From NCBI GenBank assembly GCA_045863235.1, contig BTUM01000013.1, positions 59,817 through 123,816 of the forward strand: 64,000 nucleotides of DNA, in the 5' to 3' direction. Source of the stretch: Candidatus Xenobia bacterium (lineage in GTDB: Bacteria; Vulcanimicrobiota; Xenobia; Xenobiales; QWHO01). Below, piece by piece: positions 1 to 64,000 of the stretch (positions within the stretch are counted from its first letter, which is position 1; every line of letters starts with the position of its first letter). The position numbers and the translations under genes were made by a program. The notes under the pieces were generated by a model that was not told the DNA's origin, ran no database searches, and saw only the letters and a list, made by a program, of their open reading frames with translations.

Positions 1-57
1 TGGGGGGGGCCATCGGCGGACTGCTCGGCTAAGTCATCGGGCGCTTTCTTGGAGAGG

Positions 58-85
58 AAGAGACGGGTCTGACCCGTCTCTTTTT
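58..85 (+). terminator. Intrinsic terminator, probably bidirectional
   Basis: AAGAGACGGGT-CTG-ACCCGTCTCTT-TTT: 11-bp perfect stem plus T tract, between a probable partial + ORF ending at 32 (…GAIGGLLG*) and the convergent gene ending at 84. Confidence 0.8.
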
Positions 86-701
86 ACAGACGCACCTGCA
101 TGCCGAAGCGCTCGATCAAGCTTTCCAGAAAGGAGAGGAGGTCGGGTAGCTCCACCGGACGCAGCAGGCCCTCCGGGAGCCTGGTCGGTCGGGACCGGGC
201 CAACTGCACTGCCAGCGCTGACGGGGTCAGACCCAGGTCTTTGGAAGCCGCTCCCTTTGCGGCTGCCAGGAGATCGACCCGATATCGCTCGAGAAAGTAG
301 AGGTCCACCAGCAGGCTGACCTGGGCGCCGCTGGCCAGGCGCAGCAATCGGTCAGCCGCCAGGTCCTCCAGGGAATCGGCCTGGATCCCATTCTCCATGG
401 GCTTGCTGGTTTCGAGCACGTGGGCATGGTCCACCATCAAGTCGACCTCTTCATAGCGGATGAAGCCGGGGAGAACCTGGCGGGGCTGGCTGGTGACCTC
501 GCTCTGAAGCCGGTCGAGCGCCTCCTGGCTGGTGAGCACCACCTCCACTCGGTCCACCTGACGATGGTGAAACCAGAAGCCGGCAAGAGCAGCTTCTCCG
601 CCCACGAATCGCTCGCTCTGGCCGGGTAGATACATCTGGATGAACGCCCAGGCCCGAGGAGGGAGCAACTCGGGGTTCCAGCCCAGCGGACGGCTCATCA
701 A
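84..701 (-). CDS. AbiEii-like nucleotidyltransferase-fold protein with degenerate motifs
   Basis: GGEAALAGFWFHHR resembles GGTAL…HR; DSLEDLAAD and DLYFL resemble the AbiEii C-terminal part. Confidence 0.55.
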   Translation of the reverse strand: MMSRPLGWNPELLPPRAWAFIQMYLPGQSERFVGGEAALAGFWFHHRQVDRVEVVLTSQEALDRLQSEVTSQPRQVLPGFIRYEEVDLMVDHAHVLETSKPMENGIQADSLEDLAADRLLRLASGAQVSLLVDLYFLERYRVDLLAAAKGAASKDLGLTPSALAVQLARSRPTRLPEGLLRPVELPDLLSFLESLIERFGMQVRL

Positions 702-814
702 ATGGGCGTGGGAGCCGTTGTCACGGCTCCCACCTGGGTGACTCGATATGTTGGGGCGCGGAACACTTCAGGGTTTGTTCGACATCCCTCCTGTCCTTTT
801 ACTTTTTCATTCGG

Positions 815-1270
815 TCAGATGCTTTCCAGCGAGCGGAAGCGCTTGGTGAAGTCGCGGATCTTCTCGCGCTCGAAGAAGCTGCACATCAAGGCCAGCTCGC
901 CCCGGCACTCGCCTTCCACGATGAGGGCCGAGGTTACCCGGGCTTCCATCTCCAGCGTGCAGTGTCCGAGCAGAATCTGCAGATGCATCTCGTCACCCAC
1001 CCCGAAGCGCGTGTCGCTTCGAAAGTTGACCCGGGCGGGGGAGAGCAGGTTGGTCATGAGACGAACCGGTTCGGCATCCCAGGGCCGCTGGCCCATCATA
1101 ATCAGGATGCGGTCCACCTTGGTCATCGGGACAAAATCGTCGGCGGGAGAGCTGGCCAGGCTCGCTTTGACGGGAGTCGCGACGGAGCGCGCCGGTGTCG
1201 GGAGGCCTTTGAGCTGGTGAATCAGCTCCATAGCTTGACGGGCCTTGCGCCCGAAGAATCCTGTCATCAT
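815..1270 (-). CDS. PilZ-like domain protein
   Basis: Beta-rich C-terminal domain (FRSDTRFGVGDEMHLQI…MEARV…EKIRDF); SD-like GAGGTG upstream. Confidence 0.5.
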   Translation of the reverse strand: MMTGFFGRKARQAMELIHQLKGLPTPARSVATPVKASLASSPADDFVPMTKVDRILIMMGQRPWDAEPVRLMTNLLSPARVNFRSDTRFGVGDEMHLQILLGHCTLEMEARVTSALIVEGECRGELALMCSFFEREKIRDFTKRFRSLESI

Positions 1271-1350
1271 AAATCACCTCTGCGAGAAGCTGGGGGAGGT
1301 TTTGTGTCCTCAGTATAGCCTGGTGACGGCTCTCGCGTCTGTGAGCGGGA

Positions 1351-1779
1351 TCACATGTCCTCCAGCACTGAGAGTCGCAGGCTGGCCACGATCGTCTCCA
1401 GGGCCGGGCGGTGACTGTCCTGGAACTCGGCCGGGCAGTTATAGGAGAGCAGGGCCCAGGTGGCTTGATTCCCCACCACCCAGAGTTGCCAGAAGTGCTC
1501 TCCCTCGGTGTATCGATAGGAAACCCCCTGGCTTCCATCGGCCTGGATGCTGGTCAGAGCGTCGGCAGCCACAGGGCGTCCTCGCAGGGTGAGAAAGCCC
1601 GCCAGCATCCGGGAGAGATTGGGAAGCCGGGTAGGGTCCTCCACCGCCTGGGCAGAGATGACCAGGGCGCCGGGCGCGCCCGGGGGGACGGCCGCTCCCC
1701 CGTCGGGCTCGTTGTGCCAGCCCCAACCGGGCGGAAGGTCGAGGGCGAAGAGCCCGGTCGGATGGACGATCTCCAACAT
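1351..1779 (-). CDS. DcrB/PsbP-like fold hypothetical protein
   Basis: FALDLPPGW N-terminus and ETIVASLRL C-terminus are typical of the Mog1p/PsbP-like fold. Confidence 0.5.
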   Translation of the reverse strand: MLEIVHPTGLFALDLPPGWGWHNEPDGGAAVPPGAPGALVISAQAVEDPTRLPNLSRMLAGFLTLRGRPVAADALTSIQADGSQGVSYRYTEGEHFWQLWVVGNQATWALLSYNCPAEFQDSHRPALETIVASLRLSVLEDM

Positions 1780-1780
1780 G

Positions 1781-2932
1781 TCAGACCCCAGTATAGCGGG
1801 CCCGCGGTCTGATCATCCAGCCCTGGCGGTACTGCTCCATGGCGTGAGCCAGCCAGCCCGCTGTGCGACCGAGTGCAAACAGAGTCAGAGGAGCTCCTGA
1901 GGGCAGAGACATGGACCGGGCCAGGCTGACCAACGCGAAGTCGAGCGAGGGGGGCCGCAGGTGCAGGCTCTCGGCAGCCTGGAGCAGCTCGCGCCCCAGG
2001 GCGCAGGCCGTCACCTTATCGAGCAGATGGCGCGCCCGGGGGTCTCCCTCGGGGTAGAGGGGGTGGCCGAAACCTGGGATGGGCTCGCCCCGTCGCAAAC
2101 GGTCTTCCAGGGTGGGGCGGGCGCCGCGGTGGCTGGCCTCCTCGAAGAGTGCCGCCACGCGACGGGTGTGCCCCCCGTGACGACCACCCTCCAGGGCTGC
2201 CAGGGCCGCGCCCACGACCGCGTAGGGACTGGCTTCGGCTGAGGCCACGCAACGGGCCGTGAAGGCGGAGGTGTTCAGCTCGTGGTCGGCGCACAAGATC
2301 AGGGTGGCCTCCAGGGCTCGCTCCGCGGCCGGGTTCCCGGGGGTCCACGCCGAGGCCAGGGAGCGAGCCAGCGGGCGCCCGGCTCGGTGCGAGTCGGTGA
2401 GACAGCGTCCGAGCAGGGTCAGGATGCGAGAGCCCGTGCGGCGAACGGAGTCCGGCTGGAGATCGCGGGCGGCCGGATCGGTGGAGCCGGCCGCCACCAG
2501 GACCAGCCGGAAGGCTTCAGTCGGCTCCAACCTGCTCGCCAGCTTGAAAGCCTCCTGCCAGGGGCCCGGGGGAGGGAGGCCAGGTCGGTGCTGACCTTCC
2601 CAGAGGAGCTCCACCACTTGCTCGAAGCACGTTCGCGAGGCCAGCTCGGTGGCCAGCTGACCGCGGTAATAGAGCTGGCCGTCTTGAATGCAGGTCAGCG
2701 CCGATTCCAGCACGGGGCTCCCCCATTGCAGGGCTTCAGCGGCCGCCTGCTCGGGATGGCGGCGATGGCGACGGCGGCTGGCCAGCCGTTCGACCTCCTC
2801 CTCTCGATACAGGCAGCGTCGTGTGCCCGGCTGGCCTTCGGAGCCGAGCAGGCCGCGACTGACGTAGCTATAAAGGGTGGCCGGGCTGACACCCAGCCGC
2901 CGGCAGGCTTCTTCGGCGGTGAGGTAACTCAT
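1781..2932 (-). CDS. HTH (MerR/excisionase-type)-citrate synthase fusion
   Basis: YLTAEEACRRLGVSPATLYSYVSRG HTH followed by ADHELNTSAFTAR, HGG and PGFGHPLY citrate-synthase motifs; start placed at ATG 2932. Confidence 0.9.
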   Translation of the reverse strand: MSYLTAEEACRRLGVSPATLYSYVSRGLLGSEGQPGTRRCLYREEEVERLASRRRHRRHPEQAAAEALQWGSPVLESALTCIQDGQLYYRGQLATELASRTCFEQVVELLWEGQHRPGLPPPGPWQEAFKLASRLEPTEAFRLVLVAAGSTDPAARDLQPDSVRRTGSRILTLLGRCLTDSHRAGRPLARSLASAWTPGNPAAERALEATLILCADHELNTSAFTARCVASAEASPYAVVGAALAALEGGRHGGHTRRVAALFEEASHRGARPTLEDRLRRGEPIPGFGHPLYPEGDPRARHLLDKVTACALGRELLQAAESLHLRPPSLDFALVSLARSMSLPSGAPLTLFALGRTAGWLAHAMEQYRQGWMIRPRARYTGV

Positions 2933-2981
2933 GTTGATTGCTTGATCAAGATTGACGAACCAGATCAATCTATACCATGAT
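2933..2981. promoter_or_regulatory. Divergent promoter/operator region of the citrate-synthase pair
   Basis: TTGACG(2952)-18 nt-CATGAT(2976); inverted repeats AGATTGA-N9-TCAATCT (2949-2971) and TTGAT-N6-ATCAA (2934-2949). Confidence 0.6.
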
Positions 2982-3012
2982 GGGCGCGAGTGGAGCAAGG
3001 AGGAAGCATCGG

Positions 3013-4056
3013 ATGACAACCGGTTTGGAAGGCGTAGAGGTGACCCAGACTCACCTCAGTCGGGTGGACGGGATCAAGGGGGAGCTCGTGCTGCGGGGCC
3101 GACGACTGGAGGAGTTGGCCGGCAAAGTCAGCTATGAGAGCGTATGCGGGCTCTTGTGGGAGGAAGAGGAGGTCGAGCTGGGCAGAGCCCGGGCTCTGGC
3201 CTACGCCCAGTTCGAGAGCTGGTTCGAGCGAACCGACGGGCTGACCTATCCCGGAGCCCTGCGCCTGTTGCTCACCATCTTGCGTCCTGAGAGCGAGGTG
3301 AAGCCTCACCATCTCGCCGCCGGGGCGGTGGCCGTTGGCCTGGCCAACGTGATCCGGCGCCGTCGAGGATTGGCACCGGTGGCCCCGCGGGCCGAAGTGG
3401 GTCAGGCTCAGAGCCTGCTCGAGATGCTGGAAGCTGGCCCTGTCGAAGAGTCGCGCTGGAAAGCGCTGGAGGCCTATCTGGTCACCGTGGCCGAGCACGG
3501 GCTCAACCCGTCCACCTTTACCGCGCGAGTGATCGCCTCCACCGGGGCCGAGCTCTTTCCTACCCTGGTGGGCGCGCTCTCCGCTTTAGAAGGGCCCCTT
3601 CACGGCGGAGCTCCAGGCCCGGTGTTGGACATGCTGGATGCCTGCCAGGCCGATCCGCGGGGCTGGATCCGCGAGCAGCTGGCCCGCGGTCAGCGCTTGA
3701 TGGGCTTTGGGCATCGAGTCTACCGGGTGCGCGATCCCCGCGCCGAAGTGCTGAAGCGAGCGGTGCTGACGCTGGCTCAGAGCCCACGCCTGGCGCAGGC
3801 CGAGACGGTCGAGCGGGTGGCTCTGGAAGAGCTGGCCCGGCACAAGCCGGATCGGCGCCTGGAGACCAACGTCGAGTTTTACACCGCCGTTCTGCTCGAG
3901 GCCGTCGGGCTACCGCGAGAGGCGTTCACGGGCGTGTTCGCGACCGGACGGGTGGCCGGCTGGTCGGCCCATTTCTATGAGCAGAAGCACGGGGGCCGCC
4001 TGCTGCGCCCGGTCGCCCGCTACGTAGGTCCAGAGCCGGCGAACGGAGAAGGCTGA
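3013..4056 (+). CDS. Citrate synthase / methylcitrate synthase family
   Basis: GLEGV, EHGLNPSTFTAR, GPLHGGA, MGFGHRVY, DPR and TNVEFY motifs. Confidence 0.92.
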   Translation: MTTGLEGVEVTQTHLSRVDGIKGELVLRGRRLEELAGKVSYESVCGLLWEEEEVELGRARALAYAQFESWFERTDGLTYPGALRLLLTILRPESEVKPHHLAAGAVAVGLANVIRRRRGLAPVAPRAEVGQAQSLLEMLEAGPVEESRWKALEAYLVTVAEHGLNPSTFTARVIASTGAELFPTLVGALSALEGPLHGGAPGPVLDMLDACQADPRGWIREQLARGQRLMGFGHRVYRVRDPRAEVLKRAVLTLAQSPRLAQAETVERVALEELARHKPDRRLETNVEFYTAVLLEAVGLPREAFTGVFATGRVAGWSAHFYEQKHGGRLLRPVARYVGPEPANGEG

Positions 4057-4059
4057 TGG

Positions 4060-4596
4060 ATGAGAAAGACCACCTTCTTCCTGCTCAGCGCGGCCATCTG
4101 CGTGCTGGGCGCCCTGGCTCAAACCTCGGGCCTTGCACCGGGAGACTTTGCGCCTGCCTACGATCCCACCCACGTGGCGGGGCCTGACAAGGGCACAACC
4201 ACCTGCCCGGTTTGAAAGTACGGCCCCAGACCTGCGGTGCAGGTCTATCTTCAAAATGAGACCCCGGCCAATACCGTGGCCATCGCCAGGGTGCTCGACG
4301 AGGCCGTCAAACAGCACCAGAAAGCCGAGTTCAAGGCTTTCATCCTGTTCAAGCCGGGTGATCCGGCTGAGGCCACCCTGGTCAAGCTGAACGCCCCTGG
4401 CGTGGGGGTGGCCACCTTGCAGGGTGAGGCCATTGAGGCGCTCAAGCTGTACAAAGTCAGCTCCGACCCCAAGGTGAAGAACACCGTGATCTTGTATCGC
4501 AAGCGAAAGGCCGCCGAGACCTTTGTCAATCTCGACTGCACTCGGGAGGCGGGCCGAAAGACCCTGCTCGATGCGATCGCTCGTCTGAGCAAGTAG
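4060..4596 (+). CDS. Predicted exported selenoprotein with CxxU (CPVU) motif, thioredoxin-like; in-frame TGA at 4213-4215
   Basis: ATG 4060 gives a signal peptide (MRKTTFFLLSAAICVLGALA), then …GPDKGTTTCPV-TGA-KYGPRPAVQVYL, in frame with ORF 4237-4596; hairpin downstream of the TGA. Confidence 0.8.
4228..4246 (+). promoter_or_regulatory. Candidate bacterial SECIS element
   Basis: AGACCTGC-GGT-GCAGGTCT, a perfect 8-bp stem with a G-containing loop, starting 12 nt after the UGA. Confidence 0.7.
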
Positions 4597-4655
4597 CGTC
4601 AACGGTTGAAAAGGGTTCCTGGAGAAGGGGGCGGAATATCGCCTCCATCCTTCTC

Positions 4656-5261
4656 ATGGACATCGCAGCAACAATCGCTGAAGCTCGCGGCGCTCTCGCC
4701 GAGGGTCGAGCCAAGGACGCCCTGGGTCTTCTGTCCGACGTACTCCGTGAAGACGTGGCTTGCGAGCCGGCCCACGACCTTGTCTTCGACATTCTTTCCG
4801 AGCCGAGTCAGAATCTCGAGCTGGTTGAGTTCTATCGCGACCTTCTCAAAGTTCACGTCGAAGATACCGAGCTGACCATCCGCCTGTCGCGGGCTTACGC
4901 TCAGGGCAACAAGGATTCGCTGGCCGTCCTTCAGCTGCAGAAGATCCTGAAGAAGGAAGCCAATCCCAAGGCTTTTGCCGAGTTGGCCCGCACGTACGGG
5001 CGGATGAACAAGATCCGGATGGCCCTGGAAGCGATCAACAGCGCCATCGCCGCTGACCCCTCCTATGGCGCGGCTCATCGCGAGCGTGTGCGCCTGCTCA
5101 CAGCTTCGGGCGAGAAGGATGAGGCGGCCGTGCATGCCGTCGACTCGCTTTGTTGTGCCGAGCTCGACCCCGACACCCGGGCCTGGCTGGAGGTGGCCGA
5201 CGCCTTTTTAGAGGCCGGCCACAATCCCCCCGATGGCTTTCTGCACAACGGCAAGGCCTGA
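4656..5261 (+). CDS. TPR-repeat protein
   Basis: Helical repeats such as AFAELARTY…ALEAINSAIAADPSYGAAH. Confidence 0.75.
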   Translation: MDIAATIAEARGALAEGRAKDALGLLSDVLREDVACEPAHDLVFDILSEPSQNLELVEFYRDLLKVHVEDTELTIRLSRAYAQGNKDSLAVLQLQKILKKEANPKAFAELARTYGRMNKIRMALEAINSAIAADPSYGAAHRERVRLLTASGEKDEAAVHAVDSLCCAELDPDTRAWLEVADAFLEAGHNPPDGFLHNGKA

Positions 5262-5304
5262 TTTTCAGCTCTTTGTAAGAGCTAAAGGGTAGCCTTGGCA
5301 GGCT

Positions 5305-5883
5305 ATGACACTGACTTCTCTACCGAGCCTTTCGGCCGGACCGGCCGCCCAGAAGAGTCGCCCCCCTCGAACCGCTCTTCAAAAGCATGTTGATTTCTTT
5401 GACCGCAATGGCGACGGTCAAATTCGCGTTTGGGAGACCTACCAGGGTTGCCGGGCGCTGGGGATGGGGCGGCTGCTCTCGACTGGCGCAGCCGTGGCCA
5501 TCAACCTGGCCCTGGGCATCAAGAGCGGGTCGCCCTGGTATAAGCTGCTCACGATTCAGACGGATGGAATTCACCAGGGAAAGCACGGGGGAGACACGGG
5601 CATCTATGACGCCGACGGCAACTTTGTGCAAGCCAGGTTCGACGCGATGTTCGCCCAGCACGACAGCAACTCCGACGACGCGCTCAGTGAGGCCGAGGTC
5701 GAGCAGATGCTGGTCGTGAATGGAGGCGGCCAGCCCAGCCTGGGCTCCAAGGCGGAGTTTGGCCTGCTGATGAAGCTGGCCGGGGAGGACACGCCCGACG
5801 GGCGGGTGCTCACGCGCCAGCGCCTGGAAGCTTTCTACGACGGCTCACTCTTTTACCAGCTGGCCGGGGAGAAGGTCCCCTGA
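5305..5883 (+). CDS. Caleosin/peroxygenase family protein
   Basis: TALQKHVDFFDRNGDGQI (His plus EF-hand), ETYQG, IHQGKHGGDTGIYD and YDGSLF are caleosin hallmarks. Confidence 0.85.
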   Translation: MTLTSLPSLSAGPAAQKSRPPRTALQKHVDFFDRNGDGQIRVWETYQGCRALGMGRLLSTGAAVAINLALGIKSGSPWYKLLTIQTDGIHQGKHGGDTGIYDADGNFVQARFDAMFAQHDSNSDDALSEAEVEQMLVVNGGGQPSLGSKAEFGLLMKLAGEDTPDGRVLTRQRLEAFYDGSLFYQLAGEKVP

Positions 5884-5912
5884 GACTCGAGATTCTCCCC
5901 ACCCTGATCATC

Positions 5913-6356
5913 GTGGCAGCGGTCGTGTTGACGGCCGTCCTCGGGGCCCTGGCCACCAACCCGCAAAGTGCCTGGTATCTCGAGCTGGTCAAGCCTTCCT
6001 GGCAACCGCCCGGGTGGCTCTTCGGGCCGGTCTGGACGCTCCTTTACGCGCTCATCGCCACCAGTGCGGTCATCGTCTGGCATGCGACCGAGGGAAACGC
6101 TCGCCGCGAGCTGATGCTGCTCTTTGCCGTCAACCTCATGCTCAACCTGGCCTGGAGCGCGCTCTTCTTCCGGGCTCAGTCGCCGCTGGGAGGCGGGGTG
6201 GAGATCATCCTGCTGCTGGGGTCTATTGCCCACCTTGGCTGGCGTTGCTCCAGCCTCAGCCCGGTTGCGGCCTGGCTGCTAGCCCCCTATTTCGCCTGGG
6301 TAGCCTTCGCTACCATCTTGAACTGGACGATCGCCATCTTGAACTGGGAGAAATGA
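5913..6356 (+). CDS. tspO: TspO/MBR tryptophan-rich sensory protein (may start at CTG 5880)
   Basis: WYLELVKPSWQPPGWLFGPVWTLLY, LNLAWS and LLAPYFAWVAFATILN. Confidence 0.92.
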   Translation: MAAVVLTAVLGALATNPQSAWYLELVKPSWQPPGWLFGPVWTLLYALIATSAVIVWHATEGNARRELMLLFAVNLMLNLAWSALFFRAQSPLGGGVEIILLLGSIAHLGWRCSSLSPVAAWLLAPYFAWVAFATILNWTIAILNWEK

Positions 6357-6359
6357 AAA

Positions 6360-6384
6360 GTGGCACGCCCCCGGGGGGTGCCAC
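6360..6384. terminator. GC-rich hairpin between convergent genes
   Basis: GTGGCAC…GTGCCAC stem. Confidence 0.5.
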
Positions 6385-6402
6385 ACCCGAACCCGGATCA
6401 GT

Positions 6403-7629
6403 TCAGGGCTGAACCCCTGCGCCGTCAAGCTTGTCGCCAGAGGCGTTGTACCAGCTCTCGGCCGGAATCTGCAGGGCGGTCCCGTTGGCCAGGGGCACCA
6501 TGGTCAGGCTGGCCGGTTGGCCCGCGGTGGTCGTCCCGACCAGTTGGGCCCCGTTTTCCTGCAAGCAGGAGGCCAGCAGCTCGGCCGAGCCGCTGGTCTG
6601 CTCATTGACCAGCACCGTCAGTTGCCCGGAATACTGGCGCGGGGTCATTGTCCGCAGCTCGTGGCGGGAGCCCTCGCGAGACTCCATGCGGGCCACCAGG
6701 GTATCAGCCGGAACGAAGCTGCTGGCGATGCGCTGAACAGCGGTCACGTCGTGGCCCCCCAGGTTGCGCAGGTCGAGCACGATCTGGCTGGCGCCCTCCA
6801 ACTCGCTCAAGGCCACGCTGACCTGGTCGGCACTGGTGTAATCGATCCAGTTCAGCTGGATGTGGCCGGTCCTGGAATCGGACCAGGAGGAGCTTACCGA
6901 GGGCCCGGGGTCGATGGGCTCGCGGGTGATGCTCATGCGGCTCACCTGTCCCTGGCGCTCGACAGCGATCTCCACGCTGGTTCCGGCCTCGCCTCGCAGG
7001 CGGGTCATGCCGGTGTACAGGCCCATTTCCAGGGTGGACTCGCCATCGACCTCGATGATGCGGTCGCCGGGCTGCAGGCCGGCGCGCTCGGCCGGGTGAC
7101 CGGGCAGGGGACGTTGGATGACCAGGCCCTGACCATCGACGCTGGGGGCAAGCACCGCCCCGATGCCGTTCATTGGCAACGAATAGAGCGACTGGTAGGC
7201 CTGCATCTCTTCCGTGCCCATCAGGCGAGCCTGCCCGCTCACGGCCTGAGCCAGGCCCTCGGTGGCAGCCTGCCACAGCCGGTCGGTCGGAACCTGGGCC
7301 GAGAAAGAGCCGACGAAGCGCTCTGGCTGGCCCGGCAGATAGAGCATCTGCATGAAACCGACCAATGCGGTGCTCTGGCCACTCTCCTCCAGTTCGGCGC
7401 TGACGGCCTGGGCCACGCTCTGGCTGATCTTGCGATGGTCGAGCTGGCCTCGATCTTCAAGTAAGCTCAAGGTCTCCTGGTAGACCTGCTGCCCGGTCGA
7501 AGGGCAACTCGCCAACTGTGGGCGGGCTTGGAAGGGGCAAGAGCCCCCCGTAGGGAGGGTGCTGAGCGCGCTCATCGCTCCCAGTCCGAGGATCAGGATG
7601 CTGCTGGGCCAGATGCGACCTTTGTTCAT
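6403..7629 (-). CDS. S41 (CtpA/Prc-like) peptidase with PDZ domain
   Basis: GIGA PDZ loop, PAERAGLQPGDRIIEVDG, LDLRN, LVNEQTSGSAE. Confidence 0.85.
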   Translation of the reverse strand: MNKGRIWPSSILILGLGAMSALSTLPTGGSCPFQARPQLASCPSTGQQVYQETLSLLEDRGQLDHRKISQSVAQAVSAELEESGQSTALVGFMQMLYLPGQPERFVGSFSAQVPTDRLWQAATEGLAQAVSGQARLMGTEEMQAYQSLYSLPMNGIGAVLAPSVDGQGLVIQRPLPGHPAERAGLQPGDRIIEVDGESTLEMGLYTGMTRLRGEAGTSVEIAVERQGQVSRMSITREPIDPGPSVSSSWSDSRTGHIQLNWIDYTSADQVSVALSELEGASQIVLDLRNLGGHDVTAVQRIASSFVPADTLVARMESREGSRHELRTMTPRQYSGQLTVLVNEQTSGSAELLASCLQENGAQLVGTTTAGQPASLTMVPLANGTALQIPAESWYNASGDKLDGAGVQP

Positions 7630-7698
7630 GCTGGTTCACCTTCAAGCGGTTGGAATAGGGACAGATTTCTTCGCCCCTCCCCGGCAGGGGACCTGTCG

Positions 7699-8898
7699 AT
7701 GATAGGCCAACTTCCTGGACAGGTGGAGCAAGATCCCGAGCTCGGAGAGCTGCTGAAGGGACTGCGCTCGGAAGGCGAGATCGACTCTTCCGGCTCGTTC
7801 TCGGTCGACTTCCTGCAGGCCCAGCGCAAGCTCGGCCAGTATCAGCTTTCCCGCCCGGGTGAAGGTCTGCTGAAGATCATCCAGGCCTGCGTGGCCTCGG
7901 CGGCCAGCGCGGTGGACCTGGTCAACCGCGGGGCACGGCTCACCCTCAGGGCGGATGCCCGTTTGCCCGAAGACGAGCTCCGGAAGCTCGATACTTACTT
8001 ACTGCACACTCACGTGCACGGTCCGCGTAGCCTGCACCACCTGGCCGTAGGCCTGAATGCCCTGGTGGCAGAGAAGCCCCGAAGGCTGGAGCTGCGCTAC
8101 GGGTCGTGGCTCTGGACGCCCGAGCAAGAGTGGAGTGAGACCGCCGAGCATCGTCCCCGGCTGGAGTTGACCCTGCTGCGCGGAGAGCGCCAGGAGGCTC
8201 GCTGGGAACGGCTCGGGGACGCCCTGCGGGTGCCGCTCTCCCAGGTGCCTCACTACCTTCGTCGGGCCGCCCGCTCGGATCTCGACGAGGTGGCCAGCCG
8301 CACGGCTTTCTGTCCGATTCCCGTTCGCCTGAATCGGGTGCTGCTCAACAATCCGACCCTGGAGGCCCTGTTTGCGCCTCGTCGCCAGATCTTGCAGTTG
8401 GGCATCCTCACTCAGGGGGGGGCGCCGGCCGAGATGATCGCGATTCCGAGCGAGCGCAAGGCGCGACTGGCCGAGCAGATCTGGGCTCCCTCGCTGTACT
8501 CGCTTCCTGCTCCTCGTCTCAAGCAAGATCCACCGCCTCGTCCCGTGCAGCTGCCTGGCAACGACCGCAAGGTGGTACTGGCTCACGGGGTGCTGATGTT
8601 TCTGAGCGATCCTCCGGGGCCGGAGGCGGCACTGCTGTTCGTGCAGGACGGGGTGACCCTGTCCCTCAAGCGGGCCGACCTGGGGTTTCCCGGGGTGGTG
8701 GCGGTGCTCTCGGCCCACGGCCTCAAGACCGACCTTTCTGGCTTTGACCTGCTCGAGGACGAAGCCTATCAAGAGTTGCTGGCTCGATTGCGCTACCAGG
8801 TGCGCGACCTGGTCTATCACGTGCAGGGCCAGCTGGAGGGAGCCAGCTGGCTGGACCGGGCGACCTGGGGCGCGCCCTTTCTGCGCCCCCTGCGGTAG
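7699..8898 (+). CDS. Hypothetical protein
   Basis: Long ORF with GC-rich codon usage; start placed at ATG 7699. Confidence 0.65.
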   Translation: MIGQLPGQVEQDPELGELLKGLRSEGEIDSSGSFSVDFLQAQRKLGQYQLSRPGEGLLKIIQACVASAASAVDLVNRGARLTLRADARLPEDELRKLDTYLLHTHVHGPRSLHHLAVGLNALVAEKPRRLELRYGSWLWTPEQEWSETAEHRPRLELTLLRGERQEARWERLGDALRVPLSQVPHYLRRAARSDLDEVASRTAFCPIPVRLNRVLLNNPTLEALFAPRRQILQLGILTQGGAPAEMIAIPSERKARLAEQIWAPSLYSLPAPRLKQDPPPRPVQLPGNDRKVVLAHGVLMFLSDPPGPEAALLFVQDGVTLSLKRADLGFPGVVAVLSAHGLKTDLSGFDLLEDEAYQELLARLRYQVRDLVYHVQGQLEGASWLDRATWGAPFLRPLR

Positions 8899-8929
8899 GG
8901 ATTGGCCCCCGGGGCCCAAACAGGCAAGC

Positions 8930-10450
8930 ATGGATCTCTCGGCCGCCGGGATCATGGCCCTCCTGGCCCTGCCCACCGCCTGGTTGTTGACTCTCGACCA
9001 GCATGCCCCGATCCGCCGCTGGCCCTGGGCTCTCGCCATCGGCTGGATCTTGCTCTCGGGCTACAGCCTGCCGTTGGCCCTGATCAGCCTTCCAGCCAGC
9101 ACTCTGCTCTGGCTGGGTTGGCGGCGCAGGCTCCAGCGCCAGGCACTGGCCGCCCTGATCCAGAGGGCCGGCTGGGTGCCCTGCCAGCCTCCGGCCGGAT
9201 TCGCCAGCGCCTATCGGACCCGCCAGGGGCTGGTGGTGGCGTTGGGAATCCGCGTGGGGTCGGGAGCGCCCGGTAAGAGGGTCGTGCAGCCCATCGCGGG
9301 CTTTCAGCGCCCCCAGGGCTGGCCCGATGGCTGGCGCCAGGCAGCCGCCCGGCGCAGCCTGCTCTGGCCCCAGAGGGAGCTACCCATCCAGTTCGAGGGC
9401 ACCTTGCTCGTCTTCGAGGCCTTGCCTCAGGCCGAGGTCTTACAGGCTCGGCTCGACGATCTGGAGGCCTCGCTTCTACCGGGCTTCGACTGGGCCACGC
9501 TGGGCCGGCGCCGCTCCAGCCGTGTCTGGCTGTGGCTGGTGGGGGGTGGCCTGCTGCTGGTCGGCTTGAGTCAGTGGGTGGGCTGGCAGAAGCTGAGGGT
9601 CTTCCCGGCCGAGCCCGCCCTGTTGCTGCGGTCTTTGACCAGCCTCCCCCGGCTCGAACGGGTGCTGTCGGCCGTTGGCCGCCCCGCGGTGGCGGTGGGT
9701 GGCGCTCCCTTGACCGTGGCGGTCTCTTCGCCCTACCAGCCCATCGAGCTCTACACCCTGGAGGGCGAGCCTCAGAACCGTCTGGAGGATTCCTCGGGCT
9801 GGACCCCGGCGGTCTTTTCAGAGGGGGAGGTGGTGGCCGTCAGCGCCGAGGGGGTTGTGCGCCGCTTTCCCAGCACCGAGGTCGGTCGCCAGTCGGGCGC
9901 CCCGCTCACTCTGGCTGCGGCCGGGCCCTGGGTGGCCGTAGGGGGCACGGCCCTGGAGGTGGTGACCTATGGCCGCGAGGGCTTGCAGTCTCGCATGACC
10001 TTGCCCATGGCTGCGGTGCGAGCCCTGGCCTGCGCCGGAGAGGAGGGCGTGGCCGGCTGCGAGGACGGCAGTTTGTACCGCTTCGAGCTGACCACTGGAC
10101 GCCTGCTGGCCGCTTTCGAGCAAGGGGGGGCGGCCATCCGGGCGCTGGCCATCGTGGGCCAGCGCATCGTGACGTTCTCGGATGAGGGCTGCCGGGCCTG
10201 GAGCCCGGATCTTGTCCCCTCCATCAGCTACACTCAGGCCCCTGCCACGGCCGGTGCGGCCGACCAGCGCGTGGTCTGCGTGGGACGCTCGGACGGCTCC
10301 ATTGAGGTTTACCCCCTGGAAGGGGGGCCGGCTCGTCTGCGCCTGGTGGGCCATCAGGCTCCCATCGCCTCGCTGGCGCTCAGCCCCGACGGCAAGCGAC
10401 TCTATTCGAGCGCCAACGACACCACCGTCAAGATCTGGCGCCTGGACTGA
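8930..10450 (+). CDS. Membrane protein with C-terminal WD40 beta-propeller
   Basis: N-terminal hydrophobic segments; GHQAPIASLALSPDGKRLYSSANDTTVKIW is a canonical WD40 repeat. Confidence 0.8.
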   Translation: MDLSAAGIMALLALPTAWLLTLDQHAPIRRWPWALAIGWILLSGYSLPLALISLPASTLLWLGWRRRLQRQALAALIQRAGWVPCQPPAGFASAYRTRQGLVVALGIRVGSGAPGKRVVQPIAGFQRPQGWPDGWRQAAARRSLLWPQRELPIQFEGTLLVFEALPQAEVLQARLDDLEASLLPGFDWATLGRRRSSRVWLWLVGGGLLLVGLSQWVGWQKLRVFPAEPALLLRSLTSLPRLERVLSAVGRPAVAVGGAPLTVAVSSPYQPIELYTLEGEPQNRLEDSSGWTPAVFSEGEVVAVSAEGVVRRFPSTEVGRQSGAPLTLAAAGPWVAVGGTALEVVTYGREGLQSRMTLPMAAVRALACAGEEGVAGCEDGSLYRFELTTGRLLAAFEQGGAAIRALAIVGQRIVTFSDEGCRAWSPDLVPSISYTQAPATAGAADQRVVCVGRSDGSIEVYPLEGGPARLRLVGHQAPIASLALSPDGKRLYSSANDTTVKIWRLD

Positions 10451-10605
10451 GGCTGGGTCTCTTGCACGAAACATTACAGCCAGGTTTCCAAGGTTTCCAG
10501 ACTGATCGAGCCGGGCCGGACAAGTGTAACAAATTCTTCAGATACCCGACCGGGCCGAACCGCTATTCTGTTGCAGGGGTTCTGATTTCAGGCTGGAGGC
10601 AGTTG

Positions 10606-12918
10606 GTGACGTCCATCCCGAGCGCGGTCTTCATTCGTCCCCAAGCAGCCCTGGCCGTCGTGCAGGGCGATCTCCGCCCCGACCCGATGAGCCAGCTGAA
10701 TTCCGAGGAGATCGCCGAGCTGGCCACCAGCGCCCAGGGGCTTCAGGTCGAGAATCCCATCCCGGGCGACCAGTTGCAGCGGATGACCGAGGCCGGCAAG
10801 CTCACCCCCGCCGATCAGGACAGCCTGGCCAACCTGGCCCGCCAGGCCCGCACCCAGCACCGCACCTTGCACCAGCGCATTCGCGAAGGCGACCGGTCGG
10901 TGGCCGGAGCCCTGGCCGATCTGCACGTGTTTCTCGACCAGTATCAGCGCTGTCAGGATACCGGAGAGTTTCGCATCTATCGCCAGGCTGTCGGCCAGAT
11001 TGCCGGCGGAACTCCCGCCGATACCCCGGTTGCAGCCGCGCTCTTTCAGGGCCTGGATGAGACCACCGAGGGTATCGGGGCGGTTGCCGAGTCCTATAAC
11101 GCCATGGTGGCTGGCAAACACCCTCTGCTCCTGGCTGGCAATCAGGTGGAAGTGCTGGTGCGCGGCTCCATCTGGCAGAAGAAGCTGGCCCTGCTCGAGG
11201 GAGCCATCCAGAGCGCTCGGGCCGGCCAACCTCAGGAGATCGATCTGCAGTACCACGAGCTGAGCAATCGGAGCTTCCTGGAGAAGGTGGCCCAGGCGGC
11301 CAAAGCCGGGTGCCCGGTGCGGGTCAACATGGACCCCGGGCGACTCGAGAAGGAGCCGGACAGTCGTTCCTTCGATGCCAGCGAGCTGCCGCGCAAGATG
11401 CGCAACCTGTTTCAGCTCTTGAGCACCACCGCAGGCACCGACGCTGCAATCACCCTCTTTCCGGTCTCCAAGAAGCTGGGCAACACCGAGAACCTGATGC
11501 ACCGCAAGCTCTTTCGGGTGGGCGACAGCGTGTTGCTGGGCGGAGTGAACGCCAGCGCCTCGTCGGGCGACAACGTGGACTCGGCCATGCTCATCCAGGG
11601 TCCCGCGGCCCACAAGCTGGTCGAGATCTACCGGCGGGATCTGGCCGAGTCGGCCAGAGCCGACCTCAAGGACATTTACGGTACTCGCCAGCTTTCCACC
11701 CTGCAGGCGGGGAACGCTGTGTTAGGGCCGGCCGGGCTGGTGGCGCTGTGGGAGAGCATCCACTTCCTGGATCAGGGCGCTTTCCCCACCCTGGCTTCCA
11801 CCCCCACCGAGCAGATCGCCACTCATGGCCAGGACATGGCCCGCCTGGTGCAGCTGGAGGACCTCAACGGGGATGGGCAGTCTGACCTGCAGGACTTGAA
11901 GGTCTTCCTGGAGCGAGGGTTGGAGCCTGGCAACTATCTGCACATCACCCCCGAAGGAGCGGATAAGTTGCTCAAGATGCTGGGCTCGGCCGTGCGGCGT
12001 ACTCAGGAGGCGGGGAACGTGGAGCGGGCCGGTCGCGTCAGCGATCCGGACGGGTCGGTCAAGGGCAGCGCCAGCCTGGCCCTGGGCCACCTGCCGGCCG
12101 ACCGACAGGCCATTTTGCTGCATGCCATCGCCACCGCCGATGAGTTTCTGTACTTGCCCGACTTCATGATCACCCCCGCCGTGGCCCGCGCCGTCGCCGA
12201 GCGGATGGCCGAGGTACCGGGCCTGGACGTTCGCGTGGTGGCCGATGCCGGGGTCTATCCAGACGGTCACACGCCCAACGACCTGGGCATGCGCACCCTG
12301 GAGGATGCTGGCGCTCAGACGCGGTGGAGCCTGCTGATGGCTCCCGTCAGCGGACAGGACCGCAAGCTTCACCAGAAGGCCGTGATCACCGAGAAGATGG
12401 CCATGCTTGGCTCCACGAACTTGTCCCGCAAGGGTCTCTCGGAGAACTGGGAGCTGTCGGGCCTGCTCTCGTTTGAGGAGGGCGACGACCCCAATCGCAC
12501 CCGCCTGGTGGAGGACTTCCAGCGCACCTTCGAGGAGGAGGCCATCGACCTCAGCTCCCGCACCATTGCCACGGCCCGGCTCGAAAGCTTACAGGCACGC
12601 GACAAGCACGTTCGTATCGAGGAGGCCCGCTACGGGGTGACCCGGGACATTCTGCGCGCCATCGGGGCCTATGAGATCGCCTCCACTCAGGTGCTGACGA
12701 AACTGGCCGAGGAGACTCCCGGAGTGCGCGAGGCCGCTGCCAGCCTCCAGGCTCAGGGGCTGCCTCGAGGTTACGCTTTACAGCAGGCCCTGCGCGACTC
12801 TCTGGGAGCGGAGCGGTTGGTGGGCGAGCTGCGCAAGACCACCGCCTATGCCGACCTGCTTCGTCTGCGTCGGGGCGAGCGCCTGGACGGCTCGTTCAGC
12901 GAGGAGTCGGCTTCTTGA
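10606..12918 (+). CDS. Phospholipase D superfamily protein with two HKD-like motifs
   Basis: MHRKLFRVGD…GGVN and LHQKAVITEK…GSTN; GGAGG upstream of TTG 10603/GTG 10606. Confidence 0.85.
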   Translation: MTSIPSAVFIRPQAALAVVQGDLRPDPMSQLNSEEIAELATSAQGLQVENPIPGDQLQRMTEAGKLTPADQDSLANLARQARTQHRTLHQRIREGDRSVAGALADLHVFLDQYQRCQDTGEFRIYRQAVGQIAGGTPADTPVAAALFQGLDETTEGIGAVAESYNAMVAGKHPLLLAGNQVEVLVRGSIWQKKLALLEGAIQSARAGQPQEIDLQYHELSNRSFLEKVAQAAKAGCPVRVNMDPGRLEKEPDSRSFDASELPRKMRNLFQLLSTTAGTDAAITLFPVSKKLGNTENLMHRKLFRVGDSVLLGGVNASASSGDNVDSAMLIQGPAAHKLVEIYRRDLAESARADLKDIYGTRQLSTLQAGNAVLGPAGLVALWESIHFLDQGAFPTLASTPTEQIATHGQDMARLVQLEDLNGDGQSDLQDLKVFLERGLEPGNYLHITPEGADKLLKMLGSAVRRTQEAGNVERAGRVSDPDGSVKGSASLALGHLPADRQAILLHAIATADEFLYLPDFMITPAVARAVAERMAEVPGLDVRVVADAGVYPDGHTPNDLGMRTLEDAGAQTRWSLLMAPVSGQDRKLHQKAVITEKMAMLGSTNLSRKGLSENWELSGLLSFEEGDDPNRTRLVEDFQRTFEEEAIDLSSRTIATARLESLQARDKHVRIEEARYGVTRDILRAIGAYEIASTQVLTKLAEETPGVREAAASLQAQGLPRGYALQQALRDSLGAERLVGELRKTTAYADLLRLRRGERLDGSFSEESAS

Positions 12919-15103
12919 CCACCGAGATCAACTCGTAGCGGCCTTTGCGGATCTCCACCACGTAGGCGTTGCGCAGCTCGAGCTGGCGTCCGAGTGCGAA
13001 GGGGCCGGTGACCCCGTGGTAAGGTGGCTGAGAAATCAGGAACTCGTGCACCGTCTGCCGGTCGCGGCCAGCCCGGGCCAGGGCCAGGCCGGCCAATTGC
13101 AGGGCGTCGTAGCTGCCGGAGGGCACGTGGCTGGGCAGATTGAGCCCGAACGACTGCTGATACTCGGCCACGAACTGGCGCACGGCCGGGTCGGGAGCTT
13201 CGGGATGAAAGTAGCTGGCCGTCAGAAGGCCGTTGCAGGCCGAGAGGCCCGGGGCAAAGAGGGCCACCTGGCTGGCCACGGGCAGTCGCAGGTGTTTCTC
13301 AACCAGGGCCTGCTCGAACAATGCCAGCCGTGAGGCCCTGTAGTCGGAGAAAAAGACGCAGTCCACCCCGCGTTGCTCCAGGGTGGCGACCTGGGGAGCA
13401 AAGCTGGCCGGTGTGCCCACGAAGTTGAGCACGGCCACCACCTCGCCCCCTTCCTCCTGAAAGGCCTTGTGGAAGATCTCCGAGCACGAGCCCGAGAACT
13501 TGAGGCTCTCGTCCACCAGCATGCCGGCCTTGCTGAGCCCTTGCTGGCGCAGGTAGCGAGCCAGAGCCTGGATGCGGAAGGTATTGGTGTCGGCCACCGT
13601 GACCAGATAGGGACTGGTTTGCCAGATGGCCGGGTCGGAGGCGGTGGGGGCGAGCAGGGTCATGCGGGCCTGATCGAAAGTCAGAGCCATGTTGAGCGAG
13701 CGCTGGGAAGAGAAGGCCCCGATGGCCAGCAGATACTCGGGAGTGGCGACGATCTGCTCGGCCAGCTTGAGGGCCCGGTCCCCGTCCGAGCCGTCGTCGA
13801 AGACGTCGAGCACCAGCGGGTGCTGGCTGATGCCGCCCTGGGTGTTGATCTCGCGCTGAGCCAGGGCGAAGCCGTAGAGCATGGGATAGCCTTCGACCCC
13901 ATCGGCTCCGGTCAGGGAGGTGATCACGGGCACTCGGACCACCTCGCGCCCGGTCATGCGGGCGTAGAGGTTGTTCTTCAGGATGTGGGCTTCCGCGTCG
14001 TCGGGATGCTGGGTGAGCTGCTTGTCGAGCAGGGCCACGGCCTGGTTGGGACGGCCCTGGGCCACCAGGTCGAGGGCCTGGGCACAGGCCTGGGAGCGGG
14101 GAGTATGGCCGGGAAGGCTGGTTGGCAGTCGCAGAGCCAGGGCCCCCAGCACGAAGGTCAGGCTGGCCAGAGCCAACAGGATGAGCGGCCAGCGCGAGAG
14201 CGGTCGCTGGCGCTGGGCCGGGCGGGCGAGGCGCGGCCGGGAAGGGTCTCCCTCTTTGCGAGGGATCAAGCGGGTGATGGGTGGGGGCAGCCCCAGGTCG
14301 CCCGAGGGCAGGCGGCGCGAGAGCAGCAAGAACAGCTCGTGCACCACCCGCGCCGCCGAGCCGTAGCGCTTGTCCGGGTCGATCTCCAGGCAGCGCTGCA
14401 CCAGTTGCTCGAGCTCGGGGTCGAGGTCGTCGCGATGCTTGCTCAGCTGGTTCGAGCCGTAGACCGGCGAGGGAGCCTGTCCGGTCAGCACGTAGAAGAG
14501 CGTGGCCCCCAGCGCATAAAGGTCGGAGCGGGCATCGGTCTGGCCAGCCTCGTCCCACTGCTCGGGGGGAGCGTAGCCGATCGAGCCCGAGGCGTGGGTG
14601 TCGCGGCTCTTGCCTTCCACGAAGTGGCGGGCCAGCCCAAAGTCGATCAGCTTGAGGCTGCGGTTCTCCTGGACGATGATGTTTTCTGGCTTGAGATCGC
14701 GGAAAATGACGGGAGGCTCGCGCGAATGCAGGTAGTCGAGCAAGCGGGCGATCTCCAGGCCCCAGCGAAGGGCTTGAATCTCGTCCACCCGGCCGCGCAG
14801 GCGGACCTCCTCGTGCAGGGTGCGACCCTCCACATACTCCATGACCAGGTACTCATTGCCCTCTTCGTGGAAGTAGTCCACGATCATGGGCAGGTTTCGG
14901 TGGCGCAGGCCGGCCAGAATGCGTACCTCGCGCTCGAAGCTCTCGCGAGCCCCGTAGGGGAGGCTCTCGGGGCAGAGCATCTCCTTCACGGCCCACTGTT
15001 TCCCGGGCAGGCGCAAGTCTTCGCACAGGAAGACGGAGCCCATTCCCCCGTGTCCCAGCGTGCGCATGATCTGGTAGCGCGTCTGCAGACATTTGTTGCT
15101 CAT
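12896..15103 (-). CDS. Hanks-type Ser/Thr kinase - TM - TPR - type I periplasmic ligand-binding domain (LivK-like)
   Basis: GHGGMG, AVKE, RDLKPEN, DFG and YAPPE motifs; TM helix; AQREINTQGGI…LVLDVFDDGSD and YDALQL…YHGVTG typical of Liv-type SBPs. Confidence 0.9.
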   Translation of the reverse strand: MSNKCLQTRYQIMRTLGHGGMGSVFLCEDLRLPGKQWAVKEMLCPESLPYGARESFEREVRILAGLRHRNLPMIVDYFHEEGNEYLVMEYVEGRTLHEEVRLRGRVDEIQALRWGLEIARLLDYLHSREPPVIFRDLKPENIIVQENRSLKLIDFGLARHFVEGKSRDTHASGSIGYAPPEQWDEAGQTDARSDLYALGATLFYVLTGQAPSPVYGSNQLSKHRDDLDPELEQLVQRCLEIDPDKRYGSAARVVHELFLLLSRRLPSGDLGLPPPITRLIPRKEGDPSRPRLARPAQRQRPLSRWPLILLALASLTFVLGALALRLPTSLPGHTPRSQACAQALDLVAQGRPNQAVALLDKQLTQHPDDAEAHILKNNLYARMTGREVVRVPVITSLTGADGVEGYPMLYGFALAQREINTQGGISQHPLVLDVFDDGSDGDRALKLAEQIVATPEYLLAIGAFSSQRSLNMALTFDQARMTLLAPTASDPAIWQTSPYLVTVADTNTFRIQALARYLRQQGLSKAGMLVDESLKFSGSCSEIFHKAFQEEGGEVVAVLNFVGTPASFAPQVATLEQRGVDCVFFSDYRASRLALFEQALVEKHLRLPVASQVALFAPGLSACNGLLTASYFHPEAPDPAVRQFVAEYQQSFGLNLPSHVPSGSYDALQLAGLALARAGRDRQTVHEFLISQPPYHGVTGPFALGRQLELRNAYVVEIRKGRYELISVVKKPTPR

Positions 15104-15151
15104 GGGCCGAGTTAGCCCTTGGATTGCGGCGGTGAGGAATCCTTCACCCGC

Positions 15152-15688
15152 TCAGATCAGGATCAGACCCCGGCGAATGGCAGCGGTGACGGCTTCGGTG
15201 CGGCTGTTGGCGTCCAGCTTGGTAAAGATGGAGCTGAGATGGAACTTCACCGTGTGCTCGCTGATGCCCAGCCGGCCGGCCATCTCTTTGTTGGCCAGCC
15301 CATCGGCCAGCAAGCTGAGGAGCTCGCGCTCTCGAGCGGTCAACGTTTCCGAATCGGGCTCGGAGGCCGCGGCCAGGTCCGGGTGGAGCACGATCAGCCC
15401 GCGAGCCACCGCCTCCAGAGCGGCCAGGATGTCCTCCTCATCCAGGTCGGCCGGGATCCACCCTCGCACGCGGCTGAGCTCGGTGGGGCGGGGGGGCCGT
15501 CCCGCCAGCACCAGGACGGGTGAGGCGTCCAGCGAGAGGGTCTCCCCTGGCTCGAGCTCGAGCAGCACCAGCTCGGCCGAGCTTTCAACCAGCTCGAACG
15601 AGGGGCTGGCCCGAATGAGCGCAGCCAGCCCCCTTCGCACCGAGTTGGAAGTGGCTCGCACCGCCACTCGGGCGGGCGGACTCAGCAT
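15152..15688 (-). CDS. LuxR-family regulator with degenerate receiver domain
   Basis: LTARERELLSLLADGLANKEMAGRLGISEHTVKFHLSSIFTKL. Confidence 0.9.
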   Translation of the reverse strand: MLSPPARVAVRATSNSVRRGLAALIRASPSFELVESSAELVLLELEPGETLSLDASPVLVLAGRPPRPTELSRVRGWIPADLDEEDILAALEAVARGLIVLHPDLAAASEPDSETLTARERELLSLLADGLANKEMAGRLGISEHTVKFHLSSIFTKLDANSRTEAVTAAIRRGLILI

Positions 15689-16602
15689 CCCGAGTCTTTG
15701 TAGACCTCGCGAAGCACCTCGACCGGTCCGGGACGAAGGCCCGCTTCCAGCGTCACCTCGCGCGGCTCTCCTCCCCGCAGGATTCCCAGCGTGACGCTGT
15801 CACCGGGGCTCACGTCGCCCAGCCGGGCCAGCAGCTCTTCCAGACCCTCGGTGGCCTGACCACCAAGCGAGGTCAGGATGTCGCCGGGGAGCAACCCGGC
15901 CCGATCGCCCGGGCCTTCGGGCTCGACGTGCAGCACCAGTGCTCCCCCGGGGGCCTGGAGTTTGTCGGGAAGTCTGACGCTGTGCATCGCCAGCCCGAGA
16001 TAGGCCCGGCCGATTCTTGCTCCTTTCTGCCAGCTCTCGACGAGCTCACGAATGGTGCCGGCGTCGATGGTCACGACCCCGACCCGGGTCAGGGCGTCGG
16101 TGTTGAGGCCGAGCAAACGACCCTCGGCGTCCACCAGCGGACCGCCCGAGTAGCCCGGGTAAAGCCTGAGGTCGGGTTGCAGGTGCCGCTCCAGGCGCGA
16201 GCCGGCAAAGGTGCGCCACGGCCCCCCGTGCTCGCTAAGAATGCCGAGTGAGCTGCCCAGTCCGTCGACCGGCGAGCGGCCCACGGCCAGCACCAGCTGG
16301 CCGACGACGGGCGGCTCAGCCAGTTGGGGAGCCGGTGCCTCCAGACCCTCCACTTTGAGCAAGGCCAGGTCTCGCCCGGGGTCGCGGGCGGCCAGGCTGG
16401 CCGGTAGCTCGCGACCGTCGGGCACAAACACCGTGAGCCCCTGATCGCGCTTGATGGTATGGGCGGCGGTGACCACCAGGTCACCCCCCCAGAGGATGCC
16501 GCTCGAGGTCAACCGGCGGCGCGCGTTGACCGCCACGGTGAGCTCTCCGGCCTTCTGCACCAGCTCGGTCAGCTGGCGGGACATCTCGCTGAGAATCATC
16601 AT
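15682..16602 (-). CDS. S1C (HtrA-like) serine protease with PDZ domain
   Basis: Catalytic triad in TAAHT, RDLALL and PGYSGGPL; C-terminal PDZ. Confidence 0.9.
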   Translation of the reverse strand: MMILSEMSRQLTELVQKAGELTVAVNARRRLTSSGILWGGDLVVTAAHTIKRDQGLTVFVPDGRELPASLAARDPGRDLALLKVEGLEAPAPQLAEPPVVGQLVLAVGRSPVDGLGSSLGILSEHGGPWRTFAGSRLERHLQPDLRLYPGYSGGPLVDAEGRLLGLNTDALTRVGVVTIDAGTIRELVESWQKGARIGRAYLGLAMHSVRLPDKLQAPGGALVLHVEPEGPGDRAGLLPGDILTSLGGQATEGLEELLARLGDVSPGDSVTLGILRGGEPREVTLEAGLRPGPVEVLREVYKDSGC

Positions 16603-16682
16603 AGTCGTATTATGACGCATCAAGGCCCGGTTTGGCTTCATGCAAACGGGTGGCTCGGGCCCCGGACATTCGGGGAGGCAGT

Positions 16683-17681
16683 CTACTTCTTGGGCTTCTT
16701 GCTGGCCGCTTCCAGCTCTTTGAGGCGCTTCTGGTAGCGCTTCTCCTTGGGAAAGTTCTTGACCAGGGCCTGCAGCTGCTCGCGCGACTTGTCGAATTGT
16801 CCGCTCTTGGCGTAGGCCTCGCTCAAGAGCTCGCGCACCGGACGCGTCTCGGCCGCCGACCCCTTCCGCTCTTTCCATAGCTCCAGGGCCAACTCGCCAT
16901 GGTTGATGGCGCTCTGGAGGTCAGAGGCTTTCAAGGCCGCCTTGGCCTCGTTCAGGGCCCGCATCGGGTCACTGTTCTTGGCCCAGAAAAGGCCCATCTT
17001 CCAGCCGCCGAAGGCCATCCCGGCCAGCATCAGAAAGGCCACCACCCACATGGCCAGCTGCCCGACGGTCGCTTTGCTCTGTTTCTCGCGGTTGATTTTG
17101 GTGGTGTCGGACTCGGTGGCCGCCCACAGCGCTGCCTTCAAAGCCATCGACTCTTTGAGACTCTGGCACTGCCACTCTTCAGCTTCCAGCTTTTTGGCCA
17201 GCGGTTCCAACACGTGGGTGTAGAGCACCCCGGTCAGCACGTCCTCGGCCTTGGGAATTTCGGCGCCCTTGGCAAACCGGGGAAGCTCCATGCGCTGGAT
17301 GAAGGCTGTAAAGACCTCCAGAGCCGGGCTCTCGGGCGGCTCGCCGTCGACTTCCAGGTCGGCAGGCCCTGAATAGGCCTTCAGACGCACCCGCAAACGC
17401 TGGTAGCCGCTGTTGTCCTGGCTTTCCAGGGCGGACAGGGCCTCCTGCAAGATGGACTGAAGATCTTCTTCAGAAAGTCGGTTGCGCCCGAGATTGGTGA
17501 TCAGCAGCCACAGGCGAAACGACTGCATTCCCAGGTAGAGCTCTGCCTCATGGCGCTCTTGCGCATCGATGCGCAGGCGTCGATACTCCTCGAGCACGCC
17601 CTGATAGCCATCCGGAGGAAGGCTCAACAGATCGCGCAGCGCTTTGAGCTGGCTTGGGTTTACGAGAGCTTTGCGGGCCAC
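16683..17681 (-). CDS. Hypothetical membrane protein with C-terminal TPR-like helices (start approximate)
   Basis: Helical N-domain, TM LAMWVVAFLMLAGMAFGGW, TPR-like tail. The upstream part of the 611-aa ORF overlaps PBP1A antisense. Confidence 0.7.
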   Translation of the reverse strand: MARKALVNPSQLKALRDLLSLPPDGYQGVLEEYRRLRIDAQERHEAELYLGMQSFRLWLLITNLGRNRLSEEDLQSILQEALSALESQDNSGYQRLRVRLKAYSGPADLEVDGEPPESPALEVFTAFIQRMELPRFAKGAEIPKAEDVLTGVLYTHVLEPLAKKLEAEEWQCQSLKESMALKAALWAATESDTTKINREKQSKATVGQLAMWVVAFLMLAGMAFGGWKMGLFWAKNSDPMRALNEAKAALKASDLQSAINHGELALELWKERKGSAAETRPVRELLSEAYAKSGQFDKSREQLQALVKNFPKEKRYQKRLKELEAASKKPKK

Positions 17682-17744
17682 GGTCTGGGTCGCTTCATTC
17701 CCCTCCGGGTAGGGCTCGCCCTTCCGAGGGCGAAAATCCTCTTG

Positions 17745-20006
17745 ATGGGCGGGCGAAAAAAGGAAGCCAGGCGCCGGGTCGGCTGCTTTACACTGCTCAT
17801 GCGGCTTTTTGTCATGTGCTTTCTGCTCGCCCTGGCCGGAGGCTTGATCGCGTTTGCGGTGGCCTACCGGATGGTTTCCGAGCTCTCGCAGGGCCTGCCC
17901 GACGTGCGCCGGCTGGACCATTACGAGCCTGCCGAAACGACGCGCATCTATGCCGCCGATGGCTCTCTCATCGCCACTTTGTTCCAGGAGAATCGCACCT
18001 GGGTGCCCCTCAAGAAGATCGCTCCGGGCGTGGTTCAGGCCTTGCTGGCAACCGAGGACTCTCGATTCTACGAGCACGGAGGGGTGGACTGGGTGGGTGT
18101 GGGCCGCGCCGTCTACGTCGATTTGACCCACAAAGGTCGGCGTGAGGGTGCATCCACCATCACCATGCAGCTCGCTCGCAACCTGTTCCTGTCTCCCGAG
18201 CCCAGTATGAAGCGCAAGGTCAAGGAAGCCGTGCTGGCCCAGCGGATCGAGAAGGAATACAGCAAGGACAAGATTCTCGAGCTCTATCTCAATCAGGTCT
18301 ACTTCGGGGCCGGGGCTTACGGCATCGCGGCCGCGGCGAGTCTCTACCGCGAGAAGCCAGCCGACAAGCTGTCGGCGGCCGAATCGGCCCTGCTGGTAGG
18401 GCTGCTGCAAGCGCCTTCGGCCTATTCCCCGCTCGTGGACCCGAAAGCGGCCCGTACCAGAGCCGAGGTAGTGCTGGGGCGGATGCTGGCAGTTGGGGCG
18501 TTGACCCCTTCCGAGCACAAGAAGGCGGTGGCCGAGATTCAGGCGATGCGCTTTCCCGATCCGCAGCGCGACAAGACGACCACCCTGCTCAAGTATCCTT
18601 ACTTCACCACCTACGTGATTCGCGAGCTGTCAGTGCGCTATCCCGAGGAAGTGCTCTATCGCAGCGGCTTGAAGGTTCACACCACGCTTGATATCAAGGT
18701 CCAGCAGCAAGCCGAGCGCATCCTGCGCGAGGAAGTTCAGAATGCTGGCTACGCGCTCAACGTGGACACCGGGGCGGCCGTGCTGGTCGAGAATCAAACC
18801 GGATACATCCGGGCCATGGTAGGAGGCACGGGCTACAGCAAGACCAATCAGTTCAATCGGGCCTGGCAGGCTTTGCGCCAGCCCGGCTCGTCTTTCAAAG
18901 TCATCGTTTACGCCTGCGCTCTTGAGAACGGCTTTGTCCCCGACAGCGTGGTGGCCGATTCGCCGGTCAGCTACAACGTGGGGGGCACCACCTGGACGCC
19001 CAAGAACTCGGATGGTCAGTTCATGGGTGAGATCCCGCTCAAAACGGCCCTGCAGCACTCGCGCAACGTGGTGGCGGTCAAGCTCCTCTCCCAACTGGGC
19101 ATCGACCCGGTCATCTCGCTAGCTTACAAGATGGGGATCAAGCAAGAGCTGCCTCCCCACCTGTCCATTGCGCTCGGCTCGACCGAGGTCTCCCCGCTTG
19201 AAATGGCGGAGGTGTTCTCGGTGGTTGCCAACGGCGGCATCCGCCGCCGCCCCACGGCCATCAAGCTGGTTCAGGACTCGCACGGCGAGGTCGTGGAAGA
19301 CCATCGCCGCCCGGATGACATCCCGGTGCTTCGGCCCGAGACCGCCAGCTCGCTGACAGACATGTTGGTCAGCGTGGTCACGGCCGGCACGGGAACTCGG
19401 GCTCAGGTGCCGGGGCGCCCTATCGCCGGCAAGACGGGCACCACCGACAGTTTCAAGGACGCCTGGTTCTGCGGCTTCTCGCCTCAGTTCACGCTGGCCG
19501 TGTGGGTGGGCAACAACGACAACTCGCCCATGTGGCGCTCTTACGGTGGCGATCTGCCGGCTGCGATCTTCCGCCAGATCATGGGGGTGGCCCTGCAGGG
19601 GGCTCCAGTGGGGAGCTTCCCCAGGCCGACCCGGCCCAGCGCCGCAGCCCCCGCCCGGCCGGACCGCGAGGTGAGCCTGCGCCTCTGCTCGCAGACCCGG
19701 CTGATGGCCACCGAGGGTTGCCCCGAGGTAGAGGACGTCTTGATGAAGCCATCGGCTGCCCCGGCCGACATCTGTAAAGTGCATTTGAAGGCGTCCGACG
19801 TCGCTCCACCGCCGGCCGAACTGCTTCCCCCCGAAGAGCCCGCCGGCGAGGAAGTTCCCATGGCCGAGGAGACCCCTTCTGATGAATGGGTGGATGAAGA
19901 GCCGCCCAGCGCTCCGCCCACGCCTATGGAGGTTCTCCCTCCGCCTCAGCCGGTCGCACCGCCCCCTCCGGCTCCCACGGCCGCTCCCGAGGATTCGGAC
20001 TTTTAG
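17745..20006 (+). CDS. Class A penicillin-binding protein (PBP1A family)
   Basis: EDSRFYEHGG, GASTITMQL, ILELYLN; SxxK (GSSFK), SRN, KTG; Pro/Glu-rich tail. Confidence 0.95.
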   Translation: MGGRKKEARRRVGCFTLLMRLFVMCFLLALAGGLIAFAVAYRMVSELSQGLPDVRRLDHYEPAETTRIYAADGSLIATLFQENRTWVPLKKIAPGVVQALLATEDSRFYEHGGVDWVGVGRAVYVDLTHKGRREGASTITMQLARNLFLSPEPSMKRKVKEAVLAQRIEKEYSKDKILELYLNQVYFGAGAYGIAAAASLYREKPADKLSAAESALLVGLLQAPSAYSPLVDPKAARTRAEVVLGRMLAVGALTPSEHKKAVAEIQAMRFPDPQRDKTTTLLKYPYFTTYVIRELSVRYPEEVLYRSGLKVHTTLDIKVQQQAERILREEVQNAGYALNVDTGAAVLVENQTGYIRAMVGGTGYSKTNQFNRAWQALRQPGSSFKVIVYACALENGFVPDSVVADSPVSYNVGGTTWTPKNSDGQFMGEIPLKTALQHSRNVVAVKLLSQLGIDPVISLAYKMGIKQELPPHLSIALGSTEVSPLEMAEVFSVVANGGIRRRPTAIKLVQDSHGEVVEDHRRPDDIPVLRPETASSLTDMLVSVVTAGTGTRAQVPGRPIAGKTGTTDSFKDAWFCGFSPQFTLAVWVGNNDNSPMWRSYGGDLPAAIFRQIMGVALQGAPVGSFPRPTRPSAAAPARPDREVSLRLCSQTRLMATEGCPEVEDVLMKPSAAPADICKVHLKASDVAPPPAELLPPEEPAGEEVPMAEETPSDEWVDEEPPSAPPTPMEVLPPPQPVAPPPPAPTAAPEDSDF

Positions 20007-20143
20007 AGCGATCAGCGCGCTGGGTCGGGCCCCTCATCCTTGGAGCCGCTCGGAACAGTTCTTCGCGGCAAGTCACGGGCCCGGCTCCAGGCTCTGGGGC
20101 AGGCAGGCCTTCAGCCGACCTTCAGGGAACTTTCCCGCCCGTC

Positions 20144-22867
20144 ATGGCCTTTTGGAACAAGTTGTTCGGTCGCGCGCAAGCGGGGGAAGCGGAGGGCGCT
20201 CCCACTGCTCCGGCGCCGCCCGTTCCCGTTCCCGAGCCTTCGCCTGCCCCTCCCCCCGTCGTGCCGGCGACCCTGCCCGTTCACGAGATGGGCGAGCTTC
20301 TGCGGGGGCTCACCCAGGAGAAGCGCACGCTGCACTCGGTGCTGCTGAACCTGGCCCGCTCGGCCCGGCCCGAGCTGGCGGCCCGTCTCGAGGGCCTCTC
20401 GCCGGCCGACGTGGTGCTGGATGCCGAAAGCCAGGTCTCGGTGCACGAGTTGGCCATGCAGCTGCGCTTTCAGGCCAACACGGTGGCTGCTTTTGCGCTG
20501 TTGGCCCGGGCCAGCCGCGACGCTCTGAGCGACTGGAGGGTCGAGCCGGCCGATCTGGGTCTGGTCCAGGACGCCTTCGGAGGCTCGGGCGAGAGCGAAT
20601 TTGCCCGTACTATGGCCGGTTTGCGCACCCGGCGCACGGCTCTGGACGTGCTCGAGGATTTGGCCCGCGACAGCGGCAACGAGCGCGTGCGGGCCTTTGC
20701 CAGGAAGCTGCGCGAGGTGCATCCGACGGGCCACTTCCGGGTCAACGACGAGCAGACGGCCCTGACCGGCCTGCTGGTGGATCGGGGTAAGCCGATGAAC
20801 CCCCACACCATGATGGCCATCTGCCTGTTCGTGGACACCGACGCGGGTTTGCTCGGGCCCGAGATGCTGCCGGAGCTGGTCGAGCACGCCGACACGGTGG
20901 ATACTTCGCTGTACGCCATGGTGGCGGCCGCGCAGGCTTTCGGGCTACCGCTGGTGGCGCTGGCTCTGGACGAGACCCTGCCAGCCGAGAGTGCCGACTT
21001 TCTGGCCGAGCTGACGCGAGCCACAGCCAGCAGCCTGATCGCCTGCTACCGCCGTCAGGGCAGCCCCGGTCGCTGGTGGGAGCGGCTGGCCGACCCCGCG
21101 GACGCAGCCCGAGTCGAGCTCGAATACGAGCTGGAGTTCTCAGGGCTGGTCATGCTCTCTCCCCCCGATCCGGTCAGTGGGCCGCAGGTGCTGGGCCGTC
21201 AGGGCGATTTCTGGACGGTGCACTCGGGGCAGGGGATGGCGGTGCAGCGGCCCGAGGTCTTTCCAGCCCGGCTGCGTGAGCTGGAGAGCTCCAGCCTGGT
21301 GCGCTTCGATCCGGCCGAGCCGGAGCGGTACCTTCTGCGCTCGCGGCTGGTGCACGCTGTGCACGAGGCGGTGCGTCCGGTGCAGAGAGAGTCCTTGCGG
21401 GCCAATCCCGAGCTGCTCACGAATCTGCTCCGCTTTCTTCGCACCGACCGGGCCCATTCGCTGCTCGAAGGTCTGGTCCACAAGGACACCCTCGAGGGCC
21501 TGTTGACTGTCCTGGAGGAAGATCGCACGCTGGATTTCCACTTCTACGCGCCATTGGCTCAGGCTCTGCGCACCGCCGAGCGCCTGGACTGGCTGGCTTT
21601 GCCGGTGATGCTGCGCCTGTGCGAGGATGACACGCTCAAGTTGCGGGGCGCCTACAAGCAGTTTGACGGAAAGCGCCTGGCCACGCTGGTGCGCCAGCGT
21701 CTCTCCGACCAGCTTTTCTCGGAAGAGCCCGAGGTGCGCCTGACGGCCGCTCGTCTGCTGGCCACTCGCGAGGGTGCGGGCGAGGGCCAGACCCGCATCC
21801 TGGCCGAAGACATGCTGGCCAGCGTGCTGCAAGAGCCCGATCCGGTTCTGGTCGCCGCCGCCACCGAGGGATTGGTTCGGTTGGTGCTGCTGGAGGATCT
21901 GCCGGGCCTGGTAGAGGTGGGAGCCAGCACGCTGCAGCCTCCCCAGGAAGACCTGCTCGACCGCGACGAGGTGGCGCGACAGCTCGAGCAGATCCGGGTG
22001 TGGGTCTCGGAGCTGGCTCGTAAGGACGAGCTCGAGCCGCTGAAGCTGCCGTTTACCGACCAGCAAGGTCACGTCCTGGACGAGCTGGCCCTGCCGCTGG
22101 CCGAGACCCTGGCGGCCGCCCAGCAGGGATGCCGGTCCGATCGCAGCCACCTCGACCACGTGTATCTTGCAGTGGTGAGCGAGGCCGAGGTGAGGGAAAC
22201 CGGCCTGGAGCTGGTCGAGGGTTTCCGGAAGCTGGCCCGCAGCGAGAAGAAGTCGCTGTACCAGCTCATGCGCGAGGGTGCCGAGCGGGTTCAGCTCTAC
22301 CACCGATCGTGGTTGGAGGAGTCGTCCCGGCCCCCGGTGCTGGGCGGCTGGCACGGGCCGTATACAGTGTTTCACCAGGGCCCGGGCCAGGAAGTGGGCG
22401 TCTTCATCGAGCCCGGCAAGCCCTCGCCGCTCTTTTTGGAGCTGGTCGAGCGCCAGCGTCGCGCCGCCGAGGTGCGGGTGGTGCGGCTGGTGGAGGAGGG
22501 AGCCAGGCCGCCTCGGGGGATGGATGTCATCGAGCACTCCTATCGCACCGATCGTGCTTTCGAGCCGCGACAGATCCAGCTCTTGCAGGTGCGTTCGGCC
22601 CGCTTCGTGCCGCTGGTGATGGAGCTCTACGCCTTCCTGCCTTCCGATCTGACCCCGCCCGAACGTCCGCTGGTGGCGGCCCTGCTCGACCTTTATCAGA
22701 ACAAGCGCACTGGCACTCTGTGGGAGAACGCCCTGCAGAGCGAGGTTGAAGTTTCGGTGGAGCGGCCTGGTCGCGAAGCCCTCAAGCCTCGCCTGAACCG
22801 CCTCAGCCAGCGCTTTGGACTGCCCGAGGGGGCCCTGGCGGGCATTCAGGTTCCGGGTTTCGACTGA
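20144..22867 (+). CDS. Large hypothetical helical protein (HEAT-like segment)
   Basis: 907-aa ORF; EEPEVRLTAARLL…EPDPVLVAAATEGL resembles HEAT repeats. Confidence 0.7.
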   Translation: MAFWNKLFGRAQAGEAEGAPTAPAPPVPVPEPSPAPPPVVPATLPVHEMGELLRGLTQEKRTLHSVLLNLARSARPELAARLEGLSPADVVLDAESQVSVHELAMQLRFQANTVAAFALLARASRDALSDWRVEPADLGLVQDAFGGSGESEFARTMAGLRTRRTALDVLEDLARDSGNERVRAFARKLREVHPTGHFRVNDEQTALTGLLVDRGKPMNPHTMMAICLFVDTDAGLLGPEMLPELVEHADTVDTSLYAMVAAAQAFGLPLVALALDETLPAESADFLAELTRATASSLIACYRRQGSPGRWWERLADPADAARVELEYELEFSGLVMLSPPDPVSGPQVLGRQGDFWTVHSGQGMAVQRPEVFPARLRELESSSLVRFDPAEPERYLLRSRLVHAVHEAVRPVQRESLRANPELLTNLLRFLRTDRAHSLLEGLVHKDTLEGLLTVLEEDRTLDFHFYAPLAQALRTAERLDWLALPVMLRLCEDDTLKLRGAYKQFDGKRLATLVRQRLSDQLFSEEPEVRLTAARLLATREGAGEGQTRILAEDMLASVLQEPDPVLVAAATEGLVRLVLLEDLPGLVEVGASTLQPPQEDLLDRDEVARQLEQIRVWVSELARKDELEPLKLPFTDQQGHVLDELALPLAETLAAAQQGCRSDRSHLDHVYLAVVSEAEVRETGLELVEGFRKLARSEKKSLYQLMREGAERVQLYHRSWLEESSRPPVLGGWHGPYTVFHQGPGQEVGVFIEPGKPSPLFLELVERQRRAAEVRVVRLVEEGARPPRGMDVIEHSYRTDRAFEPRQIQLLQVRSARFVPLVMELYAFLPSDLTPPERPLVAALLDLYQNKRTGTLWENALQSEVEVSVERPGREALKPRLNRLSQRFGLPEGALAGIQVPGFD

Positions 22868-22932
22868 GAAGTCGGTTTCGCGCAAGGCCTTTGGTAGGCA
22901 CTGGACAACGCCCTGGAACGCAGTTCCCGGGT

Positions 22933-22975
22933 TACACTCCGCGCGTTGACCTGTTCAAAATGAGAACGCGCGCGG
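22933..22975. repeat. REP-like extragenic palindrome, copy 1
   Basis: TACACTCCGCGCGTTGACCTGTTCAAAATGAGAACGCGCGCGG; homologous to 24650-24698. Confidence 0.65.
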
Positions 22976-23007
22976 CGCCTTGATTGCATGACCAGAGTGC
23001 GAGCACA

Positions 23008-24117
23008 TTAGCGACGCTCGATGACCACCACGTGCATATGGTCGCCGGTCTTGTATTTGCTGGTGCGCACGTACTCGTTAAAGGGCTTGAAGCCCGACTG
23101 CCAGGAGAGCTCCTCCACCAGCTTGGATTCCTCGCGGGTCAGGTTCTCGACCACGAAGTCCACCGCCAGGCCGTTCTTGTGGGCCGGGTCGGTGTGTCGC
23201 CCGGCCGTGGTGGAGGTGATGCGCACCTCGCGGTCCGGGAAGTGCTCGGCCAGCTTCTCCTCCAGGCGGGCGTAGGCCAGAGCGGTGGAGGGCTTCATCT
23301 TGTAGCCCTTGAAGCGCACCATGAGACTGGGTTTCTTCTGGACCAGCTCGACCATCTTGGGGTCGTCCTTGCTGGTGTCCAGCTCCACCACCACCCGGGC
23401 AGGGTTGCCCAGCCGGACGTCCTCCCCCAGCAACGCCCGCTGCTCGGGCGGCATGGCCGCGGCCTGGTCGGCCGAGACCAGGGTTCCGGTATCCTTCCAA
23501 CGCCCCTGGTTGAAGAGCTGGCCGCCTACGGGGCGGTGCCCGAAGCGGCGCGTGCCATCCGGTTCGGTCCCGTAGGAGCGCTGGGTATCCACCAGCTCGC
23601 CCGGCACGGCCTTGCCCACGGCCGGGTGGATCAGCACCTGCTCGGCGTCGCCACTCTTGATCTCCTCGAGCTTGATGCCCACCCGGGTGGCAAAGGCTTT
23701 CTGCTGGGCCGCGGGCATGGCTGCGAACTGGTCGGCCGTGACGGCGGTGTGGGTGTCGGCCCAGTTGCCGGCCCGGTCAAACCATGCTCCGCCTCGCATC
23801 TCGTGGCCGAAGGAGCGCCATCCCCGGGCGTGGGCGGGGCTGAGACCGTTGTCCAGCGTGGTGGCCGTATCGATCTTGGCGACGGCCCGCGCGTCCACTT
23901 CCTCCACCGGTTTCTCCTGGGCCACGGCCAGGGCTGGAACCAGGCTGGCAAAGGCCAGCAGCCCCAGGGCCGCGGTCCGTCGTAGCCCGCTCAGCGAGCT
24001 GTCCTCGGTTTCGTCCTGGGGGGCGGGGAGGGGGATGTCGACGCTCTCGCCGGGCACCACGGGCTCGCGAGAGCCGGGGGGCGGGGAATAGGGATTCAGA
24101 CCCAGAGGCTGGAGCAT
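23008..24117 (-). CDS. Exported protein with C-terminal M15/Hedgehog-type Zn peptidase domain
   Basis: Hydrophobic segment, then ITSTTAGRH…AHKNGLAVDF…DHMHV (H-x6-D…H). Confidence 0.65.
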   Translation of the reverse strand: MLQPLGLNPYSPPPGSREPVVPGESVDIPLPAPQDETEDSSLSGLRRTAALGLLAFASLVPALAVAQEKPVEEVDARAVAKIDTATTLDNGLSPAHARGWRSFGHEMRGGAWFDRAGNWADTHTAVTADQFAAMPAAQQKAFATRVGIKLEEIKSGDAEQVLIHPAVGKAVPGELVDTQRSYGTEPDGTRRFGHRPVGGQLFNQGRWKDTGTLVSADQAAAMPPEQRALLGEDVRLGNPARVVVELDTSKDDPKMVELVQKKPSLMVRFKGYKMKPSTALAYARLEEKLAEHFPDREVRITSTTAGRHTDPAHKNGLAVDFVVENLTREESKLVEELSWQSGFKPFNEYVRTSKYKTGDHMHVVVIERR

Positions 24118-24143
24118 ATCGTGCCCAGCTTAACCGACGACCC

Positions 24144-24608
24144 TTAAAGAGTGTTGATACTGTAAGCCACCTGAGTGTAGTAGCTGCCCGTCAAGACGGC
24201 TACCAGCAAGGCCAGCACCAGCGGCCAGGCGAGGTAGGCGGCCACCGCAAACAACTGCCTCAACTGGGCCACGCCGTGCATCAGGTGGGAGATGTCGCTC
24301 CCCTCGGTGCAGACGATCTGCACGAAGTCCGCCGAGGCCTTCTTGAGGTAGAGCCCCAGGAACATGATGACGAAGGCTGCAAAAACCGACAGGATGACGG
24401 GAAAGAGCACCGGCAGGCCGCTGGTGGTGCCGGCCAGTTGCAGAGCCAGGAAGCAGCCGTAAATGACGTAGAGCGCCCCGCCCATGAAGAGTGAGTAGGA
24501 AAGAATGCGCATGTTGCGCGTGAGGGACACGAAGAGCTTGTTTTCCTCTTCATTGAACTCGTAGTTTGCCGTCTTTACGGTGGTTTCGGTCGTGGTTTCG
24601 TCAGCCAA
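24144..24608 (-). CDS. Hypothetical membrane protein (3 TM)
   Basis: TTG 24608 with GGAGGAG upstream; YEFNEEEN followed by hydrophobic helices. Confidence 0.7.
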   Translation of the reverse strand: MADETTTETTVKTANYEFNEEENKLFVSLTRNMRILSYSLFMGGALYVIYGCFLALQLAGTTSGLPVLFPVILSVFAAFVIMFLGLYLKKASADFVQIVCTEGSDISHLMHGVAQLRQLFAVAAYLAWPLVLALLVAVLTGSYYTQVAYSINTL

Positions 24609-24649
24609 GGTCGTTTGAACGCTCCTCCCCGGAAATCCCCTTGGGGTTC

Positions 24650-24698
24650 TACAGTCCCGCGCGTTGACCTGTTCAGAATCAGATCGCGCGGGATTGTG
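24650..24698. repeat. REP-like extragenic palindrome, copy 2
   Basis: TACAGTCCCGCGCG-TTGACCTGTTCAGAATCAGAT-CGCGCGGGATTGTG; 14-bp stem allowing G-U pairs. Confidence 0.65.
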
Positions 24699-24742
24699 GA
24701 CAATCTGTTGAACGGCGCCGCGCAAATTCCTGAAGCGCCGCC

Positions 24743-26687
24743 TTACAAGCTTGTTTTGACTCCCCCCAGACGGTAGGCGAGCATGTAGGGGACCAGGATC
24801 AGGCAGAGCAGCACCAGTCCGTAGGCCGAAGCTTCGAAGATGCGCCCGTTGGTGATGGCGTGGAAGACGAACATGCCGGCCGGATACGACTTGGGCGGGC
24901 AGATCATCATGGTGATGGCTACGTCCTGCATCATGGAGATGAAGGCCATGATCCCGCCCGCCAGCAGGCCAGGCAACACCAGGGGCACGGTCACCTTCCA
25001 CAAGGTCAGGCCGGCGGGGGCGCCCATCGTCTTGCTCGCTTCCTCCATCGAGATGCCGATCTGCTGGAAGGAAGCCAGGGTGGAGCGCACCCCGTAGGGC
25101 ATGCGGGTGACGATGTAGGCGATGATCACCAGCGTCACCGTGAAGTGGAGAGGCAGGGGGGGATTGTTGAACGCCCCGATCAGAGCCACGGCGAAGGCCA
25201 CGCCGGGCACCACGAAGGGCAGGGCTACGGCGAAGTCGAGCAGGTGGCGGCTCCAATGACGGCTGCGCGAGATCAGGTAGGCCACCGTGAAGGAGAGGAC
25301 CAGGGCTCCGCCCAGGGCCGGCAGCACCAGCTTGAAGCTGTTGACCAGGGGCGAGTTGGGCCGCATCAGGTCGGCGAAGATGTGCTGGTAGCGGGCGAAG
25401 GTGTAGTGGGTGGGGAAGGTCTCCGCGCCCCAACCGGCGGCCAGCGAGATGAGGCCCATGGTGGCCAGCAGGGCGGCCGGCACCGAGAGGACGGCCAGGC
25501 ACCAGAGCAGCGCCCCGTAGCGCACCAGGGGCGATTTGGAGAGCCCTCCGGAGGCGCCCGAGCGACCCGTCACGGTCTGGAAACTTCCCCGCTCCACGAA
25601 GTACTTCTGCAGGGCCAGAAGCAGCAAGATGGTGAGGATCATCAGGGTGCTGAGCATGGAGGCTCCCCCCCAGTAGGTGGAGCCGGACTGGTCGCGATAA
25701 GCCTCCAGCACGATCAGGCGGTAGCTGGTCGGCACCAGCAGCTCCAGGGTGCCGAAGTCGCCGAACGAGCGGATGAAAACCAGCAGCGCCCCGGCCGAGA
25801 TGCCGGGGAGGATGACCGGCAGGCTGACCGTCCAGAGGGTGAAGTTGCGCCGCGCTCCCATCACCTCGGCGGCTTCGCCCAGGCTGGGGTCCATGCGGTC
25901 CAGGGCGGCGGCGGTGGTCAGCATGACCAGGGGAAACTCCAGGAAGGCCTGCACGCAACCGGCCGAGAGCACTGACTGGGAGGCAAAGGGGTGAACCAGG
26001 CCGACGGCCTCCATCAGGTTGGTCACGATGCCGGCGTCGCCCATCAAGATCTTGAAGGAGAGCGCGGCCAGGAAGGATGGGATGGCCAGCGGCACCACGC
26101 ACAGCAACCGGACCCAGTGCCGGCCCGGCATGGTGGTGCGGGTCAGGCAGAAGGCCACGCTGACGCCCAGGGCGGTGGCCGCCAGGCTCACCAGGGGGCT
26201 GAACCCGAAGGCGTAGAGCAATCGCTCGCCCAGGTTGCCCTCCTTGAGCGCCAGGCACGCGAGCAGGGCGACCAGGAAGACCGAACCCATGAGGGGCAGG
26301 CCCAGCCACTTGCGCTGGGCAGGCTTCAAGAGGGCCTGCACGGGCAAGCCCACCAGCCAGGAGAGCGAAGCCGCCAACGGGGCCACGCCCACGCTGTTGA
26401 GCAGGCCCTCCCAGTAGCGCGGGTACTGGAAGAACTCGCTGTAGTACTTCAAGCCGGGCGGAGTCTGGCTCAGCTCCTTGAGAAGGCCCGGGAGGTCGAG
26501 CGTCAAGAGCAGTCCGGGCAGGTTGATCGGCTCGCCGGTGAAGCCCACCAGCACCAGGCCCAAGATGGGCAGGCCCAGGAAGAGCAGCAGAAAAAGGCTG
26601 ACAGCCAGGACCAGCACGCCCCGCGTCCAGGCCGGCCGCACCAGCGGCACCACCACCAGGGCCAGGGCCATCAGGTAGAGCAGCAGC

Positions 26688-26695
<8 letters not shown>
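24743..26695 (-). CDS. ABC transporter permease, FbpB/AfuB-type (two EAA loops)
   Basis: LGEAAEVMGA and MEEASKTMGA loops; many TMs. Confidence 0.9.
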
Positions 26696-27790
<1,095 letters not shown>

Positions 27791-27794
<4 letters not shown>

Positions 27795-28852
27795 TTGTCG
27801 ATCTCCTCCACTTCGTTCTGCCAGCGCTTCTTGATGGGCTCGAGGTGCTCGGCCATCCAGTCCGGCTCCAGGCGCATGGCCCGGCTGATGAACTCGTCGT
27901 AAGTGAGGCCCTTGAGGCCTTTGGGGGGCGGGAAGCTGGGGTCGATGGTGAAGAACAGGCGGTTGACGATGGCCTGGCCTTCCTTGCCCACCACGAAGTC
28001 GATGAAGAGCTTGGCTTCCTCGGGGTTCTTGCAGCCCTTCACCAGGGCGATGGGGTCCACCGTGATGGGGCTGTCGGGAGGCAGCACCCAGCGGATGTTC
28101 TCGCGCTGCTCGCCCAGGTCCAGGCCAGCCGTCTGCTCTTCCAAGAATTCCAGCACCTGGTGCTCGAAGTGGATGCCCAGCTCGACCTCGCCCCGGGCCA
28201 CGCTGAAGGCCGGCTTGCCTTCCTTGGTGTAGCCCTTGAGGTTGACCCAGAAGGCCTTGAGGTAGTCCCAGCCGGCCTCCTCGCCTTTGTCTTCCTGGAT
28301 GGCCCGCAGCAGGGCGGCGTTGAGGAAGAGCATGGCGGTGCCGCTCGAGGAGGGGTCCCACATCTCGATCTTGCCCTTCCAGCGCGGGTCGATGAAGTCG
28401 TTCCAGGTCTTGGGGGCCTGCTCGGGCGGAACCACCTGGGGGTTGAAGGCAAAGCCCAGCCCGATGACCGACATCCCCATCCAGTGCCAGTCTTTGTCGC
28501 GCAGCAAGAGGTTGCCTCGCCGCTCACCCATGCCCTCGTAGCCTTTAGGGATATAGGGCTCGAGCAGCCCCTCGCGGGTAGCGTCGATAAAGGGGATCAT
28601 CCCGGCCGCTCCGTACCACACGTCGGCTCGCGGGTTCTCGCGCTCGGCCTTGATGCGGCCGTAGACCTTGGTGGTGCCCTCCATGACCTGCTCCACCTCG
28701 ATGTGGGGGTACTTCGCCTCGAAAGCCTCGGCCAGGGCGATGGCGGTGAGCTGGGGGAAGGGGGTGTAGACCACCACCCGCTTCTTGGGCGGGCCCTGGG
28801 AGCAGGCCGAGACCAGCGTCATGGCGAGGATCAGGAGGAGGGCGCGAAACAC
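27791..28852 (-). CDS. ABC substrate-binding lipoprotein (FbpA/AfuA-like)
   Basis: Lipobox VSAC; ERENPRADVW, PKTWNDFIDPRWKG, DPSSSGT. Confidence 0.88.
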
Positions 28853-28908
28853 GCCCCGGCGATTCTGCGCCGGGCTCGCAAGGGCCTGCCCGGGTGGGAC
28901 GATTCTGG

Positions 28909-29346
28909 TTATCCTTCCGCTTGAAGGGGGTTTCGCCACCTGAGCCCGGAGAAACGAGCAAAGTCGGCATCATTTGAGTGAATCTCAGCCTGGTACTCGA
29001 TCGCGATGGCAGCCAGGTGCGCATCTGTGACCAGGTTCCCCCCCACACCCGCCTCTCGCAGGGCGCGCTCGAAGAGCTCGAGATGACGAGGACCCGGGTC
29101 GAGCACCTCCACGCTGGCAAGGCTCAGCCAGGATCGGACGTGCTCGAGAGCCCGCCTGGGATCAAGCGGCTCGAGAAGCACCGCCGGGTGGGTCATCAGC
29201 CGCACGAACCCGCAGGTGACCGCCCACGGCAGCCCGATGGGCTGATCCCCGGAGAGCAAATCCTCCCACCAGCGCCGGGCCTTTTCGTGACCGGGGGCAT
29301 CCGCGTTGTAGGCATAGACGAGCAGGTTCACGTCAGGGATGATCAC
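28909..29346 (-). CDS. vapC: VapC PIN-domain toxin
   Basis: IPDVNLLVYA, DAHLAAIAIE, SNDADF. Confidence 0.92.
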   Translation of the reverse strand: MIIPDVNLLVYAYNADAPGHEKARRWWEDLLSGDQPIGLPWAVTCGFVRLMTHPAVLLEPLDPRRALEHVRSWLSLASVEVLDPGPRHLELFERALREAGVGGNLVTDAHLAAIAIEYQAEIHSNDADFARFSGLRWRNPLQAEG

Positions 29347-29609
29347 CGGTCCCCGCGTGCCTCGCGAGCAAAATCCTGGACTTCCAACTCGTCGAGCAGT
29401 TGATTCAGTCGGCCGGGATCGATGCCGGGGCGGAACCCACCGTGATGAGGCTTGACCTCAAATCGCGCTCTCCTGGCCGGCTCTTGCTGCGCGCTCAGGC
29501 CCCGTCGGATCAGCTCGTTCAGGGCCTGCTTGAATGACAGCTTCTCTCTGTGAGCATAACTCTTAAGTTTTTCAGCAACGTCGGGCTCGAGTGTTACGGT
29601 GGTTCTCAT
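29343..29609 (-). CDS. vapB: VapB-type RHH antitoxin
   Basis: MRTTVTLEPDV…SFKQALNELIRRGL; GTGA overlap with vapC; TTGACA-17-CATGAT promoter 6 nt before the ATG. Confidence 0.85.
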   Translation of the reverse strand: MRTTVTLEPDVAEKLKSYAHREKLSFKQALNELIRRGLSAQQEPARRARFEVKPHHGGFRPGIDPGRLNQLLDELEVQDFAREARGDR

Positions 29610-29763
29610 GGTGACATCATGAGGACAGAAGTCTCTGCTGTCAAGATGCTCGCAGGCGCTCGGCTCCATTCCGCAGCTGTGACGCTCCTTCCCGCGCGCA
29701 AAGGGGGTCCGCGGGTAGAAACGAAATGGCTGGGCCCAGAGAACAAGAAGAGGAGGGCTGTCT

Positions 29764-30684
29764 GTGTCACAACACGTCCTGATTGTCGGGGGCGGCACGA
29801 TGGGAGTGGGCATCATCGCGACCTTCCTCGCGGGTGGTTGGACGGTCGAGGTTGTCTCCCGCTCGAGTTCGACGCTGGAGAAGTTGCCGGGACAGGTTTC
29901 CCGGGCCTTGGGCGAGATGGGTAAGCCGGCCGACGTCGGCGCTTTGAGAACCTGCGCCGGCCTGGCCGAGGCCACGTGGTCCCGGATCGAGCTTGCGGTC
30001 GAGACGGTCACGGAGGATCTGGCCCTCAAACAGCGCCTGTTCGCCGAGATGGAGCAGCTGGCTCGACCCGAAATCGCGCTGACCTCGAACTCGTCCAGTT
30101 TTCCGATCAGCCGGATTGGCCAGGGCCTGAAAACGCAAAACCGCATGTTGGGCTTGCATTTCTTCATGCCGGCCAACCTGATTCCGCTGGTGGAGGTCGT
30201 CCGCTCGGCGCAGACCGATGTCGCTCTGGCCGAGAGGGTGGGTGATGTCATGAAGGCACTCGGCAAGCGTCCGGTTCAGGTGAAGAGGGACGTAATTGGG
30301 TTTCTGGCCAACCGGATGCAAGACGCCCTGATGCGCGAGGCTCTCTGGCTGATCGATCAGGACATCGCCTCGGCCGAAGACGTCGATGCGACGGTGCGCT
30401 TGAGCTTTGGTTTTCGCTATGCCGCCGCCGGTCCGATCATGCAGAAAGAGCACTCCGGTTGGGACACGACCTGTGCGGGCGCCAGGATGATCTGGCCGGA
30501 TCTGTGCAATGCCTCGGAGCCGCCTGCGATGTTGGTGCGCCAGGTACAGGAAGGGCACCTTGGCTTCAAGACGGGGAGAGGCTTCTTCACCTGGGACGAG
30601 CCCTCGATCACACAGGAAAACGCCCGCTATGAGCGAGCCCTGCTCAAGTGCCTGGAGATCTTCCGCGAGGAGGGGATCGTCTAA
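29764..30684 (+). CDS. 3-hydroxyacyl-CoA dehydrogenase family protein
   Basis: GGGTMG, ETVTEDLALK, SNSSS, GLHFF…PLVE, GFLANR. Confidence 0.93.
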   Translation: MSQHVLIVGGGTMGVGIIATFLAGGWTVEVVSRSSSTLEKLPGQVSRALGEMGKPADVGALRTCAGLAEATWSRIELAVETVTEDLALKQRLFAEMEQLARPEIALTSNSSSFPISRIGQGLKTQNRMLGLHFFMPANLIPLVEVVRSAQTDVALAERVGDVMKALGKRPVQVKRDVIGFLANRMQDALMREALWLIDQDIASAEDVDATVRLSFGFRYAAAGPIMQKEHSGWDTTCAGARMIWPDLCNASEPPAMLVRQVQEGHLGFKTGRGFFTWDEPSITQENARYERALLKCLEIFREEGIV

Positions 30685-31010
30685 TTGCTGGACGCCCTTC
30701 CAACTGGCCCGGCGTGTCCTTCTGAGCGCCAACTCGGCGCAGAAGAGGCAGCCTGGCGGCGGAAAGTTCGTCCTGCGCACCGCCACGGATTTCCCCGCCG
30801 TCCCTACTGCATTGAAGGCTGGGTATCCATCTTTATGGATATGTCTGGATTGACCTTCAGTTGCTTGCTCGCGTGTTCTGATGGTCGAACTCGAAGAAGA
30901 ACGACCAGATTGGTGATCTGGGGTACCGAACAAGCGTGCATTCGGGCACTGAGCGTGCCCGCATCGAGAGCTAGACTGGGAGCATCCCAACGACACGGAG
31001 GTATCCCAGA

Positions 31011-31499
31011 ATGTGCCAACGACTCACCCTGATTGCCCTCTCCCTTGTGCTGCTGGCTTTGCCAGCGCCGGCCCAGACGCTGAACATGGACTTCAGCTGG
31101 GGCATCCAGAGCCAGCAAGCGGCCTGGGACTACGGTCAGTGGGCCGCCGCCAACGCGGCTCAGAACTGGTATGACCAGGTGCAGGCTTACCGCCAGGCCA
31201 CCGGCTACACGGGCTTCATCCCCGGGCCGGTTTCGCAAGCCCAGCTTCAGAGCTCGATTCGCGAGATGAACCAGGCTTTCGACCGCTACAACCAGCTCTA
31301 CGATGAGACCCCCTCCTCGCGCTACGCTGAGCAGGCGATCATGAACCAGTCGACCTGGGTCAATCCTGGCACCGGCCAGGAGTACTGGCTGCCCACCGAC
31401 CACGATCAGTACAGCGTTAGCCCTGACGGCACGGTGTGGAGCGGGCCTTACGCACCGGGCGGCTCCACCCTGTGGACCCCGCTCACTCCCGCCTGGTAG
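31011..31499 (+). CDS. Secreted Gln/Trp/Tyr-rich hypothetical protein
   Basis: Signal peptide ending PAPA-Q; GGAGG upstream. Confidence 0.75.
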   Translation: MCQRLTLIALSLVLLALPAPAQTLNMDFSWGIQSQQAAWDYGQWAAANAAQNWYDQVQAYRQATGYTGFIPGPVSQAQLQSSIREMNQAFDRYNQLYDETPSSRYAEQAIMNQSTWVNPGTGQEYWLPTDHDQYSVSPDGTVWSGPYAPGGSTLWTPLTPAW

Positions 31500-31640
31500 C
31501 ACACCCGGTTGGGGCGCCCAGATCGGGACATCCGCTCGAGCAGGGCGCCCCATTTCAGGGTGGTGGTCGCGCCCGAGCAAGGCGGGTTTATTCCTAGCCA
31601 CGCTTGACTCGAGGATCCGTAGGTGACTATTATGACTATA

Positions 31641-31895
31641 ATGACCAGAAAAGAAACGTGGACCGTGGCCGAAGCCAAAGCCCATCTGAGTGAACTGCTC
31701 GAGAGAGCTGCCAGCGAGCCACAGGTCATTACGCGCCGGGGGCGCCGCGCGGCAGTGGTCGTCTCAGTCGAGGAGTGGGAACGAAAAACCAGACGCGTGG
31801 GCAGTCTGGCCGAGTTTTTTGCCGGCTCACCCCTGCGCGAGGGACCGCTCGAGGTGGAGCGCTGGCCCGATCCGTTGCGCGAGCCCGAGTTGTGA
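31641..31895 (+). CDS. Phd/YefM antitoxin
   Basis: VAEAKAHLSELL…EPQVITRRGRRAAVVVS. Confidence 0.9.
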   Translation: MTRKETWTVAEAKAHLSELLERAASEPQVITRRGRRAAVVVSVEEWERKTRRVGSLAEFFAGSPLREGPLEVERWPDPLREPEL

Positions 31896-32308
31896 GCTTT
31901 CTGCTGGATACCAACGTCCTCTCCGAGTGGCAGAAAGAGCGTCCCAACGCCGGCGTGGTGCGATGGTTGCACGAAGTGGACGAGGACCGGGTCTACCTCA
32001 GCGTGGTGACCCTGGCTGAGCTTCGGTTCGGAGTCCAGCGACTGGCAGGGGGCAGACGGCGTCAACGGCTGGAAGCCTGGCTCACCGATGACTTGCCAGC
32101 TCGCTTCGAGGCTCGCCTTCTGGCAGTCGATGCCTCTATCGCCGACGACTGGGGTCGCCTGATGGCCGACCGAGCGGCTAAGGGGCGCCCTGCTGGCGCC
32201 ATGGACGGGCTGCTGGGGGCCACTGCGCGAGTCCATTCTTTGACGGTGGTGACGCGCAACAAGGCTCACTTTGCTCCCGATGTCACCGTGCACAACCCCT
32301 GGACCTGA
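31892..32308 (+). CDS. vapC: VapC PIN-domain toxin
   Basis: FLLDTNVLSE, SVVTLAELRFG, DGLLGATA, VTRN; GTGA overlap with the antitoxin. Confidence 0.92.
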   Translation: MSFLLDTNVLSEWQKERPNAGVVRWLHEVDEDRVYLSVVTLAELRFGVQRLAGGRRRQRLEAWLTDDLPARFEARLLAVDASIADDWGRLMADRAAKGRPAGAMDGLLGATARVHSLTVVTRNKAHFAPDVTVHNPWT

Positions 32309-32375
32309 TTTCAGCATCCTTTCAGCCCGGGTGTGCAAAGTAGGGACGCAAATCTTCCCAGGGGGTCCACCACCA

Positions 32376-32939
32376 ATGCTCGTCCAGCCCGCCGCTTTCA
32401 ACCAGCTTCCCGTCCGCGCCAGCGCTTCCAATCCCGCTCCGGCCAACCCGCCGAGCGCGCCGGCCGATGCCATCGATCTGTCGGGTCTGACCGGCCTTCC
32501 CAAGGTGCTTCAGAAGACCGGAGAGGGCCTGGCCAAGATCGGCGGCTGGGGCGGGGCGGCCCTTGGCGCCGGGTTGGGCGTGGTGGCTCAGGGTGGGCTG
32601 AGCGGCGGCTGGTTGATGCCGGCCCTGTCGGCTTTCATCATCGGCACGGATGCGGCCAAGGCCAGGCGTGGCCAGGAGACGCTCGAGCAGGGCGCCGGCG
32701 CGGTGGTCAATGCCTTCCGCAATCGCCAGGAGTTCACCCCCGCTCGCGGGGCTGCCTCGGCCCTGACGGTCTGTGCCTGCGTGGCCGAGCTGGCTACCGG
32801 CTATGCAATCGCCGGATTGCCTGGAATGTTCGTGGCCATGCCGGCCATGCTGGGGACCGCCTTCCTGATGGGACGCGCCGCCGGGCAGGTGGAGGAAGCC
32901 GTCCTGGGTCAGGCCCTCCAGAAGCAGCTTCAGCCCTGA
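32376..32939 (+). CDS. Hypothetical Gly/Ala-rich membrane protein
   Basis: Pro-rich N-terminus followed by glycine-zipper-like helices. Confidence 0.6.
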   Translation: MLVQPAAFNQLPVRASASNPAPANPPSAPADAIDLSGLTGLPKVLQKTGEGLAKIGGWGGAALGAGLGVVAQGGLSGGWLMPALSAFIIGTDAAKARRGQETLEQGAGAVVNAFRNRQEFTPARGAASALTVCACVAELATGYAIAGLPGMFVAMPAMLGTAFLMGRAAGQVEEAVLGQALQKQLQP

Positions 32940-33019
32940 GGAACCCCTCAATTTCTGCTTCCCGCGCGGGCTCCGAACTCCGCCTGCCCAGTTCGCGGCT
33001 GTGCCGGTAAAGTAGCCTG

Positions 33020-33553
33020 CTATTCAGGCAGACGGAAAGAGGCCACCACGTATTCGAAGGCCGCCAGGCTGTCGTTGAGCAGCTCCGGCTTGCTGTAAAG
33101 CGCGATCGTGACCACCCGCCGGGGTGGCACCGCAATGAAGGCCACCTGGCCCGCGAAGCCGCTCTTGCGCAGGGTGGTGAAGGCAATGACTCTGGCGACA
33201 AGACCGCTCTCGGTGTTCAGATCGGGCAGGTCGGAAAACTTCGTAGACGGGCTGTCCACCTTGTAGCTCTGCCGCGCCTGCTCGATGTGCTGCTCGAAGG
33301 TTTCCTGCTCTCCCAGTGTGCCCCCGTGGGCATAGATCTTCACCTTGGCCGACTTTTCCACCGAGCCGCGCGGATAGATGGCCAGCTCGCCTCCGGACTC
33401 GGCCAGGCTCTCGTCGTCGAAGATCCAGCCCTCGGGCGCCTTCAGGCGGTACTGGTCCTGGTGGAACAGACCCTCGCCGCCTTCCTCGCGTTTGGCCGGG
33501 GCCACCAGGCCCAGGCTCAGGACCAGCAGCAGGGCAACCAGGCGTTCTTTCAT
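33020..33553 (-). CDS. Exported PsbP/DcrB-like protein
   Basis: Signal peptide MKERLVALLLVLSLGLVAPA; LKAPEGW…FEYVVASFR. Confidence 0.65.
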   Translation of the reverse strand: MKERLVALLLVLSLGLVAPAKREEGGEGLFHQDQYRLKAPEGWIFDDESLAESGGELAIYPRGSVEKSAKVKIYAHGGTLGEQETFEQHIEQARQSYKVDSPSTKFSDLPDLNTESGLVARVIAFTTLRKSGFAGQVAFIAVPPRRVVTIALYSKPELLNDSLAAFEYVVASFRLPE

Positions 33554-33573
33554 GAGCAATCCCCCCTCCAGCT

Positions 33574-35433
33574 TCAAGGTTGGACGTCCTGAGGCAGTGC
33601 GTAGAGGGTATCCAGCCTCTTCATCTGGTGCTCGATGATGTCCACCTCCTGGGCGTTCATGTTGATCCGTGCATACAGCTTGACCTTGTCGAACGACTTC
33701 TGCACCCTCACGAACTCGTCGCGGGTGGTCTCGAGAGTCGCCTTCGGGTCATTCCAGGCCGTCTCGAACTGGCGGGCCTTCTCCATGAAGCTGCCCGGCA
33801 TGTTCGGGCTCATCTGCCACTCGGGCCCGGCCGGCAGAGGCGTGAAGGTGTAGAGGCGCTCAGCGCTCATGCGCAGCCAGCGTGCCTCGCGGCGCATGTC
33901 CTGCAGCTCGATCTGGGCCCAGGCGAGGCAGCTCAACATGAGCACCAGCAGCACGCTCACCCATGCGCGCGAGCGCTCCACCGCCCGCTTCCAACCTTCG
34001 AGCAGGGCCTTGCGGTCGCCCGGTGAGGGCTCAAAGACCCGCTCCACCTGGCGCCGGGCCCCGATCTCCTCGGTGCTGCCGAATACGCCGGCGCCCAGCC
34101 CGGCCAGGCAGCCGGCTCCCAGGGCCGTGGACTCGATATGGCGCGGACGTTCCACGGCCACGTCCAGGACGTCAGCTTGAAATTGCATCAGGAAGTCGTT
34201 GGCGCACATCCCTCCGTCCACCCGCAGGCGGGCGGGGGACTGACCGGCGTCGGCGGCCATCGCCTCCACCACGTCGCGGGTCTGGTAAGCCACCGACTCC
34301 AGGGTGGCCCGCACCAGGTGCTCGCGGCGGGTGCCCCGGGTCAGGCCGACCAGCGTCCCCCGGGCGAACGGGTCCCAGTAGGGCGCGCCGAGCCCGGTGA
34401 AGGCCGGGACCAGGTAGACCCCCTGGCTGTCGGCCACCCCTCGAGCCAGCTCTTCGCTCTCGGCGGCCGTCTTGAGCAGGCCCAGCCCGTCGCGCAGCCA
34501 CTGCACCGCCGAGCCGGCCGAGAAGACGCTGCCCTCCAGGGCATACTCCACCCCCGCGCTGGTCTGCCAGGCCACCGTGGTCAACAGGCGATGCCTGGAG
34601 AGCACGGGCTTTGTGCCGGTGTGCTGCACCAGGAAGCAGCCCGTGCCGTAGGTGTTCTTGACCTGACCCGGCTCAAAACAGGCCTGTCCGAACAGGGCCG
34701 CCTGCTGGTCGCCGGCCATGCCCGTGATGGGGATCTCGCGACCCAGAATGCCTCTGGCCATCACCCCGAAGTGCCCAGCGCTGGGCCGCACCTCGGGGAG
34801 GATGCTCATGGGGATCTGCCAGCGCTGGCAGAGATCCTCATCCCACTTCAGGGTGTTCAGGTTGTAGAGCATGGTGCGCGAGGCGTTGGAAGGCTCGGTG
34901 GCGTGGACGCGTCCCTCGGTGAGCTGCCAGAGCAGCCAGGTATCCACTGTGCCGAAGGCGATCGAGCCAGCCTGGCAGCGCTCGCGCAGGCCCTCGACGT
35001 GCTCGAGCATCCAGGCTACCTTGGAGGCTGAGAAGTAGGCGTCAGGGATCAGCCCGGTGCGCCGCTGGATCTCCTCGTCTGGCAGCTGGCTGCGCCACCC
35101 CTCCACGATGTCGGCGCTGCGCCGGCACTGCCAGACAATGGCATGATGCACCGGCAGGCCGGTCTCTCGGTCCCACAGCAGGGTGGTTTCGCGCTGGTTG
35201 GTCAGCCCCAGCGCGGCCACCCGCTCCAGGTCGACCCCCTGCACCACCTCGCGCAGCGTATCCAGGCTGGTCTGCCAGAGGTCTTCCGGCCGATGGCTGA
35301 CCCAGCCCGCTCGGGGATAGATCTGCTCGAACTCGCGGTAGGCCCGGGCCAGAATGTCCAGGTTCAGGTCGAGCAGCAAGCAGGTGGTGCCGGTGGTTCC
35401 CTGGTCGAGTGCCAGCAGCAGGTCTTGAGGCAT
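33574..35433 (-). CDS. glpK: Glycerol kinase, read through in frame into a ~128-aa secreted-type protein
   Basis: LALDQGTT, TNQRETT, YFSASK, GDQQAALFGQ, KNTYGTG, YALEGS, GLGAPYWD, WKRAVERS. Confidence 0.93.
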   Translation of the reverse strand: MPQDLLLALDQGTTGTTCLLLDLNLDILARAYREFEQIYPRAGWVSHRPEDLWQTSLDTLREVVQGVDLERVAALGLTNQRETTLLWDRETGLPVHHAIVWQCRRSADIVEGWRSQLPDEEIQRRTGLIPDAYFSASKVAWMLEHVEGLRERCQAGSIAFGTVDTWLLWQLTEGRVHATEPSNASRTMLYNLNTLKWDEDLCQRWQIPMSILPEVRPSAGHFGVMARGILGREIPITGMAGDQQAALFGQACFEPGQVKNTYGTGCFLVQHTGTKPVLSRHRLLTTVAWQTSAGVEYALEGSVFSAGSAVQWLRDGLGLLKTAAESEELARGVADSQGVYLVPAFTGLGAPYWDPFARGTLVGLTRGTRREHLVRATLESVAYQTRDVVEAMAADAGQSPARLRVDGGMCANDFLMQFQADVLDVAVERPRHIESTALGAGCLAGLGAGVFGSTEEIGARRQVERVFEPSPGDRKALLEGWKRAVERSRAWVSVLLVLMLSCLAWAQIELQDMRREARWLRMSAERLYTFTPLPAGPEWQMSPNMPGSFMEKARQFETAWNDPKATLETTRDEFVRVQKSFDKVKLYARINMNAQEVDIIEHQMKRLDTLYALPQDVQP

Positions 35434-35494
35434 GCCAGAGCCTTTCGAAAAAGGTCCGAGGAATCCATTCCCGCTCCGAGAATCGTGGCCGGCG

Positions 35495-36016
35495 ATGGTA
35501 TGGCCGGCTCTCGTGATTGTCCTGGCGATGGTGGTGGCCCTGATCGTCATGGGCCAGCCCCTGTGGTGCGAATGCGGAGCGTGGGCGCCCTGGTCGGACG
35601 ACATTCACTCGGTCCACAACTCCCAGCACCTGGTGGACCCCTACTTCTTCACCCACATCCTGCACGGGGTCTTGTTCTATGCCCTGCTCAAGCTGCTCTG
35701 GCCACGCCTGGCATTGGTTCGACGTTTCTGGCTGGCTTTGAGCCTGGAAGCGGTGTGGGAGCTGGTCGAGAACAGCGACATCGTGGTCGAGCGCTTCCGC
35801 CAGACCACCGTCTCGCTGCACTACCACGGCGACAGCATCGCCAACTCGGTGGGGGACCTGCTGGCCTGCGCGGCCGGGTTCGGGGCGGCGGCCAGTCTGC
35901 CCGTTTGGGGCTCGCTGGCCCTGGTTCTGGGCACCGAGCTGATGCTCTATCTGTGGATCAAGGACAGCCTGTTCCTGGTTATCTGGGCGCTGATTTTTCC
36001 CGAGAAGCCTCAGTAG
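35495..36016 (+). CDS. DUF2585-like membrane protein
   Basis: CECG…W, HNSQHLVDPYFFTHILHG, WELVENS, YHGDSIANS. Confidence 0.8.
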   Translation: MVWPALVIVLAMVVALIVMGQPLWCECGAWAPWSDDIHSVHNSQHLVDPYFFTHILHGVLFYALLKLLWPRLALVRRFWLALSLEAVWELVENSDIVVERFRQTTVSLHYHGDSIANSVGDLLACAAGFGAAASLPVWGSLALVLGTELMLYLWIKDSLFLVIWALIFPEKPQ

Positions 36017-38016
36017 CCGGTCGCATACTGGAAGTGATGGGCGTCGTTGGGGAGCTGCTGGAAACCGTGGCTCTTCAAGATCTCGGCGATCTGGCGGAAT
36101 TTCTGCGAGGTCTGGGCGGGCGAGGTCCCAAAGGGATACCGGTCGGCGTTGAGGTCGAAGGAGATGCCCCAGGAATGGGTACTGAGGCCCTTGCTCTTGC
36201 CCTTCTTGGGGCGGTGGCTGTAGGAGCCGTCGAAGCTCTGGATCTCGCTTGACAGTCCCTGGCGCTTGATCTCATCGAAGGCCTGCTTGAACTGGTCGGC
36301 CACTTTGGTGTGCATGCTGACGGGAATCTCCTTGCCCCCGGGGCCGGCGGCGGCCCGCACCGAGCGCAGATTCTTGGAGCCTGCCGCTCCAAAGGTCTGC
36401 ATGATACCGCGCAGCCCGTGGGGTACGGGAAGCTTGTTGGCCGGGCCGACCGCCTCGGTTCCCTGAGTCTGCGTCTGGGTCTGGCCGACCGGCTGCACCT
36501 GCGTGGCTCCCCCGACTGTTGAGGCGCCGGTCTCGCCGGCCTTGCGCTCCTGGTCGGCCTGCTGGGTCCCGGTCAGCTGCTGCACCCGCTGGGTGAGCTT
36601 CTCGGGAGTCAGGTCGGCCGCCGAAGGGCGCTTCTCGCCCCGGCTGCCGGGGAAGACCCGGTACTCCACGCCCGAGGGAACGCCGCCCGTGGTCGGGCTG
36701 GCGGGAATGCCCAGCTGCAGGGCGGCGTTACGCGAGAGCTCGCCGATGCGGTGCCTGGGCCCCACGTCGGCGAAGACGGCCGCAATGCTCTTGCCTTTGT
36801 AGCTGATCATGCCCAGGTCGCCCACTTTGGCCCCCATCTGTTTGGCCACCTGCGGCGGAAGCACGTAGTAAGGAACTTTGTCGGCGTTGGGATACTTGGG
36901 GTCGCCCTTGAGGTTGAGCGAGGTCTGGCTCTGAGCGTGGGGGTCGCCATACTTGGGTCCCGAGCCGTCCACGTCGATGCTGGCACCGGCCTTGAAGCTG
37001 TAGGATCCGTCCGGGTTCCGCTGGGCACTCTGCAGAGTGGAGAGACGGCCCAGATTGACTTTCTCGCCCCCGGCCGGGGTGGTGGGCGGCAGTCCGGTGC
37101 GGGAGTCGGCCTGCTGCTGTTGACCCTGAGTCTGTGCGCTGCCTTCGGGGGGACGCACCGACATGTTGGTCTCGGGAGGCCGGACCGACATGTTGGTCTC
37201 CGGGGGCCGCACCGACATGTTGGCGGGCGGCTTCTGGCCCAGGGTCAGGCGATTCGACCCGGTCTGGCGGGCGGGCTCTACCGCCGTGGTCTCGGGCGGC
37301 CTCTGGGTCTGCTGACTCTGGGTGGCCGGCGGGGCGGGCTGCTGCATCCGGTTGAGGGCTTCCTGGGTCTCCGGGCCTACGATGCCGTCGATCATCTTGA
37401 GCTTCTGCTTGCGCTGGAAGTCGCGCACGGCCCGGGAGGTATCCCGCCCCATGATGCCGTCGGTCTCGAGCCGGGCCCCGTTCTTGTTGAGCATCTCCTG
37501 AAGCTGCTTGACCTTGGAGCCCTCCGAGCCTTTGGCCCGCGAGAGCAGCTCTCCCTTGTCGAGCTGCAGCCCCTGGCTGGAGGCCCGCTCCACCAGGCGG
37601 GCTTCCTCGCTGCCGGGCCTGGGCTCGCTCCTGCCGGCTCCCGGGGCGTCCGCCGCTGCGTTGCCATTCCTGCCGTCCAGGCCCCAGGTGGAGAAGTTGA
37701 CGGGGGACGGAGTGGGCTCGGCTCCCTGAGCGCTGCGGGCCTCCTCACTGATGTGGGTCTGGTCTTTCTCGCGCTCGCTGCCGGCGGTTCGGCTGGTCGG
37801 CTCCGTAGCCGTCCGATTGTCCACCCGGCGGGTTGGCTCGGCGGAGCCGGTGCGGCTCAGGCTGTTGCCGTTGCTTGTCCCGGTGGCCCGATTTGCGGCT
37901 GTGTTGCTGCTGCTTCCACTTTGAGAAGGGCTGGATGTGCTGCGGCTGGGCGTGCTCGAGCGTGAGGGAGCGGGACGCGAGCTGACCGAGGATGTCTTGC
38001 GGGTGGTGGTGGACAT
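36010..38016 (-). CDS. Multidomain cell-wall hydrolase: Ser/Thr-rich N-terminus, PG-binding domain, GH75 chitosanase-like domain, M15 peptidase
   Basis: VKQLQEML…DGIMG…AVRDFQ…DGIVGPET; IDVDGSG…NADKVPYYVLP…AVFADVGP…GELS; LSTHSWGISFDLN…DAHHFQ. Confidence 0.85.
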   Translation of the reverse strand: MSTTTRKTSSVSSRPAPSRSSTPSRSTSSPSQSGSSSNTAANRATGTSNGNSLSRTGSAEPTRRVDNRTATEPTSRTAGSEREKDQTHISEEARSAQGAEPTPSPVNFSTWGLDGRNGNAAADAPGAGRSEPRPGSEEARLVERASSQGLQLDKGELLSRAKGSEGSKVKQLQEMLNKNGARLETDGIMGRDTSRAVRDFQRKQKLKMIDGIVGPETQEALNRMQQPAPPATQSQQTQRPPETTAVEPARQTGSNRLTLGQKPPANMSVRPPETNMSVRPPETNMSVRPPEGSAQTQGQQQQADSRTGLPPTTPAGGEKVNLGRLSTLQSAQRNPDGSYSFKAGASIDVDGSGPKYGDPHAQSQTSLNLKGDPKYPNADKVPYYVLPPQVAKQMGAKVGDLGMISYKGKSIAAVFADVGPRHRIGELSRNAALQLGIPASPTTGGVPSGVEYRVFPGSRGEKRPSAADLTPEKLTQRVQQLTGTQQADQERKAGETGASTVGGATQVQPVGQTQTQTQGTEAVGPANKLPVPHGLRGIMQTFGAAGSKNLRSVRAAAGPGGKEIPVSMHTKVADQFKQAFDEIKRQGLSSEIQSFDGSYSHRPKKGKSKGLSTHSWGISFDLNADRYPFGTSPAQTSQKFRQIAEILKSHGFQQLPNDAHHFQYATGY
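37144..37221 (-). repeat. 27-bp intragenic tandem repeat x3 (NMSVRPPET)
   Basis: ACCGACATGTT recurs at 37157, 37184 and 37211. Confidence 0.9.
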
Positions 38017-38209
38017 CGGGCGACCTCCGGGCTTGGATACTCTTAAGCCCTACTGTAGCTGCCCGGTTGGCAACATGGCCGTTACATTTCGGCAAACAAT
38101 GTTGCAAAGATGAACATCGTGTAAACGTGTTTTACTTGTTCTTAACAATCGAGCCCGGTACGGTGCCTGACCGGGTTATCCCCCCGGGTCAACCCCGGTC
38201 TAGGGTCCG

Positions 38210-38233
38210 GGAGCGGTTTTTTTTGACCGCTCC
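38210..38233. terminator. Hairpin downstream of the 38249-39073 gene
   Basis: GGAGCGGT-N8-ACCGCTCC. Confidence 0.5.
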
Positions 38234-38248
38234 TGTCGTCGCAGAGAT

Positions 38249-39073
38249 TTACCGACCGTCGCTGAAAAGCTTGTTGTAGCCATGACGGGCGGCCAGAGCG
38301 GCTCCGATGCCCAGGGCCGCTCCCAGCAGGGCCGGGCCGGGAACCAGGGTGGAGACAGCCACCGCCACGCCGGTGGTGACCGCCCCGCGGCCGATCCCCC
38401 GCAGAGCCTGGCCCACTGAGCCGTCCTGACGCAGGCGCGAGATGGCTTTGCCGGTGGCCACCAGACCGACTCCGAGCAGCAGCGGGTTGGCCGAGAGCAC
38501 CGCCGCCGCCGTCATGGTGGTGGCCATTTCGGCCAGCCGCTCTCCCTCCAGCTTCTTCCAGCCCAGAGCCAGGGGGATCACGCCCAGCCCGGCTCCGAGT
38601 ACCTCGGGAGCGTTGAAGGTCAGCATGTCGCCCAGATAGCGCGTGCTGACTCCGAGCGTATCGGCCATTCCCCGCAGCGTATCCATCTTCATGGTGAAAA
38701 ATGGGATGCCCGAAACCGAGCACGTATCCCGGGCCAGGTGTTCGAGAGCCCCTCCGGTGGCGCTCAGGAACGAGTCGTCCGGGCGTGCCTGATGAGCTGC
38801 TCGCAAGGCGCCCCAGAGGGTGTGGTTGCCGTCCACGATGTGGTGGAACATCGAGCCGCCCACGTGGGTCTGGTTGTAGACCGCGTCGATGGCGGTGTCA
38901 TAGATGTTGTGGTTGTGGTTGAAGGCTCGGGCCGCCTCGCGCGCTATGACGTCGGAAAGCTCGGTAGCCAGAGCGGCATTGCCAAGGCTGGCGACCGCCC
39001 CGGCTCCATCGGCAGCGCGGCTGGCCAGACCGGGAGGCGTGCTCGGTCTGGCTCCGATCCCGTGAACGTGCAT
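38249..39073 (-). CDS. Hypothetical membrane protein
   Basis: YDTAIDAVY…GGSMFHHIVDGNHTLWGA domain plus Gly-rich TM helices. Confidence 0.65.
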   Translation of the reverse strand: MHVHGIGARPSTPPGLASRAADGAGAVASLGNAALATELSDVIAREAARAFNHNHNIYDTAIDAVYNQTHVGGSMFHHIVDGNHTLWGALRAAHQARPDDSFLSATGGALEHLARDTCSVSGIPFFTMKMDTLRGMADTLGVSTRYLGDMLTFNAPEVLGAGLGVIPLALGWKKLEGERLAEMATTMTAAAVLSANPLLLGVGLVATGKAISRLRQDGSVGQALRGIGRGAVTTGVAVAVSTLVPGPALLGAALGIGAALAARHGYNKLFSDGR

Positions 39074-39164
39074 GCTCAGAGCCTGCCATTGAGGGCGGAA
39101 AAAAATCTGACGCGACCTCACGCGGCGGGCGGGTGAGCGTTCGCCGCAGCGTTGCTCGTGCAGG

Positions 39165-39320
39165 CTACTCGCCCGTGAGCAGCCGTAACGACCAGAGCAA
39201 CCGTTCGAGTTCCCTATCTTTGCGCCGTTTGTCCCGGCGCAGCGAGCTCAGCAGCCTCCACAGCTCGCGCTCGGTGCGGCCAGACTTGCGGTACCTCTGG
39301 ATGTGGATGATCTTTCGCAT
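39165..39320 (-). CDS. Small basic protein (51 aa), below the ORF-track cutoff
   Basis: MRKIIHIQRYRKSGRTERELWRLLSSLRRDKRRKDRELERLLWSLRLLTGE*; internal repeat; fills an intergenic gap. Confidence 0.5.
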   Translation of the reverse strand: MRKIIHIQRYRKSGRTERELWRLLSSLRRDKRRKDRELERLLWSLRLLTGE

Positions 39321-39442
39321 GACCTGATCTTGCCAGCCGTCTGTAAACGACTCGTTGCCAACTGCTTGCCGCGATGCTGCCGCGATCTTGCCGGATTATG
39401 AACCAGAAGGAGGGGGTCCTGCGCCCCCCGTATAGGGCACAG

Positions 39443-40408
39443 GTGTCTGAGGCAAATTTGCTGGTCGCCGCCGGAACCGACAACGGCGTGCTCGTCTTTC
39501 GGCCCGAGGGAACGGGCTGGACCCTGACGGCCCAGGGCCTCTACGGGCGCAAAGTACCCGCCCTGGCCTTCCATCCTGATGGCAGCCTCTACGCCGGAGC
39601 TGCCAACGGCACGGTCTACCGCTCGACGGACCTCGAGCACTGGGAGCCCCTTTTCGAGGGTCTGTCCCATCCCAGCGTCCACAGCCTGGTCATCTGCCCG
39701 GCCGACTTCAAGCGTCTCATCGCAGGCACCGAGCCGGCTTGCATCTTTCGGAGCGACGACCGGGGAAGCACCTGGACCAAGCTCCCCGCCTTCAACGCCG
39801 TCCCCGGAGCCAGCAAGTGGAGCAACCAGGTTCCTCCTTACATGCCCAAGGTGACCGGACTTTCTTATCAGGGCCACTCCATCGTCGCCACCATCGAGGT
39901 GGGCGGGGCCCTGCTCTCGGAAGATGACGGCCAGACCTGGGTCGAGATTCACAACGGCCTGGCCAAGGACGTGACCGGACTGGCCTCGCACCCCGATCGC
40001 CCGGGAGTGCTCTTTGCCACCACGGGCCTGGGGTTTCACCGCAGCGACGACAACGGGCAATCGTGGAAGAACCTCAATGGCGGCTTGCCCTACATCTTCA
40101 CCCAGGGCCTCGCGATCGATCCCGCTGACCCCGACCGACTGGTGATGGGCGTCAACAAGGTCCGGCGGGGTGGGGGGGCTCACCTCTTCCGTAGCTCCAA
40201 CGGGGGACAGAACTGGCAGATCACCACCGGGGGCTTTGCGCCCACCCCCGATGCCTGTCTGACCTGTGTTGCCAGCGGTCCGGGGTGTTTCGTGGCCGGC
40301 ACGGATAAGGGCGACCTGTTCGGCACCTTCGATTTTGGGGACCTCTGGAAGCGCATCCGACCTGGTCTTCCGCCCGTGCGCGGGGTCGCGGTGGGACCGG
40401 GCCGGTGA
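39443..40408 (+). CDS. BNR/Asp-box beta-propeller (Ycf48/sialidase-like), paralog 1
   Basis: Repeated SxDxGxTW motifs. Confidence 0.85.
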   Translation: MSEANLLVAAGTDNGVLVFRPEGTGWTLTAQGLYGRKVPALAFHPDGSLYAGAANGTVYRSTDLEHWEPLFEGLSHPSVHSLVICPADFKRLIAGTEPACIFRSDDRGSTWTKLPAFNAVPGASKWSNQVPPYMPKVTGLSYQGHSIVATIEVGGALLSEDDGQTWVEIHNGLAKDVTGLASHPDRPGVLFATTGLGFHRSDDNGQSWKNLNGGLPYIFTQGLAIDPADPDRLVMGVNKVRRGGGAHLFRSSNGGQNWQITTGGFAPTPDACLTCVASGPGCFVAGTDKGDLFGTFDFGDLWKRIRPGLPPVRGVAVGPGR

Positions 40409-41382
40409 GCCTGCTGGTCGCTCTGGGCACGGCGAAGGGGGTGCACATCCTCAAGCCGGGCAAGCGGGAAGGCGATTGGTCGGCCGTCGCCCAGGGGTTG
40501 ATCGAGCACCCGGTGCGGGCTCTGGCCCTGCATCCCGATGGCAGTCTGTTCGCCGGGGCCACCAACGCCATGGTCTACCGCACGACCGACGGCCTGAGTT
40601 GGAAGCCGCTTTATGAAGGCCTGAAGTTCACCTCGGTCTACAGTCTCTCGATCCACCCGCTCAAACCCGACACCATCTTTTGCGGTACCAATCCCGCCGC
40701 GGTGTTCAAGAGCACCGATACAGGCAAGACCTGGCGTCAGATGGAGGCGTTCAACCAGGTGCCCGGGCGGGACAACTGGACCTACTATCACGCTCCCTAC
40801 ACGGCGCGCGTGCGCCACCTGGTTCAGCATCCGCTCGAGCCCGACGCGATTTTCGCGGCCATCGAGGTGGGCGGCCTGATCGCCTCGCTCGATGCCGGGC
40901 GCACCTGGATGCCCCGCCACGAGCACCTGGGCCGCGACATCAACCAGCTGGCCATCCACCCGGGCCAGGCGGGGCGCATCTACGCGGTCTCCGACAGCGG
41001 ATTCTATGTCTCCGACGATCTGGGCAGCACCTGGGAGCATCGCATCCAGGGTCTCCCCTACACCTATTGCGAGTGCCTGGCAGTGGATCCGCGCGATCCC
41101 GATCGGCTCATCATGGGCGTCAACCAGGTGCGCGACGACCGGGGGGGCAGCATCTTTTGCTCCACCAACTCGGGCAAGCACTGGGAGATTGCCGCTGCCG
41201 GCTTACCCTCCCTGGCCGACCGGGCTGTGACGGCGGTGGCCTCGCATCCCGACGGCTGGTGGTTTGCCGCCACCAACAAGGGGGATTTGCTCGGAAGTCA
41301 GGACTTCGGGGCCAAGTGGCAGCGCCTGGACGCCAACCTGCCGCCGGTGCATTCGATTCTTCCCCTGCCCTGGAATCGCTGA
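40405..41382 (+). CDS. BNR/Asp-box beta-propeller, paralog 2
   Basis: STDTGKTW, SLDAGRTW, SDDLGSTW; colinear similarity to paralog 1. Confidence 0.85.
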   Translation: MSLLVALGTAKGVHILKPGKREGDWSAVAQGLIEHPVRALALHPDGSLFAGATNAMVYRTTDGLSWKPLYEGLKFTSVYSLSIHPLKPDTIFCGTNPAAVFKSTDTGKTWRQMEAFNQVPGRDNWTYYHAPYTARVRHLVQHPLEPDAIFAAIEVGGLIASLDAGRTWMPRHEHLGRDINQLAIHPGQAGRIYAVSDSGFYVSDDLGSTWEHRIQGLPYTYCECLAVDPRDPDRLIMGVNQVRDDRGGSIFCSTNSGKHWEIAAAGLPSLADRAVTAVASHPDGWWFAATNKGDLLGSQDFGAKWQRLDANLPPVHSILPLPWNR

Positions 41383-41392
41383 GCAGGCTCGC

Positions 41393-42178
41393 TCAGACCG
41401 GCAAGGTCTCACCGAAAAGCACATTCCAGTTGTGCTCTGCCGACGCTCGCAGCTCTGGATCGGATAAGTGTGCGCGGCAGGCCTCCAGCCGGGAAGCAAG
41501 TTGCTCGCGGGAGAAGGCGCGGGGCGTCAGCTCCAGGAGATCGCCCTGGTCCTTTTCTCGCTTGCTCAGGAGCTTTCCGGTGAGGATATCCAGAGGGTCC
41601 ACAGAGTGCACATCCAACTGACCCATCTTCCCCTGAGAGTGAGTTCGGTCTTCCCAGCCTGACGGTAGGTAGTGAGATTGAAAGTGGGCCAGGTGCAGAC
41701 GGTGCTTCGCCTGCAGTTGCTTCAGGGAAGCTCGCATGCCTCGGATAGATTCGGGGACCTCGTCCACCAGATCGATGTCCTCCGTGTGTCGGCTCAGTAG
41801 CCCGGCCAGGATCAGGGCGCTCGAGCCACCGATGACCACCCTGACCGGAGTCGTGAGCTGTTCTCCGAGCTCCCGCAGGTAGCGCTTGATGGTCTCAGGC
41901 CGTGTCGACACGCAGATCCGCTTCGGGAGGGAGGGAAAGCCGACCTCCGGGAAGGTCTCTTCCAGGCAGGCCCCGATCTGCGAGCGGCTGGATACACCCT
42001 CGAGCCAGTCGCTGAAACGCTTCGGTCCCCAGAAGCTTAGCAGGGAAAGAGCCGCGTCTCGAATGAGAAGCCGGGTCCGATAGTCCGGCTCCGGCTCAGC
42101 TGCTTGCAGCCCGATAGCCACGGCCAACTCGTCCGGGTCGAGCGACTGGCGCTCCTGCGTCAGGGTCCACAAATCCAT
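41393..42178 (-). CDS. Nucleotidyltransferase (DUF6036/AbiEii-like) with N-terminal extension
   Basis: IGGSSALIL…RHTEDIDLV, KLLSKREKDQGDL; TGnTATAAT upstream. Confidence 0.75.
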   Translation of the reverse strand: MDLWTLTQERQSLDPDELAVAIGLQAAEPEPDYRTRLLIRDAALSLLSFWGPKRFSDWLEGVSSRSQIGACLEETFPEVGFPSLPKRICVSTRPETIKRYLRELGEQLTTPVRVVIGGSSALILAGLLSRHTEDIDLVDEVPESIRGMRASLKQLQAKHRLHLAHFQSHYLPSGWEDRTHSQGKMGQLDVHSVDPLDILTGKLLSKREKDQGDLLELTPRAFSREQLASRLEACRAHLSDPELRASAEHNWNVLFGETLPV

Positions 42179-42312
42179 GCGACTGCAATTATAGCACCTT
42201 GCACACGAGGCAGGGCCGGCGTCCTGCAGGTTTGGCCTGGGAGAGCTGATTGGCGCCCGGTCTTGTAAGAGGTGGCCTCCCATGTACGTTCCCCGGGTAG
42301 ATAAGCAGGGGC

Positions 42313-42448
42313 GTGATCTGGGGTGATCTGGCATGATCGTGAGTGCGCTGGAGATTAGAGTTGGTGCGGGTTTGGGTGGGTTGGGGTGTTTCTAGGATGT
42401 CGTGGTGATCGGGGGTGATTTTGAGTCCGGTGATCATCTGGTGATCAA
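42313..42448 (+). repeat. Arm-type direct repeats GTGATC, left end
   Basis: Copies at 42313, 42323, 42333 (ATGATC), 42405, 42415 (GTGATT), 42430 and 42441; mostly 10-11 bp apart within clusters. Confidence 0.7.
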
Positions 42449-42717
42449 GTTGAACACACCAGGGTGAGGTGGCTACACTTTTCCGATCCCTCCTCTGAGC
42501 CCCCGCACAAGTGGACCGGGTTCGACGGTTCGAAAGACAACCCTGCGACGGCTGCGACCAGCACAGTAGCCAGCAGGGAGGGCGAAGAAGTGTATGACGA
42601 GGGCATGGAGACTCCTCGAAATCGCCAGGCTGGTGTCTCACGGAAGAAGGCCTCCCCTCATTCTTGCAGACGCCGAGTAGTTACCGGGGACCGATGTTCG
42701 CGAATCTCCTTGAGTGC

Positions 42718-43446
42718 CTATTCCTTCGGCGCTCCTGGTTTTCTCAGGCCCATCCTCTCCAGGTTGACGAGTTCGTTGGTCCAGTGGCGGAGCAATCGAG
42801 ACCGGGGCTCGGCCAGCAGCGACCTCAACTCCCCGCTTTCCGCCAGCTGGCCATCCTCCAGCACAAGGGCCCGGCGGGTCAGGGACAACGCCTCCAGAAC
42901 GTCGTGGGTGACCAGTATCACCGCTGCCTCGATCTCATCCGACACTCGGCCCACTTCCCGGATCAACTCGTCTCGTAACAACGGATCCAGACTGGAAAAC
43001 GGCTCGTCCAGCAGAAGGAGCTGCGGCTGGGCGACGATGGCCCGCGCCAGGGCCACGCGCTGCTGCTGCCCGATGGACAGTGTTCCAGGCTTTCGTGACG
43101 CCAGCTCTGCCACCCGGCAGACGCTCAAGCTGGCGAGGGCAGTGCTCCGCCGCTCCTTCATTGCAACGCCGGGCAAAGCCAGCGCGACGTTGTCCAGGGC
43201 CGTCAAGTTGGGCCACAAGGCCAGGTCTTGAAAGACCATCCCGAGGCGCAGCGAGGGAGAGCGCTCCATCGCGCCCGTGGAGGGGGCATCCAGGCCGGCG
43301 AGCAAGCGCAAGAGCGTGGATTTTCCGCTTCCGCTTACGCCCAGGATAGACATGCGGTCATCCGGCTCTACCGCGAAGCTCAGGCCCTCGAAGACCCATG
43401 CGCCGTCATGGCTTTTGCCCAGATTCCGCGCGGTGAGCAGGCTCAC
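42718..43446 (-). CDS. ABC transporter ATP-binding protein
   Basis: GVSGSGKST, LSIGQQQR, LLLDEP, VTHD. Confidence 0.9.
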   Translation of the reverse strand: MSLLTARNLGKSHDGAWVFEGLSFAVEPDDRMSILGVSGSGKSTLLRLLAGLDAPSTGAMERSPSLRLGMVFQDLALWPNLTALDNVALALPGVAMKERRSTALASLSVCRVAELASRKPGTLSIGQQQRVALARAIVAQPQLLLLDEPFSSLDPLLRDELIREVGRVSDEIEAAVILVTHDVLEALSLTRRALVLEDGQLAESGELRSLLAEPRSRLLRHWTNELVNLERMGLRKPGAPKE

Positions 43447-44801
43447 AGCCGTCGAGCAGCCGCCAGCGCGGTGGCTGCCACGGCCAGCGCCAGAGCGGCA
43501 TAGAGCAGGCACAGCATGGCGACGAGCGACTCGGGCGCATTGGACATCACGGTGAACAACGCCAGGGGCAGGCTGGCGTGGCCGGGCGGGTGCAGAAGCA
43601 GGACGGTGCCCACCTCCGCGGTTGCCAGCAGCGCCGATATGGCCGCCGCCGGCAGGGCCCAACGCGCCCACCACGGCAGCTGGACGCGGACCAGGAAGGT
43701 GGCCGCCGGCACGCGGTGGACCCGGGCCGCATCCGCCCAGGATGGGGGCGTCGACCCGACCGCCCGCAGCGCCAAAACGATGGCCAGAGGCAGCCCCCGC
43801 AATGCCAGAGCTGCGCCCAGAGTCCACATTCCGCTCCAGGGAATCAGCCAGATCGCGGGCAGAGCTGGTGGGAGGGCGAGCAGCGCCAGCGCGCCAGTAA
43901 CCAGCCAGCGACGTCTCGCGGGTGAGCGGCCTGCCAGCCAGGCCATGGGAAAAGCGACCCCTACAGCGATGACGGCCGCCGTGGCGGCATACACCAGAGT
44001 GTCTTTCCCTGTCCTGGACACTTCGGCCCAGGCTCTCAAGACAGGCCAAGATTGCCCCCCGAAGAGAGGCTTGCACAGGCCTGCCAGGGGTAAGAGCGCG
44101 CACAGAGTAACCACCGCTATGGACCAGGCCTGACTTGTCCGGTCCGAGACTCGCCTCGGAACGTTGACGTCCCGAGCGAACAGGCTGGCGGCGATCTCCG
44201 GAGCCAGCTTCCAGGCCAGCGGCCAGGTCAGCAGCGCGGCCACTCCGGCGAGCCAGAGCGCCTGGTGGGTCGCCAGACCGCGATCGTATCGAGCGGCAAA
44301 ACTGATGAGAAGCTCGTTGGAGACTGCTGCCCATCCGAAAATCTGTCCAGGTCCGGCATCTGCCAGCGTCAGCGCCGCAACCAGGGTGGCCGCGAGCGCC
44401 GCCAGCGGGAAGGTGGACTGGAGGGCAAGCGCGTACACGTGGCTCCGGCCCCCGGCCAGGCTGGCGGCATCCACCTGCGAGCCGGTTATCGAGCAGGTCG
44501 CGCTCATGGTGGCCAGGCTAACCAGGGGAATACCGAGGGACGCGAAGGCCCAGATGACGCCGGTCAGTCCGCCCAGTCCCGGCCACAGCATGGACAGCCC
44601 GATCGCCACCAGAAAGGAGGGCACCAGCAGGGGAAGAGCGAGCAGGGCCAGGCAAAGTTGGCGCAACGGAAAATCAGTCAGTCCCAGGCGAACCCCCAGC
44701 GGCCATCCGACCGCGAGGGAGAGGCTGCCGACCAGCAACCCTACCAGCCCGCTGCGACAGAGCGCCAGCCAGAAGTTGGCGTCCAGCCCGGCCTGGCTCA
44801 A
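43443..44801 (-). CDS. ABC permease, FbpB-like (divergent)
   Basis: Multi-TM; VDAASLAGG and ADAARVH EAA-like loops. Confidence 0.75.
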   Translation of the reverse strand: MSQAGLDANFWLALCRSGLVGLLVGSLSLAVGWPLGVRLGLTDFPLRQLCLALLALPLLVPSFLVAIGLSMLWPGLGGLTGVIWAFASLGIPLVSLATMSATCSITGSQVDAASLAGGRSHVYALALQSTFPLAALAATLVAALTLADAGPGQIFGWAAVSNELLISFAARYDRGLATHQALWLAGVAALLTWPLAWKLAPEIAASLFARDVNVPRRVSDRTSQAWSIAVVTLCALLPLAGLCKPLFGGQSWPVLRAWAEVSRTGKDTLVYAATAAVIAVGVAFPMAWLAGRSPARRRWLVTGALALLALPPALPAIWLIPWSGMWTLGAALALRGLPLAIVLALRAVGSTPPSWADAARVHRVPAATFLVRVQLPWWARWALPAAAISALLATAEVGTVLLLHPPGHASLPLALFTVMSNAPESLVAMLCLLYAALALAVAATALAAARRL

Positions 44802-44808
44802 GAGGAGC

Positions 44809-45834
44809 TCATTGGGAGGCGGCCCAGCTTCGGAGAAACCCCTGAGTCAGGCTCTCCAAGCGAGCCCCCAATCGATCGTAAGCCACGTCCATGGCCTTGA
44901 TCTCGTCTACTCGCGGAACGCCGGAGGGCACGGCTACACCTGGCCGCAAAGGGATCTGGGCCGCCTCGCTTTCCGCCAAGGCCTGCTCCACCACGGCGGA
45001 GTTCAGGTATTGGATGAATCGCTTCCCGCTCTCGGGATTGGGACCGCCGGCGATCAACACCGCCGCATTGGGAACGATCAGCGTGCCGGCCCCGTCCTGG
45101 TCGGGATAAACCATGGTCACGGGCTTTCCCTCTTTGATGGCCACGCTGGCGTCGTCCGTGTCGGTCAAGCCGAACGCGAACTCGCCCGCCGCGACCCGTC
45201 GCTTGACCTCCCCGTTGGAGGACAGAACCTTGACCTTGTTTCGCTTGAGCCCGTCGTAGAACTGGCGGGCGCCACTTTCGCCCATCGTCTCGAACAAGGC
45301 GGCCGCGTGCATCGAGCTCGTCCCGAACAAGGGGTTGGCCAGGCACGCCCTCCCTTTCCAGCGAGGGTCCACCAATGCCTGGAGCGAGCGGGGCAACGCC
45401 TTCTCGTCCACGAGATCGGTGTTTACGATCAGGACCCGGGCCCGGGCAGAGAGGGCCGACCAGTGGCCGGAGGGGTCGCTGTAGCGGCCCCTCGAGTCGG
45501 CCGGGTCGTCTGGCTTGAACGGGGCGGAGATACCCCGAGCTTTGAGCACCGCTGCTCGAACCGGGTCACCGCTCCAGAACACGTCGCACTGCGGCCGAGC
45601 CCTTTCGGCGATCAGCCGGTTGAGCAGGCCTGTGCTCTTGGTTTCCTCGGTGTCGGGAACCAGTTTCACCTGGATCCCTGTGTCCCGTTCAAACTGCTCG
45701 CAGACCGGGCGCGCGAACACATCGTCCACGCTGGTGTAGACGACGACGCTGCGAGAGGGGGTTGTCCCGGAGGAGCAGCCGAGCACGAACAGGAGGAGCA
45801 GGGCAATCAACCCTTTTCCAGGGCCGCCGATCAC
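44809..45834 (-). CDS. Fe(III)-type ABC substrate-binding lipoprotein
   Basis: Lipobox VLGC; VVVYTSVD, NRLIAERARPQCDVFW, NPLFGTS, GLTDTDD. Confidence 0.88.
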   Translation of the reverse strand: MIGGPGKGLIALLLLFVLGCSSGTTPSRSVVVYTSVDDVFARPVCEQFERDTGIQVKLVPDTEETKSTGLLNRLIAERARPQCDVFWSGDPVRAAVLKARGISAPFKPDDPADSRGRYSDPSGHWSALSARARVLIVNTDLVDEKALPRSLQALVDPRWKGRACLANPLFGTSSMHAAALFETMGESGARQFYDGLKRNKVKVLSSNGEVKRRVAAGEFAFGLTDTDDASVAIKEGKPVTMVYPDQDGAGTLIVPNAAVLIAGGPNPESGKRFIQYLNSAVVEQALAESEAAQIPLRPGVAVPSGVPRVDEIKAMDVAYDRLGARLESLTQGFLRSWAASQ

Positions 45835-46475
45835 TTGGAGCCGTAGCTGAAGTCGTCAAACAAAGTCACGCTGTCCGCTTTCGTCCACAACCCGACCATT
45901 CCGGGCCCTGGAAAGGTGCCGTCCTGAACGTCGAAGAGGTGCTTTCCATTCAGCCAGACCTGAAAGCGACTTCCCTCGAACTCTACCCGGAGCGTGTGCC
46001 ACTTCTGCGGGGGAACGGGAGTGTCTAGGCCATATCCCCCTTTGCGCCCCACGATGTCGAGCGACTTCCGCTTGCCTTTCTCGGTCTTATAGAGAACCAC
46101 ATTGCCCTCGAGCGCGTTGGCTCGACAGATGTAGTAGTTGTCCGCGTCTTTGGCGCGCCAGACTACCCCTCCGGCTTGGTCCTCCTCACCGGCGATTGGC
46201 TTGAATTTGACTTCTACGAAGCCATTTCTCAGCTCCGCGTCCGCCTTCAAAGCCAGCGGATAGGTGGCCTGGCCGGATTGCTTAAGCACGTTCGGCTTGC
46301 TGGGCGCGCTTTCGTCTTTCTCCACGCTCCATCGGGGCGTGCCCTGGCCGGTCATGGAGGCTATCCAGTGCGGCGGCAATTGTCCGGCCTGGACCTCATC
46401 AAAATTTACGGTTTCGGACGACAGGGCCGCGGAGACGGCCAGGCTCAACAGCAGCAAGAAAAAGATTTTTCTCAT
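45831..46475 (-). CDS. Exported ConA-like beta-sandwich (DUF1080-like) protein
   Basis: Signal peptide; DQAGGVVWR…NYYICRANALE, WHTLRV, GMVGLWTKADSVTLFDDF. Confidence 0.7.
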   Translation of the reverse strand: MRKIFFLLLLSLAVSAALSSETVNFDEVQAGQLPPHWIASMTGQGTPRWSVEKDESAPSKPNVLKQSGQATYPLALKADAELRNGFVEVKFKPIAGEEDQAGGVVWRAKDADNYYICRANALEGNVVLYKTEKGKRKSLDIVGRKGGYGLDTPVPPQKWHTLRVEFEGSRFQVWLNGKHLFDVQDGTFPGPGMVGLWTKADSVTLFDDFSYGSK

Positions 46476-46498
46476 CCAACGCCCCCAGAAGTAGATTT

Positions 46499-47377
46499 TC
46501 AATTCTTCTGCAAATCCAGCGCCTGGCGCAAGCCACGGGCCAGCTCCACCGCCGGTCCCTTACCCCAGAAGTGCACGAAGTAGTATTTCGGAGTTTCCCC
46601 TATCATGTGGTTGTGCAAAGCTACCACGTAAATTCCGTTGCGCCTGAGGCACTGAAGCACGGGTTGGACTTCCTCGGCCAGCATGGCGAAGTCGCCGTCC
46701 ACGATCGCGTGCTGCTCGTTGCCGGCGAACCCCATCCAGGTCGTGAGGCCCATGGAGCCGCCCACGCTCATCTGCCCCATTGTGGTCGTGCGGCCCACCG
46801 TGAACTTCAGAAGATCTCCGCGTGCTTCTGGCTTGACGCCGAGAATCTGCTGCATCTCCCCGGCCGGCAGGTCGCCCACGGCGGGAGGCCCTCCGGGGAA
46901 TGCAGTACCTGGCTCAGGACTGCGCTTGCGCACCGCCCGCGCGGCATCCCAGACCGCTCGAACACCTCGCGCCAGTTGCTCTGCGTTCCCGTGGCCTTCG
47001 ATGTGCATGAAGTACACGCGAGGCTGATCATAAAAGAAATGGTTGTGCAGCGCCGTCACCGAGAGGCCAGAGGCAAAGGCGGCATCCATGGCCGGGTTCA
47101 CCTCATCCTCGAAGAGCACCGTGTCGCCCATCACCATGGCGTGGTCGCTCTGGCCCTGAAAGGCCGCCCAGGTTCCCAGGCCCAGGAAGGGGTCCAGCGC
47201 CAGCCCGTCCACCCGAACGGGCACCTCCTGGCGTGGCCAGCTGACCCTCAGGACCCCGTCCGAGGTGGTGGTCACCTTGACGCCCATGATCGCCTGAATC
47301 GGCTCGGCTTGCATGGGAGCGCTCGAGACCGGTCCGGCCAGGCCGAGGAGCAGAAAGAGACAGAGCAGGACTCTCAT
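46499..47377 (-). CDS. DUF1259 (LppY/LpqO-like) exported protein
   Basis: Duplicated GD…EV…ALHNH…(F/Y)xH motif. Confidence 0.85.
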   Translation of the reverse strand: MRVLLCLFLLLGLAGPVSSAPMQAEPIQAIMGVKVTTTSDGVLRVSWPRQEVPVRVDGLALDPFLGLGTWAAFQGQSDHAMVMGDTVLFEDEVNPAMDAAFASGLSVTALHNHFFYDQPRVYFMHIEGHGNAEQLARGVRAVWDAARAVRKRSPEPGTAFPGGPPAVGDLPAGEMQQILGVKPEARGDLLKFTVGRTTTMGQMSVGGSMGLTTWMGFAGNEQHAIVDGDFAMLAEEVQPVLQCLRRNGIYVVALHNHMIGETPKYYFVHFWGKGPAVELARGLRQALDLQKN

Positions 47378-47379
47378 GC

Positions 47380-47844
47380 TTACACTCTGAGCCGGTGAAA
47401 GGTCCCGGCCTGTCCGCTGGTCACTCGCTGGCAGTAGGCATAGAGCGCGTCGTACACTACAAATTCTCGTTCCAGCACTTCGTGATCGTCCCTGAGGCCG
47501 AGGTGGCGGAAACCCTCCGCGATCGCCTCGAGCCCAGCCGACTCCGGGCGGCCGTACAGGTCGTCGGTTACGTCCGCCCCATGGACGATCTGCGCCAGCA
47601 GTTCGAGCGCCGGATCCTTCAGGGCATACTTGGCCACGATCGCCTCGAAGCTGCAACGTCCGTCGTGGTGGCCGAGCTCGGCGCCCTTCACGTCGAAAGG
47701 GATGGCCCGCTCGCGCTCGGCCACGCTCTGGACCTCCTCACGCGGAACGAAAAGAAACTCGGCCTGCTGGTCCACGAATTTGCGGATCAACCACGGACAC
47801 GCGACCCGATCCACCTTGACTTTCTCTCTGGTCACCCATTTCAT
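47380..47844 (-). CDS. Chromate-resistance ChrB C-terminal-domain protein (ChrF-like)
   Basis: MKWVTRE…VDRVACPWLIRKFVD, PFD…H…CSFE, VYDALYAY. Confidence 0.88.
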   Translation of the reverse strand: MKWVTREKVKVDRVACPWLIRKFVDQQAEFLFVPREEVQSVAERERAIPFDVKGAELGHHDGRCSFEAIVAKYALKDPALELLAQIVHGADVTDDLYGRPESAGLEAIAEGFRHLGLRDDHEVLEREFVVYDALYAYCQRVTSGQAGTFHRLRV

Positions 47845-47872
47845 ACCGGCCCCCCCCCTTTCGACAATAGGA

Positions 47873-49180
47873 TTAGAACGTCAATCGCCACAAAATTCCC
47901 AGGAGGCCACTGATCGCCAGTGTCTTCAGCATTCCAAGGTGAAAACGGAGCATGGCAACCATAGCGGCGACTGCCAGGACGAAGGCGAACGGGTCCAGGG
48001 TGCTCAGGTCGGGAACCAGGCACTGGATCGGTCCCCAATGCCAGGTCGACACGCGGCTGAAAAGAACGTGCAGCGAGAACCACACAGCCAGGTTGAAGAT
48101 GACCCCGACTACGGCGGCCGTAATGGCGGAGAGGGCCGCGCTCAAGGTGGGTCGATTCCGCAAATACTGGATGTATGGAGCTCCGGCGAAGATGAAGAGG
48201 AAACACGGGGCGTAGGTCACCCAGGTGGCCACCGTGGAGCCAAGCACGCCGGCCACCCAGGGCTCAAGCCCATTGGCGTGCCGATACGCTCCCAGGTAGC
48301 CGACGAAACCGACCACCTGGATGAGGGGGCCCGGGGTGGTCTCGGCCAGACCGAGTCCGTCCAACATCTCGCCGGGCGTCAGCCAGCCATAGGTGGCTAC
48401 TGTCTCCTGGGCCATGTAGGCCAGCACGGCGTAGGCGCCTCCAAATGTCACGACCGCCAGTTTGGAGAAGAAAAGGGCCACCTGGCTGAAGACCGATTTT
48501 GAACCCGTGGTCAGCAGGATCGCCAGGACCGGTCCCCACCAGACGAGCAGCCAGACAAGGATGGTGCGCACGGTAGAGCCGAGTGGTGGCCGTCGCATCT
48601 GAGCATCAGTAGCCACCTGGTGGCCCTTGATGACCTGGAAAGCCTGGGGCCGGAGACGGTTACCCAGAACCCCCAGGCCGCCCGCCGACACCACGATGAG
48701 CGGGTAGGGCAGGTTCAAGAAAAAAATGGCTACGAAGGCCAAGGCTGCGATGGCAACCATATAGCGGTTCTTGAGCGCTTTCTTGCCAACGCGCACGACG
48801 GCTTCGACGACAACCGCCATGACCGCCGGCTTCAACCCGTAGAACAGAGCCTGGACCAGGAATACGGTTTGAAATCCAGCGTACAGGATGCTCAGGAGCA
48901 GAATGCAGAGGTAGCCGGGAAGAACAAAGAGCCCACCCGCCATCAGGCCGCCCCGCACACCGTGCAGCAGCCAGCCGATGTAAGTGGCCAACTGCTGTGC
49001 CTCGGGACCGGGAAGCAACATGCAGTAGTTCAGGGCGTGCAGGAACTGGTCCTCGTCGACCCACTTCTTCTCCTCGACAAGAATGCGGTGCATGACGGCG
49101 ATCTGGCCGGCGGGCCCTCCGAAGCTCTGGGCAGCCACCAGGAGCCAAACCCGGAAGGCCTCGGAGAAGGACGCGATCAT
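47873..49180 (-). CDS. chrA: Chromate efflux transporter
   Basis: SFGGPAGQIAVMH, LPGPEAQQLATYIGW, TFGGAYAVL, ETTPGP. Confidence 0.95.
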   Translation of the reverse strand: MIASFSEAFRVWLLVAAQSFGGPAGQIAVMHRILVEEKKWVDEDQFLHALNYCMLLPGPEAQQLATYIGWLLHGVRGGLMAGGLFVLPGYLCILLLSILYAGFQTVFLVQALFYGLKPAVMAVVVEAVVRVGKKALKNRYMVAIAALAFVAIFFLNLPYPLIVVSAGGLGVLGNRLRPQAFQVIKGHQVATDAQMRRPPLGSTVRTILVWLLVWWGPVLAILLTTGSKSVFSQVALFFSKLAVVTFGGAYAVLAYMAQETVATYGWLTPGEMLDGLGLAETTPGPLIQVVGFVGYLGAYRHANGLEPWVAGVLGSTVATWVTYAPCFLFIFAGAPYIQYLRNRPTLSAALSAITAAVVGVIFNLAVWFSLHVLFSRVSTWHWGPIQCLVPDLSTLDPFAFVLAVAAMVAMLRFHLGMLKTLAISGLLGILWRLTF

Positions 49181-49368
49181 TGGCACGCCCAGAGATTGCC
49201 CGCCGGGATCGGCAGGACTCGGCCATGCTTGCACTGACTCTCGGGTCCCAGAACGCGGAAAAAGACCTCCGTCGCCAGGCCGACGGGGCCTCCGCCCGGA
49301 ACCCATGGAGCGAACAGCGTCACGAACAGTAAGGTTGTCATGTTCTTACCCATAACGGCAGGTAGGGA

Positions 49369-49440
49369 TTGACGGCGCAGTCCTCTCTCGCTAGACTGTA
49401 ACCATGGTTACATTGTCGCTTGCAGGATGGAAAATGTCAA
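49369..49440. promoter_or_regulatory. Face-to-face sigma70 promoters with shared palindromic operator
   Basis: + strand TTGACG(49369)-17-TAGACT(49392); - strand TTGACA(49440)-17-GACAAT(49417); TGTAACCATGGTTACA at 49397-49412. Confidence 0.75.
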
Positions 49441-49647
49441 GGAGACGAACGGAGGTCGCCGACTCGGGCGGACGTATTTCATCGTCGTTCGTATTGGCGG
49501 TGGCTCTCGGTTGGGCCCATAATCTCTCCTCTATTGGACGCCTACCCTCAATGCATGCGGTGTTCAGGTGGGTAGGCGGGTGTGTGGTCGGCATCCTTAT
49601 AGTCTACCCGCGGACACATTGAAGCCGAAGGAAACAAGCCCAGGCCC

Positions 49648-50082
49648 ATGACCAAGTGGCTGCTCATGGTGTATCGCGTTCCCCGGGATCCGAGTGCCTC
49701 GCGAGTGTACGTATGGCGCAAGCTGAAACAGCTCGGTGCTGCGGCCTTGCAGGACGCCGCCTGGGTGCTGCCGGCCACGCCCCGTACGCAAGAGCAGTTT
49801 CAATGGCTGGCTGCGGAAATCGTCGAACTGGGCGGCGAAGCCACGATCTTTGTTTCAGAGGTGTTGTTCGCCAGCGACAGGGATCGACTGACTGAAGGGT
49901 TCAACAAACCAGTGCAGGATGCATACCAGGAAATATTGACAGCATTGAAGAGCAAGGACCGAGACCTGGCTGCATTGTCTCGCAAATTCCAGCAGACTCA
50001 GGCTCAAGACTATTTCCAATTGGAACTGGGCGCAGAGGTGAGGGCAAAGTTGCTGGACGCACAAGGAATGAACGAATCATGA
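49648..50082 (+). CDS. chrB: ChrB N-terminal (DNA-binding) domain protein
   Basis: WLLMVYRVP…RVYVWRKLKQLGA…WVLP…I…GGEA…DYF. Confidence 0.82.
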   Translation: MTKWLLMVYRVPRDPSASRVYVWRKLKQLGAAALQDAAWVLPATPRTQEQFQWLAAEIVELGGEATIFVSEVLFASDRDRLTEGFNKPVQDAYQEILTALKSKDRDLAALSRKFQQTQAQDYFQLELGAEVRAKLLDAQGMNES

Positions 50083-50534
50083 AATGGGTCACCTGGGAAA
50101 GAGTCGGTGTGGACCGCATGGCGTGCGCATGGCTAATTCGCAAGCGGATCGACCCGAAAGCAATATTCCTTTTCGTGCCCGTCGGCCAAACGAAGGACCT
50201 GCCGAAAGGAGCCGAGCCGTTTGATATTCCAGGCGTCCGGCTCTCGCACCATCGTGGGCACTGCTCGTTTCACACGATGCTCAATGAATTCCAAATCGTC
50301 GACCCGATTCTCGAGCGGATCGCCAGGATCATTGACGAGGCGGATACCGTGCAAGAGGTGTGCGTGGAGCCGGCGGCGGCAGGCCTGGATTTGATCTGCG
50401 AGGGCCTGCGGCTCATTAGCCCCGACGATGATACGGCGCTCGACCACGGTGTCTTGATCTACGACGCCCTCTACGCGCGTTTGGCGGTTGAGCAAGCGGC
50501 AGGGAGTCAAGCGAATGATGGGTCACTCGGTTGA
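50079..50534 (+). CDS. ChrB C-terminal domain protein
   Basis: MKWVTWE…VDRMACAWLIRKRID, PFD…SH…CSF, IYDALYA; ATGA overlap with the upstream gene. Confidence 0.85.
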   Translation: MKWVTWERVGVDRMACAWLIRKRIDPKAIFLFVPVGQTKDLPKGAEPFDIPGVRLSHHRGHCSFHTMLNEFQIVDPILERIARIIDEADTVQEVCVEPAAAGLDLICEGLRLISPDDDTALDHGVLIYDALYARLAVEQAAGSQANDGSLG

Positions 50535-50636
50535 GACCTAAAGTAGATCGCCTCATATGTTCCCTGTCCCTTTCTTCTTGGCGGGCACGCTGAAAGTCGT
50601 CTATGCTCTGCTCGGGGCGTTCGTGGCCCGAGTGAC

Positions 50637-51680
50637 TCAATCATGGGAATGGCGGTGGTGGATATCCGGGTAGTGTGGGTGCGAATGCACCAGCCGCCGG
50701 TGGCGGTGGAAGTGGGTGTGAGGCTCGCCGCTCGGGGTATCAGAGCCGTGCTCGTGCTGATGATGCTCGTCATGCACATGCTCATGCGTGTGCTCGAGGT
50801 CCTCGTGAACGTGCTCATGCTCGTGGTGCTCGGTCAGGTGGAGGTAGACTCCAACGGCCATCAGCGCGGCGGCCACGAGAAAGCGCCAGTGGATCGGGTC
50901 TCGAAAGAGCACCAGCGACAGGGCGGCACCGGCGAACGGGGCGAGCGAGAAATACGCCCCGGTCCGGGCCGAGCCCAGATGGCGCAGGGCCAGCACGAAG
51001 AGCACCAGGCTGACCCCGTAACCGAAGAAGCCTACCAGGCCGGCGCCAGCGACCTCGAGTGCTCCAGGCCACCTCACCTGATGAAGTAGAGCCGCGATTG
51101 CCAGGTTGCAAGCGCCCGCCGCCCCGCCCTTCAGGGCAGCGATTCGAAGCGGATCTCCGCCCGAGACTTTTTGAGTAAGGTTATTGTCGACAGCCCAGCA
51201 GAAGCAAGCAGCCACGACCAGCAGGGCGCCCGGTGCGAGTTTCAACGAGCCCTCCCAGGACAGAAGCAGACCCCCGCTGACAATGGCCACCATCCCAAGA
51301 GCGATGCGGCGGTCGAAATTCTCCCGCATCACGAACCAGGCCAGCAGTGCCGTGAACACGCCCTCGAGGTTCAAGAGCAGCGAGCTCGTCGAGGCCGGCG
51401 TCGAGAGCAGGCCGTGCATCAGCAGAACCGGGCCCAGGACGCCACCGGCCAGAATCGCCGCTGCCAGCCAGAGCCATTCCCGCCCGTGAAGGCTTCCCTT
51501 CGGTGGGCGAACCAGGGTTGCCAGGCCGAGACCCAGCCCGGAGCCCAGGTAGAGGAGACCAGCCAGCATTTGAGGCGGCAGCTGGCCCAGCAGGAGCTTG
51601 GCCAGAGGAGTGCTGGCGCCAAAGAGCAGGGCTGCCAGAATTGCCGCGACGATTCCGTTCAAGGCGGCGGAAACCGCCAT
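50637..51680 (-). CDS. EamA/DMT transporter with His-rich C-terminal tail
   Basis: LFGASTP, AGLLYLGSG, SLLLNLE, WAVDNNLT; tail HHEHEHVHE…HPHYPDIHHRHSHD. Confidence 0.9.
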   Translation of the reverse strand: MAVSAALNGIVAAILAALLFGASTPLAKLLLGQLPPQMLAGLLYLGSGLGLGLATLVRPPKGSLHGREWLWLAAAILAGGVLGPVLLMHGLLSTPASTSSLLLNLEGVFTALLAWFVMRENFDRRIALGMVAIVSGGLLLSWEGSLKLAPGALLVVAACFCWAVDNNLTQKVSGGDPLRIAALKGGAAGACNLAIAALLHQVRWPGALEVAGAGLVGFFGYGVSLVLFVLALRHLGSARTGAYFSLAPFAGAALSLVLFRDPIHWRFLVAAALMAVGVYLHLTEHHEHEHVHEDLEHTHEHVHDEHHQHEHGSDTPSGEPHTHFHRHRRLVHSHPHYPDIHHRHSHD

Positions 51681-52332
51681 CCTTTAGCGCCGGCGAGCGC
51701 TTCGAACAGAATCACGGCCCGGTTCTCCTTGCTCACAGCCAATACGACCAGGGGCTTCTCAGCCTTATCCCTGAGCATGAACCGGATGGTTCCGTCCTCC
51801 ATGCAGTTCCATTCGCCGCGCGGAAGACCAGCGCTGTCTGCCAGATACATGCCGCCGCCATCCGGCGACATTCCGACCGCGACACGCACTGTCTGCTTTT
51901 CGTCCCGGACATACAGGCCGGGCGTCTCCTTGACGATGCGAAACTCGGAGCGCAGGCTCTGGCGGGCGTCAAACAAGGAGAGCCCACCGCCTTGCTCCTC
52001 GGCCCCCATGGCGAGACGCACCCTGCCTTCAGGGTCGAGCATGTGAAGGGATAGGATACCGCGTCCTTACCGAGCGCCAGGCGAACTCTCTCCCGACCGT
52101 CTTCGGTCCGCATCGAGAGATGGGGTTCCGGGGCACTGGCATCGAGCCGGATCCGCTCCTTGCCCGAGTGATCGCAAAGTGCGAGCACTGTAGGCCTGGT
52201 CGTGCCGCGAAGGTGGGCTACAACCACCACAATCAAAACCAGGTTGACCGCGGACAGGGCCACGCAAACAACTCCCAACCAACGCAGGCGCTGCTCTACT
52301 CGAGTGATTCGGCGTTGGGTCCGGTCATCCAT
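51659..52332 (-). pseudogene. Membrane-anchored beta-repeat protein, frameshifted by a 5-bp duplication
   Basis: ORFs 52332 and 52042 share D.xG+.R+.L repeats; removing one GGATA of GGATAGGATA (52049-52058) gives a single 669-bp frame. Confidence 0.75.
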
Positions 52333-55300
52333 CGGTAGCTACCTCGTCGTCTTTCCGGTGGGCGCTGTAGTAAAGAGCAGGTAAGACCAGCAACGTGAGA
52401 GCGGTCGAAGACAGGATGCCCCCGATCACCACGGTGGCCAGCGGCCTCTGGACCTCCGCCCCCACTCCGTGAGACAGGGCCATCGGGATGAACCCGACCG
52501 AGGCTACCAGAGCGGTCATCAGGACCGGCCGCAGGCGCGTGAGCGAGCCGGTCTCAACAGCCTCGCGAAGGGGCATCCCCTCCGAGCGGAGCTTCTTGAT
52601 GAAGGACACCATCACGAGACCATTGAGCACGGCCACCCCTGACAGTGCGATGAATCCAACCGCAGCAGAGATTGAGAGAGGAATGCCTCGCACCCACAGA
52701 CCCACGACGCCGCCTGTCAGGGCCAGAGGGACGCCCGTAAAGACCAGCATGGCGTCACGCGCGCTCTCGAGTGTCGTGAAGAGCAGCACGAAAATCAACA
52801 CCAGCGAGATCAAAACCACGACCTGAAGCCGCTTGGCAGCCGAGATGAGGTGCTCGAACTGACCGCCCCACTCCAACCAGTAGCCGGGCGGGATCTCCAC
52901 GTCTTCCCGGATGCGCGACTGGGCCTCGACGACGAAACTGCCCAGATCGCGACCCCTGACGTTGGCTGTGATGGTGGCGTGGCGCTTTCCGTTCTCCCGG
53001 TTCACCTGGTTGGGGCCTGGTGCCAGCTCGAAACGAGTGACGGCACCCAGCGGCACGTAGTTCGCCCCCTCCCTGGTTGTCGGTAGCGGGACCGGAATCC
53101 GCTCGAGCGCCTGAGTGTCCCCTCGCAAGTTATCCGGTAAGCGGACGATGATCGGGAAGCGCCGGTCGCCCTCCACCAACTCGCCGGCCGTGCTGCCGCC
53201 AATGGCCGTCTGGATGACCTCTTGCACGTCTTCCGCCGAGAGTCCGTAGCGCGCCATAGCCTCCCAGTCCAGCTCGATGGTCAGGAAGGGCAGGCCGGTG
53301 GCTTGCTCGGCCCGGACGTCTGAAGCACCCGGGATGGTCTTGAGGACGGCCTCGATCTTCTTGCCCACCTCCTCCAGCGTGGCCATGTCGTCCCCAAACA
53401 CTTTGACTCCGACGTCGCTGCGGACGCCGGCAATCAACTCGTTGAAGCGCATCTCGATGGGCTGGATGAACTCGTACTTGTTGCCCGGGATCTGGTTGAG
53501 CCGGGCCTCCATCTTGGCCACCAGGCCGGCTTTGGGAAGCGAAGGGTCGGGCCACTCCGAGCGCGGCTTGAGCATCACATAGACGTCTGCCACGCTGGGA
53601 GGCATGGGGTCCGTGGCGATCTCGGCCGTTCCGATCTTGGCGAAGACGTGGCTGACCTCCGGGAACCTGGCGATCTCCGTTTCGAGCATCGACTGCATCG
53701 AAACGGCCTGGTCGAGCCCCGTCCCGGGAATTCGCAGGGCGTGGATCAAGAGCTCGCCCTCGTCAAGACTGGGTAGGAACTCGCTTCCCATGCGACTGGC
53801 CAGCAGCAGGGTCCCCGCAAACAGGCCGCAAGCGGCCAGAATCACGAGCAGGCGGGCCCGCAAGGCAAAGGTGAGGATCGGTCGGTACAAACGGCGGGCC
53901 CACCGCATCAGCGGGTTCTCCGACTCCGACATCCTCCCACTCATCAAAAAGAGCAGGGCGGCCGGCACGAACGTGATCGCAAACAGCATCGAGCCGAGCA
54001 GCGCCGCGATCACGGTGAAGGCCATGGGGTGGAACATCTTGCCTTCGATCCCGGTGAGGCTCAAGATCGGCAGGTAGATCACCATGATGATGAAGACGCC
54101 GAACACGCTGGGCTGCAGCACCTCGAGCGAAGCCTCGCGGATGGTCTCGAATCGATCGGAGAAGCCGAGCACCCGACCCAGGCGATGCTGGGCCTCGCTC
54201 AGCCTTCGCAGGCAGTTCTCCACGATGATGATGGCACCGTCCACGATGATGCCGAAGTCGATGGCGCCCAGGCTGAGGAGGTTGCCGCTTACGCCGTAGG
54301 TGACCATCCCGGTGACCGCAAAGGCCATCGAGAGCGGGATGATGAGCGCTGTTACGAGAGCTGCCCGGAAGTTTCCGAGTAACAGGAAAAGGATGGCGAC
54401 CACCAGGATCGCACCCTCGAGCAGGTTCTGCTGCACCGTGTGAAGTGTGGCATTGACCAGCCGGGTGCGGTCGTAAACCGTGACCGCCTGAACGCCCTCG
54501 GGAAGAGTCCGGTTGATCTCCTCCATCTTTTTACTGACACGCTGCGACACCGTGCGGCTGTTCTCACCGATCAGCATGAACACGGTGCCCAGAATGGCTT
54601 CCTTGCCGTCCCGGGTCGCGGCCCCGGTGCGCAGCTCCTTGCCGAGGGCGACGCTGGCCACGTCCTTGACATAGATCGGAATTCCCTGGCGCGTCGCCAC
54701 CACGATATTCGCGATCTGCTCCAGGCTCACGATCCGGCCGGTCGATCGGATGAGATACTGCTGGCCGTTGCGTTCGATGTAGCCGGCCCCGACGTTGGCA
54801 TTGTTTCGACTCAGGGCGGCGACCAGGTCTTGAAAGGTCAGCCCGTAGGCGACCAACTTCTCCGGCAGCGGGTTCACGTGGTACTCTCGCGAATAGCCGC
54901 CGATGCTGTTGACATCGGTGACTCCGGGGATGTTCTTCAGTTGTGGACGAATAATCCAGTCCTGGATTGTGCGCAGGTCGGAGAGGGAATACTTCTCCTC
55001 GGATTCCTTGTCGGTCTGCACGGTCCAGAGGAAGATCTCTCCCAGGCCGGTCGCGATGGGGCCCATGGTGGGCTCGAGCCCGGGAGGCAGGCTCTCCTTG
55101 ATCGCCTGCAGGCGCTCGGTGATGAGCTGGCGCACGAAGTAGATGTTCGTTCCGTCCTCGAAGACCACGGTGACCTGTGAGAGCCCGTAGCGCGAGATGG
55201 AGCGCGTGTAACTCAGGCGGGGCAAACCGGCCAGGCTGGTCTCGACCAGGAACGTGACACGCTGCTCGACCTCCAGCGGCGAAAAACCGGGCGCCTCCGT

Positions 55301-55450
55301 GTTGATCTGGACCTGGACGTTGGTGATGTCCGGGACCGCGTCGATCGGGAGTCGGCGGAAGTTGTAGACGCCCAGCAAGAGCGTAGCGAGAGCCAACAGG
55401 ACCACCAGCGTCCGCTGCCTCAGCGAGTAGAGCAGAATCGATCTCAGCAT
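52325..55450 (-). CDS. czcA: Heavy-metal RND efflux permease
   Basis: DAVPDITNVQVQ, GAIDFGIIVDGA, GVAVLNG, RLRPVLMTA. Confidence 0.95.
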   Translation of the reverse strand: MLRSILLYSLRQRTLVVLLALATLLLGVYNFRRLPIDAVPDITNVQVQINTEAPGFSPLEVEQRVTFLVETSLAGLPRLSYTRSISRYGLSQVTVVFEDGTNIYFVRQLITERLQAIKESLPPGLEPTMGPIATGLGEIFLWTVQTDKESEEKYSLSDLRTIQDWIIRPQLKNIPGVTDVNSIGGYSREYHVNPLPEKLVAYGLTFQDLVAALSRNNANVGAGYIERNGQQYLIRSTGRIVSLEQIANIVVATRQGIPIYVKDVASVALGKELRTGAATRDGKEAILGTVFMLIGENSRTVSQRVSKKMEEINRTLPEGVQAVTVYDRTRLVNATLHTVQQNLLEGAILVVAILFLLLGNFRAALVTALIIPLSMAFAVTGMVTYGVSGNLLSLGAIDFGIIVDGAIIIVENCLRRLSEAQHRLGRVLGFSDRFETIREASLEVLQPSVFGVFIIMVIYLPILSLTGIEGKMFHPMAFTVIAALLGSMLFAITFVPAALLFLMSGRMSESENPLMRWARRLYRPILTFALRARLLVILAACGLFAGTLLLASRMGSEFLPSLDEGELLIHALRIPGTGLDQAVSMQSMLETEIARFPEVSHVFAKIGTAEIATDPMPPSVADVYVMLKPRSEWPDPSLPKAGLVAKMEARLNQIPGNKYEFIQPIEMRFNELIAGVRSDVGVKVFGDDMATLEEVGKKIEAVLKTIPGASDVRAEQATGLPFLTIELDWEAMARYGLSAEDVQEVIQTAIGGSTAGELVEGDRRFPIIVRLPDNLRGDTQALERIPVPLPTTREGANYVPLGAVTRFELAPGPNQVNRENGKRHATITANVRGRDLGSFVVEAQSRIREDVEIPPGYWLEWGGQFEHLISAAKRLQVVVLISLVLIFVLLFTTLESARDAMLVFTGVPLALTGGVVGLWVRGIPLSISAAVGFIALSGVAVLNGLVMVSFIKKLRSEGMPLREAVETGSLTRLRPVLMTALVASVGFIPMALSHGVGAEVQRPLATVVIGGILSSTALTLLVLPALYYSAHRKDDEVATDG

Positions 55451-55459
55451 GGGAGCCTC

Positions 55460-57178
55460 TCAGTGGTCATGGGTGGCCCCCGACTTCTCCAGGTCAGCCT
55501 TGAGGATGTAGCTCCCCTCGGTGACGTACGTCGCTCCGGGCCAGAGGCCCGTAATCTCGACCCACTCCTCGCTGCGGCGGCCAATCTCGACGGGACGAAC
55601 CTCATACTCGTCACCCGACTTAATGAACACGACGTCCCAATCGCGGAAGGTCTGCAGCGCCGAGGGCCGGACGGCCAGGCCGAGCTCCTCGCGCAGGTTG
55701 CCCTCCAGGAAGACGCGCACGAACTGGCCCGGTCGCAGCTTGCCGGCCCGGTTCGGCAGCAACAGCCGGCCCTGTGCCGAGCGGGTCTCGGCGCCGACCA
55801 GCGGACCGATGTAGCTTAAGGTCGTCTGCAGCGGGGAAGCCAGGCCGGCACCCTCGACGCGGGCCCTCTGGCCGACCCGCACCTGGGCCAGGTCCTTCTC
55901 GGGAATGGAGACGCTGACCCAGATCGTGGAGAGGTCAGCCACCTGGAAGAGCGGCTCTCCTGAAGCCTCCACAAATTCGCCCTGCACGACGTCGCGCTCG
56001 ATGACCGTCCCGGCCACGGGAGAGCGCAGCACGACGCTGTCCGCGCCGCTGCCGGCCACGCCCAGGACGTCCATCTTGCGTCGTGCAAAGTCGGCTCGGT
56101 GCTGTTCCTCGTCGACCTTGCGCTCGAGCTCCGGAAGCGTTTCGATGCGATGACGCAGAGCCTCTTCGAATCGTCCGGTGTAATCCGCTCGAGCCGTCTC
56201 CAGCGCGTAGCGCGCAGCCTCGACCTCTTTGCGGCTCACGAGCTTGCTCTGGTAGAGGGTCTCCTGCCGCTTGAGCGTATCCCGAGCATTCCTGACGGCG
56301 CTGTAAGCTTCCAGGAGCTCGGCCTTCTCCATTCCCACACGCATCTTGAGCAGGTCACGATGGATGGAGTCGAAGTCGCCTCCTCGGGCCAGGCGCTTGG
56401 CGACCTGCTCCAGGTTATTCGTCAGGTCTTGCTCGCGGCGCAAGACGGTCTGGGCCAGAGCGAGCTCGTGCTGCGCCTCTTGGAGAGTGTGCCACAGATC
56501 GGTCAACTCTGAGCTGCTGACCTCGGCTAAAGGCTCGCCTTCCTGAACCAGCGAGCCCTGACGCACATAGATGCGAGTCACCGTGCCGGCCAGGGGAGAA
56601 ACGACGTGGCCGGTGGCCTCCGCGTTGAGAGCCAGCGTTCCTGGCAACTCCAAGGTTCCCGTTACCTCGACTGATCTCGCCTTCTCGATTGTGATCCCGG
56701 CGCGCTCAGCTGCCTCCTGGGACATCTGGACTCGCCCCTCGCGCTGGGAGTAGCTCCAGACATGGTCGTGGCCGCCCTCCTTAACCAGCACGCGCGCGTC
56801 GAACGAGTGCGGCTCGACGATCTCGAGATCTCCACGGAGGTAGTCCTCCTCAGGCTTGAAATGAACGGTTTCTTTCGGCTGGCCGAGCCGCTCGAGCTCG
56901 ACTGTGGCCTCGACTCCGACGGGCGGGAGCGGCTTTCCGTCTCGATAGAGGTAGAGACGGAATTCAGGCGGCACCCCGCTTTCATAGATGGTTACCTCAG
57001 TCTCGAAGCCGCCTTCCTTGAACAGTTTGCCGCCGTGCGGCCCCTTCGGAATGGCCCCCGGAGTCGGAGACTCGGGCGCCGGGTGATCCGTCGATGGTTC
57101 TCCCGTGGACGGTGGGCTCGAGCAACCCGTGAGCCACAGGCAGGCGCTTAAGCAGATCAGGGTCAGGAATCGTTTCAT
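55460..57178 (-). CDS. czcB: RND periplasmic adaptor with N-terminal extra domain
   Basis: Lipobox LTGC; GPHGG…E.GVPPEFRLY domain; lipoyl motifs; C-terminal THDH. Confidence 0.88.
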   Translation of the reverse strand: MKRFLTLICLSACLWLTGCSSPPSTGEPSTDHPAPESPTPGAIPKGPHGGKLFKEGGFETEVTIYESGVPPEFRLYLYRDGKPLPPVGVEATVELERLGQPKETVHFKPEEDYLRGDLEIVEPHSFDARVLVKEGGHDHVWSYSQREGRVQMSQEAAERAGITIEKARSVEVTGTLELPGTLALNAEATGHVVSPLAGTVTRIYVRQGSLVQEGEPLAEVSSSELTDLWHTLQEAQHELALAQTVLRREQDLTNNLEQVAKRLARGGDFDSIHRDLLKMRVGMEKAELLEAYSAVRNARDTLKRQETLYQSKLVSRKEVEAARYALETARADYTGRFEEALRHRIETLPELERKVDEEQHRADFARRKMDVLGVAGSGADSVVLRSPVAGTVIERDVVQGEFVEASGEPLFQVADLSTIWVSVSIPEKDLAQVRVGQRARVEGAGLASPLQTTLSYIGPLVGAETRSAQGRLLLPNRAGKLRPGQFVRVFLEGNLREELGLAVRPSALQTFRDWDVVFIKSGDEYEVRPVEIGRRSEEWVEITGLWPGATYVTEGSYILKADLEKSGATHDH

Positions 57179-58479
57179 GGGGCCTCCTGCTGCGTCGGGG
57201 GCGTCCCGGACAGTGGCCCCCCGACGGCGGTTTCAAGTTCGATCTGGGCGGCTCGAGCCGCGTAGTCGGCCTGCAGCACCTGCTCGGCCATGCGCTGGTA
57301 GGCCTCTCGGGCGGCGATCACTTCGAACTGGGTGCGCATCCCCAGCTCATAGGCTTGCTGGACGATGCGGAGGAATTCCCGGGCTCGCTCCAGGCCCGTC
57401 TGGCGCAGCTCACGCGCCGCCTCGTCCGCGGCCAGCAGGGTATCCCAGGCGCGGGCCACGTCCCGGTCGATGGTTTGCAGCAAGGCGGCCTCATCGAGCC
57501 GGGCCGCCTCGGCCAGTGCTCGGGCCTGCTCAATGTTGCCCTCGTTGGTATCGAAGATGGTGAGCGGGATCTCCAGTTGCACGTTGGCCGCCACTCCGGA
57601 GTCATCGAGCGAGACGATCGATGGCTGGAAAGAGCTTGACGGAATGTAGAGCCTCTCATGACCGACCCCCACCTTGAGGTTGAGATCGCCCGAGGCTCGG
57701 GCTTCCTCCAGCCCGATCTGCATCTCTTGAACTCGGGTTCGGGCGAGTGCCTGCAGTCGGTCCGGACGCTCGGCCCGAGCCCGGGCCTGGAGGGCTTCAA
57801 GAGATAGCTGCGAGAGCTCGGGCGCTGGACCGAGCTCGGCAGGAAAGGGGGCTTGATCGGGACCGACCCAGACCTCGAGTGACCGCCAGGCGGCCCGCTC
57901 TCGGCCCAGGGCCTGGGAATGGAGCGCCTTGCGCCGGGCCACTTCGGCCTCGAGCTCCAGCAGGTCGACCTCGGCTACGTCGCCGGCTTGTAGCCGCTTT
58001 CGCGTCGCATCAAGCTGCATCTGGGCAACCTGCAGAAGCTCGTCCTGCAAGCTGGCGAGCCCCTGGGCCAGGGCCAGGTCGGCCAGAGCCTGGTGGACAT
58101 CCCGGCGGAGGCGGTTTTGCTGGTCAATCAGGCCGAGCTCGGCCAGGGCCAGCTGAGCCTCAGCCAGGTGAATACGGGCCTGCCGCTTGCCGCCCAGCTC
58201 GATAGGCTGCGAGTAGTAGAGGCCGATATCGCTGACAACACTCAGGTCATGCGAGCCCTGGATACCAAGGCTGGGATTGGGCGACATCCCGGCCTGGAGC
58301 AAAGCCCCGCGTGCCGCCTGGGCTCGAGCCTGGGCGGCCTGGAGAGCGGGACTGCGCTCCTCTGCCAGGCGGTAAACCTGGTCCAAACTTGGGGAGGAGG
58401 TATCAGCCGGCTGAGCTCCGGCTGCGGCGTAGAGCAACCAAACGCATAGAAGCGCCGTCACTCTCTGAGTGAGCGACAT
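57175..58479 (-). CDS. czcC: TolC-family outer membrane factor
   Basis: PNPSL, SQPIELGGKRQAR, IPLTIFDTNEGNI. Confidence 0.88.
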   Translation of the reverse strand: MSLTQRVTALLCVWLLYAAAGAQPADTSSPSLDQVYRLAEERSPALQAAQARAQAARGALLQAGMSPNPSLGIQGSHDLSVVSDIGLYYSQPIELGGKRQARIHLAEAQLALAELGLIDQQNRLRRDVHQALADLALAQGLASLQDELLQVAQMQLDATRKRLQAGDVAEVDLLELEAEVARRKALHSQALGRERAAWRSLEVWVGPDQAPFPAELGPAPELSQLSLEALQARARAERPDRLQALARTRVQEMQIGLEEARASGDLNLKVGVGHERLYIPSSSFQPSIVSLDDSGVAANVQLEIPLTIFDTNEGNIEQARALAEAARLDEAALLQTIDRDVARAWDTLLAADEAARELRQTGLERAREFLRIVQQAYELGMRTQFEVIAAREAYQRMAEQVLQADYAARAAQIELETAVGGPLSGTPPTQQEAP

Positions 58480-58590
58480 GAACGGGTACCCCTTTCGCGC
58501 TGGAAGCAGCGCAGCAGGCCTGATCGCTGAGGAATCAGCGGAGAAACGCGAGTCAGCCCGACCCGATCGGGTGGGCTAATGGAAGACCTG

Positions 58591-58929
58591 CTAGGCTACG
58601 GGAGGGCCGCGGCGCGAAGGACCGCGAGGCAGGGAGGGGTGTAACGGCGTGCCTTCGTCTCGGGGTGGGAGGACGGGCTCCAGGCGAGGGTCGTGTGCGG
58701 TGCAAGCCAGCAGCGGCACCAACGCCGGCGGAACTGTGTCCGTTACTGGGAGGGGTAAGTTGGTCTGGGTCCGGAGCGCCATTGAGTACACCGGCTTCTC
58801 CGGGCCATGATCGTGGTGCGCGGACTCGAACAGGTCATGGCCCCAGGTGGCCAGCCACATGCCGACTACCAGGAGAATCACGAGAGTGGAGCCGGAACCT
58901 CGCTTCCGCACGGGTCGTCCTTTGACCAA
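58591..58929 (-). CDS. Small exported His-containing leader protein ending RGPP (CzcI/DUF2946-like)
   Basis: TM/signal, HDLFESAHHDH, Pro-rich C-terminus …PRGPSRRGPPVA; first gene before czcCBA. Confidence 0.6.
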   Translation of the reverse strand: MVKGRPVRKRGSGSTLVILLVVGMWLATWGHDLFESAHHDHGPEKPVYSMALRTQTNLPLPVTDTVPPALVPLLACTAHDPRLEPVLPPRDEGTPLHPSLPRGPSRRGPPVA

Positions 58930-58973
58930 TAGGAAGCTGTTCCTTCAAGCGCATCCAGAGGTTCAGCTGGGGC

Positions 58974-59172
58974 AGGTAGGGGTTAGCTTTGCCGTTGGCG
59001 CCTGTGGAAAGCTTGAACAACTTCGTGTGTAAGAGGGGGAAGTTGTTCAACCTTACCACAGGTCCGGGAGCCTCGTCATGGCGGGAGTTACATAGATAAT
59101 GAAAACAGGCCGGCTAAACAGAGGTCACTGCTTGGGGCAAGTCACGTCAAGACCAAGTATAAATATATGGAA
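58974..59172 (-). repeat. ~200-bp structured element, copy A (inverted relative to copy B)
   Basis: Reverse complement aligns with 60308-60508; 62-bp hairpin at 59001-59062. Confidence 0.85.
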
Positions 59173-59224
59173 CGGAATGGATTATTGCGAATAGGAGCGG
59201 CCGTGATGAGTTGGTGCGGCTGGC

Positions 59225-59554
59225 TTAAGATGTTCTTTTGGCGAGCAGCGGGAGGGCACATTCGAGGTGAAAGTGGCTTGCATCCTCGCCTCTGATCTGG
59301 ACTTCGACCTGGTCGGACCCGGGGTCGATTTTCTTGCAGCAGTGCGAGCAGGTCCTGTCGCTACCGAGCTTGGCCTCTCGATCGACAATCACCAGGCCAC
59401 GCATATAGGCTGCACCCCCATTCTCCTTAACCCAGGCCACGAGCTCCGGCGTAAGTCGAACCGCCACTTGCGGAGCTCCGTCGGAATAGCCCGCCGGATA
59501 CTGTCTGGGCCGGCCCCGTCCACGCTTGGCTGGTTCTTTCTCTGAGCCTTTCAC
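59225..59554 (-). CDS. Small putative DNA-binding regulator (AT-hook-like, RHH-like, Zn-ribbon)
   Basis: KRGRGRPRQY, VAVRLTPEL…, CSHC…HLEC; TGGACA-17-TATACT 6 nt before GTG. Confidence 0.6.
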   Translation of the reverse strand: MKGSEKEPAKRGRGRPRQYPAGYSDGAPQVAVRLTPELVAWVKENGGAAYMRGLVIVDREAKLGSDRTCSHCCKKIDPGSDQVEVQIRGEDASHFHLECALPLLAKRTS

Positions 59555-59560
59555 GGAGCC

Positions 59561-59621
59561 AGTATAGGGCTGAAAAAAATTCTTGTCCAGGGATTGACAT
59601 TTACCGGTAACCGACTATAAT
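59561..59621. promoter_or_regulatory. Back-to-back promoters of the island switch
   Basis: + strand TTGACA(59594)-16-TATAAT(59616) with TTACCGGTAA palindrome in the spacer; - strand TGGACA(59589)-17-TATACT(59566). Confidence 0.8.
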
Positions 59622-59700
59622 GTGAGATAGCCGGATTAAATTAAGAGCGCCCACGGCCAAGCAACTCCGGCTTCCCCAATCTCCCCTAAGGAGTACCCCT

Positions 59701-59985
59701 ATGCCCTCGACCCGTGAAACCGTACCGCAAAAAGCCGCCCGTCTCAAGAAGAATTACCGCGTCATCCAAGTCAACGAGCGCGCCTTCGTCGTGATTGGCG
59801 ACCACTCAACTTACGAAGTGCGCCGTTTGAACGACGCCTGGCATTGCGGCTGCCGCTGGACCCGCTTCAACGGCACTTTCAAGCCCTGCTCGCATATTCA
59901 AGCCGCCCAGCAGGCCCTGCTTGACCCGTCGTGCCAGGAGCCCGTCAAACCACTCGCCCAGCTTCTGGCTGGGATCATGAACTAA
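59701..59985 (+). CDS. SWIM zinc-finger protein
   Basis: YEV…CGC…PCSHI; AAGGAG RBS. Confidence 0.8.
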   Translation: MPSTRETVPQKAARLKKNYRVIQVNERAFVVIGDHSTYEVRRLNDAWHCGCRWTRFNGTFKPCSHIQAAQQALLDPSCQEPVKPLAQLLAGIMN

Positions 59986-60001
59986 CTGGAGGTAAACAAC
60001 G

Positions 60002-60202
60002 ATGCCCGAAACCATCACCCGCAAGACCCTGACCGTGACCGAGGCCGCCACCTGCCTGGGCGTCTCGAGACACTTCGCATACCAGGCCGTTCGCGAGGGC
60101 GCGATCCCGTCCATCCGGATCGGCCGCCGCATCCTCATCCCGGCCCAGGCGTTCGAGCAGCTCCTGGCCAACGTCGGCCAGGTCGCCATTTCCACCAACT
60201 AG
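60002..60202 (+). CDS. Excisionase-family HTH protein
   Basis: LTVTEAATCLGVS…IPSIRIGRRILIP; GGAGGT RBS. Confidence 0.88.
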   Translation: MPETITRKTLTVTEAATCLGVSRHFAYQAVREGAIPSIRIGRRILIPAQAFEQLLANVGQVAISTN

Positions 60203-60307
60203 GCAGCAGCTCGCCCTCGACCAAGTCGAACGACCTCGGCCTGGTCGAGGCCCACGCAACCGACCCGACCTTCTTTCCCCGGCCATTCTCGGCCCATCTC
60301 TCCAAAC

Positions 60308-60508
60308 TTCATATTATTTTAATTTGGGCCTGACGAGGCCCTCGCCTGGCAGTGACCTCATTTAGCAGGCGCCTCCGCCTCCTCGGCCTTCCTACCTCCG
60401 CCATGACGATGCTCCCGTGCCTGTGGTGAAGTTGAACAAGTTCCCGCTCTTGCATGCGAACTTGTTCAAGTTCTCCACAGGCCGCTAGCGGCAAGCTTTC
60501 CCCTACCT
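60308..60508 (+). repeat. ~200-bp structured element, copy B, directly upstream of the integrase
   Basis: 62-bp hairpin at 60420-60481, 52/62 identical to copy A. Confidence 0.85.
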
Positions 60509-60532
60509 CGTGTGCAGACTGGAGATACAGCA

Positions 60533-61750
60533 ATGCAGGGTTCTATTACCAAGCGCGACAAGAGAGGCGAAACCTGGCTCATCAGAGTCAGCCTTGGAAG
60601 AGATGCCAACGGAAAGCGGATTTACAGGTCCGAGACTTTCCATGGCAAGAAAGCCGGCGCCCACGACAGGCTTCGGGACCTGATCGATGAGTTCAAGACC
60701 CACGGTGCCGACTGCCCCGAGGCGAGCCGGGAGTTGCTCCACGAATACCTGATCTGGTGGGCCGAACGCACCCGAGACGAAGTGCGCCCGCGAACGGCCG
60801 CCAACCGGGTGAAGTGCATCAACACTTACTTCCCGAGCGACCCGGCCGTGATGAAGAAATTCCGGCTGACTGACCTGGGCAGGCTGCCGCTCGGCAAGAT
60901 TACGCCGACGGCGATCGACGAGCACCTCGCTTCCTTGCGCCGGCCCAAGGCCGATGGCACGCCCCGCCTGGGACACAGCTCCATGAAGAAGCTCTTCAGC
61001 ATCCTCCGCCAAGCCCTCCGCTACGCGGTGCGCAAGAAGAAGATCGCCGTCAATCCGGCCTCCAGCGACCTCATCGACGTGCCCAGAGCTCCGAAGGCGA
61101 CCAAGGCCCTGGCCCTTACTGTCGAGCAGGCCCAGACGTTCCTGCAGTTCGCCGCGCTGGACAGGTTCAGGGCGCTCTGGTTCGTGGCTCTCTTCACCGG
61201 CTGCCGCCCCGGCGAGCTCCTCGGGCTCGAGTGGAAGCACATCGACCTTCAGAAAGCGGAGGTCAGGGTTGAGCAGTCACTCTACCGCCCGAAGGGCGGG
61301 GGTTGGACCATCACGGCTCCGAAGACCCCGAAGTCCAGGCGCACGATTCCGATCCCGGTCGAGGTGGTGGAAGAGCTCCAGCGGCACAAGCTGGCCCAGG
61401 ACATCCAACGCCTTGCCTGGCGAATAGAGCACGACCGGGACTTCGTTTTCACCGCCTACAACGGCAGCCCGCTCGTGAGCAACCACGTCACGGTCAGCAA
61501 CCTCCACCCGCTGGCCAAAAAGGCCGGCCTGCCGGTGGGGCTCAATTTGTATTCCCTACGTCATTCGCATGCGACCCTGATGCTGCACGCCGGGAATGAT
61601 GCTCGCCTGGTTGCGGACCGCCTTGGGCATGCCGACGTCCGCCAGGTTCTCGAGACCTACTACCATCCGCCCAAAGAGGCCCAGCGCGATGCCACCGCGA
61701 AGATGGGAGCCACGCTTTTGGGTAGCCAGAAACCCAGTCCGGAGGGGTAG
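60533..61750 (+). CDS. Tyrosine site-specific integrase (phage/ICE type, with arm-binding N-domain)
   Basis: GSITKR N-terminus; TGCRPGE, PKT, YSLRHS, LGH, TYYH catalytic set. Confidence 0.95.
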   Translation: MQGSITKRDKRGETWLIRVSLGRDANGKRIYRSETFHGKKAGAHDRLRDLIDEFKTHGADCPEASRELLHEYLIWWAERTRDEVRPRTAANRVKCINTYFPSDPAVMKKFRLTDLGRLPLGKITPTAIDEHLASLRRPKADGTPRLGHSSMKKLFSILRQALRYAVRKKKIAVNPASSDLIDVPRAPKATKALALTVEQAQTFLQFAALDRFRALWFVALFTGCRPGELLGLEWKHIDLQKAEVRVEQSLYRPKGGGWTITAPKTPKSRRTIPIPVEVVEELQRHKLAQDIQRLAWRIEHDRDFVFTAYNGSPLVSNHVTVSNLHPLAKKAGLPVGLNLYSLRHSHATLMLHAGNDARLVADRLGHADVRQVLETYYHPPKEAQRDATAKMGATLLGSQKPSPEG

Positions 61751-61784
61751 GCGAGAATGGCTCAACCATGCGGATTCGGAAACG

Positions 61785-61803
61785 GTGATCAAGCGGTGAT
61801 CAT
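61785..61803 (+). repeat. Arm-type direct repeats GTGATC, right end
   Basis: Copies at 61785 and 61796. Confidence 0.65.
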
Positions 61804-61989
61804 TTCAGCCCCCAGCCGCCCCGCAACCCCAGTCGGGGCGCCATTCTGAAGCCCCCGTGTAGGTTTCCCGGGTAAGAGCGACGCGCCTTCGTGCAGGTTT
61901 GTTCGGGGAGCCTGTAAGCCGACTTTAGACCATCGGGCCCAGATCAGCACGGTAGACTGCCCCCCGGGAAGGAGTGATATAATCATTCC

Positions 61990-63009
61990 ATGGAGTCTCC
62001 CAAGGTCGTCGCGTCCGCTGCTCCCGCTCAGCCTGCCGCCGCCGCTCTGACAACCGCAGGGAAGTCCCAGCCTGATTCGGGCGGCGCTCCAGTCCTTCGA
62101 GCCCCCCTTTCGGGAGATGAGCGCTTGCTCCGCACGGTCACCTCCGATCAGATCTTCCACGCCTTCAAAGAAACCCGGGATGCCTCCACCTCCCGCCAGT
62201 TGCAGGCCGCCCGCACTTTCTCCGAGCAGCAGCGTGGGGTCCGCAAATCGGCTGTCTTTGCCAAACTGGGCAAGGGCAAGGACATGCACCGTATCAACGT
62301 GCTCCTGCAGAAGTCGTTCAAGGACATGTTGGGCTCCATGAAAGACCTGCGCCAGGCGGCCCAGATGAAGCGCACCGGTCCTGATTACCTTTTGTCGAGC
62401 ATGAACCGCATGCTGGTCGCCACCCAGAGCTACATGGGCCTGCTGCGTCCGCTGGCACCGCTGATGCAGGAGACCAACTCTCTCAACGGTCAGATCGCAG
62501 GTTCCATGCTGGCCGAGCGCACCGAGTTGGGAACCGCCGCAGCACTCGGGGGAGCCGGAGGAGAGGACCTGCCCCATGAGCTGACCAGCCGCAGTTTGCT
62601 GGTGCAGTCGCAGGAATCCACCGTCAGCACCCGCGATGGGATGGAGGTCGGAAAGTTCTATTTCGCCTGGACCCGGGAGAGCCTGAGCGATGGCCTGGCT
62701 CTGATCAACGACGTGGTGGACACCATGCGCTCGGCCCTCAAGAGCGGTCGTGAATACCTCCCGGCTGAAGCCTCCGAGGGCTTCGAGAAGCGTCTGGCCA
62801 AGTTGGAAGCCCAGAGCAACCGGGTGCAGAAGCGCCTGGGGGGTAAGGATGACTCGGCTGCAGTGCTGACCGAGCGCGAGAAGCTCGAAAAAGGGCGCGG
62901 GCTGAAGATGAATGCGGAAGAGGGCGCCGTGGCCCGCATCGCCGATGAGCGCAGCCGCATGCAGGAGGGTCTCTGGGCGGCCTTGTCGGCCGATTCATTC
63001 TCGTTCTAA
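61990..63009 (+). CDS. Hypothetical helical protein
   Basis: 339-aa ORF; TGnTATAAT 6 nt before the ATG. Confidence 0.75.
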   Translation: MESPKVVASAAPAQPAAAALTTAGKSQPDSGGAPVLRAPLSGDERLLRTVTSDQIFHAFKETRDASTSRQLQAARTFSEQQRGVRKSAVFAKLGKGKDMHRINVLLQKSFKDMLGSMKDLRQAAQMKRTGPDYLLSSMNRMLVATQSYMGLLRPLAPLMQETNSLNGQIAGSMLAERTELGTAAALGGAGGEDLPHELTSRSLLVQSQESTVSTRDGMEVGKFYFAWTRESLSDGLALINDVVDTMRSALKSGREYLPAEASEGFEKRLAKLEAQSNRVQKRLGGKDDSAAVLTEREKLEKGRGLKMNAEEGAVARIADERSRMQEGLWAALSADSFSF

Positions 63010-63037
63010 AGTGCAAGGCCTATGGTCTTGCACTTTA
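63007..63037 (+). terminator. Hairpin after the 61990-63009 gene
   Basis: TAAAGTGCAAGGCC-TAT-GGTCTTGCACTTTA. Confidence 0.55.
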
Positions 63038-63151
63038 CAACGCGCTGGAACGTAGTTCCGGCGGGTTCGTCAGATTGTGTTAATGTGCAAGACCAAAGTG
63101 CGCGCACATTAACCTCAGGAAGAATCCCGCCCTCCTGACGACGAAGGGAGG

Positions 63152-63460
63152 GTGATGCGAAACTTGATGCTTGCTCTCCTCGTCGGCGGTCTGCTTTCGG
63201 GTTGCGGGTCCCCTCCCGCCTCCACGACGACGTCACAAGCTCCTCCGACCCCCTCGACCTCGCCGCCGCCTGCACCGGCCGTCTCTGTGCCGCTCCAGAA
63301 GTCCAGCAAGGAGTTGCCTGAGACCGGGCGTCAACGTGCCAACGGCAGCGTCCAGGGCTCCGGAGTCGAGATGAAAGATGAAAAGGACCCGGTTGACAAG
63401 GCTGAGGGAGGCACCCTGCCGCGCCCCGGCACCAGCGCCACTCCTGCCCACGGCCGATAA
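63152..63460 (+). CDS. Small Pro/Thr-rich lipoprotein
   Basis: Lipobox LSGC; GGAGG upstream. Confidence 0.7.
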   Translation: MMRNLMLALLVGGLLSGCGSPPASTTTSQAPPTPSTSPPPAPAVSVPLQKSSKELPETGRQRANGSVQGSGVEMKDEKDPVDKAEGGTLPRPGTSATPAHGR

Positions 63461-63473
63461 GGTCCCCAGAAAG

Positions 63474-63507
63474 CACAAAAGCTACCTCGTCAGGTAGCTA
63501 TTTTGTG
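63474..63507. terminator. Bidirectional intrinsic terminator
   Basis: CACAAAAGCTACCT-CGTC-AGGTAGCTATTTTGTG. Confidence 0.75.
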
Positions 63508-64000
63508 GTCTGGCTCCACCTCACCAGACTCTCCTGGTGCTCCGTTCTTGATGGAGACGACTCTCGCCGTGCTTACCCTCGCGGTTCCATCCCGGCCCCA
63601 GGCCCACCTCGCTCGTTTCGCTGTCGAGACATCGCGGCGTGGCTCTGGTCTGCACGCTACCCCTGTCCGTATCGGCTCGGACAGCCCGTCTCCGGTTTCC
63701 CAGAGAGTGCTTCCTTCGGGCTCTCGCGGCGTCAGCTCCGCGGCATCGCTCAGGTTGGGATGCTACCCCTGTCCGTATCGGCTCGGACAGCCCGTCTCCG
63801 GTTTCCCAGAGAGTGCTTCCTTCGGGCTCTCGCGGCGTCAGCTCCGCGGCATCGCTCAGGTTGGGATGCTACCCCTGTCCGTATCGGCTCGGACAGCCCG
63901 TCTCCGGTTTCCCAGAGAGTGCTTCCTTCGGGCTCTCGCGGCGTCAGCTCCGCGGCATCGCTCAGGTTGGGATGCTACCCCTGTCCGTATCGGCTCGGAC
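63508..64000 (-). ncRNA. Candidate large structured ncRNA (5' part outside the window)
   Basis: No ORF listed in the track; several GNRA-capped stems on the - strand; ends at a terminator. Confidence 0.45.
63656..64000. repeat. Exact 106-bp tandem repeat, 3 full copies plus a partial copy running off the window
   Basis: GCTACCCCTG starts at 63656, 63762, 63868 and 63974. Confidence 0.95.

Follow-up and report, generated by a model that had tools for sequence, protein, structure and literature searches.

It is known that the redox site of thioredoxin-fold enzymes normally has a fixed place, following strand 1 at the beginning of helix 1, and that the redoxin proline preceding strand 3 is a cis-proline. 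In the catalogued thioredoxin-fold selenoprotein families, selenocysteine (Sec) presumably occupies this canonical site. The redoxins of the TlpA/ResA/DsbE group (3gl3, 2f9s, 8t4c; NF002854; PF08534) carry a WCxxC motif at the start of helix 1, and the BCP/PrxQ peroxiredoxins (3drn, 5enu; PF00578) a PxxxTxxC motif together with a conserved Arg. A 2026 catalogue of 119 selenoprotein families (PMC13188914, Table 1) includes Prx TxxU, Trx UxxC, Prx-like UxxC/UxxU, Redoxin UxxC, UGC-TlpA, SELENOW-like CxxU, Trx7/PDZ CxxU (NF041199) and Prx-SUH CxxU (NF045827); the same table has no CxxU entry under PF00578 or PF08534 and no entry matching the family described below.

The DNA analyzed here, referred to as the window, is a stretch of 64,000 nucleotides from a Candidatus Xenobia bacterium (contig BTUM01000013.1, positions 59,817 to 123,816 of the forward strand). 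As the initial annotation had reported, an ORF begins 3 nt past a citrate synthase gene: the citrate synthase stop is TGA 4054–4056, followed by TGG and then by ATG 4060. The frame reads T-C-P-V-TGA-K-Y-G with TGA as codon 52 (4213–4215) and stays open to TAG 4594–4596, which bears out the proposed 178-aa reading. The following features were assigned.

2977..4056, + strand: upstream citrate synthase of the PRK12350 subfamily (library match and neighbour comparison)
4045..4052, + strand: purine-rich GGAGAAGG in the 3′-terminal part of the citrate synthase gene, a likely ribosome-binding site judging by its letters
4060..4596, + strand: selenoprotein ORF of 178 aa with TGA as Sec (sequence; homology on both sides of the TGA)
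4060..4119, + strand: predicted cleavable signal peptide, residues 1–20 (basic start, hydrophobic core, A-L-A end)
4204..4215, + strand: C49-P-V-U52 motif with the TGA at 4213–4215 (family alignment; helix 50–54 in the model)
4228..4246, + strand: SECIS hairpin of 8 bp with a GGU loop that begins 20 nt past the UGA
4237..4596, + strand: 119-aa downstream piece, the gene callers' version in close relatives (ORF list; database entries P0002 and P0003)
4258..4272, + strand: residues E67–N71, the canonical thioredoxin/peroxiredoxin active-site position, without Cys (profile alignment to redoxins)

The signal peptide was called from pattern and hydropathy only (hydropathy 2.82 for residues 1–20; pLDDT 63–64 there), and a similar hydrophobic start was found in 99 of 108 aligned members. 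The expected truncation by standard gene callers is seen in the databases, where the closest proteins are 119-aa pieces beginning past the TGA (one at 93%, another, from a record labelled bacterium CPR1, at 85%). A sequencing error at codon 52, which the initial annotation had named as a possible objection, was not borne out: public contigs of runs X1, X5 and X9, from three studies (X1 possibly being the source sample), cover 4213–4215 and read TGA only. These positions lie outside the coverage of the run X11 contigs. Runs labelled RNA that cover the gene were rejected as evidence of expression, since these are contigs whose libraries include very long records as well. Around the gene, the window holds two divergent citrate-synthase-like genes (1781–3019 on the − strand and 2977–4056 on the + strand), one with an N-terminal HTH_17 domain. 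An inverted repeat of −22.3 kcal/mol and no T run (4617–4660) lies between the selenoprotein stop and the start of a TPR gene (4656), downstream of which a caleosin-like EF-hand gene (5305–6356, + strand) is followed by TspO.

The AlphaFold2 model of the window protein has a pLDDT of 93.6, with 97–98 across residues 41–60. Its best structural match is the DsbE-like 3gl3 (Z 17.6, rmsd 2.2, 138 aligned) and its best Foldseek match is 3drn (E 2.9e-7), and the fold is predicted to be TlpA/ResA/peroxiredoxin-like. The model places helix 50–54, which holds the CxxU, before strand 59–64 and helix 69–85, and the model of the Cys homolog P0005 has the same element order. Profile alignment to 25 redoxin domains (126 columns; probability 85.9) set CPVC against "VKLSDQ" and the redoxin TxxC/CxxC against E67–N71, where no Cys column was found in 108 members. 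According to alignment and model, CxxU falls on the short helix that precedes strand 1 near the N-terminus, not on the thioredoxin active site. The thioredoxin-type fold suggested in the initial annotation holds up in the predicted model, but the CxxU is not the thioredoxin active-site motif: it lies in an N-terminal extension, and the canonical site is without Cys. The register is confirmed by a bridging subfamily (L219–L225), since it joins both profiles in the same register (98.6% to the window family and 98.7% to redoxins); its members read FGNIGNPFW where the canonical site would be and have CY[LVI]U on the N-terminal helix. The topology of the model puts the two sites at opposite ends of strand 1. 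Among 22 Sec members, two passed the Pfam AhpC-TSA and Redoxin cut-offs, both from the bridging subfamily (L222 and L225). Two scanned bridging members also showed weak similarity to deiodinase-related and ResA models.

Compared with TlpA/ResA/DsbE, the model shares the N-terminal hairpin extension (Z 16–17.6), and pattern and hydropathy predict export for it too. The window protein differs in having no WCxxC at the start of helix 1, its sole conserved pair being in the short N-terminal helix and containing Sec, and in having K140-N141-T142 before strand 3, where the bridging subfamily keeps A-L-P. Identity is 10–15%. Bridging members reach E 1e-16 to 1e-18 with the ResA model, below its cut-off, and the window protein has no match to Pfam Redoxin or AhpC-TSA. 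Because the canonical CxxC is absent, it is placed outside the TlpA/ResA redoxins: it has the predicted shape of one and probably works like one, without being a member. The BCP/PrxQ peroxiredoxins are alike in fold by Foldseek and profile alignment, but their PxxxTxxC motif and conserved Arg align with E67–N71 and N141 of the window protein, and the peroxidatic site is therefore considered absent. With the catalogued thioredoxin-fold selenoproteins it shares an in-frame UGA, a coding-region SECIS, Cys homologs and a redox-type motif, and it scored over no cut-off of the NCBIfam selenoprotein models (release 20.0).

Two other assignments were rejected. Bacteroidota proteins named "intradiol ring-cleavage dioxygenase" carry the window-family domain with CPVC fused to Dioxygenase_C, and it is because of such fusions that some stand-alone homologs bear the name "protocatechuate 3,4-dioxygenase"; Dioxygenase_C is present only in the fusions and absent from the window protein, and the name was not adopted. 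Heme attachment in c-type cytochromes uses CxxCH or an invariant CxxCK, and it was discarded here, the residue after the motif being Lys in 58%, Thr in 26% and Glu in 5%.

From sequence and model, we hold with moderate confidence that this probably exported selenoprotein is a thiol/selenol oxidoreductase in which Cys49-x-x-Sec52 would replace the lost canonical site. This role is favoured because Cys/Sec pairs usually mark catalytic redox Cys (PMC2673044). SelB would bind the hairpin and Sec would be inserted at the UGA, after which the protein would be exported, probably to the periplasm, by its cleavable signal peptide. Cys49, placed at the helix start as in thioredoxin, and Sec52 could then alternate between the reduced state and a selenenylsulfide, and a canonical thioredoxin that receives electrons from a DsbD-type carrier might re-reduce the pair. 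Oxidised thiols of envelope proteins or peroxides would be the likely substrate class. Genomic context lends this role modest support: a thioredoxin gene follows the family gene in five Armatimonadota loci (a Cys-form subclade, not G000, the genome of the window), and thioredoxin is fused to the family domain in P0033; the other fusion partners are YceI, dioxygenase-like and beta-propeller domains. G000 has Omp85 and a DsbD-type membrane domain, and DsbB was not found in it. The 147 neighbouring ORFs scanned, which include some fusion parts and wrong-frame calls, contained five thioredoxins, two AhpC/TSA, three YceI and one SOD, most of the others being unrelated, and no conserved operon was found across the examined loci. 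Citrate synthase was rejected as a functional clue, as it is a neighbour only in the window's genus among these loci, and it is probably not a functional partner.

The conserved residues also bear on the main rival role, that of a metal binder or chaperone (for Cu, Zn, Hg or Fe) acting like SCO or Sao binding proteins, in which Cys49, Sec52 and His38 (replaced by Asp in distant members) would make up the site. Position 38 is His in 89% and Asp in 6% of members, and SCO proteins are among the fold matches (6n5u, Z 12.9; 4bpy, Z 12.6). CPVC resembles metal-knuckle motifs, a likeness counted for metal binding, and Cys49 and Sec52 align with residues that are presumably core-packed in redoxins, a position that would also suit a pair that is buried or holds a metal. 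Some Cys members carry a fused intradiol-dioxygenase-like domain, and bioRxiv 10.1101/2022.07.06.499078 describes exported selenoproteins with an apparently metal-binding Sec. However, the conserved set consists of two Cys/Sec and one His/Asp only, several Sec members have other residues in place of the His/Asp, and no recurring metal-resistance neighbourhood was seen. Taken together, we regard a metal-binding role as unlikely and retain the oxidoreductase as the preferred reading.

As anticipated in the initial annotation, homologs carry Cys or TGA at codon 52: among 161 distinct family domains read from DNA at all fetched loci, this column was Cys in 100, TGA in 58 and another residue in three, which are without CxxC. 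The Sec column takes TGA and never TAA or TAG, and stops elsewhere in the family domains amounted to one in 23,642 codons. The database search gave 163 aligned homologs; both Cys columns are covered in 144, and Cys stands at column 52 in all but two of them (142). Of the 19 fragments, 18 begin past the motif and one ends at C-P-V; judging from these sequences, the fragment ends fit, as expected, genes cut at a TGA. C49 was conserved in 108 of 108 and C52 in 106 of 108 aligned members, and they are the only strongly conserved Cys.

Of 251 genomes from its own phylum, 14 gave a match to the window protein, 11 of them with TGA, and the family profile matched 92 of 251 Armatimonadota and 26 of 251 Planctomycetota genomes sampled. 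TGA copies occur in the window's phylum, Armatimonadota, Ca. Fervidibacter and Planctomycetota. Cys-form and Sec-form paralogs stand in tandem at one locus (L210; G273:C46:4289-5604) and two Sec forms in tandem at another (L228 in G404), and both forms are present at separate loci in G271, G276 and G295. The titles of L034 (94%, Burkholderiales) and L040 (Methyloversatilis) clash with the closest relatives of the genes, which suggests mislabelled bins.

The family is widespread and apparently unnamed. Searched to E 1, Pfam and NCBIfam (release 20.0) gave no match for the window protein, and the 108 aligned members have no NCBIfam family in common. The family profile found nothing better than E 0.07 in a PDB sequence search, and the 30 nearest ESM Atlas matches of a Cys homolog had no common Pfam family, the three shown being "hypothetical protein". 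No match was seen among the new families in section 7 of PMC12013277, and literature searches on Eremiobacter selenoproteins, Fervidibacter selenocysteine and bacterial intradiol-dioxygenase selenoproteins found none. No title or abstract start retrieved by the literature search describes the window family; BSepDB, PMC4807772 table S9 and Haft and Tolstoy 2025 might contain members.

A first tree of 69 rows allowed one Sec origin with two changes. The wider tree, a quick, unrooted LG+G4 analysis with long branches (99 rows from 154 thinned at 70% identity), needs 10 Cys/Sec changes, at least four of them forced on starred branches, and a tree with all Sec forms in one clade was rejected (p-AU 4e-6). 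Because the tree is unrooted, no direction of Cys/Sec change is claimed.

The hairpin noted in the initial annotation as 8 bp starting 12 nt after the UGA was recovered at 4228–4246, where AGACCTGC and GCAGGTCT form eight Watson-Crick pairs around a 3-nt GGT loop. The folding z of the 63-nt hairpin region is −2.6, with 4 of 200 shuffles equally good, and a perfect stem of at least 8 bp with a G-loop at the same spacing followed 55 of 10,268 TGAs sampled from the genome as a control (0.5%). The chance of obtaining the stem by synonymous coding of the same peptide is about 5e-4 under a rough codon usage, because codons seldom used for Arg (AGA, 2.7%) and Pro (CCT, 13%) occur in the stem. The bSECIS consensus, as given in PMC13188914, has a loop of 3–9 nt, a stem of 4–16 bp, G in the first two loop positions, 16–37 nt from the UGA and an energy of at most −7.5 kcal/mol; the window hairpin has a 3-nt GGU loop, an 8-bp stem, a distance of 20 nt and −11.7 kcal/mol, all within this consensus. 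The suggested likeness to the E. coli fdhF SECIS is partial: the 9-mer TGCAGGTCT is common to the two and both have a GGU-type loop, but the register differs, as the 9-mer spans the apical loop in fdhF and lies mostly in the 3′ arm here.

All 11 genomes of the window's order retain a six-pair stem core, with one compensatory G-C to C-G change, a weak covariation that 43 of 500 shuffles equalled. The Fervidibacter group has a different hairpin of about 14 bp, longer and bulged, and planctomycetes have yet other hairpins downstream of the TGA. A strict perfect-stem filter, which passed 10 of 29 TGA and 3 of 63 Cys copies, was replaced by a folding z test because it misses the longer bulged Fervidibacter-group hairpins. 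Over the 46 nt past the codon, the median z was −2.76 for TGA copies (39 of 56 at or below −2) and 0.05 for Cys copies (7 of 102), in a comparison that treats related, non-independent copies as separate. A control window showed no comparable difference (−0.27 versus −0.14). The 17–19 nt hairpin found over the peptide RPAVQV in five distant Armatimonadota/planctomycete Sec copies (L195, L210, L211, L212 and L151) is identical or nearly identical to that of the window. In six Sec-form genes of family f3 (L024–L027, L029 and L030), codon 60 in the SECIS loop is TGC or TGT, giving Cys where Val stands elsewhere; here, the RNA may constrain the protein.

The tree and the hairpins weigh on a third explanation: the domain would be a non-catalytic binding or adaptor module, similar to YtfJ and other envelope proteins of thioredoxin fold that lack Cys, and its C-x-x-U bond would serve as a structural link or a redox switch. 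In its favour, the canonical catalytic residues are gone and the fusion partners are varied (YceI, dioxygenase-like, beta-propeller). YtfJ, an exported thioredoxin-fold protein, has a further resemblance: the nearest named ESM Atlas clusters of a Cys homolog are YtfJ_HI0045 (PF09695; 0.86) and redoxin, at 0.85–0.86, below 0.9 and with no Pfam match, which makes this a lead only. Yet the Sec/Cys switches forced on starred branches, the rejected single Sec clade and SECIS hairpins that differ between lineages would together be a high cost for a purely structural bond, and we consider this explanation improbable.

Returning to the oxidoreductase, a broader proposal, to which we give about even chances, is that the window protein would serve as type member for a large family of exported selenoenzymes not yet described. 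In this family, a TlpA/peroxiredoxin scaffold would have lost its classical site and built a new catalytic Cys-x-x-Sec centre at the opposite end of strand 1, in the N-terminal helix. Such an active-site migration would have been accompanied by repeated Cys/Sec switching and lineage-specific SECIS hairpins, with an intermediate subfamily surviving. If true, a widespread family would be added to the bacterial selenoproteome and many truncated gene calls would be corrected, and a Sec-bearing pair off the canonical site would offer a clear example, open to testing, of an active site that has moved. With the tandem Cys/Sec paralogs of L210, the contribution of selenium in the cell envelope could be studied on a naturally matched pair, and as Cys versions can be expressed without recoding, the mechanism is testable now.

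Sec machinery elsewhere in the genome had been predicted from the locus, and selA, selB and selD over cut-off and a tRNA-Sec (anticodon UCA) were found in G000 (97.6% complete), all on contig C23; the selD gene also contains an in-frame TGA, with a hairpin behind it. Of 2944 long ORFs in G000, 1883 end in TGA, more than in any other stop, so the codon is not globally reassigned. Each of the 54 TGA-bearing genomes examined carries selA or tRNA-Sec (52 with each, 50 with both), and 9 of 13 planctomycete genomes with Cys copies only show neither. Many Sec-competent genomes keep the Cys form: selA scored above its cut-off in 25 of the 34 genomes selected for a Cys copy, four of which also carry a TGA paralog, and this was counted against a strict link between the TGA form and Sec machinery. 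The UGA is aligned to a conserved Cys, a bSECIS-type hairpin follows it, and selA, selB, selC and selD are in the genome; on all testable sequence criteria, the window protein is a bacterial selenoprotein, and the TGA at codon 52 is very likely read as Sec. That this TGA is instead a true stop in a split gene or pseudogene, an assembly error or a Trp codon is barely credible: gene callers do give the 119-aa downstream ORF and two database entries (P0056 and P0244) have Trp at the Sec column, possibly a TGA called as Trp by the gene caller, but TGA occupies one Cys column in 58 domains of several phyla, contigs of three studies agree on it, and Trp decoding was rejected with TGA as the main stop of G000 and tRNA-Sec as its only UCA tRNA. 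G000 also carries another redoxin-domain gene with an in-frame TGA (L119; G000:C14:16886-17146).

Follow-up and report, generated by a model that had tools for sequence, protein, structure and literature searches.

Divergently paired hairpins with DnaA-box-like arms on a bacterial integrative island: candidate A-site-like single-strand initiation signals

Two inverted copies of an element of about 200 bp lie within a predicted integrative island in the window, the 64,000-nt stretch of Candidatus Xenobia DNA that was analysed. We propose, at about even odds (a probability near 0.5), that these copies are A-site-like single-strand initiation signals, i.e. DnaA-box hairpins, one per strand of the 19.6-kb island. 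An earlier note on this DNA had offered three options for the pair: a cis-regulatory RNA coupling integrase and efflux expression, an origin-like or oriT hairpin, and recombination sites that flip a promoter cassette. The origin-like option comes closest, as a hairpin that would use host DnaA in cis and not as an oriT.

Copy A occupies 58974..59172 on the minus strand and points towards the cargo genes; copy B occupies 60308..60508 on the plus strand and points towards the integrase (covariance model scores 107 and 111.6 bits, respectively; both were delimited by blastn and alignment). The inverted duplication reported in the earlier note is borne out: the reverse complement of copy A is identical to copy B in 150 of 205 alignment columns, the alignment scores 224 against 46 ± 9 (maximum 74) in 300 shuffles, and blastn pairs the two at 83% across 112 nt (E 2e-24). 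Each copy contains a 62-nt hairpin. Hairpin A (59001..59062, minus) has a 24-bp stem with T.T and G.G mismatches and a 14-nt loop, and hairpin B (60420..60481, plus) was placed by folding and by comparison of its 62 nt with hairpin A. The two differ at exactly ten positions (9, 11, 21, 27, 33, 36, 37, 42, 52 and 54), as had been claimed; six of these make up the compensatory pairs 9/54, 11/52 and 21/42, the other four fall in the loop, and the T.T (8/55) and G.G (12/51) mismatches are present in both hairpins. The folding z-scores of the window hairpins are -2.77 and -5.56.

The 3' arm of each stem carries an outer DnaA-box-like 9-mer, CTTTCCACA in hairpin A (59003..59011, minus; 10.6 bits with a host weight matrix) and TTCTCCACA in hairpin B (60471..60479, plus; 11.1 bits), next to an inner unit, TTGTTCAAG in both (59012-59020, minus, and 60462-60470, plus), which is a poor match at -6.5 bits. 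On the 5' side of each hairpin is a block of near-invariant columns that is unpaired in the consensus fold (59065..59084, minus, in copy A; 60398..60417, plus, in copy B) and is likely a protein-binding site. The 5' part of each copy is a promoter-like module with a weak -10. In copy A (59122..59172, minus) it consists of an AT tract, TTGACG (59145-59150), 17 nt and TGACCT (59122-59127), and a promoter scan of the window made no call there; in copy B (60308..60358, plus) it consists of an AT tract, CTGACG (60330-60335), 17 nt and TGACCT (60353-60358).

Between the copies lie four features. A small putative regulator gene (59225..59554, minus) encodes 109 aa with an RGRGRPR motif; its product matched no protein family, and its homologues adjoin the SWIM gene in most loci. 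A divergent pair of sigma-70-type promoters called by the promoter scan (59561..59621) reads TTGACA-16-TATAAT on the plus strand and TGGACA-17-TATACT on the minus. Next come the gene for a small SWIM zinc-finger protein (59701..59985, plus; 94 aa), which is the marker gene of the island family, and the gene for an excisionase-like HTH_17 protein (60002..60202, plus; Pfam PF12728, excisionase in PHROGs). The model of the SWIM protein has a pLDDT of 91.6, and its predicted fold found no match in the PDB at E 0.001. Copy B abuts a tyrosine integrase gene (60533..61750, plus; 405 aa, Pfam PF00589). The cargo (42718..58929, minus; assigned by Pfam) comprises an ABC transporter, ChrA/ChrB, EamA, a CzcCBA-like RND efflux operon and a 112-aa leader ORF. 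A homologue of the leader ORF precedes a second efflux operon in the host genome (G000:C5:49154-49474), where there is no hairpin element.

The predicted left att site (42279..42460, plus) has a 21-nt core at 42279-42299 and GTGATC repeats; the predicted right site (61755..61874, plus) has GGTGATCA repeats at 61784 and 61795 and a 21-nt core at 61854-61874. The cores agree at 18 of 21 positions, both are flanked by GTGATC-type repeats, and from their starts at 42279 and 61854 the predicted length of the island is about 19.6 kb. None of the core or arm repeats was found within copies A and B, which are therefore not the att sites of the island. Among 50 proteins scanned from related loci, together with the island genes of the window, there was no relaxase, Rep, primase or phage gene.

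How is the element distributed? The 8.36-Mb host genome has four copies, the window pair and a back-to-back pair on contig C11, and both pairs adjoin the same SWIM module, which does not fit a MITE or scattered repeat with many copies irrespective of context. All four of the genus's other genomes have the element, and a further 20 loci were collected from metagenomes via the SWIM protein. The resulting family (genus plus metagenomes) has 41 copies, 33 of them at <96% identity, of which 30 were aligned and three truncated ones left out; the copies are mutually related, so that counts over them overstate independence. The element accompanies a regulator-SWIM-excisionase-integrase module. The element-bearing records L089-L092 are titled Candidatus Eremiobacteraeota; L068 and L069 are labelled differently.

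Three layouts occur: copy B before the integrase, as in the window; copy B after the integrase; and both copies back to back after the integrase, where divergent pairs have no intervening gene. Thirteen non-redundant loci, spread over the three layouts, have two full copies, and in every one of them the copies are divergent; the same orientation recurs in G023 (C72 and C99) and L343. There are exceptions to the pairing: L026 is without copy A, L021 and L036 have lost the hairpin of copy A, and no copy B lies within the available flank in L033 and G029. In the other layouts the island boundary falls at the 3' part of tRNA-Thr(CGT). A position ahead of a gene, as had been described for each copy, holds in the window and not family-wide. 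Coupling of integrase and czc expression is likewise not the general role, since a copy can follow the integrase or sit back to back with its partner and the cargo of other islands is mostly anti-phage defence genes.

The consensus fold of 30 homologues is the long stem only; a small GCC...GGC stem, earlier described as shared by the window copies, is absent from it. The suggestion that selection acts on structure is supported, 17 of 25 pairs having changed on both sides. In an alignment that was not fitted to the covariance model, and in which some rows are one column out of register, both-side changes fill 83 cells, compared with 26.5 ± 3.7 in shuffled and 8-26 in slid controls. When changes were placed on a tree from which the stem had been left out, both partners of a pair changed on the same branch in 54 cases (11-25 with slid partners); this count used the alignment fitted to the model. 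A small hairpin over the -10 does not covary (3/7 pairs; 88 of 500 shuffles were as high). The sense strand folds better in 30/30 copies as DNA and in 28/30 as RNA, and folding energy therefore cannot tell DNA from RNA. The earlier note did not recognise the element as a named motif, and Rfam had no match for the window that reached the gathering score; matches to the element copies were at chance level. Hammerhead-like and attC-like readings were dropped on inspection.

The 3' arm resembles the DnaA boxes of the host itself. In six genomes the region upstream of dnaA has clustered boxes of the forms TTTTCCACA, TTGTCCACA and TTATCCACA, with an abutting pair that includes AAATCCACA, and a host DnaA matrix was made from 36 such boxes chosen by closeness to the consensus. 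By this matrix the best sense-strand 9-mer lies in the 3' arm of the stem in 29/30 copies; the outer 3' box scores higher than its 5' partner read as the reverse complement in 30/30, and the inner unit does so in 25/30. Boxes of at least 7 bits occur in 6 of 798 long stems of the genome, and four of the six are element copies. The two box-like units are spaced 8 or 9 nt apart, which is the length of a box. Many boxes are weak in the sister family. It is of note that the likely oriC box cluster of the host lies at the end of contig C1 (G000:C1:396640-397105) and dnaA at its start (C1:1-1800); the two ends of this contig probably join.

Do the two strands carry equivalent hairpins? In 37 sense rows (48 matches minus eight antisense self-hits, two truncated copies and one duplicate), T4 of both units is T in 37/37. 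Its partner is G, T or A and makes a Watson-Crick pair in only 6/37 and 5/37 rows; at the remaining stem pairs, leaving aside the G.G column, Watson-Crick pairing is seen in 28-37 of the 37 rows. On the tree the partner of T4 changed five and seven times in the two units, and T4 never. The base is thus invariant and its partner usually mismatched, and the hairpin is therefore strand-specific.

The SWIM profile matched 20 of 151 genomes of the phylum. An independent set was drawn of 20 loci from other families, picked by the SWIM protein regardless of hairpins and searched with a strand-neutral stem finder. It gave 20 stems near the module, with a box of at least 7 bits in 11/20 and one perfect TTATCCACA hairpin pair (L334); 10/20 loci had no such stem, several of them being clipped by contig ends. 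In sister-family relatives the hairpin is often doubled, and the promoter-like module is missing. Our prediction of orientation failed outside the genus: the strand picked by tandem box score pointed outward in eight cases and inward in 12, and the rule that the 3' arm has the better box is therefore not general. Only mismatch geometry retains polarity there. Folding energy favours the outward strand in 22/29 hairpins as DNA and in 21/29 as RNA, and on that strand G.T outnumbers T.G by 34 to 4. The seven energy exceptions are three near-symmetric stems, two hairpins behind the integrase of a neighbouring island (L338) and two in L340, an inward double hairpin that runs against the expected polarity. 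In three related islands (3/3 tested) dprA lies between xis and the hairpin. Downstream of dprA, L334:4900-5050 has a branched structure with four DnaA-box-like sites, including the perfect pair. L339:1754-2084 has a palindrome with an integrase 3' fragment on either side, the two fragments pointing towards each other.

A stem pattern found matches in 16/401 genomes of the phylum and in none with the reversed control. In a distant family the hairpin occurs in IS21-family elements, antisense to istB and about 150 nt from the element end, at 11/11 loci in 10 genomes; no SWIM similarity was found at these loci.

The A-site of the ABC primosome, on which the work is reportedly that of Masai (1990 and 1995) and of Carr and Kaguni (2002), is known mainly as a laboratory template for DnaA studies. 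In E. coli, a DnaA-box hairpin on single-stranded DNA is where DnaA loads DnaB, and priming follows (PMC6127211). Our element would share with it a single-strand hairpin with a DnaA box in the stem and the use of host proteins only (PMC6127211): one strand can form the hairpin, and the box lies within the stem, but with the T4 mismatch and, in the window, the poor inner unit. Unlike the A-site as described there, it is a natural, conserved family with a 24-bp stem, two box-like units and a fixed mismatch opposite T4, it is paired on opposite strands, and its host has a DciA-like gene. One hairpin signal per strand is also the arrangement of ssiA and ssiB in the IncQ plasmid RSF1010 (PMC8567376), two similar hairpins, one on each strand, as at all our two-copy loci. 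Those signals are 40 nt and need the plasmid proteins RepA, RepB' and RepC, whereas our copies measure about 200 nt, are separated by as much as about 2.5 kb and have DnaA-like boxes; no element-encoded helicase, primase or initiator was found among the proteins scanned. The phiX174 ssi and the pT181 sso use host enzymes only (PMC5714925), and conversion of single-stranded to double-stranded DNA by the host alone at a dedicated site is what our element would have in common with them; they differ in having one site per replicon together with a rolling-circle Rep, and no Rep was found here.

On the single-strand initiation proposal, one strand of the island would fold as a DNA hairpin and host DnaA would bind its T4-bearing arm. 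Bound DnaA would recruit the replicative helicase and primase, with priming as at the E. coli A-site, and the missing strand would then be synthesised, restoring a double-stranded island. Because of the mismatch opposite T4, just one of the two strands would form a hairpin with an intact box, which would account for there being one copy on each strand. Where might single strands come from? Candidate sources are DNA uptake, in which either strand can enter, and transcription-driven opening from the promoter-like module. The competence gene comEC is present in 5/5 hosts and also in 10/14 control genomes, so that uptake is no more than a possible source. Several results weigh against the A-site-like reading: no replication gene was found among the proteins scanned, the inner units of the window are weak (-6.5 bits), the box-score orientation test failed outside the genus, the energies as RNA also favour the sense strand, copies lie sense in transcripts in most layouts, the E. 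coli A-site reaction needs DnaC and this host has a DciA-like gene, and some islands are without one copy or its hairpin (L021, L026, L033, L036 and G029).

A broader reading, which we consider less likely than not, takes these hairpins as natural, polarised A-sites on mobile elements without replication genes. The fixed mismatch would leave one loadable strand; islands would have one hairpin per strand to serve whichever strand is present after uptake, and IS21 would have one for copy-out, so that unrelated elements would share a second-strand route through host DnaA. A natural A-site family on defence and metal-resistance islands and IS21 would, if true, give the A-site reaction a biological role, explain how integrase-only elements regain double-stranded form, and provide a searchable signature. 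A search of mainly open-access literature brought up no description of DnaA-box hairpins occurring naturally on islands or insertion sequences.

Could the hairpin work as RNA instead? RNA hairpins that are processed are known, lambda sib being one. Each copy would then be a promoter with an RNA hairpin behind it, and termination, attenuation or processing at the hairpin would tune integrase and cargo expression; the boxes may be bound by DnaA in duplex DNA and act in regulation. We regard this as the main alternative, though as rather unlikely. The AT tract, YTGACG and, 16-17 nt later, a hexamer with A2 and T6 are found in 22/30 copies, the sense strand is favoured as RNA, most layouts place each copy sense in a transcript, usually at the 3' end of the regulator or xis/int transcript, and L021 and L036 retain the promoter-like part after losing the hairpin. 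However, A2 of the -10 is missing in both window copies, no U-tract terminator was called, the promoter-like module is absent from G023 and from the IS21 hairpins, there is no gene upstream of the back-to-back copies in L001, L039 and L041, and in IS21 the copy runs antisense to istB. Nor would an RNA role explain the box match and the one-sided constraint on T4. If this reading is right, the element is still an undescribed structured motif. In a split double-stranded origin, DnaA would sit on the tandem boxes in duplex, the AT tract would open, and the hairpin would aid as a cruciform. Tandem boxes followed by GGCC do recall the basal unwinding system of oriC, in which tandem DnaA boxes are followed by a short GC-rich stretch (PMC8287927); in L022, where the 5' arm has decayed, two good boxes remain, and G023 retains the AT tract. 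This reading is nevertheless improbable: basal unwinding has at least three DnaA-trios within 16 nt, and three consecutive trios follow the box here in only 4/36 rows and are absent in 32/36; the AT tract is about 90 nt away, on the other side; and the boxes are inside a covarying hairpin whose non-box positions covary strongly.

It is quite improbable that the island integrase, or a relaxase acting in trans, uses the copies as sites of recombination, inversion or transfer (oriT). The copies are inverted, copies A and B of one island group together on the tree in L017 and L031, A/B pairs share 30-52 identical nt in 6/9 pairs, and an integrase remnant precedes copy A in L020; the grouping and the shared tracts make occasional exchange between A and B over evolutionary time likely. 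Against such a role, the island is delimited by att cores and arm repeats that are separate from the copies, the element is associated with IS21 and with four types of integrase whose mutual identity is 32-41%, and its invariant features are in the stem and not at a nick site in the loop. Integron attC sites and folded attP are likewise strand-specific imperfect hairpins near a tyrosine recombinase; here there are no extrahelical bases and no cassette array, and conventional att sites are present. Inversion of the promoter cassette, one of the options of the earlier note, is unsupported: the inner cassette has one orientation in all nine islands of the window's layout, the longest run of identical nucleotides between the window copies is 12, and the att cores lie at 42279 and 61854. 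Two DNA sequencing runs yielded shallow contig pieces with no inversion joint and are too shallow to bear on inversion. Finally, the hairpins could be bound by some other protein of the host or the island, such as the SWIM protein, or could serve to titrate DnaA and not to prime. In integrase islands the SWIM gene accompanies the element, and the conserved unpaired block is a candidate site for a further protein partner; the lack of SWIM similarity at the IS21 loci makes the SWIM protein unlikely as a general reader, and we regard this last alternative as very improbable.

Searches further afield gave little. A full-length profile applied after a GTDB-wide pattern (35 stretches) had no matches beyond the loci of the genus itself and L076, a contig of 2.8 kb that is titled Solirubrobacterales and may be mis-binned. 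The copy at L076:1-240 is diverged, extends over the full length, shares the G.T at T4 and precedes a transposase-like ORF. The covariance model found nothing in five genomes of other phyla. In another phylum a loose pattern matched 5/61 genomes, against two with the control; of these matches L170, which lies beside a transposase, is the only one that folds well. Among plasmids copy B was unmatched, and two relatives gave only short chance pieces. In viral contigs no SWIM relative was found and two specific patterns were unmatched; a looser one gave 120 loci, mostly chance, with a few tandem-box hairpins near terminase genes whose membership in the element family is not established. The phage contigs L204, L208 and L219 have regions rich in DnaA-box-like sites and tandem-box hairpins, and in L204 and L219 a terminase gene is close to the box-rich region. 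Lone diverged copies of the element, without the SWIM module, lie beside HNH endonuclease sequence in G004 (L129:6722-6833 and L130:4977-5088).

Some repeats around the islands are also of interest. The att sequence of the window (61755-61874) has about 15 relatives in the genome, often as direct pairs a few kb apart, on contigs C18, C9, C21, C53, C5, C20, C60 and C14 of G000, which often have no integrase match; these are likely small elements mobilised in trans by the island's integrase. One sequence, G000:C9:58560-58675, resembles a joined right-arm, core and left-arm junction. A tandem 106-nt repeat runs from 63640 to 64000 of the window, to the contig end (starts at 63657, 63763, 63869 and 63975), and has diverged relatives on C111, C6, C43, C59, C79 and C23. 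On contig C11 a group II intron with a reverse transcriptase (L001:480-2430) lies between the back-to-back pair and the tRNA-Thr att piece. A 37-nt sequence beside the tRNA-Thr 3' piece (L001:1-90) recurs at many contig ends (G000 C2, C6, C20, C72, C85, C112, C147 and C165), which suggests a repeated element that was left unassembled.
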